A stretch of 58,220 nucleotides of DNA from Girardia tigrina (Eukaryota): contig MQRK01254974.1 in assembly GCA_001938485.1 (NCBI GenBank), positions 1-58,220 of the forward strand, in the 5' to 3' direction. The notes under the pieces are model-generated. The model was not told where the DNA came from and made no database searches. It saw only the letters and a program-made list of their open reading frames with translations. Of this stretch, positions 1 to 58,220 are shown one piece after another; the first letter of the stretch is position 1, and each line of letters starts with the position of its first letter. The position numbers and the translations under genes were made by a program.

Positions 1-326
1 CACTAGCACTTTTAAAAAATTTTATGTATTGATTTTTGCACTTTTGCACATGTGCAACTTGAAAAGCACTGTGCTAGCACATTAGAAATGTGTGGCACAA
101 TGTGCACTATCGATTGGCATATTGTTTCCGTTCATATCTATATGTTTCTTTGCCTAGACTCTAGTCTCTGGTCCTCTGTTATTTTATCTCCAAATTTTGC
201 TTCTAGTTCATAAATTAGGTGTACTCTATGAAACTCATCCTTTCTCATTGTCCCCCTGTTCTTTCATCCGATTTTTCATGATTGTTAAACCTGGAGACGT
301 TATCTCGAATCCTTTCTCATCCGCCA

Positions 327-484
327 TATTAGTGGTTCTTGGAACATCGTCACAATTATTAGTAGCAGACATTAAAACTTTTATTATACTACAAAAAATG
401 TTAAAATCAAATATTTAAAAAAATTTATTTTTTTTGAGAAACTATTTGTTTTCTAAATCTTAAACCGATATAGATAAAAAATAC
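327..484. repeat. Dispersed repeat; an inverted copy lies at about 21755-21915
   Basis: atattagtggttcttggaacat...cttaaaccgatatagataaaaa matches the reverse complement of 21755-21915 with scattered mismatches. Confidence 0.8.
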
Positions 485-1536
485 TTATAAATATTCGTAT
501 TTGATTTTTTAATTACTTATATAAATCAATTTTATATTACGATAACATTTTAAAATATTTAATCGTTCCATTTAATTTTATTACTTTTTTTTAAATCATG
601 TCACATAAAAATTATACACTTTTTTTACTTTTTATATTATATTAAAACTCTCAAAAATTTTTATTTGCAATTCAATTGATCTTCTTAATTTTAGTAATTT
701 TATTTTTTTTTCAAACGTTACATTTAATTATATAAAAATTTTAATTTGTACATATTTAATATAACCTTCTTTCAAAAATTTCCTAACATTTTTAATTCCT
801 AGCAAAGTAATTTGAACTCTTGAGAGATTATTGGAATATTGAGCTGAGTACAAGTTTATGTTTGACTGTCACATTATCTGATCAGTATGGGAGAAAAAGG
901 TTTTTAAATTTTTAAGTTTTAATCAAATCATCGTTCGTTTTTGGAGATTCACAATCTTTACTGTAATCTGTTAACTCGCACGAAATATTGATTTGTGTTT
1001 GTGTTCTGTCATCAAGTATTGAATTATTATTATTTTTGACTTGTTAATTTTTGTTATTTGAAATAAAGTTTCATAAAAAAATTTGTGTTCATTGTCTATA
1101 TATTTATGTTGGAAGTTCTTTCTGAAATTGGAGTCAGATTAAATAATTGAGATTAAAGATTACAGATTAAAGATTAAAGATTTAAGATTTGTGTTTTAAA
1201 AGTAAATAATTATATTAAAGATTTCTAATACCCAACACATATATGACTGAATAAATTAGATACTGATTAGTATTTGTATTAAAATGACAATAAAAATGTT
1301 TGCAATAAAATTAATCGTTTAAGAAATACAAGGAGATTAAAAGTATTAAAAATAATAATTATTAAATATTTTTTAATTTCAAGATTTCAATCTTTAGATT
1401 TCGATCTTTAGAACCAAACATCAAACATATTGCTCGAGATCTTTCGTACGAGAGGTACTGAATTTCATGGTGCTTAGACATTTCCTCATTCGATATCTAT
1501 TCACTTAAATTTTATCACTTCGTTTCTTTATCACTT

Positions 1537-1928
1537 GGGCCTCCCATCTCTTTCAATGGTATTGAGCCTAAGGCTCTTTAGAGGGTCCACCCAAACTAAA
1601 GTCCTTAAGGGCCCCCCGATAGGCCTCCTACGGGGTCAGTGTCCTTCTGCCTGCGAGCGACCGGTTTTCCAGTTGCAAAAGACCAGCCATGGAATTTGGT
1701 GCCATGGCCATACATACCTTTGGCGGTTACGGTGGACTCGTAACATCCTCTGAATGGGCACTGGAAATATCCTTTTGCTTTTGCATAATTGGCTGGCAAT
1801 CGGTATTGTCGGTGCGGCGATTCTTCACGAGTGTATGTAGTGTTGTCTTCTGTCTGGATCCTCGGCGTGCCCATAGTTGCTTCCGGTAACTGGGGGTTGG
1901 ATTGAATTGTTGTCGGCTATCATCCAAC
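1537..1928 (-). mobile_element. GC-rich insert encoding a C2H2 zinc finger; probable 5' fragment of an RLE-type (R2/NeSL/CRE-like) non-LTR retrotransposon
   Basis: ORF 1605-1874(-) contains FQCPFRGCYESTVTAKGMYGHGTKFH (C-x4-C-x12-H-x4-H). GC content jumps sharply, and tttatcactt repeats flank both sides. N-terminal C2H2 fingers are typical of RLE LINEs (inference). Confidence 0.4.
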
Positions 1929-4499
1929 TTAATCATTTTATCACTTAATCATTTTATCACTATAAACTTTTAAACTTGACATTATCATTTAGAGATTTCA
2001 TAACTTTGTACACTTTTACTGATTATTTTATCACTTGGATAAAACTATAACGTATATAAAAACGACAAAGTGTAAATCCTCAATAATATGTAAAATGTAT
2101 AAATTTTTGAAGCTCAGGGATTAAAGAAACGGTTGTATTCAGTGGTAGTGCAAGCTCTAGATGTCATTGAAGTGTTCAGCTTGTTTTACAACATTAGATG
2201 TATCTAGTGAATGCTTTGGAACCACATTATAACAATGGAGGTAAAATGAACACATTTTGGCGAAAAAGACAATTAAATAGATGAAAAATAGAATATTGGA
2301 TCTTCCATAACATACTACTATAACAATATTACCTCATTTAAATACCTCTATTGAAATTCTCGATGTTTTAAAAATATTTTTCTGTATAATTCAAGACTTT
2401 CAGAAGATTGTGTGATACTTTAGAGAGTGAAATTGTGACTAGCAAATGGTACTTTCAAAGTTGTTCTTACTATTTCGTTTTAGTTATACAATATTTATTC
2501 CGAACTAGCATCTGGAATTAATCCATCTGAAATTTATTATTTCATTGTTAGGGCCAATTGAACTAACTATCTTAATCCAGAGACTTTCGAGTATCCCACG
2601 TTCTGCAATCCTTTTTGCAAACTTGGGTAGGTAGTTGTTGAATGATTGGGCCACAAAAGCGTCCCCACCGCCTTTTATGTCGCAGATTGCTTCAAATACG
2701 TCTGAAATATGCTAGGAAGTGAACCTCACCCATGAGGGCAAAAAGCTTCTGTAAGTGTGGGGGCCTTAATCTTGGAATCCGTCCAAGTCTCCTAATCCAA
2801 TCTTTGAAACACGGTGTACACTTCACCAGACAGGGCTTATAGCAGAACTAAGTGATTAACATCTTTGAAAGACTCAGCATTGTCAATCGCACTAAAACCG
2901 GTTTAACAAATTCACCACGCTTGTACTATGTCGAAACAATCTTTAGCTTTTTCATAGTTCTAATTTATATTTAACTGCCACGAGAGCTTAAAGTTCAAGA
3001 ACAAAAACAAGTTGAAGATGCAATAAAATGCGTTTACTAACTTCCATCACAGATTTTCAGAATGACCCAATAAAAAACCATACGATAAAATATTAAATTA
3101 ATTAAAATCAACTAGTCTTCGTGATTCGCTTTAACGAATTTTGTTGATTTTAAAAGACAGCTATTGTTGCATATGCTGTCTTTCTAAGTGAAAAAGTGAA
3201 ACGATGATTTCAGGATATCGGATTGAAAACGGTTATAAAACAAATCATAGTCTAAGAATCACTGTTTATTGCCTTTATGTGCTGGTTATAAATAATTCTG
3301 ATGATTTATTCCAGGATTTTGAATTTGTGGAAAATGCTCTTGAGGCCGATAAAATGACAGAGTTATTATTTTACTTTGAGCATACATATCTCAAATGCAA
3401 GAAATGACTTGGCAATATGATAGCTATAGTTCAGTAAAATTTTCGTCGCGATTCCCGGACTCAATAAAAAGCTGTAGCGGATATTCGGTTCTTGATCAAA
3501 AGACATTATCATAAACTCATAACTTTATTTCTATAAAAATTTGAATTTTTTAAACAAATATTTTTGAGGAACTTTTGCACTTTCTTTTTACACAATCATT
3601 ATAAATAGAAATAGATATAAATAAAAATATGATTAGTATATTTTTTACAAATTAAAATTCTATATTTTTTTAATAAAAAATTATAGTGAATTAAAATTTT
3701 GTCACAAAGATTTTGTTGCGTCTTTTATTAATTTTTCAATTTTATGGTACATTTAAATTTCTCTGTTTCTCAATTACATTTTCTAAAATAAAATTGAAAT
3801 CGCATTTTTCATTTAAGTCGATTTAATTGTTTAACAATTATTTTTTTTAATTCCAATTACTATTTCCAAAAAAAATTATAATTACATTTTTAATTTACTT
3901 TGATTTAAAAGTTACAAAAATAGTTTAGTTTACTTTTATTTCGCAAATATAATATCAAACTTTAAATTACTTTTTATTTTATTTCAAATAAATATTTTCA
4001 TCAAATTTGAAATTAACGTTTTTACTTTATAATAAATCTTTTAATAACCCTACCGTAAAATTTATTTTATTTCTTACATAAATTAATTTTTTACATTAAA
4101 TTTCTGAAAATCTATTTTAACATATTTATAACAATATTTTACGGAATGTAATTGTTTATTTAATAATTTCATAAGAATCAAAAATTTTATATTTTATGAA
4201 TGCTCCCAACAGCGGATACTATTGCAAAAACAATAATTGCACTCGAAGAATGGAATTATGAATTTCAAGCATTGTTTTAATATCCAACATTCTAGAAATT
4301 TATGTTAGAACTTGAAAAGGTTATACAAATTTCAAAAAAATATTTTTCTTGATATAATTTTAGGTGTAGTATTTCCTACTTCAAGAACATAGAGAATTTT
4401 TAAAGAAACTGTTAAAAAACAGTTGAACGCAACAATTTAAATGGAAATCTTTTTAACTTATTCTATAGTGAACATTTATTATATATTTCTTATTAAATT

Positions 4500-4915
4500 T
4501 AAAAGAAACCGCAGCACTGCAAAGCAGATAACCAACTTAAGACTGATTTGTGAGAAAACTAGAGACCAGACAAACACAATTTGTCATAACTTTTTAGATT
4601 TTAAAAAAGCTTTTGACAGGGTGTGGAACAAAGCACCATAGCACACTAAAAATAAGCACAACATAGGAAAACATGTTACGAAAATTATTAAGAGCCTTTA
4701 CGAAGACGCAAAGTGTTGAGAAGTGAGCAATTTAGCGAATGGTTTAAATCATTTGTAGGAGTAAGACAAAGTTGCATTCTTTCAACAACACTGTTCAACT
4801 TTTTCCTTGAGAAAATATTTATGAAAGCAATAAACGATCTAGACGATGTTGGAATAAGCTACGAATAAACAAGAATAACCAACCTACGATATGCGGATGA
4901 CAAAGACCTAATTGG
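4500..4915 (+). mobile_element. RTE-clade LINE reverse transcriptase fragment (decayed)
   Basis: Motifs RSTAKQI, FLDFKKAFDRV, GVRQSCILS.TLFN and NLRYADD, interrupted by stops and frameshifts. Confidence 0.85.
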
Positions 4916-5716
4916 ATTGTAATAATAATGTATTAATTCCCAGACTCTACATCTGAGAAAAGAAAAAGGTCTGTTTTGTGAGTTTAAAAATACATACTTC
5001 AAAAAAATAATCACATTTCAAATTTTTTTTACGATAATTGTTTTGTGAATAAGAGTGAAAAAGGAGAAAACCGCAAAAAAATTAATTAAGAATTAATACA
5101 CATTTGTTTGCTGAATCAATTTGTGTATAAATACATTTAACACGCTCAAATAATTTTATGTCCAAATTCAATTTTTTAACAAAAAATTTTCGGCTATTTT
5201 CAATTTCCAGAGTCTTCTTACTGTCATTTTATTTTATTTATTTTGAACCTGCACTTCCATCAGATCGTTTATGCCATCGAATTAATCGATCGATTGATTT
5301 TCTATGAGAATCATTACTTTGAGATTATTCGATCAAAAATGAGGAAAATAAGAACTCTCGTTTAAGGATACCTGGGATGTTCACCGAGAATGTCGAAACA
5401 TTGTTTGTCATTCGTGATGTTCGGTTGGGAAATGTATTTTTCCGGATATTTGTAATCGGAATTGCATCAATCAATCACGAAAAAAGATCAAATAATTGTC
5501 GAACCGATGAAAGAATCACCGCTGTTTATTAATCAGAGAAAATAAAATAAATTCTTGCTCATATTGAAAATGTTATTTACATCATTTATTCTATTTCTCC
5601 TGACGTGACATTGGACCAATTTATTGTTGATTCAGAATTCTCCTGCATTGCCGACATTCTCTGTTGCATAGATTATAGCAAAATTCGGCGAAATAAAATT
5701 ATTGGTTGACTGGCAC

Positions 5717-6253
5717 TGTGAGGAATATTTTAAATTTGGTATGTTGAAATTGGTTTGTTGAATTTTGTATGTTGAGTTTAGTATTTGGAAATGTGTTTCT
5801 CCCACCCAGATGGAAAATTGATATTTTGGANNNNNNNNNNNNNNNNNNNNNNNNNNNNNNNNNNNNNNNNNNNNNNNNNNNNNNCAGCATAAGATATATA
5901 AAAACATTAAAAATATTAAATCTTTTCAAATCTTCATATTAAAATTTAAATAAAATAAATAGTTTTAACTAAGTTTTGAATTAAATAAATGTTCTTTCTT
6001 TACTTAAAATAATTTTTAAATAAAATTAATATGTAAATAAAATAATACTAAAACTACAAAATTTGAACTTTAAAAATAAAATCTGAAAATAATGAAAAAT
6101 TTGTTCGAATAATTACTTATTAAAAATCATTAACTAAAAATTATCAATTTAGAACGATGTCGAATGACGAGAGTTTTGCTGAGAGTTGTCCAAAAGACAA
6201 TTCTGATTGTAATGAAAATAAAAGTTCGAAAACCCATGTTGGTGTTCTTAATA
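5717..6253 (+). mobile_element. Solo LTR of the 12273-17538 gypsy family, with 5-bp TSD GGCAC
   Basis: Runs TGTGAGGAAT...GGTGTTCTTAATA and matches the LTRs of the full element. GGCAC flanks it at 5712-5716 and 6254-6258. Contains an N-gap. Confidence 0.93.
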
Positions 6254-6517
6254 GGCACAATTACGGATTCAGTTTGATAAGCAGGGGTCACAAAGGGTGG
6301 CAGTGGACCATGAATACTGACTACATTGCATAAAATCCTAGAAAAGGATTTCACTCAAAAAAATACATTACAGATTTTCTTTCTTTACTTGATTATTTTC
6401 AATTGGTGTGTATGTATTAATTTTTTAATCGAATTTTTATATGCGAATTTAATCGATCGAATTTATAATTTTTTAATTGTTGTTGTTTGAATGATTAAAT
6501 AAAATTTATTTTGGCAC

Positions 6518-7040
6518 TATTAACAACATCAATATGAGGTTTACAACATTTATTAATATTGTAAGCGCATTCACTATTTGATATCTCTCTTGATCAATAT
6601 TTTTCTGAGTTCAAACTAATTATTTTCAATAAATGAAAATCTGTTAATAGAAATTATTAATTATAAAGTTGAAATTAAATCTAAATATTTTTTTTAAAAA
6701 AAGAACATATTAAATTAATATATTAAAATTTTAAATTACATTAAAAAATAAATAATACATTCAAAAATTATTTTAAATCTTTTTACTTTACAATTAAATT
6801 AAATTATTTTTAATTAGTAAGAATCAAAGAAAATATCTATCATCCATCTGTGTAGGAGAGGCACAATCCGAATCAACATTCTACACAATTCAAAACATTC
6901 CTCACATCCTCCTCGGTTTCAACCATTCAACATTTCTAATCAAAGTTCTACCATCTTCGAGCTGTAACTCGTAACTCCAAGCACCCGTATCCAGTAAACA
7001 TTCGATTTCTAAGTTTTCTATTCTAACTTTTACAATTAAT
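6518..7040 (-). mobile_element. 3' end of a related gypsy element: integrase C-terminus, PPT and 3' LTR (6518-6906)
   Basis: The minus strand encodes SYELQLEDGRTLIRNVEWLKP (compare IRNVEWLKP near 16960), then PPT gaggagga, then TGTGAGGAATG...GATGTTGTTAATA. Confidence 0.8.
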
Positions 7041-7084
7041 TGAAAAGTTTCTTTTTGAATTTGATTATATCAAGTGAAATTAGA

Positions 7085-7530
7085 ATTGTCGAACACGGGT
7101 CAGTCGAATGGATTTTGAAAAATATTCCGAAATTTTCAAAAGGAAAATTTCTAAAGATTTAATGAAATAATAACGGCAGTCGATGTAAATATCGAAATTG
7201 TTAGGGTAGGCTTGTATAACGACAATATTTATATCATTAATCGTAAAACTAATTTAATGAAAATGTTTTGCTAAAAAAAGATTGTGAGGTATGCCAATTG
7301 AAAATTATTCGCATTGTCGGATTCATTTATATTTTGATGAGTTCGTTAACGGATTTTTGGTTTTCCATGAAATGAGTCAGTTTGTTATTCCTGGCGAACA
7401 TAAAGCTGCCGTTTCTTGTATGACATGGAGTAAAAATGCAGAAAAGCTTTTTAGTGGAGATATTTTTGGATTTGTTTTTTGTGTGGAAATTAATTATAAG
7501 AATAAAACAGTTTCTACATATAAAATTTGT
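7085..7530 (+). pseudogene. TECPR2: TECPR2/HPS5-like N-terminal WD40 gene fragment (frameshifted)
   Basis: EWILKNIPK..., ITAVDVNIEIVRVG...IYIINRK and FVIPGEHKAAVSCMTWSKNAEKLFSGDIFGFV resemble the TECPR2 motif FDVTGIHKNSITALAWSPNGMKLFSGDDKG. Several frameshifts and stops; no introns seen. Confidence 0.6.
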
Positions 7531-7689
7531 AAAACAGCATCGTTAATCGAAAAAGGCAATGAAACGTATAAATCGAAGAATTTTTTTGTCGTTTTGGATC
7601 ATTATAATAAAGCTTTCGAACTTGATCCAAAATTTTTCACATTTTATACTTACGTCGCAGCTGTGCATCTCGTTGGAAAAGAACATTAG
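7531..7689 (+). pseudogene. STIP1: STIP1/Hop (Sti1) TPR2A-like fragment fused in frame to the WD40 fragment
   Basis: IEKGNETYKSKNFFVVLDHYNKAFELDPKFFTFYTYVAAVHL aligns by eye to the Hop sequence [42 protein letters not shown]. Confidence 0.65.
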
Positions 7690-7699
7690 CAATCAGCAG

Positions 7700-7950
7700 A
7701 AAAGAGTCAACAGTTTCGTGATATTGTGTGCGATGACGAGGTCTTATTAAGAGGGAGTTATCCGAGCAATCATGAAATGGTGCTGCAACGTCCCGGCAAA
7801 GCTGAAAGCCGGCAAAGTCCGGGTATGATAATTTATTTTTCCTCCACGTGACCTGAATTCCGCCTCCCAATGCCAGCGTGCCGCAGCCCCGAAATAGCTG
7901 CGCCCGCTCCATTATCAAGGTCTTTGTGACCTCTGATACCTCAAAATGAT
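7700..7950 (-). mobile_element. GC-rich hAT transposase fragment; related piece at about 35600-35700 (+)
   Basis: A minus frame reads WSGRSYFGAAARW, resembling the hAT motif DxWS..RSY.GVTAHW. 7876-7909 is 31/34 identical to the reverse complement of 35633-35666. Confidence 0.4.
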
Positions 7951-7954
7951 TGTA

Positions 7955-8660
7955 CAAAGTGCCAAAGAAATTTTAAATAGAAATCAGTAGATAAAAAGCC
8001 AAAAGATTAGAGATCGACATTAAAAGGGATAAGATGGAACAAGTTAAGAGTTTTAAATACTAAGGCCCTACTATCACAAAGAATGCAGGAACCAAAGAAG
8101 ATATCAGAAGCCGGATTGATATTGAAACAAGCGCTATGATTAAGCTTAGCTTAGTTTTTGAATTTTAAAGAAATCCATCTCAAGAGCAGAATAAAGATCA
8201 CCAAGGCTAGTGTCTGGGTAACACTCTTCTATGGATGCGGAGGTTGGGCAATAAATCAGAAGAGCGTGGATAGACCTAAAACATTTGAAATGAAATGCTG
8301 CATGAGAATGCTGAAGATCACGTGGAAAGACAAGAAGACCAATGAATTTGTCTGGAGAAGAGTGACAGAAATACTAGGTATAATATATGAATCATTAGAA
8401 GAGACCATCAAGAGAAAGAAGCTGAAATTTTACGGACATCAAATAAGAAAACAAACACTAACAAAAGATATGATTGAAGGAAGAGTGGAAGGAGAAAGAC
8501 TAAAGAGTCAATGGACAAACGATTTAAAAGAAAGGAGTGTATTAAACACGGAATATCTTAACAAAGAGGCTACAAATAGAGAGATGTGGCGAAGGCTTGT
8601 GTATAATTGGGTGCACACAAGGCTTAAAGGCTAAGGTTCAAAGGAATGAAGAAGAAATAT
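7955..8660 (+). mobile_element. RTE-clade LINE 3' end (post-YADD RT and C-terminal domain)
   Basis: Motifs EQVKSFKY, TLFYGCGGW, FEMKCCMRMLKITWKDKKTNE, KLKFYGH, IEGRVEG and NREMWR, followed by a gaa-type tail. Confidence 0.88.
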
Positions 8661-9932
8661 ATATATTGAAAGATATTGTTCTTTATTAATTCATTCACTT
8701 ATTTCAGTTTCCTGAAAATATTTCAGTATTTATAAAACATTCTATGTTTTTAATTTTATAACTTATATGAAATAAATTTACATTTGACAAAAATAAAATT
8801 CTAAGTGATAAAGAGTCAAGTGACGAATAATGTATTAATACTCAGACTCAACATCTGAGGAAAGGAAGAGCTCTCTGAGACTCCTGGTAAATCAAGTTTG
8901 CAGCTGCAAATGAAACAAAACTACTTTCAAATACGTAAAGAAACATTTTGTAATAACAAGACAGAAATTTCGATCTTGTGAAAATAAGATTTTTGTCTTA
9001 AAATTTGTTTAATTTCGTTCTTATTTAAATATATTGAAATCATCTTTCACCTGTACAAAACAAAATCTTTTCCATCACAATTTATCATTACGACCCACGA
9101 AAGAATTTGAATTACAACATTTGCAATAAATCTATTTTTAATTTTATATTTCCAAACATTTCTAGATTCATGATTAATTGTCAATAAACCCTGCAGGGGT
9201 CGAGGTCGTATTGATGCATTGCTTATTAACACTCACTTAAATAAATTGAAAGAAAATTAACAACGACAAATAATATACACTTAAAATTTATTTATTTTAA
9301 ATTAAAAATTGAAAAGCAAATAAACGTAAACATGTAAGAAATCGACTTGTGTCTATTTAGTCAACCGCTACCGCGGCTTGATTAATAAGTTTTGAGTATT
9401 TTCAACATTGCAGATTTGAATTTTTAAGAGGAATCGTATCTCGTCCTTTGAGTTTTGTTCGTCATTTTCCCATGTCTCATGGATTTTTAAAGCAGTCCCT
9501 ATAAAAGTGACTTTATGCTTCATTAGTTGGAAAACAAAGCCAATTCTTTACCTCTTGCCACACCACTAAGTCTACAACCTTCTTCTATTGCTATCAGCCG
9601 GATGTGGTTTGTTGATAATGAACCTGCCTCATATGTTGGTCTCATATATGCAGTTTCTATGTAATTAATTGCCAACAAGCTTGGAAAATTTGACTCTCAG
9701 TTCTTTGAAAGCCTTATTTGCTAAGTTGGAAAAAATTCAAATTAAATATAAATAAACCTCAGGGGTCTGGTTTTCTATATATGCTAAATGGTTTGAGCAT
9801 GCAAGTAGATTTATTATTTCATAACACCGATTTCCTCACTTATCATTTGTAAATAGTGCGGTTACTTGTTCGACGATAGCAGTTATCAGTCAAGATTCTC
9901 GTGATCGTCGGGTTTAAAGTACAAAAATGATA
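8590..9932. repeat. Segmental duplication, copy A (copy B at about 28238-29572): RTE tail plus a multi-exon pseudogene on the minus strand
   Basis: Colinear near-identity between the two blocks. Both carry the exon LISNASIRPRPL...FVLYR followed by GT, and RI.FVFQLMKHKVTFIGTALK. Confidence 0.92.
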
Positions 9933-10595
9933 AAGTTAAAAAATAATTGTGATATCAATGGATCTTTCGAAGAAAGAGCGTTCTCTTGCCATTTTCCTAA
10001 TTTTTTAGCTAACCTAAATGATGAATCCCTTTACTTATACTCGCACCTAGCACAATAGTGGGTAATTCTGTACAATGACGATCAACTACAGTATATCTAT
10101 TTGATACACAGCGAAAGAGGGATGTTTATACTTATCAGTGAGGAAAGTCCTATTTCAAGCGAAAGAGAAGTTTTCCTAAATTTCTTGAATGAAAATCAAA
10201 AGGTAAAATGTGTGCAAATTTGTATCTTAAAAAATAAAAAAACTTTAATACGAACATACAGTGAAATCTCAATGACCTCACGACTAAAAGATTATTTATT
10301 TTTATATCTGTGTCACGTTTACTTACACTCTTTTTTGCATTTAAGTTTTAAAAAAGAAAATAAATTTGTATACACCGCTTATATTTAAATAATGATTTAA
10401 TTTTTACTTTTTGCAGTACTTTTCAAATATGTTGTACGGTCTGATAGTTCATATCTTCAGACGATATGCATTCTGTGTCACAGGCTCGTTGGTCATTCGC
10501 TTCATCAATTCGATCTATATAAATTATTTATTGAAACAGTAATGATTAATTTTCGTTACAATAATTTGTGTAACGTATTACCAATCAATCCATAG

Positions 10596-10998
10596 ATGTC
10601 TTTTCAGATGCATTTTATTCATCTGATTCTTCTTTTATGCGTTACTTCTGCGTGGTGTAAGTCGATCTGCTCGAATCCGAATCACCCATATAAAACAGAA
10701 ACAAATTCCGATTGCGCCGATTTCAGCAGAATCTGTCTCAAGCAAAGTGAGTAAAATATTTTTAATTATTTATCTATTTGTTTCATCCTCAGATGATCCT
10801 CAATGTGTAAATTTTCTGAATATTTGCTCTCGTAAGCTTTTCATGATTATCACTATTATTGGTACTATCTATCTTCCGTTACATTTACAGAGTGTCCTCC
10901 ATCTGATTATGTTGCCATCAGTAATTTAGATTCATTTTAATTAATTAATTAATAATTATTATTTGATTCAGTGTTGAAGGACATTGCTAAACTAGGCG
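10596..10998 (+). CDS. Micro-exon gene paralogue 1, 5' part: signal peptide plus Cys-rich domain (probably disrupted downstream)
   Basis: Exons 10596-10746, 10793-10831 (39 nt), 10891-10920 (30 nt), 10972-10998 (27 nt). GT-AG introns of 46, 59 and 51 bp, all phase 1. Splices to MSFQMHFIHLILLLCVTSAWCKSICSNPNHPYKTETNSDCADFSRICLKQNDPQCVNFLNICSQCPPSDYVAIMLKDIAKLG. TATA-like ctatataaa at about 10515. Confidence 0.72.
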
Positions 10999-11067
10999 GT
11001 TAGTGTGTTATTATTTTTTGCTTAAAACATTCTTTTAAGTGTTTGCTTTTTTGAGTTTTGATTTGAT

Positions 11068-12040
11068 TATTAAGAACACCAACATGGGTTTTCGAAATTT
11101 TATTTCCAATACAATCAGAATTGTCTTTTGGACAACTCTCAGCAAAACTTTCGTCATTCGATATCGTTCTAAATTGATAAATTTTAGTTAATGTTTTTTA
11201 ATAAACAATTATTCAAACAAATTTTTCATTATTTTTAGATTTTATTTTTAAAGTTCTAATTTCTTTATTCTTTCCGCATAGTCCTTCCAATACCTTTGAA
11301 TATTTTGCATAGTCTTCTAAGAATTTCCTGTAATAATTCGTTAAACCTAAAAAGCTTATCAAATGTTTTACACATGAAGGATTCTGAAACTTGCTAATCG
11401 AATCGATCTTTGTATAATATGTTTCTATGCCATCTCTGCTGATCACATATTCAAATAACTTTGTCTTTTCCACCAAAAAATGACATTTATCTGGATTAAT
11501 TCTCGGACCCGATTGCTTTATTTTATTGAAAACGTGTCCATTTTGTTTGAGGTGTTCTTCCTTGTGTTTTGCGAAAATTAATATATCGTCTAAATACACA
11601 ACTGCTTCTTTCCAACTTAATTCACCCAAAACTCTTACCATCAGTTCTTGAAACGTTGCTGTGCCGCTAAAATTCCAAATGGTATTCTCTTGAAACAGTA
11701 TTGACCATCCTTTGTTGAAAATGCTGTTTAAATTTTTGATTCATCTTCAAGTTCCACTTGATGGTATGCGTTTCCAAAATCGATCTACACACACTCGAAT
11801 GTCCTGTTTCTCTTTTTCCCAAACACAAACTAGAGGGAAATTCCACGGTGAACTGCATTTCTCTATAATATCGTTTTCTTCATATTTTCGAATAATATTG
11901 TCCAGTTTTTCCTCGAAATGTTTTGGTTGTCGATAAGGTTTCACTAAAACTTGTTCTCCATGTGTTTCGATCTTGTGTTTGGTCAATGACATTCTTCCAA
12001 TATCCCATTTGTCGGCCGAAAATATTGATTTAAATTCTGT
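11068..12040 (-). mobile_element. Inverted, internally deleted gypsy copy: RT fragment joined directly to the LTR 3' end
   Basis: 11240-12040 matches 14530-15410 in reverse (SSPWNFPLV, YLDDILIF). 11068-11240 is the LTR terminus ...GGTGTTCTTAATA. Confidence 0.9.
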
Positions 12041-12712
12041 TTTTTAAGGGTTCTTTTTGGTGAACTGAAAATTCTTGATATTTTTAAATTAAAAATCATA
12101 ATTATATTTAAGATAAATTAAAAAATATTATTTTACTAATTAAATTGAAAGAAATTATATATAAAAAATTTAAGTTTTTTAGATAATATTTATACTAATT
12201 AAAATGAAATAGGTTTTGTAAAAAGTATAGTGATAAGTTATAGTATATAGATAATATTTTATTAATTACAACTGTGAGGAATATTTTAAGTTTGGTATGT
12301 TGAAATTGGTTTGTTGAATTTTGTATGTTGAGTTTAGTATTTGGAAATGTGTTTCTCTCACCCAGATGGAAAATTGATATTTTAGATGTTCACGATAGAT
12401 AATTATTCGAATATAATTTACATTTTAAAGTACAACATAAGATATTTAAAAACTTTAAAAATATTAAATCGTTTCAAATTTTCATATTAAAATTTAAATA
12501 AAGTAAATAGTTTTAACTGAGTTTTGAATTAAATAAATGTTCTTTCTTTCCATAAAATAACTTTTTAAATAAAATAATATGTAAATAAAATCATTATTAA
12601 AATTACAAAATTTGGACTTTAAAATTAAATCTGAAAATAATGAAAAATTTGTTCGAATAATTGTTTGAATTTGAATAAAAAAACATTAACTAAAATTTAT
12701 CAATTTAGAACG

Positions 12713-13750
12713 ATGTCGAATTACGAGAGTTTTGGTGAGAGTTGTCCAAAAGACAATTCTAATTATATTGAAAATAAAAGTTTGAAAAGCCATGTTGGTG
12801 TTCTTAATATGGCGACACACAACCACCTGATTCCGAACATCAGAGGTTCGGAGATTTTTGATGGATCAGAAACAAAAGTTGAGGCATTCATAACGAGCTT
12901 TAACAGGTATGCGAAGATAATGGGATCTTTCGAGGAGTAGAAAATCTTATTAGTAACACCATATATGACTCCGGATGTCATAATAAAATATGAAGCAGCG
13001 GCAGGTGAAACATGTGAAGAGAAACTAAGATCCGCATTTTCAAAGGAAAAATCTATCCTGGATCTAATGAAGGAATTGGTAGAAATGAGAATTGGATCCA
13101 GCGATCCAACAGTAATATTTAGAAAGGATGATGAAATCATTGAAAAATTAATTGAGAAAAAGTTGGGTAAAAAGGAACTATCAAATTTGGTCTACGCTAA
13201 TCTGATAGATGACAACATCGTACAGAAAGAAATAGCTGTTAGAGGTATCAAGAAATCTGAAGAGATTGAAGACATTCAAACGAGAATGTTCGAATTTGAT
13301 AAAAAGAAAAGAAATGCTCCTGTAGCGGCATATAACACGAAAAGAGAAAATGAATGGAGAACAGTGGAAAATAAAAAAAGAACACCAAGACCACAGAACA
13401 AGAAATTCATAGAACAAGAAACAAGAAGAAATTTTAAAGTTCAAAAAATTACCTGTTGGATATGCCACGAAGAAGGGAATGTTAGAAGACAGTGCCCTAA
13501 CGTGGAGTGTAGTCATTGTAATGGAAAAGAGCATTTAAGAACACAGTGTTATGAAAACCCTAATAGATTTAGGGAGCGTGATCAATGGAAAAGGGATAAG
13601 GGAAATGGAACAACAGAAAAAATTACTCGAATAAACGGTATAGAGAACGGCCAACACACATGAATATGAAATACCCAGTAGCAGAAGTGGACGAACTAGA
13701 TGATGAATTGTACATAAGAGAAGATTCTAGAAAAGGGGACTATTCTGAAT
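12713..13750 (+). pseudogene. gag: gag of the gypsy element, with two CCHC-type knuckles
   Basis: The frame opens at ATG 12713 inside the LTR and has a premature TAG at 12938. Knuckles CWICHEEGNVRRQC and CSHCNGKEHLRTQC. Confidence 0.85.
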
Positions 13751-13835
13751 AAACGTATAGAAAAGAAAATGACAAAAGACTGGAATATCCTGTAGGCAAC
13801 AGAAAATTCAGAAATGATCAGGGAAACGAGGACGC

Positions 13836-16800
13836 ATGATCACAGGGAGAAGTGATCAATGTGCTACAATAGGATCTCAATGTAGGTGTATGATTGATTG
13901 TATGTATGGATATGTTTGTGATTGTATGTTTGATGATGTGTTTGAAAATATTCCTTTGGAGAGATGTAGATTAGATAATGAACCTGAAGAAGACGATGAA
14001 ATATGTGCTAATATCGATATAGAAAATGAGAAAAAAATAAAAAAGAATACTGAAGTTATATTGATATTACTGAAGTTTAACATAAATTATAAAGAATTGA
14101 AAGGTAGACCAACTATAGAGTTCCAAATAAAGATTAAAAATGTCAAATTCCTGTTAGATACAGGAGCTCGAGTCAACGTTATTAAAGCAGAGATAATTAA
14201 AGATATGAAAGATGTCAAGATCAAAGAAACTAAAAGACGAATACATTGTGCAAATTATTCAGAACTTATAAATTATGGGATTGTTCAATTTAAAGTGGTA
14301 ATTGAGAGAATGTAGAAAACAGTGGATTTCTTCGTGGTCAAAGATTTAAATCCAGAAATGATTGCATGAATAGATTTCTTGGACAAATCCAGGATTAAGT
14401 TAAAGAGAGAACCATCAAATACGAATGAGTTACTGGTAATACAAGACAATCCATCAGACGAGGATAGACTAAGGAGAATAAAAGAGCTGTTTAAAAACAA
14501 AATTGACAGCCAACTAATGGAACTTTCAACAGAATTTAAATCCATATTTTCGGCCGACAAATGTGATATTGGAAGGACGTCATTTACCAAACACAAGATC
14601 AAAACGCATGGAGAACCAGTTTTATTCAAATCTTATCGACAACCAAAACATTTCCATGAAAAACTGGACGATATTATTCGAAATTATGAAGAAAACGATA
14701 TTATAGAGAAATGCAGTTCACCGTGGAATTTCCCTCTAGTTTGTGTTTGGGAAAAAGAGAAACAGGACATTCGAGTGTGTGTAGATTTTCAGCAATTGAA
14801 TAAAATCACCGTTAGACCTGAATTCCCAATGCCAAATGTTGAGGAAATGTTGAATACTCTAAATGGAGCAAAGTATTTTAGCACAATCGATTTGGGAAGC
14901 GCATACCATCAAGTGGAACTTGATGATGAATCAAAAGTCAAAACAGCATTGTCAACAAAAGATGGTCAATACTGTTTCAAGAGTATGCCATTTGGAATTT
15001 TAGCGGCACCAGCAACGTGTCAAGAACTGATGGTAAGAGTTTTGGGTGACTTAAATTGGAAAGAGACAGTTATGTATTTAGACGATATATTAATTTTCGC
15101 AAAACACAAGGAAGAAATCCTCAACGAATTGAACACGTATTTAGTAAAATGAAGCAATCGGGTCTGAGAATTAATCCAGATAAATGTCACTTTTTGGTTG
15201 AAAAGACAAAGTTTTTGGGATATGTGATCAGCAGAAACGACATAGAAACAGATCATACAAAGATTGATGCGATTAGCAAGTTTCAGAATCCTTCAGTTGT
15301 AAAACATTTGAGAAGCTTTTTAAGTTTAACGAACTATTACAGGAAATTATTAAAAGACTATGCAAAGTATTCAAAAGTATTGGAACGACTATGCGGAAAG
15401 AATAAAGAAAAAAAGCTAATATGGACGGAAGAATGCAACGAAGCGTTTCAAAAATTAAAGGAAAAGATGATCAATACACCAATACTGGCATACCCAGATT
15501 TCGGAAAAGAATTCATATTGGACACGGACGCTAGTTTTGACACCATTGCGCGGTGCTGTCACAGAAAGATATATTTGGAAGAGAAAGAGTGATTGCATAT
15601 GGATCCCACAAAATGAACAAACATGTATCGGGATACTGTAGTACGAGAAAAGAACTGCTGGCAATCTACTATTTTACACAACACTTCAAGCACTATCTGT
15701 ACGGCAAGAAATTTCTATTAAGAACGGATCATAAAGCCATTACCTTTATGATGACGACAAAGAACCCAATCACTCTGCAATTTCAAACTTGGATAAATTT
15801 TCTAAGTGGGTTGGATATGACAATAGAATACCGGAAAGGTGAAAAACACTCTAACGCCGATGTGATGTCTAGAAATTCCTGTGTAATGTGTGTACAATGT
15901 CAAACTATGCATGAGGAAGCTAAGAAAGGTAAAGTTAAAACAAGAATCCAAGCGTTAGACGATGAATCCAAAGGATTCAAATGGCAGAAAGATAATGACG
16001 AGATAAAACAGATTAGATCAGATATCAAAACTGGGAAAACAAAGAAATGGTTACTGAAAGATGATATCGTAACGACAATGGATAACAAATACTGGATTCC
16101 GAAAGTTAAAAGGACTTAATTCGTGGAAGAAATACACAAGATGCTGTGTCACGCTGGTAGCAAGAAAGTTTATAATTATTTGAAAAATGATTTCAATATG
16201 GAAGATATGAGAAAAACGGTAAAGGAAATTGTGCAACGTTGTATGAATTGTCAGAAAAGAAAGACCTTAAGAAGAAAAAAAAGAGAAACATATTAAACAA
16301 TCTGCTGATGAACCATTCCAAAAAATATATATGGATTTCTGCGGACCTTTTAAAAGAAATATTAATGGATGTCAATACATACTAGCGATAATCGATCAAT
16401 TTAGCAGATACATCAGTTTGAACGCAGTAGCTCATCAAGACGAGAAAACAGTGCGAAAGGTATTACTAGACAAATGGATTTTGAAATATGGACCACCAAA
16501 AGAAATGACAATAGAGGAAAAACATCCGATTCAGCCCTTTTTAAAGAAACATCAAATAGATTTAAAGCTGAGATAGTATATTCCAGTCCTCACCACCACA
16601 ATACCAATGGGATTGTTGAGAGACAATTCAGAAAAATTAGGGATGCCATGAATATACGGATGAAAGACGAGGTCCACAAAGATTGAACGGAAATCTAGCC
16701 AAAAATAGTTTATGCTAAATAGCACAATTCAGGTAACCACAGTGATATCTCCAGCAGAAATAATTTTTGGTAGAAAACTAAGACATTGGTGGAAAAACAC

Positions 16801-16990
16801 CGATGGAAAAAGACATGTCGAGAAGGAAAGCACGACACAAACGAAACGAGTATTCAGAATTGGAGATAAAGTGCTTATAAAGAAAGAAAACATAATGAAA
16901 GATGAGGATCGATATATGGGCCAAGCCACAATAAAGAACCAACGACATGAATAGTGATCAGAAATGTGGAATGGCTAAAGCCATTTAAAT
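13836..16990 (+). pseudogene. pol: pol of the gypsy element (protease, RT, RNase H, integrase), with frameshifts
   Basis: FLLDTGA (PR); SSPWNFPLV, MPFG, YLDD (RT); DTDAS, KELLAI, RTDHKA, NADVMSR (RH); H-x4-H...C-x2-C, MDFCGP, IIDQFSRY, NGIVER (INT). Confidence 0.93.
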
Positions 16991-17615
16991 CGAGGGGGAT
17001 GGGATGAATATTTTAAATTTGGTATGTTGAAATTGGTTTGTTGAATTTTGTATGTTGAGTTTAGTATTTGTCAGTTTTAGTATTTGTGTTTCTCCCACCC
17101 AGATGGAAAATTGATATTTTGGATGTTCACGATAGATAATTATTCGAGTATAATTTGCCTTTTAAAATACAACATAAGATATTTAAAAAACTTTAAAAAT
17201 ATTAAATCATTTCTAATTTTCATATTAAAAATTTAAATAAAGTAAATAGTTTTAACTAAGTTTTGAATTAATTAAATGTTCTTTCTTTACGTAAAATAAT
17301 TTTTAAATAAAATTAATATGTAAATAAAATAATACTAAAACTACAAAATTTGAACTTTAAAAATAAAATCTGAAAATAATGAAAAATTTGTTCCAATAAT
17401 TGTTTATTAACAAACATTAATAAAAAATTATCAATTTAGAACGATGTCGAATGACGAGAGTTTTGCTGAGAGTTGTCCAAAGACAATTCTGATTGTATTG
17501 AAATAAAAGTTTGAAACCCCATGTTGGTGTTCTTAATAAGTATCATGATGATAATTTTTATTTTGAAGGGTTCCCTAATTTAAATAATAACAAATAAAAA
17601 TACTTTAATTTTTAG

Positions 17616-17867
17616 ATAAAAGTGTAATCCACGTACTGCTATTCCTTTTGACAAGTTTATATTGATTCACATAAACAAAATTAAAATTATTTAGTAGTAA
17701 ATCTGATCTGTATTGGAACATTGTCAATTGTATTAGTATACAGAATAACACCAATCAGTGAGTATTTTATTATAAATATAAATTTATTAAATAATTATTA
17801 ATTATATTTATAAATTTTTTATTTTATATTTACAGAGACAAAAATGTTTAATATTATTTTGCAATGA
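17616..17867 (+). CDS. Probable 3' exons of micro-exon paralogue 1, separated from the 5' part by retroelement insertions
   Basis: AG/GT-bounded exons 17616-17632 (17 nt; one more A would give a symmetric KKCNP exon), 17695-17757 (63 nt, phase 1-1, VNLICIGTLSIVLVYRITPI) and terminal 17836-17867 (KTKMFNIILQ*). The layout parallels the last two exons of paralogue 2. Confidence 0.5.
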
Positions 17868-18078
17868 AACTGAATGTAGCGCTCGTGTCAATTTCATAAA
17901 AAAAACTGTAAACTAAAAAATGTCGGAGTTGTTTAAATGTGTGTGAAAATTGTCTTAATTTAAATTTTAATAAACCTTTCTCTCGGTAGGTCTGTTTTAT
18001 CGTAAATTTACATTTTATCTTCAAAATACTTTGTGTTAAAAATAAAAAAAGTACATGAAACTTCGGTGAATCAACTAT

Positions 18079-18602
18079 TCGCGACACCATGCGGAGACTA
18101 CAGAAACGTATGCTTCAGGCTTTCACATGAACTGTGCGGTTTCTCGATCATGCCGAGCCGTCTAGTGCCGAAGTCATCCCACCGCGGGTTGGTTATCGAT
18201 GGGGAAGTCTACAGGGAGGGTAGAGTAGCTACACGGAATCTTGGGAATAACCGATCCACACTCTTGGCAAACACGGTTCCCCACAGTCGAGTGGCTCGAG
18301 CGGCGTACCGGACAACACTGATATTTTTAATAAAAGATTAACTTAACTATTTAACACTTAAATTAAAAACTATAAGAAAATTCCATTCATATTAAATACA
18401 AAACAGATACAAGAATAATTATCTGGCTTCAATTTAGAATTACTTTATACAGAAATTAAATAGAAGTATATATTTAAGGACCTCTAAGATACTGAAGTAA
18501 GATACTGAAAACACATAATCACCATAACAGGTTCTTTTCTATGATTGCATCCGTTGATCAATTTTCGACGTTCAAGATGTTTCGTGCCCGCGGTTCTCTA
18601 TA
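18079..18602 (-). mobile_element. Possible LTR plus PBS of an unrelated LTR element
   Basis: GC-richer block. The minus strand ends ...GTCTCCGCA and is followed by tggtgtcgcg (PBS-like). Termini are imperfectly inverted. Confidence 0.35.
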
Positions 18603-18934
18603 TGGATACTAATAAAACTTTGATAATTTTATTAGTGCCTTCGAACAAGAGTGAATGTTTGTTTGGAAAATAAGTTTACCCATAAAATAATTAATTCAAA
18701 ATATTATTTTAATTTAGTATTTGTTTATTAATTCATTCTTTTAAAATTTATATTATTCTTCTTTATTTATTATTCTTCTTGGGCATTATTCTTTTTTGGA
18801 TGGAAGAATACGAGTACAAACTTTTTATATCATTTCCACAATGTGTAACACGTTATGAATAATTGATTAAATTTCATTAGAAAAATCAAAATTAAAATGA
18901 GATTTTGATCATTTATAGCAATATAACAATGACG

Positions 18935-19042
18935 TGTCATTACGGGTTCCAGGAAATCTCCATCTTTTGAATGACGAAATATTTGATTTGTCATTACGGG
19001 TTCCAGGAAATCTCCATCTTTTGAATGACGAAATATTTGATT
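18935..19042. repeat. Perfect 54-bp tandem duplication
   Basis: tgtcattacgggttccaggaaatctccatcttttgaatgacgaaatatttgatt occurs twice, starting at 18935 and 18989. Confidence 0.97.
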
Positions 19043-19130
19043 CTGCTTACGCGTGAAATGTTTCAGAAATAAGACCAAAAAATGAAAATTAATAAATATA
19101 AATAGTTATTTGAGTATGAGCCAAATAATA

Positions 19131-19685
19131 TGTTATGCTGAATTTGTGTAATTGCCGAAATCAATGCTCGACGAATTCACTAACTATATGTAAAATTTAC
19201 ATTTTAATATGAGACTTTCTGAATTTTCCGACCAAATTGGATATTACATTGTTCATCACCAGACTTAAATCTAGTACAGTTGAGAGAATACAATGTTCTC
19301 TCAGATTGTCATTTGGTCAGACATTTCAGTCGAATTGCTGTGATAAAATTTCAGATTTTTATGAGTTAAATGGAAAGGCTAAAATGAGTGAATTGTATTG
19401 AGAGTGAGAGTGACAAAAATTAGCTTTTGGTTGACAGACAGTTGTCATCTTTATCATATGACTCCGTTAACCTGTTAAGTAAGGAAAAATAGAGTAAACG
19501 ATAGTCAGAAGCTGCCAACGGTTGGATTGCTAGTATGGAATTCATCATGTCTAGTGTATTTTTGCTTAAATTTTATGAAATGAAACTAATTTCATTTGAT
19601 CCAATAATTTATTGGTATAATGTTTTTTTAATTATTGAAAGTTACCGTATAGTTGGGTTCTTGATCAATATTAGAATTCATAACA
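19131..19685. mobile_element. Possible solo LTR of another family
   Basis: Inverted termini TGTTATG...CATAACA, 555 bp long. No clean TSD. Confidence 0.4.
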
Positions 19686-20711
19686 CCAAAAATTTATTAA
19701 TAACACAATTAACAATTATTCAAACAATTTTTTAATTAAAAATTTTTGTTGTAATAAAAATTGTTTTTTATATAAAAATTTTTGTAGNNNNNNTTTCTAT
19801 CGTTTTCTTAATGACCAGATTCTTATATAAAAATATGAAATTATAAATATAAATAACTGATAAGTTATATTAAAATTGAAAATTTTTAATTCTATTTATT
19901 TGAAATATTTACATTCCTTATTTTTAAATTAAAAACCAACAAAATTTTGTAATCATATTTTTTACTAAATTAACCATAATGATATTTTATTATTTTAGAA
20001 TTAGTTTAATGTTATTTCTCTTTTTTTTTGAAACATTTCTAATTAATAAAGATTTTAACGTTTTATTTTTTTCAATATTTACAAATTTTATTATTTTTAT
20101 GATACGTTAATGATAAAAGTATTAATTAAATTTTTTTTACAAAAATATTTAGAATAACTTTTAAAATTATTACAACCTATTTTATCATTGTATTTATATA
20201 TATTTTTTTAATCAATTATTTAAAAATCCATTATTTCCCAATTAATTTCATTTTAAGTTTTTTTTNNNNNNNNNNNNNNNNNNNNNNTTCTCGAAAATAA
20301 CTTTTTAAAATTAATTACGATATTTTTTACATTATTAGAAAAACTTTTGATTTTAATTTAGAAAAGTTTAGAAAACTTTTGATTTTAAATATTTACTTAT
20401 TTCAAATATTATAAAAAATTATTTATTCAAAAATTTAAAGGATGAACTTTTCACATGAGTCCTTCACAGTGCGCTAGTTGAGGACAAAGTGTGGATTGTG
20501 CTGATGATGAAATGTTTTTCGATACAAGTCACTTTATTTTTATCCCTTAAATCCATGTGTGTGTTTTAGAATTAAATTACCTTACTTTTTTTTATTAAAC
20601 TTCAAAATTTTGGGAGGTCTTAAAAAAGCCTACTTTATCTGGTATATATATATATATATATNNNNNNNNNNNNNNNNNNNNNNNNNNNNNNNNNNNNNNN
20701 NNNNNNNNNNN

Positions 20712-20744
<33 letters not shown>

Positions 20745-21170
20745 CAAAATAAATTTTAAAGCTAAATATGTTATATATTCAAAATAATATTACTAATAAA
20801 AAGCAGTTGATACTTGAATCTCACTCAAACGAAAATCTGATAGTTAGCAGTCAGAATATAACTGTAAAAAGATGAAATACATTTAATAATAATAATAATA
20901 AATTCATACTTTAGAATCGGTCTTGATTAAAGTGGTACCACGATTTAATGGGGAAATTTTTTTAAAAATTCAGAGATAAATAGTAAATTTTTAAAAGATC
21001 ACAAAATAGTTGTTCCCATTGAAGGTAGTCGATTCATTTAGGGTTTTGAGGCGAAATTGTTCCTAAGTTCTATTAGATTGTGAATAGGATTCAGTAATTG
21101 TAGAGAGATTGAACTAAAGATATTTTAAAGTTAAAAAAAAGTATATAATTTTTATGTGAAACGATTTTAA

Positions 21171-21609
21171 TAAATCAAAACTTGAAAGCCAATTAAAAAT
21201 ATTTATTATTTTCGACGGTTTAACCGTAATCGTCAGAACAAATGATTTTTCAAACGAAATTTACTTATATAGTGCAGTTATTGATTATGTAATCAATACG
21301 TAATCAGTACATCATTTAAAAACTCTCAATAAAGTTGTAGAGAGTGCAGTTTCAAACTGCACTCCACTATTGATTTTGAATATCCAATATATATATATAA
21401 GATCTTTGGATCCTAAAATTAACGTTCAAACTGCACTCTCAACAACTTTGTTGATAGTTTTTAAATGATGTACTGATTACATATTGATTGCATAATCATT
21501 AACTGCACTATATAAGTAAATTTCGTTTGAAAAATCATTTGTTCTGACGATGACGGTTAAACCGTCGAAATTAATAAATATTTTTAATTGGCTTTCAAGT
21601 TTCGATTTT
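21171..21609. mobile_element. Penelope-like inverted terminal repeat pair (about 180-bp arms), each arm with a hammerhead ribozyme motif
   Basis: Arms 21171-21352 and 21428-21609 are near-perfect reverse complements. CTGACGA-T-GACGG-ttaaa-CCGTC-GAAA lies at 21544-21570, with its inverse at 21210-21236. Confidence 0.75.
21541..21593 (+). ncRNA. Type I hammerhead ribozyme-like motif (Penelope pseudo-LTR type)
   Basis: Conserved CUGANGA and GAAA boxes, stem II GACGG/CCGTC, stem III ATTAA/TTAAT. Stem I is weak. Confidence 0.55.
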
Positions 21610-22815
21610 AATAACTTGCCAATTTTATTTCAATTTATTCACGATTTTAAAAAAGTAATAAAATTAAATGAAACAATTAAATATTTTAAAGTGTTATCGT
21701 AATTTAAAATTGATTTATAGAAGAAATGAAAAAATCAAATATGAATATTTATGCGTATTTTTATCTATATCGGTTTAAGATTTATAAAACAAATTGTTTC
21801 TCAAAAAAAATAATAAATTTGTATAAATATTAGACTTAAACATTTTTTGTGGTATAATAAAAGTTTTAATGTCTGCTACTAATAATTCCGACAATGTTCC
21901 AAGAACCACTAATATAAGTCAAGTGTTTTTTTCATTTATTTATGAGGCTAAAATTAAATAATACATATGCCGGGAGGAAAAACGATCGAAGGAGAAAAGA
22001 TACGGCCTCATGGAGGATAGAATGTTCGTAACCATAAGTATAATGAATCCTAAGAAAACAGAAACAGCTTTAAATAGAGACACTTCAAAATGAACGATCC
22101 AGTTTTTTTCAGGTGCACCAAATCCTCATTTTAAAATGACTACGAAACTCACCTGACAAGATTCACCTTATTAAAGATTTTGGTCAATTATTATGATGAA
22201 GTGAAAATATTGCAATTAATTTTGCACGAAGTGCTTGTAATTTTTGGATAACTCTGGTAGTATCATACACTTACTTAAATCATTAATTAATAAAAGTTTT
22301 ATTTTTTTAATATACATGATAAAAATTATATTATTAATCTAGAAACAAAGAAGAAATACAAAAAGAACATTGAAAAAGGTTGGTTTACATTTTATATATG
22401 TTAATTTGAAAATATTTTAATATCTTTATTTCATTAAAACTATTAATAACTAAATTTTCCTTTTTCTCATTTTACTTTTATATATTTCCAACTTTGTCAG
22501 AGCATGTGTACTTGTATTAAGTAACGGAATCAAAAAATGTATCATTTTTTATTTTCATCTCAAAATCCGAATAAGTCAGCGTTCACAATCAAGTCAATTG
22601 AGTAATGTTCTTGACAACTTACTGTGTAGTGAACGTAGACCTTCGTTCATGTAGCAAAAAAAAATTTTATTTAATAAACCCATCATCGCTCAAAATATTA
22701 TGTCAGGAATCCAATAAGTTATACTTCGACAATTTTTGCATGTCATATTCAGGATAACATAAATTATGTATATTTATGACAGAAAAAGACTATTTATTCA
22801 AAAATATATTGTGAA

Positions 22816-23197
22816 TGTTAAGAGAACTTGCACATTGATTAAAAGTTTTATTAAAAACGATTTGCATCATCCTAGAAACAATTCATAGTAGAACTTTCAT
22901 TCGTTGACATTCTTATTCAAGAATTTTAATTTTAATCCAAATATCTTTTAATAATCCGAAAAATCTTTTAAAAATATTTACTACAAATTTCATTGGTTGA
23001 TCTTAAAATAAATATTAACCGTTTAAAAATATTAATTTGATTCATTTAAAAATTTAAAATAAAACTTCAAAAAAATTAAAATTTTATTTATATTAAATAT
23101 TTACTTAAAATAAATTGAAATATATTACCTAAATTTATATTAAATCAAAAAGCAACATTCAAACACAAAATATAAAAATATTGAAACATTCCTCACA
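22816..23197 (-). mobile_element. Diverged solo LTR of the TGTGAGGAAT family
   Basis: The minus strand reads TGTGAGGAATG...GTTCTCTTAACA. Flanks gtgaa and gttaa form a 4/5 TSD. Confidence 0.6.
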
Positions 23198-23413
23198 GTT
23201 AATATTAACTCATTACAATCTCCAACTCAAGGATTCATAGGTACTAGTAAAAATATGGAAACATAAACACTGAGTGCGAAAAATATTAATAACTTTAAAT
23301 ATCTATAACTTTAACAAAAATTCACAAAAATGAAAAATCTAATCAAGTAGTCTGTTGTTTGAATAAATCAAAATAAAATTCATTTTAATATTCATTTTTA
23401 AATTTCATTTATC

Positions 23414-24240
23414 ATGAGTATGTCATCAGAAACAGGAAGTCGCGAATTAATCATTCGTTTATTTCAAGAAAATCCACAATGAAGTCAGAAAATAAATTGC
23501 AAGAAAGACAAAGGCTTGTCAGGAAACAGTTTCTAACTTTAATAAAAACTTCAAAGAGAACTTGAACGTTTTTAGAAAAATTGGTTCTGAAAGAAGAAAG
23601 GGTTTTTCGTGTACACAAAATGTTAAGAAAGTAAAGGCTCTGTTAGAGTGAAAGCAAATTGTAGTTAGAAAACAGTTCGAAAAAATTAAACAGGCTGTGT
23701 GTTTTAAAACGTATAAAGTTCAAACAGTACCAGACCGGAACGCTAACAAGAACGTAAAGGCGCAGCAGTGAGCCAAAAAGTTTAAATCTGGTTTTCTGGA
23801 CTTATTTGCTCTGCTAGTTTTCCCAGCTACCCGGACAAGAATTTTACTCTGCAACTAAGAGAGGAGGAGTTGAAAAAAATTTAGAAGCAAGAAAGAAATC
23901 TAAGTTTCCCAAAAAATTTTTGTTTGTCTAGCTATATGTGGATGCGGGTAAAGTAGTAAATGCTTTGTCACATCTGGCACAATAAACACAGAAGTCAATG
24001 TGAAGGAGTGCTTACAAAGCGTTTATTACCATTCATAAGTCAGCATGGAGGACTTACTTTCTTTTGGCTGGATTTGGGATCGTGTCACTATGGTAAGGCA
24101 GCGATGAAGTGGTACGAAGACAATAACGTCGATTTGGTGCCAAGAGAGGCAAACCCACTAAATTGTCCAGAGCTTCGTCCAATCGAAAGATATTGAGCCC
24201 TGGTAAAAAGACAATTAAAGACGATAAACAAGAGAGCACA
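23414..24240 (+). mobile_element. IS630-Tc1-mariner transposase relic, DD37E (ITmD37E)-like
   Basis: FFWLDLGSCHYGK...WYEDNNV.LVP...NPLNCPELRPIERY*ALVKRQLK, with KTYKVQTVPDR upstream. Many stops. Confidence 0.8.
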
Positions 24241-24714
24241 GACAATGGCATAATTGTCACCAGGAATTACTTAGCCCTTGTGAAGTAGATAGTTTACGAT
24301 TTATCGCAGGTTATCATCAAATCTTTGTAATTCCTAACAGTTTTTGAAGCTTATCGTTTGTTTTATTGAAGGACTTGCTGCACCATGGGAGGAAAAGGTT
24401 GAATATAATTATTGAATTCGGCAATTACGTTAGCCTTAAATTTCTAATGTGTTCAAAAAATACAAAATAATGAAATTTGTTGTGGGCGAAAACACTCAAC
24501 GGATATTTCCGGAGTTTAATTTTATAAAAAATAATAGAAAAGAGACATTTGATAAATAAATTTATTCAATTCAAAATTTTCGCCAACAAAGAGATTTAAA
24601 TAAACAAATTGTTTTTTATGTGCGTTATAAATAATTTATATGGTAATTTTAATATATTTAATCTATATGTATTAATATTTATATAAAAATTAATTTTCTA
24701 AATTTTTCTTACAA

Positions 24715-25745
24715 AGGTGACCACTACAAAATTAAATAAACGATCCCAATAATTGAAGAACAAAGTCTTAAAATCTAATTAAATTTATATTTTATATTTT
24801 CCATTTAAGTTGCAGAATGATAAATTAGTGTTGAGATATGTCAGAAACTTTATTGTTATATGAATGAGTAGAGTTAGCACATCGAAATTTCGACAAAACG
24901 CTTTGAAAAGAACATAAAAAGTAAAAATTTTATGTGATAATATTTCTTTGCGGAAACTTATTGAAAACTTGTTTTAAATCTCCACGATCTCAAAAGTATC
25001 TTTTTCAAACGATTCTGACGTGACTCTGTAAAAGCAGGTTTTAGACACAACTTTCCAAACTTCCTGACATTACAGTTGAACAAGGTATTGAAACTTGGAT
25101 GATCGAATTTAAATTACCTTATGTTGCTGAGGCACAAGGCCCGTGCCAAACCATCGAAGACACCACCAAAAGTATCCCAGTTAAGTTTGATATCAAAACA
25201 TACTTTGGTAAAAACGTAACAATCTCTTTATTTGTAGATGGAAGTCTTTTCTAAATTCTAATTTTTCTAATATATTAGTTATTGTTTTAGACGACTCTCA
25301 TCCGTTTCGAAAGTTGAATTTTCTGATAAACCAAATATTTATCCTTTACTTTACTCAAGAAACTTATTTTAATCACTTTACTGGTGAGATGTTTCGACCC
25401 ATTAAATAATATTTAGAAGGCACAACGCAGAAGCGTCTAAATGATTAAACATTTTAACTATCGTTCGTTTATTTATTTATTTTATTCTAGAAATCATACA
25501 ACTCGGTGGAAATGATTTTCAAAGTGAAAACGTTATTGAGGGTAATTATTAAGTTAAATAATAATTATTTATATTTATTACCTTTTATAAATGTAAAAAA
25601 ATATATCTATAATGTCTTGTTTCAGAAATGTATAACGAAATTCTTGCAGTAAATGAATACGAATGACATTTTGTTATTAAAAACATTTTGGTATTTATTT
25701 TAACAGAGAATGTTCAATGACGTTTTCATGTTTGATTTCGAGTAA
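24715..25745 (+). pseudogene. Multi-exon host gene relic, product unknown
   Basis: GT-AG-bounded exons read TQLSKLPDITVEQG...SLFVDG, DSHPFRKLNFLINQIF..., IIQLGGNDFQSENVIE, MYNEILAV... and RMFNDVFMFDF, with in-frame TAA and TGA. Confidence 0.5.
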
Positions 25746-26121
25746 TTTATTAAAAAAATAATTTTTATAAATTCCTTAATCATTATTTATATGAATGAAA
25801 TATGAATCTTCAGATTTATTTTTTTCTCAATTGAAATCTTCTTTGAAGATCCAATTTTTAATGATAATCATTAATAGAAGATGCATAATATAATATAATT
25901 TTATTTATTATTTTCAAATCTATTTTCATTATATTAGAGTTAATTAAGAAGAGTGGAAGAATAAAGACTAAAAAATGAAAAATGAGACAATTGACAGATT
26001 ATTTAAAGGAATGGAGTATACTGAACATGTCATATCTGAGAAAATGGGCTACTGTAGTAGTCTTACTACTATATATATATATATACATATATATATACAT
26101 ATATATATATATGTATATATA

Positions 26122-27754
26122 CAGTCCGTCCCTAAAGGTTTGTCAAATACACAAATTACAAATTTTACAAAGAACGACAAATACTGTTAGAATAAGATAA
26201 ATAACATACAATGTAACTTTATTTTCTTTTTGTTGAATAAATATCCAAAACCGATGGATTGAAGTTATTTTTTATGAAACGGTAAAAATGTATTTTTTGT
26301 GATTTTTTAGTGTCCCATAAGGTTTGTCCAAATGCTCCTAAATACCGATAAAAGTTGTTACTCAACATATGTTGTTTATTATTAACGATTACGATTACAT
26401 AAGACATTAAGCAGGGCCTAATATTATATATTGCGTAATACATCGAACAGTAGACATGTAAATTTCGTCATACTAAATCTCCCCTTTCTCTATAACATTG
26501 ATCTTTCAGGTATCGAAAAAGCCAAATTTTGTAAGGTATTTGAATCAATTCCACTCCAAATCTTTAAAATACTATTTTTAAGATCAGATTTTGATGTATA
26601 TTGCTTGTTTGCTGCGTATAAACGACTAACGATGAGTGCCCATACATTTTCCATTGCATTTAAATCTGGAGACTTTGCTGCCCAATCCATAATGTCGATG
26701 TTATTTCTATTCAAAAATTCTTTGGTTTTAATTGCGCGATGAGGTGGCGCATTATCATGTTAATATAAGAAGTCTTCATTGGCACATGTAATTAAAGGTA
26801 CAATATGTTCCCCGAGGAGTTCTATGTATCGCGCTGAATTTAGAGTTCCTTCAATAACATCTATCATTTTCTCCCCAGTGCNNNNNNNNNNNNNNNNNNN
26901 NNNNNNNNNNNNNNNNNNNNNNNNNNNNNNNNNNNNNNNNNNNNNNNNNNNNNNNNNNNNNNNNNNNNNNNNNNNNNNNNNNNNNNNNNNNNNNNNNNNN
27001 NNNNNNNNNNNNNNNNNNNNNNNNNNNNATCTGGTCCATCTAAAGAAAATTTCTTTTCATCCGACCATATAATATTAAGCCAATTTGGAGGGTTCAAAAG
27101 AAGATTTTTACACATAGCCACCCGGTTCTTTTGTGTAATTTTGTTAAGTATATTTTCGGAGTAATATATGAATATTCAACATCTTCATTGTCATTCAAAA
27201 TTCGATGAACATGGCTCTTACTAATAGAAATACCAACGCTATTAGTCATTGAAGATGCAATTTTTCGNCAACTTTTAAAATCTGAATCTTTAGATGTAGT
27301 GGACATGTCGATAATTGTTCGTCGACTTCTCTCCGAGATTCTTCTAGGCCGTTCAGTTGGTTTTTTTCTATCATAATTATCCGGATTGTAAAGAAATCTG
27401 AAAATCGTCTTTCGACAGACAGATTTTTGAAAACGTTCATTAAATAATTTGTTTATTTCAGAGATGGAAGTTCTAGACTTCTCGAATTCCTCATATTTTA
27501 ATGTTAAAAACATTTTTTCTTCTTCCTGGAACTTGTTATATCGATTCATTCTAAAATGGACAAACCTTAAGGGACATAGCTATAAAAAAAACTCACTTCA
27601 AATACCAATAATTAAAATAATTTTTAAATATGTGCTTTAAAAGAATATATTTAAACAAATGAAAAGTGATACAAATAATAATTTCTTGAAAGATATTATT
27701 TTACTTTGAAATATTGAAAAATATTAAAGTGGACAAACCTTTAGGGACGGACTA
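26122..27754 (-). mobile_element. Tc1-like DNA transposon with IR/DR-type termini, transposase disrupted
   Basis: TIRs cagtccgtccctaaaggtttgtc and gacaaacctttagggacggact, TA-flanked. Inner repeats at 26311-26330 and 27557-27576. Motifs WSDEKKFSLDGPD, HDNAPPH and WAAKSPDLNAMENVW on the minus strand (27549-26490). Confidence 0.93.
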
Positions 27755-28237
27755 TATATATATCTCCACTTATTTTAGTTACATTAGAAAAATCTATAAG
27801 CTGATTTCCCATTGTTTTTCTGTGACGCATCCAACCGGATCACTAATCATTAGTCTGGTTTTCTGGTTTAGTCGAAACTGGTAATTCATTTTACATGGTA
27901 CTCTTGCCGACGAATTTCCATCAAACTACCGGCACCCAAACCACTTGCATTGCGAGTTCACCCGATAAATGTTTAGTAAGAGACTAAACAGGGAACTCTG
28001 CATTTGTACAAAAAATTCCATGTGACGATTTCGGTATCACTCATTGGTGCTCGACCAGAAAAATACTTATTGACATTGAATGATTTGACGATTCATTGTA
28101 TTCATAAATATCTGATGTCTATTGTGTTCCTAATAAACATTATTCATCTCTTCGTCTAGTTATTCCAATAACGTTAATGGAAGAAAAGATTATATTCAAT
28201 TTCTCCTTTCCATTACAGCTACAAATAAAGAGATGTG

Positions 28238-29572
28238 ACGAAGGCTTGTGCATTATTGTGTGCACACAACGCCTAACGGCTAAAGTCGAAAGGAAAGAAG
28301 ACGAAGAAATATATCTTTGAAAGATATTATTGTTCTTCATTAATTTATTCATGTATTTCTATTTTGTCTAAAAACGTTTTAGCATTTATAAAACATTTTA
28401 TGTTTTCAATTTTATAACTTATATGAAATTAATATTTGACACAAATAAAATTCTAAGTGATAGAGTGCAAAGTTATTATATGTCAAAGTGATAAAGAGTC
28501 AAGTGACGAATAATGTAATAATACTCAGACTCGACATCTGAGGAAAGGAAGAGCTCTCTGAGACTCCTGGTACATCAAGTTTGCAGCTGCAAATGAAACA
28601 AAACTACTTTCAAATACGTAAAGATACATTTTGTAATTACAAGACAGAAATTTCAATCTTGTGAAAATAAGATTTTTGTTTTAAAATTTGTTTAATGTCG
28701 TTATTATTTAAATATATTGAAATCATCTTTCACCTGTACAAAACAAAAACTTTTCCATCGGAATTTATCATTACGACCCACGAAAGAATTTGAATTACAA
28801 CATATGCAATAAATCTATTTTTAATTGTAACTTTATAAACATTTCTAGATTCATGATTGATTGTCAATAAACCATGCAGGGGTCGAGGTCGTATTGATGC
28901 ATTGCTTATTAACATTCACTTTAATACAATTAAATTTTTTTGCAATCTAAAATAGAAAAACAAATAGATATAAACATGTAAGAAATCGACTTGTGTCTAT
29001 TTAATCAACCCTAAAGCGACTTGATTAATAAGTTTTAAGTATTTTTAGGATTGCATATTTGAATTTTTAAGAGGAATCGAATCTCGTCCTTTGAGTTTTG
29101 TTTGTCATTTTCACATGTCTCATGCGTTTTTAAAGCAGTCCCTATAAAAGTGACTTTATGCTTCATTAGTTGGAAAACAAAGCAAATTCTTTATCTCGTG
29201 TCTTCAGTCATTGCCACACCAATAAGCCTACAACCTTCTGTTACTACCAGCCGGATATTGTTTGTTGATCATGAACATGTCTCATATATAGTGTTTCTGT
29301 GTACTTAATAGCAAACAAGCATAGAGAATTTGACTCTTTCAGTTCTTTGAAAGCAATATTTGCTAAGTTGGAAAAAATTCAAATTAAATATTAATAAACC
29401 CCAGGAGTCTGGTCTTCTGTATAAGCTAAATGATTTTAGCATGCAAGTAGACCAATTATTTCATAACACCGATTTCCTCACTTATTATATGTAAATGGTG
29501 TAGTTACATGTTCGACGATAGCAGTTATCAGTCAAGATTTTCGTGATCATCGGGTTTTAAATACAAAGATGA
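28238..29572. repeat. Segmental duplication, copy B (of 8590-9932), ending at the R2/NeSL-like fragment
   Basis: Colinear with copy A. Similarity stops at ...caaagatgat (about 29572), where LINE sequence begins. Confidence 0.92.
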
Positions 29573-31110
29573 TGCACCTCGATGGAGCAAAAATAATGCG
29601 GAATCTGTTGGCACTTCATCACTGCATCCTATAATTTGAAAACAAGGAGAAAGCGACTGTATCATGTACTTATCCCATATAGATTTCCTGCTCACCCCTC
29701 CATTTTCTTTCAGGGTGTACACATATGTATTGGATGCATTCTTTGGAAGTTCAAGGACTTTCTTCTGAAACAGCCTAACAATGTTGTCTAGGCTGTGTCT
29801 GGTTCCATCCAGAGTACTATATGGGAGGAATAAGATACGGAATATGAAGATGAGTTTGGAGGGTAGATACACCAGATACGCCTGCAACTTCTGCCAAGGG
29901 AACAGGATTGATGTCGCTATTGTCTCTGTGTCTTTGAATATTGTTGCAAACGTTTCCGTTGGTGTGACCTAGATGTTATTAGAAAAGTGTCCCTCAAGGT
30001 ACACTACAAATTCACCCTCACTTATCTCGGAAATTTTCTTTATATAGATTTCAATATCTTGATTTGCTTTATGGGGAAGTACAATATGCGCACTTGCTGG
30101 GTCTGAATTTGATGCCTAAAACGTCTCTTAGTTCCACAGCTTTGTCAACAAGTGTTTGCATAAATTATTTAGTGCTAGCAAGAAGCACAAGATCATCAGC
30201 ATACGCTAAGCAACTAACCTTGTTATTGGCAATCATTAATCCTCCCTGTCTCCATCCATCCAATCCAATCAAAACACGGTAAATTGCTATGTTAAACAGC
30301 AACTTAGAGAGAGGACATCCCAGTCGAATTTCAACAAGGATGGGGATCTGATCCGTCACTGTGTTGCCACATTTGTAAGCTAATGAGCATTCCTTAAAGA
30401 ACATTCTGAAATGATTACATAATCTTTCTCCTACACCCATTCTGCGCCAGAGGCACAATACTGCATCCATCGACACAGAACTAAATGCATCTGATGCATC
30501 TAGCATCGTTGCATGGAACGGCATGTACATTTCGTTTTAGTATCTGTCTTGGATCGCTCTAATGAGAGAGTTGTGCTCCGCACAACCATCATACGGTCCC
30601 AGAATTTTCTGCAATGGGTGCAGAAGATCATGCTCTTTGATTCAACTTTGGTCGCTCACGAGTACCGCAAGTATCTTATACGCGCATTCCAAAAGGGGAT
30701 TAGTCGTCACGATGCAACCTCTCAATATTGCCACCGTTTACCTGGTTTTGGTAGCCGAACTGTAAAGAATTGTTTCCAGCTCTCGGGGACAATGTAGGAT
30801 TCTATGATTCTATTGTATAGCGTTGTAAAAATAACTCCCACTGGATCACAATATAACAATGTTACATTATATGTTACATTCGAATATCCCGTGGCTGAGC
30901 TATTTGCTTTCTCTAATACCGCTATCACTTCACCCGTCTGGATTTCTACGAAATCGAAAGAGCTGCCGAACTTGACTTCTAGGTCCTCTACTTGTCGGTC
31001 CATCACTGGCGAAATGGATTTAGTAGAAAAGTGATTCATAATATATTCGGTAGATGGTGCGGTATCTGCAATTGTTCTATCCAGAAGAGTTTGTATGACT
31101 TTTTTCGGAG
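29573..31110 (-). mobile_element. RLE-type (R2/NeSL/Utopia-like) non-LTR retrotransposon RT fragment
   Basis: VPESWK...LPKPG, LDASDAFSSVS, IRLGCPLSKLLFNIAI and CLAYADDLVLLA, with frameshifts. Confidence 0.8.
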
Positions 31111-32249
31111 TATTCGTGCAGAAAGGGCGATAAAAAATTTATATTATTCCACTATACCACACTGAAACAAAATTGAAACTACGATTTCTATTGACAAATT
31201 TGTGACTTTGTCGACCTACATTTGTTTTCTCTTAGTATAAAGCTTGTCCTTTGGCTTCTTTAAATATTGTCACTCACACTAATTTATTTTGTTAAATGTT
31301 ATTGATTGAAATTTTGTTATTCACTGATAAAAAATATCGTTTTTACTGTAAATAATTTTAGTTTTTTCGATTGGTAGGTGACGTATTTTTAGAATTGGCT
31401 AGTTTCATTCATGTTTTTATAATATTTAAGTAAAAACTCATTAACTAGTACTATGGGAATATAAAGGTACAAAAAGTCATATCCGTTATATATATATATA
31501 TATATATATNNNNNNNNNNNNNNNNNNNNNNNNNNNNNNNNNNNNNNNNNNNNNNNNNNNNNNNNNNNNNNNNNNNNNNNNNNNNNNNNNNNNNNNNNNN
31601 NNNNNNNNNNNNNNNNNNNNNNNNNNNNNNNNTATTCAGCATCATTCAGCTGTTCCTCTGTCCAATGTATATAGTGATGGATCTCGCCTTCCAATTGTAA
31701 GACATGAATGGAGACTTATCAGTATTAGTAATTAATTCATTTTTCTTCTCTAATTACTCAAAATAATATTAATTTTGGGTAAAAATAAAATCTTTATTAT
31801 GTACTAAAATTTATTTTAAGAAATACTAAACGAATAAAGAGCAACTAAAATCATTATATAGAAAGAAACAAATTAGTCTTACAACTTTAGAACTAATCAA
31901 ATGTAACTTACAGTGGATCCATTGTACTTGAAGAATGAGTTTGTCAAAGCGTTGGTTGAATTAGAAGACAGTGGATCTGCAAGTAATAAGCTTAGCCGAA
32001 GAGGTTCGAATGAATTTAATACTCTCATTTAAAAATGTAATAAGTATAAAGAATCTTGTGATGATCTTTGATTTTCATAATGTGGAGGAGCGGAATCAGA
32101 TGCGAAGTCAACTGACGGGAGAATGTGGAGTACGGTAGAGGTTGAAGGTGTTCGTTTATAGCTGTTGTGGGAGCATTGGTTAAGGAGATGAATGATAATT
32201 ATTGGCGTAAGATTGGAGAACCGAGACTTTCAGAATCAGGACTTTGATT

Positions 32250-32720
32250 AAGAGGTGTGTTTTGGACCGGTAAGGAAATGCCCATGTGCGTTTTTTTTAT
32301 TAAATATTCGTTGGAACAAGAAGTTTAGGAAAATCTATGTGTTTGTTATGAAAAAGATGCATCCGCCGTTCATTAGCGGTATCGAAACTATGCAGATGTT
32401 TAGAGTACAACTATTAGAATTTAATAATATTGACATAGATTTATTGAAAAATGCTCATACCGATGACGAGCGGACAAGTTTAACCCTGGCGTGGTACAAG
32501 AATCACAAACTGAAAGCTCTTAAAATTTTAGCTTTTGAATGATTTTAGAGTTTCTTGTTTGCGTGGCACTGTTTGAATAACTTTCTCGTTTATAATATGG
32601 CATGTTCAACTGAACCATGACTTTACAAAGAATAGATAGCGTATCTCTTGACAACAGAAAATGCGCTCCGAGAAAAATGTTACAGTGTCAAAGTGGTCTA
32701 CAGAAACGTTTGAAAGAAAT
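32250..32720 (+). mobile_element. Possible hAT (Charlie/Buster-like) C-terminal fragment
   Basis: Degenerate QLLEF...AWYK...LKILA followed by a dimerisation-domain-like stretch. Weak match. Confidence 0.3.
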
Positions 32721-33211
32721 TCTTGTTCAGCCTAAAAATTCATATGCTGAAATTGAATGTTCAATCTGTGAATATTTAATCAAATGGAAGTATCTTGAAG
32801 TCTCTCAAGAAGCTCATCTAGACCCGTCAAAACTTCAAAATTTAATGAGCACCGACATCATTTTCAAAGAAAACATTAAAGGATAGCTTTTATTTAATAT
32901 TTCAGCAAAAAAACACTGAAATACTTGCTGAAAATGACTAAGAGAAATATTTTCGAAATGTATTTTGAATGTGTTTTATTACAAGATAAAAGAGAATAAA
33001 CAAGCAAATAAGGAAAAAAGCAAAAATAAATAAAAGAATAAAAAAATAACAAGAAAACTATTTAGTCGAAATACGACTATTAAGTCGAGAAAATTGAAAA
33101 ACAGGCCAATATCCTGAATATGAACAGCAATTGATTTTTTTCGAAAAATAAGGCTAAATATTTGTGTAGTCCGGTGAGTCTCTCAGTTCAATCCTACTCT
33201 AGATAACTTAA

Positions 33212-33755
33212 TTGTCGTGATCATATTTGGTCGAAAACCCCGCTCATTCGTTGGTGCGTCCTTTGTAAGTCGGTCGGTTCTCTCAAGTGCACCCTGACCG
33301 TGGGGCCACGTCGGCCCACTCGTCATTTCAGTCATTTTTTATCATTTCCGGGACGACTACTAAGCGGGATCTTCGACCAGAAATGATCGCGACAATTTGA
33401 AAATTAATAATTTTTAATAAACAAACATCATTATTCCTTCTGTACATAAATGACATTTTATCATCAACCCAAAAGTCGTTCTCGTTCCGGATTTTGGCTG
33501 ACCTTTGATCACATCATCTTAACTTAATCCTTCATGTCAGCAGACTTTCCGAAACCTGACGGAAATGAAATGCTGGCTGATGTGGCCCTATGATCAGGGT
33601 ACGATTGAGAGAACCGGCCGACTTTCAGAGGACGAGCCGACGACTGAGTGGGGTCTTCGACAAGAAATGATCGATTAAATAAAATTCTGTAAATAAAATT
33701 TCATTTATGTACAGAAGGAATAATGATGTTTCTTAATTTATTAATTTTCAAATTT
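33212..33755. repeat. Nested inverted repeats (MITE/foldback-like)
   Basis: 33212-33244 is inverted to 33363-33395; about 33218-33328 is inverted to 33568-33673; about 33394-33452 is inverted to 33701-33755. Confidence 0.75.
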
Positions 33756-35600
33756 ACACTTGTTTTGTAACACTTTTTGCGTTTATATTCGCTATTTTCA
33801 TTAATTATTATGACAAAATTTTTTAAAAGTTTTTTATTTTAGTTTCAATTATTGGAGCACCACAATGTGCTGTATTGATTTTGTAGTAGAAAAAAATGAA
33901 ATTTTGAAAAATTAGTCTTTCTTTTGATTAAATAAAAATGGTATAATTTCATAGTGAAATGTCCCGATGGACAAATTCTGAGTTTTCGAATCTGACTAAC
34001 TGAGTGTTGGATACTCAAAATTTAAAAGATTATGAAACAGATGAAAGAAACAAGGTAGAGTTGTTGAAGAAGCAAATAGAGTACCTGGAGAAAGATTATT
34101 CAAGTCGGACTACTCGCTGGAATAGATGATCAATCAGATCGATCACGTAGGCAAGGTAGGGGTTGAAAAAGCGGGAAATAGGTAGGAGTTCGAGGGGACA
34201 CACGACAAAAAGGATAAGAGAATCGATAAAATGAGTGTTTTTGGTGAGAATCAATTATGCTCCCCCGACGAACCAAGAATATATCAACAGCACTACACTG
34301 CTTGTGATCTGTCGCAACAACTACCATGACCCAACTTTTTTATGAATATGGAATTTTTCTGGGTTGATTCTTAAACCTACTTTTTCAGTTTTATCAAATT
34401 ATTTATTTAAAATCTCATTACATTGTTCCAACGACTTTGAAAAAAAATGAGGACGTCATCTACGTACACTATCGTACGCTCTATATTTGCGAGGGCTTTT
34501 GTAAAGAGTTCCTGAAATATATATGGTTCTGTCGCTTCATTATGATATTCTGTTTCTAAGGAGTTAGTTTAAACTTGCACGTCGCCAAAACAATTTATTA
34601 TTTTTTAAATTTGAAAGTTTTAAAAAATTAAATAAAAAAACATTTTAAAATTAAAAATGATCTTCAAAAGAATACCAACAAAAATTAAATACTTATATAA
34701 AAATAAAACATGTTTACTGTCATAAGAATCGATTTATTGTAATAAAAGTTTTGAAATGCGAAATTGTAAAATAAATAATAAACGGATTAAAATTTATAAT
34801 ATTTTTAAGAAATAATTTTTTAAAATAAAAGGTTTATGGTAAATTTAATATTTTGCTCCTTTGCTTTTATGTGAGTTAGTTTAGCTGATGGAATTCCAAT
34901 AATTTCTGTAGAACTGGAGCGTGTTGATGATTCAATGTTAATATAATATTTCCTCCTTTAATCGAAATTTTCCTTTCGCATCCACCTATTTGGCACTGTC
35001 ATTCATTTGATGTTATTTTCTTGAAATAATTTTACATTCTCGACTGTTTCGTAGACGTTTTATGGGCTACTAAAAAGCATATATTATAAAATGAGACTAC
35101 ATAAAAATATTTATTTTAAGTTTACTTACATGTTTTACTTAATCGCTAAGTTTTACAAAGCTGAAAATTTATGATAAATTAATAAATATTTTGCTAATTG
35201 TTATAAATATTTTTTTAAATTTGTTTTAACAAAAACTCAATAAATTGAAATGAAAAAACAAAAAAACAATTTTGGTATTATTTTTTTAGCATCAACATTG
35301 AAAAAACCACAGTTTGATACTTTCTTATACACTTACTAAAAATTTTTTTAATATAAAAATTTGAATGATAAATTTATGAACAATTTAAAATGAGAAATCT
35401 GATGCAAAACCCGATTCAATTACCTGGGTATTTGAATACTTGAAAAGTGTGCAAATTTTCATGTACTCGGATACCCGGGTACCCAAATCGGAAACACTAA
35501 TGCCTAGTGCTTTCCAAGCATATCTTAATAAGAGAAATTACTGTTGTCGTAATTAAATTTTTTTTCATTTTGTGTTTAAAAGCGGTTTGTACTGCCCGTA

Positions 35601-36209
35601 TTAAGTGACTTTTATGTTACCTGATGGTGCAAGAGCGGGCGCAGCGATTTTGTGGCTGCGGCACGCCAGCGACGGGGAGCGAACATCTGGTCGGGGGGTC
35701 ACATTTAAAATTTTCACCTCGAGACTCGGATTGATGATGATCGTATCGACTCTCCGTTTGACGACCGCACATTGACGAATCGCGTCATCGATTTCCCGCG
35801 AGTTATTCGATCGATTTTCTGCGAATTCAATTTCGACTCTCTGTTTCTGTTTTAAATCGATTAAAACTGGATCGGGAAAAAAAAGCGATCCTTGGATGAG
35901 TCTATCGACGATAATCGACTCCCATAGAAAGCGAAATGCGAACAAACAACCGATCGGTTGTCGGAGATCGGTGCGACAACACAACCAACCGCAATCGATT
36001 AATTCTCTCACAATTGCGTTATCGATTTCGGAATTTTTGATGCAATTAATCGAACAAAAAAGAACTTTCAAAGTCGATAACAAATAATCGGAATTGTTTT
36101 TGGAAATCTCTTTCCATTTGGTCAAAGAAATTGGGTGGAAGTTCAAATGATCGAAAAGTTTCACGAGAATGGAAAAAATTTTTGAAAGAAATTCATTGTT
36201 ATTATTCAT
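35601..36209 (-). CDS. 202-aa ORF; N-terminal about 160 aa resemble TEDC1 (tubulin epsilon/delta complex 1), C-terminal about 40 aa probably read through antisense hAT sequence
   Basis: ATG-initiated with coding-like composition. ISLTKWKEISKN...LKVLF...IVRELIDCGW...CLFAFRFLW resembles TEDC1 SPEIFRRAKFD...LWQLLF...LVKSALCSQGY...LLLALSWLL, judged by eye. Confidence 0.4.
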   Translation of the reverse strand: MNNNNEFLSKIFSILVKLFDHLNFHPISLTKWKEISKNNSDYLLSTLKVLFCSINCIKNSEIDNAIVRELIDCGWLCCRTDLRQPIGCLFAFRFLWESIIVDRLIQGSLFFPDPVLIDLKQKQRVEIEFAENRSNNSREIDDAIRQCAVVKRRVDTIIINPSLEVKILNVTPRPDVRSPSLACRSHKIAAPALAPSGNIKVT

Positions 36210-36499
36210 TTAACAAAAAAATGTAACGCCGCAATATTTATTTTTTCAAAAACGTTATAAACAATTGTTTTGCCTAATTACAATTTTCAAATTGATTCGA
36301 ATAAACAAACGATAATTAATATAAAGAGTTCGAATCAATCACACCAATCTCACAATAATTTCTCATAACACATCAGCACAAAAGCTTCACATCCAAAACA
36401 ATATTTAAATTTTAATTAATTTTCTTTTTGTTAACTTCATAAAAGTCAAAATATTTTTTTTGAAAACGAAATTCAATATAAAATTTTGAAAACGGTGTT

Positions 36500-38590
36500 A
36501 ATCCACAGAAAGATTTGATTCTTTCAAAAGCTATTCAAAAATCTTTGAGTATCTTTCCGTTGAGTATTTTTGATTTTGAACAACGATTCCAAAATTGGTT
36601 TTCTTTTATTTAAATTAAAACCCATCGCGAAACATTACCTTCTTTTAAGATTTGTTCAATGGCATCAAGTTTGTCTTAGAGTTTATCACTGAAGTTATGA
36701 AAATATTTTCATGTCTCTCTTGTTGGCTACTTTTAAAAAGATACAACCAGGTTATATTTTTGACAAGGATCAAAAATTAAAATACAAAGAAGACAAGGCA
36801 TTGAAGCGCATTGCAATTGAAACTTCTAAGAGGAGAAGAACTTTTGAAGAAATTGAATAATATTTTGGTACTCATGAGCTTTCTACATCAAAAACTAACA
36901 ATTCAGCAACAGACAGTCTTGACGATAGAGAAAGTTCACCTGTCATCGATCAGATAATGTCAACAGCACCAGGAAAGGTTCCAATAACACGAGGCACATT
37001 GCCATTTTTCGTTCCCGGTCTCAGAAGTTTTTGATCGGTGCAAAATTGCTGACAAAAATGGGGTTTACCTATTAATGGATGCTGCAAAAGATTTTTGGCA
37101 TGATACTTAAAACCTAGTGATAAATCAAACTTATTTTAACGCCGTAGAAAAAATGAGAGAAGCAAGATACTCGGAACTTCAACAAAATTTTAGCCTTAAT
37201 AATTACCAAGAAAATAGCTATAAAGGGATGGAAAGCTGCTCCCAGCACTCACTGATATTGAAAAATTAAATAGACAAGCAACAATAGCTACTTTTCAAAG
37301 CAAGGAACAATTGTCGGGAGTTCCTGAAATTCAAATATTTTCAGGCGAAGAGCAAGCTTTGGCTGCTTTAGTTGCAGCGGAAAAGTGGGGTGTAATTGAA
37401 AAAATTCAGGCTATATGCTGTAATACGACAGCAAGCAACATAGATCGAGTAAATGGTGGCTGTTCAAACCTAGAAACACTGTTCAATTATGACCTATTGT
37501 ACGTCCCTTGCCATCATAAAAATTTGAGTTAGTTTTGAGGAGATGTTTCGAATTACTGATTAGTGCGACTTCCTTTCAAGAAATGGCGATTTTCAGCAGA
37601 TTTAGACAAGCCTTGGCGAAACTTGACAAGAACGTTTACATAACTGGTAGTAATGAAGTGCCAGATGATGTCTACTCTGCTATTCTTGCATTTGTTGAAC
37701 ACTATCTTTCTGCAGAAAAACAGTAGAGAGTGATGATTACCGAGATTAGTTGGAGTTAGTAAAGATCTTTCTTGGCGGCATTACGAGAAAAGGAATATGT
37801 ATTTTTTAAGTCTGGTTATTGTATGTGAGGAATATTTTAAATGTTTGATGTTTTGTGTTTGAATGCTATATGTTGATTTGGAATTGTGTCTCTCCTACCT
37901 AGATGGCTGATTAATATTTTAATTCTTATTATTTAAAAATATGTAATGTTTAAATTTATTTATAATTTAAAATAATGGTAAAATTTTAAATAAGGTAAGT
38001 AATTTTATTCAAAATTTTAAATAAATAAATTGAAGTAATATTTTTTTTAATAATTAATAATCATTTTAAATAATAATAGTCATAATTAATAACCAATAAA
38101 ATTTTGAATAAATATTTTAACAATTATTTATTTTTATATATGCTAAAAATAATAAGATTAAAGTCATTATTGAATTTAGTTAGAATGCACTCATACGAAA
38201 GCTTTGACAAATATTTTCTTTGAGGACAATCTTGATGACAAACTTGTTGTGTTAATAAAAATATGAAAAGTCAAATTGGTGTTCTTAATACTGTCATTTG
38301 AAGCTATTAAAGCACCATATCATGATTTTCTATTCATTCACCAAATGATTAAGTATCGAGACATTGATTTAAAAATCAAAAAGGCTGTTTCAAAGAAATT
38401 TTCAAACCACCTTTGATATTTGGTTCTTGAAAATGTTGCTCTCGCATTATTTAAGTACAATGTTCCATCAGCAGTCAAAGCAAATATGGTTCACATTTCA
38501 CTCAAAAAAGATAAAGAAGCGCAGGAAGAAAAAGATCTTCAGATTGGAATGAGGAGTATTAAACATTGAGTGATGGGATTTAAGTGAACG
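36500..38590 (+). mobile_element. hATm-like transposase relic, interrupted by a solo LTR
   Basis: DGKLLPALT, EQLSGVPEI, EKWG...IQAICCNTTASN, LLYVPCHH and, after the LTR, APYHDF...FSNHL*YL. Confidence 0.7.
37824..38290 (+). mobile_element. Solo LTR, diverged member of the TGTGAGGAAT...CTTAATA family
   Basis: Same termini and internal ctcctacctagatgg motif as the family. Flanks ttgta and ctgtc form a degenerate TSD. Confidence 0.8.
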
Positions 38591-38670
38591 CAATACTTTT
38601 GATCATCATAAAAATGATCAAAAAATTGAATGTAATAAATGTTCTGTCAAATGTGTGAGCTCTCTTAAGG

Positions 38671-40750
38671 TGGCGACTTCACACCACGTAAAGGTTCTGA
38701 AACATTTGATGGATCCGAGCACAAATTAGAAGAATTCCTGATAAGTTTTAACAGGTATTCAAAGATTATGGGAGTATCAGAAGAGAGGAAAATCCTACTG
38801 GTAACACCATACTTGACTCCAGATTCGATTCTGAGATACGAGAAGGCCCTATGGACTACTTGCGAAGAGAAAATGCGAGCAGCATTTTCAAAAGAAAAAT
38901 TTATTTTGGATTTGATAAAAGATCTCATAGAGTTAAGAGTAGGTTGCGGTGACCCATTAATTGCGTTTCGCAGAGCAGATGAGATAATCAAAAATTAGTG
39001 GAGAAAAAATTGGTAAGAAAGAACTATCAAACTTGGTCTATACTTATATGATTGAGGATGATAACGTCTATCAATAGATAGCGATTTGAGGTGTAACAAA
39101 AGCAGAAGAGATCAAAAACATACAAATGAGGATGTATGAATACGGGAAAAAATATAAGAAATTTACCTATAGCAACATACAACTAAAGGAAAGAAAACGA
39201 TTGGAAAACTGTGTAGAATAAAAGAAGAAAACCAAACCAAGGAAAGAAGAATTAAAGAGAGAAGGTACAAGTCGAAACTATAAAGCCAGAAAAATAATTT
39301 GTTGGACATTCAATGAGGAAGGTCATGTTAGAAGAGAATGTCCGAACAGTAAGTGTAACCACTGTCAAAGAAGAGGCCATACACGAACACAATGTTATGA
39401 AAACCAAAATAGGTTTAAAGAACGTGACCAACGGAAATGGGACAATAATAGAAATCGTTGGATTGACAGAGAGATTATTCTAATCAAATATACAGAGAGC
39501 AACCGGCATATATGAATAAGGAACAACATTTTGCGGAGTTAGACGACAGAGATGATGAAATGGACAGGAGATCGGAAATTTCTGATCGAAGAGAAGAGAA
39601 TACAGCAAGAGATTATTCTAGAGGTAAAGGAAGATACATACATGTAAATGTATGTTCGATTGTATGTATGAATGTGTTTGTGATTGTATGTTTGATTTTA
39701 CGTATGAAAACATTCCTCGAGAGATTTGCAAACTTGAACCTGAAAATATTAGAAATCGAGAACAGTGTAATAGTATAAAAACTCAAGATGATAAGATACT
39801 AAATCGTAAAATGGAAATATTGAAGCTATAAAAGTTTAAGATAAATTATAAAGAACAGAAAGGACTTCCAAGTGTGGATTTTTACGTGAAAGATAGAAAA
39901 GTTTGGACACTGGAGCCAGAGTAAATGTAATTAAAGCGGGATCATTAAAAATATGAAAGATATTAAAATTAGAGAAACGAAAAAACGTATCTATTCCCAA
40001 ATGATTCAGAACTAATCAATTAAATGTGCCTTTTGATGGAACACAAAAGTTAATAGAGTTTTATGTGTTCAAAGAACTAGACCCCAAAATGATTGCAGGT
40101 ATAGATTTCTTGGATAAATTCGGAATAAAATTGAATAGGCAAATACCTCGACTTAGTAAAACGGTAAAAGATTTTAACTAAGTACTGATCATAAGGCTAT
40201 TACCTTTATACTGAATACGAAAAATTCAAAAACACCGCAATTTCAAACGTGGATAAATTTTCTTAGTAGTCTGGATATGAGAATGGAATATCGGAAAGGA
40301 GAAAAACACTCAAATGCAGATGCAATGTCGAGGAATTCTTGTGAATTATGTAGTCAATGTCAAACAATGCACGAAGAAGCTAAGAAAGGAAAAACTAAAA
40401 TATGAATCTTGGCTTTAGACGAAGAATCAAAAGAGTTCAAATGGCAGAAAGATAATGACGAAATAAATCAGATCAGAGAAGATATTAGAATGGGAAGAAC
40501 AAAGAAATGGATACTGAAAGACAATATTGGGACAACAATAGATAACAAATAATGGATTCCAAGAACCACAAGGATAGAATTCGTGGAAGACGCTCACGAA
40601 ATGATGTGCCATGCTGGTAGTAAAAAGGTTTATAACTATTTGAAAACTGATTTTGATATGGTTAATATGAGAGAGATAATTAAGGAAATTGTAAAATGTT
40701 TCATAAACTGTCAAAAGAGAAAGACTTTAACCACAAAAACGAAAGAAAGT
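38671..40750 (+). mobile_element. Internal region of a related gypsy element (PBS, gag, PR, RT deleted, end of RH, start of INT)
   Basis: tggcgac PBS; ETFDGSE...FNRYSKIMG; DTGARVN. The sequence jumps to TDHKA at about 40185, followed by HEMMCH...CFINC. Confidence 0.88.
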
Positions 40751-40755
40751 TATTT

Positions 40756-41620
40756 TGTATCTCAGCGGAGGGTTTTTCGGTTTTTATTATTGTAACGTAA
40801 GTACTTTAACGAAATCAAAAGTACTTACAAAATAAATAAGGATAAATTGAACTTTTCAAAAATATATTTTTAATGACATTTTAAATATTTAAACAAAACA
40901 TTATCATGCTTTTTTATTTAAATATTTACATCATATACAAATTCGTTATTTGTCACATTCGTCCTCACCCGCAGTAGAGGGTAGCCCCGATCGACTTAAA
41001 TAGTTTGCATTTTGATTATATCTTCCTGGTTTACGTTGAATGATGAAATCAAATTCTTGCAACAACATTTTCCATCTAGCCAGTTTGATATTTTTGGTTT
41101 GAAGCTTTTGTAACCATAGCAGAGGTTTGTGGTCGGTTTGGACAGTGAATCGCTTTCCGTATATGCAGTAGTTAAATTCCTCAATCGCAAATACAAGGGC
41201 ATATAGTTCCTTCACATTTACCAACCATCTTTGTTGGGTTTCTGTTAGTTGTTTTGATCGAAACGCAATTGGGTGTTCGATATTATCATAGAATTGTGTT
41301 AGCGCAGCGTCAACCACTTGGTCAAAAGTATCGGTTTGAATAATAAACTCCTGGTGAAAGATTGGGTTTCAATTTGAATCGGACCTTTCGAGATCAATTC
41401 CGTTTTATGTCTCTGAAAAATAGATTGAAGCCACTTCCCGGGATCTTGATTCGGATGGCCCCCGGTTGTTGTCGATTTTCGGGACCGTTTTTTGTAATCG
41501 ATGCTTTTCTCCCTCCAATCCGTTTGTTTTTCTCCTTCGATAAAACGGATACTTCTAATTTCACACACTTTATTTTTATTCGAACCGAAAGTCGTCTTTT
41601 TACAATCGGAGACGCGTCCA
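40756..41620 (-). mobile_element. Gypsy relic with RNase H directly followed by PPT and LTR (Gmr1-like order, or a deletion derivative)
   Basis: ORF 40946-41317 contains HPIAFRSKQL, KELYALVFA, TDHKPL and NANYLSR, then a purine-rich tract and TGTGACAA (40957) ...GATACA (40756). Confidence 0.7.
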
Positions 41621-41639
41621 GTTGATATGCATAACAGAA

Positions 41640-41850
41640 AACATTACAGTCATCGAAAAGGTTTACTGATTACGCAATTGAACAGCTTTCTATTGGATAA
41701 CAGAATATTTATGGCTTACATTCAAATATCCATAGTATTAATAAGTTGACCATAATCATATATGACTTGAATAGATTGTATTGAATTGATTATTAATTAG
41801 TGATCTGAAGATGACGGTTGATCCGACGAAATATATTGTCAATAAATATA
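41640..41850 (+). mobile_element. Penelope-like 3' end with minimal hammerhead motif (41801-41841)
   Basis: tgat-CTGAAGA-tgacggttgatccgac-GAAA-tatat-t-gtca-ATAAA. Stem I is tgat/gtca and stem III is palindromic. Confidence 0.55.
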
Positions 41851-42558
41851 ATTTTAAATGGATGAATATTGTAATTCACAAATATGTTTAAAAAATCAAA
41901 AATCACTTAATTTATATCATAATCATTAAAATGAATAACTCTATTTTATAAACAAGACAAAATCATCATTCAGTCAGTATCAAAATTATCTGTGATGAAG
42001 CCAGACAACTCACATAATGTTTAGTTCCAAGCTAGTAAATGATCACGACAAATTCACATTAAATTACAACATATTCTCTGAGATTTAACCTTCATTATTC
42101 TAAATTTGATTGTTCAAGAAGTTTTAGATCTGTTTCTAAAAAATAATACTATAACATACAGGGTAGAATGTAACAAATCATTTATTTTAATGTAATTCTA
42201 TACATTACAATGTTGAAATATGTATTGTGGAAATTGAAAATTAATGAGCTAAATTGGTATATTTGTTGAACATCTATGAGATGTTAATATGTGAATAAAT
42301 AAAATATAATATAACATATTCCGTGATAAATTGAATTGTTCAATCAATTTTAATAAGGTTGAAAACAGTTTTATTTCGACACGGTTTTAATTTCGACTGC
42401 ATTTAAGGTCACATGCTTATAATGAACACATCTGCAAATTTCAACTCCGTATGAATTTTCAGTATGTTTTTATGACGCTTTGATGTTAGTCCTGTCAATA
42501 TAATTTAATTATGGAAAATAATAAAATAAAAAAATAATAAAAGTTTTAGTGAAAAAGT

Positions 42559-42875
42559 GTGACCACTGAAGAAATGATTGATACCATTTATGAAATGGTT
42601 ATGAATGACAGAAAGTTAACCTTGAGTGAGATTTCTAAGACCATGAATATCTCAACTGAGCGAGTACTTCATATTTTGAAAGATGTGCTAGATGTCAGAA
42701 AGCTTTGTAAACGATGGGTGCCGCATTTCTTAAATTGTGATCAAAAACAACTTCGAGTGGATCTTTCTAAGGAGTGTTTGGAGCTTTTTCAAAAAATAAA
42801 AAAGATTTTTACGTTGTTTCGTCACTATGGATGAAACCTGGATGTACCACTATGGTCCCAAGCTGCGACAACAAA
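42559..42875 (+). mobile_element. mariner transposase fragment
   Basis: DRKLTLSEI...RWVPHFL, then after a frameshift VTMDETWMYHY. Confidence 0.85.
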
Positions 42876-43234
42876 CCAATAATAAATAAATAGTATAATA
42901 AATAAATTTTATAATTGTTTTGTTCTTTTTCTATTTTAGAGTTGAAAATTTTAGATCAAATAACGATTAAAAATTTTTTTATTATGTCAAAATATGGTCA
43001 AAAAATGATCTATAAAGTCAAAAAATAAGATCAATTTTTTACATTTTTAAAGAAAAAAATCACCCTAATTATAACATTTTCCTGGTCAATGTATTGTAAA
43101 AATGATTAAGTTGATGTGTCTAATTGAAATATACATTAATCAAACAATTCAATTGTAAATGGTTCCAAAATGACATCATAATTATTTTTTAGTTTTTTAT
43201 AAGAATTCAAAGAATTAACATTCAAAATGCTCTC

Positions 43235-43430
43235 TCGGCAACTTTATTGAGGGTTTTTAAATGATGATGACGTATTGATTACATAATCAACACCGGCAAT
43301 ATATAAGTCATTTTTTAAAAAAATGCAGTTGTTCTGAAGATGACGAATAATCCGTCGAAATTAATAAACAATTTTAATTGGCTTTCGAATTTTGATTTTA
43401 ATGAATTGTCAATTTTTTTCAAATTAATTT
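43235..43430 (+). mobile_element. Third copy of the Penelope-like terminal repeat with hammerhead motif (43334-43360)
   Basis: Aligns to 21435-21640 and contains ctgaagatgacgaataatccgtcgaaattaataaa. Confidence 0.7.
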
Positions 43431-45879
43431 ATGATGATTTTCAAATAATATAATTCTTTTCAAAGAATGGATATTTTTTTTGTTCATAGTAGAGACAATA
43501 CACAATTTTCATGATAAACGTATGTGCACTTTGCACAGCATCAAATTTAGGAAGAAACATGTGACCTAAACTGCACATTTCCTCGAACATGTGATGCGGC
43601 ACACATTTGATAACATTTGAATGTGCAGCAGTGTATTTATATTTGGGAAATGGAATGAAAACTATGGTTAAATGTCCCATCAAATGTGTTATTTACCAAA
43701 AGAATAAACACAGAATGCACTTTCTTTTACTATTCGCAAGTCTTTCTGTCTGCTTGGCTTTCATGTGAAGAAATAAAGAAATTAGAAATTTTACTTTTAT
43801 ATAAATTGCTGTGATAATATTTTATATTAATACGGTTTTCAACTTTTTTTTGAGATACATTACATACATAATCCTCCTTGGAGCTTCGAAATAATACATT
43901 ATAGTCTAACATAATAAATGATCTGAATATTTTATAACTTATTTAATCAAGCATTATAAAGTTACAAGATAACTACAACAAACTTCTCTTTAACCTTTGG
44001 TAGTTTTTACGACTTATAAGTTATTTTTTACATCACTTTCTCAATTAAAATTCGCTTAAAATGCAGAGTTAAAAAAGGAAATTAAAATTTTTATTAAAAA
44101 TAATATTGAATTTGTAAAGAATGTAGAATATATTAAGAATGTTCTTTCAGATCGACAGCTAAAAAATGGTTAAAAAAAAGTCGGAAACTACCAGGAGAAT
44201 ATTGAAGGAAGTCGATTATTAAAGATGTACAGAGGGAATAAAGCAACGTGAAGGGAAACATTTGCTTGGAGAACAAAATTAGGGGAAAAGTTCTTTGAGA
44301 ATGATAAAATACAAAATTTAAAACAATTGTATAAAAATTATAAATAATCTTTAAAATAAAAACTCACTTTTGTGTCTATTTTTATTTTTATTTTTTGAAC
44401 CTAAATAAACGCTAATATTAAAATTAGAAATATCTACAATAAATGTATATTTATATGAATGATCTCAATTATCTATAATAAATATGGCTTCTATACCTCT
44501 TAAAAATTAACTTTAGGTCTCCGAGGTAAACTATTAAACTTGTAATAAATTCACAACTGAAGTGGTCTCTAGTATTCTATTTTTACAATTTTGGAAAGAA
44601 AACTTTATCTGGTATCATAGGTACAATAAAAAAGAGGTTCTTAATATTCAGAGAAAGCATTTTACTTAAGGAAATCAAAATAAAAAAAGATTTCTCCAAA
44701 AGCCTGAAATTTTCTTGTACCGTCAAAAGAGAATTTGCTTGGCGTATTAACAACATAAGATCCAGTCTTTGACTGAGATTCTTTGGTTAAGTTAAGTTTT
44801 AGCTTCAAGAGGCTTCTACATGGATTTGATAGCAGTGGAGCTCACGCGTTTACAAGAAGATATTGCCTTTTTTGTTATCTATTTTGATGTAAAAAGTGAT
44901 TTTTCTGATTAACAATGCGCCCAAATGACGCATATGTTGATAACATTGATCAATATTGACATCGTCTCCTTATGGTAAAACATTCATGAACAAAATATCC
45001 TTTCACTTCCAAAGTACATACAAATATTGGTAAGGGTTCAATGTGCGTTGAATTTCAACGTTTGAAACATCTATAAGTCTTGTCAGTAGATCAATATTTA
45101 ATCATTATTTATCGAATGTCATCTCCCGATTTGTCTATTTGTGATCAGTTAATCGGTTGGTGATGTGGCTGTTTCAAGGACATTGTGAGAAGTGGTTGCA
45201 ACGTCTATATCAGAATTCATTTTTTTTAAACACCAAAATTTATTACTATAACAATTCACATTTCTAAAACAAATTTTCCTGTTAATTTAATTTAATTANN
45301 NNNNNNNNNNNNNNNNNNNNNNNNNNNNNNNNNNNNNNNNNNNNNNNNNNNNNNNNNNNNNNNNNNNNNNNNNNNNNNNNNNNNNNNNNNNNNNNNNNNN
45401 NNNNNNNNNNNNNNNNNNNNNNNNNNNNNNNNNNNNNNNNNNNNNNNNATTTTTAAATAAATATTTTACTTTTTTTATGATTTTCTTTTATTATATAATT
45501 TTTAATTTTTTTAAAATATTTAATAAGCAAATTAACATAAAAATATTTTACCCTTTAAATTAAAAAAATAATAAATTATACAGGCGAGATAAAAATTTAA
45601 AATTAACCCCTCATAGACATAACATCCAAGGTTTATTGAGTTGCTGGAACGTTTGTTCCGACTTTTAATAAAGATTCAGATGCCAAATCTTCATGTATAA
45701 CATACATAATTTATACATGTATTTAAACATCAAAATATACTCAATTTCTTTCGCAATCTTTTTTCATCTTTTTGTAATTGGAAAATTTCATCATTTCAAT
45801 ACTTCTCAGGTTTTTCAGCAAAAGCTGTTCGAGATAGGATTTCAGAAAATCCAAAAACTCAAAGTTCTTGTCGTTCAAT

Positions 45880-46830
45880 GAAATTTGCAGCCACATAAAT
45901 ATGTGATAGTCAGTAGAGGAAAAGTTTTAGAATTATGGTCACTGTGTTATCACATCTCAGCCAAGGTCCAAAATTGTTTTCCTCGTGTGGTCTGACATTG
46001 TCGTGATGCAACACAACGTTCTTCCTGATCGTGAATTCTGGGCGTTGTTTCTGGATTGATGTCTTTAATTCATCCAGTTAAGAGAAGCACTTGTTTTAAT
46101 TAACCGTCAGATTTTTTAGTGGGAGTGTATAATACAGAATTCCTTTGAAATCCTACCTCAAACAGAACATGAATTTTTTGGATAAAGACCAGTTTTGGAA
46201 TTTACTAATGGTTAATCTGGCTTACTCAAAGATCTTTTCCACTCCCAATATTATAGACGAATAAATCTTTTCATCATCCGTAACTATTTGTTTCAAAAAT
46301 GATACATTTTAGTTTCGTTTGTCAAGTGAATCAAAAATATATATGCAATTCTTAAGATTTGTTTCCTCAGATTTTGCAGAACCCATAGGTTGTAACGATT
46401 TATGTAATTGTGCTTCACTAAACGCTGTTGACTATGATTTTTAATGTCTTCAGTATTTCTACTTATTCCCTAGTCGAGTTGAAAGAATCGTGAGTTTGAG
46501 GGTCTATCAGTGCGTTCTTTTTGTTTGAGGTTGAAGTCATCATCTCTGAACTTATAAAACCACCTGAAAAAGTCTGTAGGCTAAAACATGTTTTCTGTAA
46601 ACAGCACATATCTTTTTTCTTGCATGCCTTTCTCGAAACAGAAAAGAATAAAGTATCCAAAATGATCCTTGTTTTATTCAATTTGAAAATAATGTTTTTA
46701 AAGATGCCTCAGACTATAAATTTTCATCATACATAAATCATTTTCATGTTTTCTGAGTACTTCACATATTTTGAGACATCCCAGTGTCATATTTGGATAA
46801 TCAGTAAAAACTTTCCGGACAAGTTTAAAT
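45880..46830 (-). mobile_element. mariner element relic
   Basis: The minus strand shows IVTDDEK, MFCLR*DFKGILYY and VVLHHDNVRPH. A TIR-like end lies near 46810-46828. Confidence 0.75.
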
Positions 46831-46869
46831 TACTTAGCTTATATAATTTATAAAGAGTTTGTGAGGAAA

Positions 46870-47560
46870 AGAAACAATGACACGTTCTAGGGGGAAATCC
46901 AACAGAATAATTTACAAAAATACTATCAATAGATGGACAGAAGAAAGAGTCAAGGCCCTAGATGAAAGAATCAAGGCGATACGCAACAATGACGGAGAAA
47001 GAAAACTACGTACCCTCTGATAATTACAATCAAAGAAAAATACGCTGTGTACTTTGAACCATAATGGAAAAAAGAGCTGAACAACTACTTCAATAATCTT
47101 TTAACGGCCCCATTGGAGCAGAAGGAACGGACTAGTATCGCTGAAAACATTCCGAATCTCGATGATTTGGATTCTTCTTTGACGCAGGAGGAAATGGCGG
47201 AGTCAGTGAAGAAGGACATGATGAATTGATTTCTCAAATTTATAAGTAAGAGGGTGTGAAAACACTAATTATACTGAGAGAGTGCTTTAAAAAAATATGG
47301 AATGGACTAGAGGCATTCCCACCAAGTTGGATAGAGGCCAAAGTGGTGATTCTCTTCAAAGGAAAGACTCTCAAAAAGATCAAATTAACTATAGATGTAT
47401 TTTTCTTTTAGGTATAGGTGGAGAGATTCTAGCCAGAATCGTCGCGAACAGAATAACTACGATCATCAAAGTGACACTGGATTAGTGACAATATGGATTT
47501 CGGCCGAGAAGAGGAACTGAGATGGTTATAAGTATCTTTAGAAAATTGCAGGAGAAAACT
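46870..47560 (+). mobile_element. RTE-like LINE fragment (region up to RT domain 2)
   Basis: NYRCIFLLGIGGEILARI...QYGFRPRRGT, with frameshifts. Confidence 0.7.
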
Positions 47561-47847
47561 TACTCCCGACACTTATTTTAGATTTTGGTTCAATTTTCGT
47601 ATTTGATTCTTTTGTTTTATGTTTTCAGATTGCTCCTTGTATTAATTATAATTATCATATTTAATTGCTAATCCTCATTTTAAAAGAATGTGAAACTTTC
47701 AAATCTTCTCGTTTGATTGTAAGCTGTTAGCCTCTGTTCTTTGATTCTCGGTGTCATAATTCTTGCATAACTCTCTAAAACATTGTGACTAGAATTATTC
47801 TTCTTGGAAGATGACAAGGTGTTTCTTGAATGAAATAATATTGTTTG

Positions 47848-48381
47848 TATTAAGAGCACCACCATGGATTTTCGAACTTTTATTTTCAATACAATTTGAA
47901 TTGTCTTTTGGACAACTCTCAGCAAAACTCTCGTCATTCGACATCGTTCTAAATTGATAAATTTTAGTTAATGTTTTTTAATAAACAATTATTTGAACAA
48001 ATTTTTCATTATTTTCAGATTTTATTTTTAAAGTTCAAATTTTGTTATTTTTGTAATAATTTCATATACATATTAATTTTATTTTAAAAATGATTTTATG
48101 TAAAGAAAGAACATTTATTTAATTTAAAACTTAGTTAAAAGTTATTTTCTTTATTTAAATTCTTAATATTAAAATTTGAAACGATTTAATATTTTTAAAG
48201 TTTTTTAAATATCTTATGCTGTAATTTAAAATGCAAATTATACTCGAATAATTATCTATCGTGAATATCCAAAATACCAATTTTCCATCTGGGTGGGAGA
48301 AACACATTTCCAAATACTAAACTCAACACACAAAATTCAACAAACCAATTTCAACATACCAAATTTAAAATATTCCTCACA
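47848..48381 (-). mobile_element. Solo LTR of the main gypsy family, with 5-bp TSD GTTTG
   Basis: Reverse complement of the LTR. GTTTG flanks it at 47843-47847 and 48382-48386. Confidence 0.94.
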
Positions 48382-50038
48382 GTTTGTACTGTCTGTATTA
48401 TATGCTTTCTTTGAGTTCCACTGAGATGGTAATCTTGAATTGTCATTTTGAGGAGTTAGTTAATTTTTTCGCTAATCAAGATTTGAATAAAAATAAAATT
48501 TAAAAGTGTATTTAAAAACATTAAATATTGATAAAAAAAATTTTGGTACCTATTTAACATGTATCTTTTAACATTAATGTGTAACCTTTGTAACATGTTT
48601 TGTTTAAAAAACTTAACAGGAGTCTTACAATGTGTAACATGTGTTAATTTAACAAATTCATTATCACAAAACCGAAGAAAATCTAAATTGAAACCAGTGG
48701 TAACAAATATAAAATAAATAAATTTATTTATATAAATATTTTTGTTTTTAAATACAAAAACTTCAATTGAAAATATTTTTTTGAAATAATGTTTCACCTT
48801 TATTGCAAAATTAGAAGAAAATTATTAAAATAATTTGTATATTTTATTTTTAATTAAACGTTGTCTTAATTTCATTTTATTTTTAAATACAAGTATAATA
48901 CCTTTATAATTTATTCTTGTAAACAACTATATTTATAATCAATATTTTAGCATTGTTCTTGATTGCATGTTCTTGAAGATCTTTATTTGAAGATATTAGA
49001 TTGCCGATTGATGAACTCTCAATTTATTCTTCGTTGAAAAAATCTTTTATCTTCTGAACTCTTCATGACCTTTGTTCATCAATGTTTTTCTTATTACTGC
49101 CACACGAATTATCTATAGGAACTAAAGCTAGGTCTTATGCTTCTGTTAGATTCGCGAATACATTCTAATGATATATCGGATAAAGAAATTTTTTGAAACT
49201 TATTTAATAACAGCAACAAGCATATTATTTAAACAAGCTTTATTAAGTAAATTTCTGAGAAATGATTTTTATTTTTTTGCAAAAACGAATAATTCCAAAA
49301 TAATTGTATATATAAATACATTTAAATTAATTATTTTTGAAATTTTGTATAGCATTTAATTTTTTAATTTAAAACTATTAAATTATAATTTTAAACTATT
49401 TTCAAATACTTTAATTATTAATTTTGTATTTAATTTTATATATTTTTTAAATATTGCATTTTCTTTAGAATAAATACATTAACATTAAATACATAACATT
49501 TTAAATAAACATTACACTTCGTTAATTTTGAAATATTTATTTTATATTTAGTTTTCTTCACATTATTTTTCCTTTGAATTGTTTATTAAATTCTGTTTAA
49601 CTAGTTTTAAGGTCTTATATTTGATTCGTTTTCTAATCTATTTTATTTACTCATCCTATTATTTTAAATTTAATTTATTTTTTTAAATCTATTTAATTAC
49701 AAATTTCATTACTTTAAATTTTATTTAAAAAATTTATTTTTAAATATTATTAATATTGTAACTTTATACCACATTTTATATCTTTACTTATTTTACAATA
49801 AATTTCTATTTTTTTACTTTTATAATTTAATATTAATTTAAATTGTTTTGTTAGATTTAATTCAAAAAATTAAAATAGTTAACAAAATCCTAACTCTGGC
49901 CATGTTATCACATAAAACCAACTAGTATCGATGTACTGCTTTACCATTTTATTACATGTTTTGGATATTTATCACCTTGAAATTAAGTTTAAGAAGAACT
50001 TAAATTGTATATTTCGTCTTAAAAGTGCTTAATGATAC

Positions 50039-50480
50039 CTTGTTTATAGAAAGATTTCCCCATTCCATCAGAGAAATCTTCTTCTTACTATGTTACAATT
50101 ATATTTCTTTCTTGGACTGTCAACTATTCGAAACATTTAAATAATAGTTAAAATAATAGTACTTTTGGACCACACTCTATGTTTGTGAATTTTTAAGTCA
50201 ATCTCTGTTATGCAACTAATACAAAATATCTGTCAATTTTCTGCTATTTAATTTTAATTAAATCCTAAAATTATCAAAATTATGAATGATAAATTATTGT
50301 CTTTCGTGCAAAATTTTATTTGATATATCTTTTACAATAAACAGTATTAATTAATCATTGAATAACGTTAACACTTTAATGCCTAATGTTGCCGATTGTC
50401 TTCCTGTTTTACTTAACTTTATTGAAAACCCTCATGTGTATGTTACCAAATGCACTTTTATGACCATAGGCAATAAATCA
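50039..50480 (-). pseudogene. Possible decayed third member of the micro-exon Cys-rich family
   Basis: 50243-50205 follows an AG and reads EN*QIFCISCIT (TGA at the position of the first Cys of CxxFxxxC; donor not intact). The next AG/GT exon, 50176-50163, reads xCGPK (compare QCPP). Confidence 0.3.
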
Positions 50481-50484
50481 TGTA

Positions 50485-51086
50485 CGAGGGTTGTCCCAAA
50501 AGTTCACGGACTGATAAGTAACAACAAATTCAAAAAGTTCATTCCAGTTAACAAAATTGATCAATCCTCATCAAAATCGCTATCTAACTTTTGAATCTAA
50601 TCACCATTCAGTTTCACACACTTTCACATCTGTCAAGAAGAATGACTTCCTCGATAACTTTCACATTTTCTTGACATCCAGACGCTATTGGTCGCCCCCT
50701 GCGTTCATCATCCTTCAATGATTGACGCCCTGCCTGTAATCGTTGCAACCACTTAAAGACAGCCGTTTTTCCCATAGCGGCATCACCAAAGACGCGGTGT
50801 AAACGGTGCACAATATCTGCAGTGGGGGTGTCTTGCTTCCAGAGGAAATAGATGATTGCTCGTTGAGATTTCACTGCTACTTCCATACTAACTACAAGAG
50901 AGAAAAATGACAAATTAATACATTCGTATGTCACACACATGCCGACGGGCAGCCAATGAGAGTTCACCTCAATTACAATTGGTTTGTTCCCCCTCATGTC
51001 ATCGTACACACACTGCGCGTTACAGTCACGCACACAAGTGACAACGTCATATTCTCTCAGTCCGTGAACTTTTGGGACACCCCTCG
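50485..51086 (-). mobile_element. Internally deleted mariner with intact 30-bp TIRs and TA TSD; keeps the N-terminal HTH ORF
   Basis: ta-CGAGGGTTGTCCCAAAAGTTCACGGACTGA ... TCAGTCCGTGAACTTTTGGGACACCCCTCG-ta. ORF contains QRAIIYFLW...VFKW...LKDDERRGRP. Confidence 0.93.
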
Positions 51087-51890
51087 TATGAATGAAAAAA
51101 AAATAATATTATTTTGCGGGTAATTCATATATTTTAACCATTTGAATGTGGTGAGCAATATTTTTCTTATTTTGAAATTAATATATCATGCATTCAAGGT
51201 TAATAAAAACTCACATTCTTGCTTCATCAAACATATAAATATCCCAAGACATAATACAATGCAAATCAGAATTAATACTAAAATGAATTTAATTTTTTAT
51301 AATCAAACAATATATAAACTTGTTAGTGAAATGAGCGATATTTTAATCCAAATATTTATATCTAAATAATAAAGTACGGTAATTAATTGAGTATATTAAT
51401 TATAAAATAAACATAATAAAAAATTGCATAATTATAAACATAATAATCCAGCTTTATTCTATAAAGAAATAAAGAAGTTCATAAAACAGTCTCATAATTC
51501 TTTCAAGAAGATTTGTTTACTTATTTAATCAGATTTATTCTTCTTATTTATTCTTTTGATTGAAATAAAATTATCATTCAAACTAAAAGGAAATGCAAAT
51601 ATCATTGTCAAACAAAACAAGAATTTCTGAATTTCATCATTATTAAAATATCATTTACCTTTTTTTCTAACGGGGCAGTAATGACCACAGTAAACAAAAT
51701 ATAGATTTAAATTTACAATTGTCTTAGGTTTATCAAACAAATTAGTTTTTAATAATAATTATATTTATTTTAAATGCATAAAATTCACCTGCCAGCTTCT
51801 CTAGACTTTTTTGTAGATTAATTTTGTCATCTAAATTGTAAATAACATTCAGTTTTGAAATAAAATATATGACAAATCACTTATGTTTTA

Positions 51891-52210
51891 TTAACCCTTA
51901 TCGAACCGCATATGTCAATGTGCGCCTTACACCCACCATGTAGCATTTTGTTACACATACAAAGGGCATCTCAAATTCTTCGTGTACCCCTATTTTTCAA
52001 CATCAAAGATAAAACCATATAACATGTGAAACTCACTTACATTCTTACACAACCTCACCCATACAAAGACAGATACACGAGCATAAGACACACAAAATAG
52101 AAACCCCCATCTTTCTATGAAGTGTAAAGATTAAATACATTCCCGTTGGATCCGCTAACTCCGATCAGCCCAAGGAGACAATAAAAACAATATTCCCCAT
52201 GCCCGTGTTT
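51891..52210 (-). mobile_element. Possible piggyBac 3' terminus relic
   Basis: TTAA-CCCT terminus at 51891 with degenerate Cys-containing coding-like sequence inside. Confidence 0.3.
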
Positions 52211-54200
52211 ACTGTGTTTACCGTGTTTACCAATTTTTACTGTGTAAAAATTCATATAAAACAAAGGGGTGGCTGACCTGGAACCTCATTTTGGTTGATA
52301 AATTTGAAGAGATAGAAGAAATTGAATAACCAACAATGACAACAAAAAACCTCAACATTCCTGGTAATCAAATTCAATTCGTGATGGACATTCTGACTAT
52401 ATCGACGGTGGTAGAGGAAGCAATAGATACTGAAAAAACACATCTGACTTTTAAGATTGCAGATTTCAGAGCAAGGAGATAGTTCGTAGCTGAATGAAAC
52501 CTACAAATACAGCCAAAGACATGGATATACAATCCATGGACTGTCGATTCTTACAAGGAAGCCATAACTATGTTGGAGACCGAAACTTTTCGACCCCGTA
52601 GAGCATAAAGGCCCATTACCATTTGAAAGACGTGCGAGGCCTACATTTCAGTAATGTTTACTCCTATTGACTTTCACCTTGAAATATATAACTTCGACCT
52701 AAATTTATTAATGCAATACTCCCCTTTTTCTCTCTCACTCTTTGTGACTAGCCTGCCTACATGCATTCCCACACAATCGAACATTTTGTTGGCTAGTTAT
52801 TTCAATCTAGCATCACATTTTCAAAGTTATATATATCTCTGCAAGCAGAAGTGTGATCCTAATTCAGACTTATCATCCTCTCACTCATTTTTACCTGTCA
52901 TCTTTGGAGAAATATGTGCATACCTATGCATCGACCTGGACGACTAAAGATTTTACAAGCTATGAATGCCAGTCATGTGAGAGTGTTTGACTTGCTTGTC
53001 AATGAAGAAGAAGTACTTGGAGAACCTATCCCAGTTAATGATGTTGAACTCCTTGAAGATAATGAAAATTCTGAGGATTCCTAAGATCATAAAGGAGATA
53101 TTTAGGTAAGATATTCGAATAATATAAAAATAAGACAATAGAGAATTATCAAACTTTTGTCTACATTTCCAAATTTCTTCTGAGAATAATGCAGATAATG
53201 AGGATGAAACCTCAGATAAAGATGTATATAAGCATACATGTGTGCATAAAGCAAATAAAATTATATACAGCGGAATACCCGCTGCGACCCATCACTTGGC
53301 GAAGAATATTGCTGAGGAAAACCCACGAAACATAGCTCATGAGGAATTGGAAGAGTTTTCAGAGTATTTTTTGAAGAAATAGTGTGACCTATCCTTCGAC
53401 ATATTAATAGAAAAGTACCTGATGTTTTGGCATGGGGAGGAATACCTCGTTCTTACTAAACTGGATTGTTTGATTACCTTTGAATTAAATTTTTAAAGTC
53501 CAATTAAATTTTTTTTTAATATAAATGTAATTTAATTATTAAGTTCTAAGAATTTTTAATTAAGTTGAACACTTGCTTAAATTTTAGTTAAATTTCTTTT
53601 TGTAAAAATTTTTGTTAAAATTGTTTTTTTTTTCATTTTAATATTATTGACAAAATTATGATTATAAAATTAATATGATGAAATGTCCATGAAATTACCG
53701 CTCACTGCAGCAGTAACGTTGCTTCGTCTGATTGATACAATTATATTTTTTTCATTATTATTCGTTCTTTGTTAGATATTTAATAAAAGTTAATTTGAAT
53801 ATAAAAAGATTAATTTTGAATTTAAAAAGTTAAAAATGAAGCTTAAAACCTATCGCTGGTTTACTCTGGAACATCGGTCTAAGTGGACGGGATCCGAGGT
53901 TAGTTCCATGTTTGAGTAAAATGTCCCCAGAACAGGGAAATTCAAAGTGTAAAGACGGGTTGGTGTCTGCGGACGTAGAGATCTTCGACAATGGTATCCG
54001 GATGTTTCGAGAACTGGTTCATTACTGGATAAACCCTAAAGGAGCCGAAGGCCGCTCATTTGATTCAACAACTATTTTACATTTGATGTTGAGATTACGG
54101 TGAAATATGATGACGAAAATTAATGAAAATACGAATTTTTTAAAAAATAGAAAGTGATTTTGTTTGTTTGGGAAAAAAGTGACATGATTCCGACGATTGC

Positions 54201-55327
54201 TTATGAAAATAGAGATTCATCTGTTTGAAAATTATTTTTATTTTTTCTGTGTATTAACATACTTAAATATTTATAAATTATAATTTTAAAGCGTTGGATA
54301 ATGTCGTCAGTTTTGAGAATAGTATCACGTACTGAAATTGAAAGCATGTTCGGCATAAAATCTCCAATGTCATTAGAATTGTTTTAAAATTTTGCTTACA
54401 AATATTTATCTCAAAGATATTAAGAGAAAATTAAATATAAAAAATTATTACAAATTATTTTTATTAATTTCTTTAAATAATTTTATTTGTGTATTATTAT
54501 TAAATATTTGAAATGAATTCCTAATTTTAATATTAAATGGGAACAAACAATTATCTGGAAATCGTCCTTGGTAACAGATGTTTTGTTACATAAAGTTGAC
54601 GCACTCCATATATCTTATTATTTATTATTATTTTATAACTTATTTTTTTATTATTCTTAAATTGTATCCCTGCTAAAGGGGTTAATATTTTAGTTTCAAA
54701 TATTGTTACAATTGAGTCATTTTAGCATAACAAACATTATATTAATGCATAAATTATTTTCTAAATAATTTAAAATTACCTTTGTGATGTTCATCAACAT
54801 TTTTCTTGATTTCTTAAAACAAATTGTCGATCAATTAAATATAATAAATAAATAATAAAATTCCTTCACATTAAGTACTTCGTCTAAACAAATTAGTTCG
54901 AGTGTGTCTTAATTTTATACTGGTAAATTACCTTTTAAATTATCTAAAATTTCAATAAGCACTGAGTAACACAAATAAATAATGTAATTATATTCATTAT
55001 ATATTCTTACAAAATAAGGTGTAGTTACTCGGAGGACATTCTATTTAAAAATAAAGTAAAATAGTTTATTAAAAATATGATACGTTTGCAGGCCGTCTGT
55101 AACAAATTGCAATCTTCATTACCTGGAAAGACACTTAGATGTAATCATACTAAAAGGTATCAACCTTTTACAAAGCAAATATCCTCAAAGGTTGCACATG
55201 TTGAATCTGACGTTCTGAAAGGATGTGAGAGAGCACAAGTTGTTTTTGGCTGCTCTGCCAATAAATATGAGATTTTTTCAAATGAAAATAAAAATAAATC
55301 CAAAGAAAAAATATTTAAAATTCCCAT
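54201..55327 (-). CDS. Micro-exon gene paralogue 2 (Cys-rich; middle exons and exact 5' end uncertain)
   Basis: Exons 55327-55165, 55122-55084 (39 nt), 55040-55029 (12), 54943-54932 (12), 54883-54870 (14), 54812-54780 (33), ..., 54331-54263 (69) and terminal 54220-54201, all GT-AG. Reads MGILNIF...LLAEQPKTTCALSHPFRTSDSTCATFEDICFVKGNEDCNLLQTACKQCPPNNLKDEVLNKSRKMLMNITK...RDTILKTDDIIQRFKIIIYKYLNESLFS*. Confidence 0.68.
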
Positions 55328-55949
55328 CTAATCTCTAACTAAATATCACGTAAATTTATTGGTCCTTATTTATTGGTTCATTTAAACAACAAATCCGATA
55401 ATAAAAAATTTATTTGAAAATTTAAAAAATAATATCAAATATTTACAATAATTTCGATTTAATTATAATTTTTGATGCATCTAATTCAAATTTTAACATT
55501 CAACAGAATGCGGATCTGGAATTTTGATTTCTACTCGATCTGGATATGCACAACACTAAATATTAAAAAACTTTATTTATTATTAAATTAAAAATTAAAG
55601 GAATATTTTTAAGTATTTTTAGGAAGGATTTAGCAACGCTAACCTTAAGAAGCATTTTCACATATACTATATATACTATGCCAGGCTTGCTCAACCGTAT
55701 TGTAATAAAGATCAACTTTTTTGGATCCAGCTACCTCGTTTATGTTTAATTAATTCAATTTCAATTTATTTTACTTCATTTACACATTAAAAGAATATCT
55801 ATAAAAATAAAACAACTGTGAGAGTAAATTAGGAGAAATGAATTAATGATTAAGTAGTGTTTGTTTGAATCGTGACGAATTTGAAGTTAAGTGAAAAATA
55901 TATTTTACAGTGTCTCATTTTTGGCGTTCTATAATTACAAGCTATCGTG

Positions 55950-57800
55950 GACACATGAAAACTTTGAAAATAGTACCAGCCTTCGACGGACGCGAGAATG
56001 TGACCGTGTGAATTGAACGATTCCGCGAATGCGCCGAGACACTTTGTGAAAATAAATAGATGATGCTACCACTGGCTCTAGCAGAAGAGGTAACGGTCGT
56101 TTTCTGAGGATTGAAGGAATCAACGGAAAAAGACTTCAATAGAGCACTGCGGCACTTACGGAGGCATTTGCACTGAGCCTGAAATTGTCATGTACCACTT
56201 TCACTTAGCGGGTGCCAGCGGCGGAAAGGCGTTCGTAGCTCAGGTGTTTATAAACGCATTGCTCGAGACAGCTTTGAAGAGAGTGGAGGCCAAGGTGCGG
56301 GGATAAGCGGAAGACATGAATTGGCTGGTTCGACTTTTCTGAATACACATCAAGGTTGCACGTGGAGTTACTGATGTCATCGCGGCCATGCAGCAGCCGG
56401 GGAGACAACTAACCTGGAACTTAGCATCGACCGGCTAGTAAAATGCTTCTGTTGCAGAGAGAGCGAGCGCGTTGCAAGCCAATGTGCGAATGCGATATGA
56501 GAGCGGTAACAAATCAAGCCGGTTTGAGGAGTCTACAATGCATCAATTACTACTGGACGGGTCACGCTGAGAGAGTATAGCAGCAAGCAACGATCGTCAG
56601 GCTGGAGGATGGTGGAGGACCTAGATTTGGTGACGCGCTAATAATGATCTTTTTGGAAATCGTGGGCGGTAGGGTGGTTAGGACCTTCGTCCACACGAGA
56701 TTTTTAACTACAATTGTTGCAGAGGTGGTAGTCTCATATTCTGAACTTACTCTGGTAAAAGAAACAGTGCAAATGATGTACGGCTTGGTTGCAAGCGTGA
56801 GATTTAGAGCAGCAACAACGATCGAGTGCGGTGATAGACGAATCAATTGTAACGCACTAATGGTGTTGGAAGTCATAGCGTCAAGTGCTGAAGTGCTTAT
56901 AGAAATGGACGCCATGGAGCAGCTCGGGAGCCTGAAGGTACCAGGAGGGGACAAGGTTCCAAGATTCGGTTGTGCCGAGTATCCCGCCACAGCAGGCGCA
57001 ATGGAAAAACCAGCAGCAGCGCTGTTGATGGACGTGGATTTTTCAGCCAGGTTCGATGGCAAATCATGGTCTGTGGCATTGAAATGGAAATCTGGCAAGG
57101 ACTGCGAGAACCGATAAGCTGCATCTGCGAGAAAATTTGAAGAGAAAGTGAGTTAGTAGCTGGTCGAGTGCAAGAGCAAGGGATGGCTCTTCCCTTTCCA
57201 CGGTGAAGCAAAAGTGGTTTTTTCACTCATGGTGGTTGTGCAGGCGACCAAGTAGGAAGTGCAATTGGTTCTGGACTACCGAGTTCGTGTCAAGTCACAC
57301 TGCAATGAGTCTCGTACGCGCAGAGAAATTACGCAAGTGGCGCTGAATGGGGAAGGCACTGGAATTAATAAATCTGAGGTGTGAGTATCTCCAAATAAAA
57401 GTGAATGAGAGTCTATGGCCTTAACGGGAGATCAAGATCGCAGGTACAGAATGGTGTTTGACGTGACTGGGTTTCGGGTTGAAAGTTGCACAGAAAATAT
57501 TTAGATTCATAATGAACCATGTGCTTAAATCCGACAAAAGGATGGCAGCAGTCATGGATTCATACTATGATGTCGTTAGAGTCGACACCAGCAAAGTGGC
57601 CGTGGAGCAAATGGTTGCAGTTTTCAGCAGATTTTTCCTGGAGTTCAAACCACTAGTGGAAATTAACGGGGATTGGTACTCAGGCTTGCAGTGAGATAAT
57701 CCAAAGGAGAACTGCAGGCTTCAAAGACGGCAAAGTCCCTTCACTTCCAAATCAGATGACTCGACGGAAAATTTTCTCCTTGGTCGGTCAACTGGTGAGT
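55950..57800 (+). mobile_element. Decayed GC-richer gypsy-like gag-pol relic of a distinct family
   Basis: PAFDGRENVTV*IERF (gag), DVDFSARFDGKSWSVALKWK, LVLDYR, YLQI, CLT*LGFGLKVA and DSYYD (degenerate YxDD). Confidence 0.75.
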
Positions 57801-57986
57801 CATCAAAGATATCACGAAAATCATCTCATATAAAGTTTTCAAAAAAGTTCATTTATTTCTTCAGTTAAAACAAATTCAGTTTCTCGTGTGTTCATTTATA
57901 CTATACTGCTTTTTTATCGTTACATGGAGCAATTATAATTTTTTTATGTATTTTTATGTATTGAGTGACAATTTGATTGATATATC

Positions 57987-58220
57987 TGTGAGGGATAATT
58001 TCGAATGTTGTAAGTTTGTTGTTTGTATGCTGTTTAGATTTGTGACTCTCCTACTCAGATGAGATTGATTTGTTATTTGATTGATTATTTGAATCTAATT
58101 CAATTAATTTAATGATATTAATTTTAAGTACTAATTAATTAAAGTTTGATAATTATGAATTTTAATAATATTTTCAGTAAACGATTTTAACTTATTAAAT
58201 TTAATATATTTAAAAAATTA
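57987..58220 (+). mobile_element. Start of another LTR of the TGTGAGG family, cut by the window end
   Basis: Begins TGTGAGGGAT and carries the family motif ctcctactcagatg. Confidence 0.6.

What the first reader, a model, noticed from the sequence alone, without database searches (positions are those of the whole stretch)
10596..10998. Hidden family of secreted Cys-rich proteins built from symmetric micro-exons (paralogue 1)
Seen in sequence: a signal-peptide exon is followed by exons of 39, 30 and 27 nt. Each is a multiple of 3, each is flanked by phase-1 GT-AG introns of 46-59 bp, and they splice into one open frame. A second locus 44 kb away on the other strand independently gives the same motifs with the first two introns at equivalent positions: CSNPNHPYKT/CALSHPFRT, CADFSRIC/CATFEDIC, a 39-nt C-x6-C exon, QCPP/QCPP and MLKDIAK/MLMNITK. 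Established: schistosome micro-exon genes encode secreted proteins from symmetric tiny exons that can be skipped without frameshift. Inference: this may be an unannotated MEG-like system for varying secreted or surface proteins. I recognise no known family for the protein.
Basis: partly seen in the sequence, partly recalled or inferred. Interest (0 to 1): 0.9.

Follow-up and report, generated by a model that had tools for sequence, protein, structure and literature searches.

The report
Expanded micro-exon TNF-receptor-like membrane family
This is one of roughly 55-60 unannotated genes, probably in a planarian flatworm, that stitch tiny in-frame exons into a small cell-surface protein; it most resembles single-domain TNF receptors and could supply the missing receptors for the hugely expanded planarian TRAF signalling proteins, although that relationship is not proven.

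Summary
The exon chain is real. Exons of 39, 30 and 27 nt with phase-1 introns recur across about 100 genomic matches (roughly 55-60 genes, extrapolated), show purifying selection, and database proteins read across the same junctions. After a 6.6-kb retrotransposon-filled intron, paralogue 1 has 39- and 63-nt exons encoding a transmembrane helix; paralogue 2 has a matching 42+63-nt pair. The products are therefore single-pass membrane proteins (signal peptide, one six-cysteine domain, helical stalk, membrane helix, tail), not secreted ones. The MLKDIAK/MLMNITK match uses a wrong frame. Two language-model searches rank Grindelwald, TACI/BCMA and Fn14 first, the predicted hairpin-plus-two-helices topology fits, and this genome has hundreds of TRAF-domain candidates. 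But those scores are lead-level (0.76-0.80), and Pfam, PDB and fold searches found nothing, so TNF-receptor kinship is about 50%. The scan probably noted this family before on another contig (s1-711181).

The parts
10596..10746 (+). Paralogue 1 exon 1: start codon (10596 or 10608), signal-peptide-like leader, cysteines 1-3 of the ectodomain; phase-1 donor
   Evidence: same donor position in 57/57 loci
10793..10831 (+). Paralogue 1 exon 2, 39 nt, phase 1-1, cysteines 4-5 (C-x6-C)
10891..10920 (+). Paralogue 1 exon 3, 30 nt, phase 1-1, cysteine 6 (QCPP)
10972..10998 (+). Paralogue 1 exon 4, 27 nt, phase 1-1, start of helical stalk
11067..12041 (-). Inverted partial copy of the LTR retrotransposon inside intron 4
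   Evidence: self-BLAST
12270..17538 (+). LTR retrotransposon inside intron 4 (LTRs 12270-12809 and 17000-17538; RT and RNase H in separate ORFs); Ty3/gypsy-like by domain order (inference)
17616..17654 (+). Paralogue 1 exon 5, 39 nt, phase 1-1, first half of the transmembrane segment (predicted)
   Evidence: present downstream on the same strand in the allelic contig C193426
17695..17757 (+). Paralogue 1 exon 6, 63 nt, phase 1-1, second half of the transmembrane segment (predicted)
   Evidence: this exon-pair pattern occurs exactly twice on both strands of the window, once behind each paralogue
17836..17867 (+). Candidate terminal exon, about 10-residue tail then stop (uncertain)
   Evidence: strong acceptor score
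22343..22378 (+). Alternative candidate next exon, 36 nt, symmetric, lysine-rich juxtamembrane-like (uncertain)
55165..55327 (-). Paralogue 2 exon 1 (leader less signal-peptide-like; cysteines 1-3)
55084..55122 (-). Paralogue 2 exon 2, 39 nt
55011..55040 (-). Paralogue 2 exon 3, 30 nt
54932..54961 (-). Paralogue 2 exon 4, 30 nt, true counterpart of paralogue 1 exon 4
54780..54812 (-).
51789..51830 (-). Paralogue 2 stalk exon, 42 nt (predicted; 42-nt stalk exons also in L014, L022)
51320..51361 (-). Paralogue 2 first transmembrane exon, 42 nt (predicted)
51215..51277 (-). Paralogue 2 second transmembrane exon, 63 nt (predicted); tail exons beyond it unresolved
50483..51088 (-). Mariner-type transposon remnant in the intron after the transmembrane exon of paralogue 2
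   Evidence: terminal inverted repeats; Pfam HTH_48

Best explanation
A lineage-expanded family of type I membrane proteins whose single six-cysteine ectodomain is a divergent version of the one-domain TNF-receptor fold (Grindelwald/BCMA/TACI/Fn14 class). Shown: the exon structure, the family, purifying selection, and the signal-leader / Cys domain / stalk / transmembrane layout at sequence level. Inferred: the Cys domain binds an extracellular ligand, receptors cluster, and long-tailed members recruit TRAF adaptors (stress, immune or cell-survival signalling), while short-tailed members act as decoys. Diversity comes mainly from gene duplication and from gain or loss of symmetric stalk exons between paralogues; because every internal exon is phase 1-1, skipping of stalk or transmembrane exons could in principle give shorter or soluble forms, but none was observed here.
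For: Membrane topology. Two independent ESM Atlas queries rank Grindelwald, TACI-CRD2/BCMA and TNFRSF12A clusters first. The AlphaFold2 model shows a short N-terminal hairpin then two helices, the topology described for Grindelwald, Fn14, BCMA and TACI (PMC8024323). P0016 has a tail with a PxExxE motif at 192 that fits the TRAF6-binding pattern (one case only, pattern from my own knowledge). This genome has 833 TRAF-MATH candidates, 150 scored all at E<1e-30, in line with the planarian TRAF expansion (PMC6109357). dN/dS 0.2-0.5 over the Cys exons.
Against: Atlas scores are 0.76-0.80 with 127-139 shared features; the tool calls anything under 0.9 a lead. Pfam TACI-CRD2 and BCMA models hit neither the proteins nor the loci. 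No PDB sequence match to any TNF receptor at E<=10 and no fold match (the model is weak, pTM 0.38). Cysteine spacing (C-x12/14-C-x6-C-x7-C-x6-C-x2-C) differs from the C-x3-C...C-x3-C helical module given for Grindelwald. No TNF ligand was found (an uninformative exon-by-exon search). Tails of the two window genes could not be resolved.
Confidence: 0.5

Rival explanations
1. A planarian-specific family of single-pass surface proteins of independent origin (recognition, adhesion or self/non-self markers) whose ectodomain is a twin C-x6-C helical hairpin that arose by internal duplication; the TNF-receptor resemblance is convergence of small Cys-rich domain plus membrane helix.
For: No profile, PDB or fold match. 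Exon 2 repeats the end of exon 1 (consensus CANFSDIC versus CDNFQNIC), which TNF-receptor domains are not known to show (own knowledge). Best Pfam hit is the Pneumocystis major surface glycoprotein repeat, just under cut-off (E 4e-4). Only three true homologues among 1.84 billion representatives.
Against: Both Atlas queries, one with the ectodomain alone, converge on the same receptor class; Grindelwald itself has very poor sequence similarity to other TNF receptors, so missing profile hits are expected.
Confidence: 0.37
2. A schistosome-style micro-exon system in which combinatorial exon skipping generates pools of variant secreted or surface proteins.
For: All internal exons are symmetric and under 70 nt; the models meet the operational MEG definition; MEG products can be membrane anchored (PMC4350168); skipping the two transmembrane exons would keep the frame.
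Against: No skipped isoform seen or testable. Exons 2 and 3 are invariant in length and hold three of six conserved cysteines, so skipping would break disulfides; all three database proteins include them. Only 15% of the paralogue-1 coding sequence lies in exons of 36 nt or less. Phase-1 introns are common in modular type I membrane proteins (own knowledge). dN/dS is well below 1, unlike the accelerated evolution reported for schistosome MEGs (PMC4350168).
Confidence: 0.1
3. The family is real but this copy (paralogue 1) is truncated or silent: the retrotransposon in intron 4 cuts the transcript, giving a short secreted peptide or a pseudogene.
For: A 6.5-kb nested LTR insertion begins 68 nt after exon 4; expression not shown.
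Against: The frame is open through six exons; the transmembrane pair is intact here and lies in the same order in the allelic contig; allele differences in exons 1-4 are 4 synonymous of 53 sites against 5 non-synonymous of 193. This rival concerns one copy and is compatible with the readings above.
Confidence: 0.15

Closest known systems
Single-CRD TNF receptors: Drosophila Grindelwald, vertebrate BCMA (TNFRSF17), TACI (TNFRSF13B), Fn14 (TNFRSF12A)
   Same: One short Cys-rich ectodomain, stalk, one transmembrane helix and a tail (P0016 is 244 aa); predicted hairpin plus two helices; nearest clusters by language-model features.
   Different: Six cysteines with different spacing in the helical half; internal repeat; no Pfam/PDB match; dozens of paralogues rather than one or a few (maximum 12 grnd paralogues in an annelid per 10.1101/2024.07.27.603686); coding region and even the membrane helix split into micro-exons; ligand unknown.
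Schistosome and cestode micro-exon genes (MEGs)
   Same: Signal leader followed by runs of small symmetric exons; multigene, transposon-rich surroundings; no homologues outside flatworm-like sources found.
   Different: Probably a free-living host; exons are larger (27-63 nt) and encode a disulfide-constrained domain under purifying selection; no sequence similarity to a MEG family was found in the searches run; skipping not shown.
Flatworm NGFR-like TNFR (SmTNFR group, PMC7519573)
   Same: Type I receptor with Cys-rich ectodomain in the same phylum.
   Different: Single-copy, four TNFR_c6 domains and a death domain; this genome has a separate TNFR_c6 locus on C221653 that is not in the family.
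Pneumocystis major surface glycoprotein repeat (PF02349)
   Same: Twin C-x6-C pattern scores 21 bits on P0015 residues 35-63.
   Different: Below the 22-bit cut-off, one member only, unrelated architecture; most likely convergence.

Membership tests
Single-CRD TNF receptor (Grindelwald/BCMA/TACI/Fn14 class) | Single-pass membrane protein with one short extracellular Cys-rich domain | tested here: met
   (sequence level, hydropathy)
Single-CRD TNF receptor (Grindelwald/BCMA/TACI/Fn14 class) | Match to family profiles (PF09305, PF09257, PF12191, PF00020) | tested here: not met
   these models are vertebrate-centred and several Grindelwald clusters also carry no common Pfam family
Single-CRD TNF receptor (Grindelwald/BCMA/TACI/Fn14 class) | Beta-hairpin plus helix-loop-helix fold | tested here: inconclusive
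   secondary structure fits but pTM 0.38 and no structural match
Single-CRD TNF receptor (Grindelwald/BCMA/TACI/Fn14 class) | C2-module cysteine spacing C-x3-C...C-x3-C (or C-x2-C in Fn14, own knowledge) | tested here: not met
   family has C-x6-C-x7-C-x6-C-x2-C against the consensus in PMC8024323
Single-CRD TNF receptor (Grindelwald/BCMA/TACI/Fn14 class) | TRAF-binding motif in the cytoplasmic tail | tested here: inconclusive
   one PxExxE in P0016; tails of the window genes unresolved
Single-CRD TNF receptor (Grindelwald/BCMA/TACI/Fn14 class) | Binds a TNF-family ligand | not testable with these tools
   PF00229 search found nothing and its control did not ring
Micro-exon genes (MEG) | At least 7 exons, half or more under 70 nt and divisible by 3, run of at least 4 (Olson et al. 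operational rule) | tested here: met
   predicted models: paralogue 1 has 5 in a row of 7 exons, paralogue 2 has 7 in a row of at least 8; no transcript confirmation
Micro-exon genes (MEG) | Most of the coding region in very small symmetric exons | tested here: inconclusive
   52% of paralogue-1 CDS in exons under 70 nt but only 15% in exons of 36 nt or less; the stricter 36-nt rule is from my own knowledge
Micro-exon genes (MEG) | Signal peptide; secreted or membrane anchored | tested here: met
   hydrophobic leaders in the aligned members, transmembrane exons; SignalP not available
Micro-exon genes (MEG) | Exon-skipped transcript variants | not testable with these tools
Micro-exon genes (MEG) | Accelerated protein evolution | tested here: not met
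   pooled dN/dS 0.19-0.52 over the Cys exons; stalk and tail not tested

The most novel reading that the evidence does not exclude
Planarians carry a previously unseen expansion of dozens of Grindelwald/BCMA-type TNF receptors that are the upstream partners of their hundreds of TRAF proteins, encoded as micro-exon genes in which skipping of stalk and transmembrane exons yields soluble decoys and length variants: a diversified invertebrate immune or cell-turnover receptor system, and a free-living counterpart of the parasite MEG architecture.
Probability: 0.2. Interest if true: 0.85.

Novelty: new variant of a known kind. Interest (0 to 1): 0.62.

Why it matters
Planarian TRAFs are greatly expanded and essential for cell survival and regeneration (PMC6109357, PMC7586133), yet the flatworm survey of TNF receptors reports a single NGFR-like receptor per species and includes no planarian (PMC7519573). 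A hidden family of about 55-60 small receptors, missed because its exons are too short for gene finders and profiles, gives a concrete, RNAi-testable candidate for what those TRAFs listen to. It also shows MEG-like gene architecture in a probably free-living flatworm, which bears on whether that architecture is a parasite invention. If the TNF-receptor link fails, it is still a large unannotated surface-protein family with an unclassified Cys domain.

Tried and rejected
As a precaution I then left that stretch and loci L031/L032 out of database searches; one later local pattern search of the window with a degenerate family consensus of exon 3 does match inside it. Negative results: Pfam on exon 1; homologue searches returned only the query; no encoding contigs on record; JGI metagenomes empty; PDB sequence and fold searches empty. 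The other 28 hits were set aside: most are long proteins with many short matched stretches, and the three I read (P0020, P0021, P0030) lack the cysteine pattern. Adding exon-2 rows to the folding alignment failed because they align onto exon 1. No contig looked human.

Full report
Setting. The window is one contig of a 1.43-Gb, 255,254-contig, AT-rich assembly. Introns in the family are mostly 42-90 nt and the genome has 833 TRAF-MATH candidates. Together with the reported planarian TRAF expansion (PMC6109357) this points to a freshwater planarian. That is inference; no tool named the organism.

Observation. Of 125 strong donors on both strands of the window, only 10747 starts such a chain. 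The second locus at 55327 on the minus strand shares the first three intron positions. One detail is wrong: its fourth exon is the 30-nt piece at 54961-54932, and MLMNITK is a phase-0 reading of the following 33-nt exon; the matching exon in L009 has a stop in that frame and is open in phase 1.

A large family. An exon-1 profile finds 104 matches in the assembly. The 57 loci examined (about 50 distinct places) fall into 28-30 groups at 90-95% identity, so roughly 55-60 genes by extrapolation; the assembly contains allelic duplicates. All 57 have a phase-1 GT three codons after the third cysteine. Wherever found, exon 2 has a 39-nt form and exon 3 a 30-nt form; exon 4 is 27 or 30 nt. Exons 2 and 3 were selected as open in phase 1, but independent of that, differences concentrate at third codon positions in that frame (1972/1426/2718 and 1248/1194/1979) and pooled dN/dS is 0.19-0.52. 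Three database proteins (P0015, P0016, P0025; source organism not shown, and possibly gene predictions rather than transcripts) read straight across the same junctions, including the split Gln codon before CP. The family is protein-coding and under purifying selection.

Not secreted. P0015 (120 aa) and P0016 (244 aa) have a transmembrane helix after the stalk; P0016 has a tail of about 90 residues. That sent me downstream. Paralogue 1 has a nested LTR retrotransposon from 11067 to 17538; just beyond it lie a 39-nt exon (17616-17654), a 40-nt intron and a 63-nt exon (17695-17757), both phase 1-1, that together encode a hydrophobic helix. Paralogue 2 has the same arrangement, 42 nt + 42-nt intron + 63 nt, at 51361-51215. 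A scan of both strands finds this pattern exactly twice, once behind each gene and on the right strand, and the allelic contig carries it in the same order. The stalk differs between paralogues by whole symmetric exons: 27 nt in paralogue 1; 30+33+42 in paralogue 2; 30+33 in L009; 30+42 in L014 and L022. The tails are unresolved: paralogue 1 either stops in an exon at 17836 after about ten residues or continues through a 36-nt lysine-rich exon at 22343.

What the ectodomain is. Pfam, PDB sequence and fold searches give nothing significant; the folded model is weak (pLDDT 71, pTM 0.38), so those blanks are not strong. ESM Atlas features for full-length P0016 rank two Grindelwald clusters, two mollusc clusters (one with TACI/BCMA domains) and TNFRSF12A on top; the ectodomain of P0015 alone ranks TACI and BCMA domains among named clusters. 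Scores of 0.76-0.80 are leads only. The model has a short hairpin followed by two helices, as described for Grindelwald, Fn14, BCMA and TACI (PMC8024323). Against kinship: the cysteines of the helical half are spaced C-x6-C-x7-C-x6-C-x2-C rather than C-x3-C...C-x3-C, exon 2 looks like a duplicate of the end of exon 1, and the Pfam TACI and BCMA models do not pick out the loci. I therefore say it most likely works like a single-domain TNF receptor (0.5) but do not file it as a member.

Mechanism. Shown: gene structure, family size, selection, membrane topology at sequence level. Inferred: ligand binding by the disulfide-bonded head, often N-glycosylated just after it (sequon in 14 of 19 distinct exon-3 peptides), spacing from the membrane set by stalk exons, and signalling through TRAFs in long-tailed members (one PxExxE motif in P0016; TRAF expansion in this genome). 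Short-tailed members could be decoys. Since every internal exon is phase 1-1, skipping of stalk or membrane exons would keep the frame, but skipping exon 2 or 3 would leave cysteines unpaired.

Comparison with MEGs. The predicted models meet the operational rule used for Hymenolepis, and MEG products can be membrane anchored. They lack evidence of skipping, are less finely divided and are not fast-evolving in the part tested. Notes from this scan report symmetric small exons in other membrane proteins of this genome (s1-691890, s1-703732, s1-707462; unchecked by me), so the layout may be common in its surface-protein genes rather than special to this family. A note on another contig (s1-711181) lists the same 39, 30, 27 nt series and is probably another member.

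Limits. Joined models were used only in local scripts, not in searches. Paralogue 3' ends outside the window could not be fetched.

Verdict. Literature searches found no description of the family in planarians. New variant of a known kind; interest 0.62.

Noticed in passing
whole assembly: 833 TRAF-MATH candidates; the 150 scored all have E<1e-30, many in long intronless frames. One lies 8 kb from a family member on C196443.
   Followed up: no
G000:C221653:38044-38136: The only TNFR_c6 match over cut-off in the genome, probably the canonical NGFR-like receptor; not in this family.
   Followed up: no
window 10713-10736 and 10793-10831: Exon 2 repeats the C-x2-F-x2-I-C motif at the end of exon 1 across the family, suggesting an old internal duplication.
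   Followed up: partly
contigs C239698, C193446, C191147, C218527, C218689, C103080: Each carries two family members; on C239698 they are a divergent pair about 2 kb apart.
   Followed up: no
window 17836-17867 and 22343-22378: Two candidate exons after the membrane helix both begin K-T-K; one ends in a stop, one is symmetric. Could be alternative short- and long-tail forms.
   Followed up: partly
window 5715-6253, 11067-11262, 12270-12809, 17000-17538, 47840-48384: Five copies or pieces of one LTR at about 88-98% identity in both orientations; a related older element at about 38692-41317.
   Followed up: no
window 21172-21608 and 43213-43455: Palindromic MITE-like element of about 440 nt with a second partial copy.
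   Followed up: no
window 7291-7689: Exon of a beta-propeller gene with weak HPS5/IFT140 Pfam hits upstream of paralogue 1.
   Followed up: no
window 35601-36209 (-): 202-codon ORF without a Pfam match, probably an exon of an unrelated gene between the two paralogues.
   Followed up: no
window 8569-9931 and 28218-29573: A 1.4-kb direct repeat at 83% identity, not identified.
   Followed up: no
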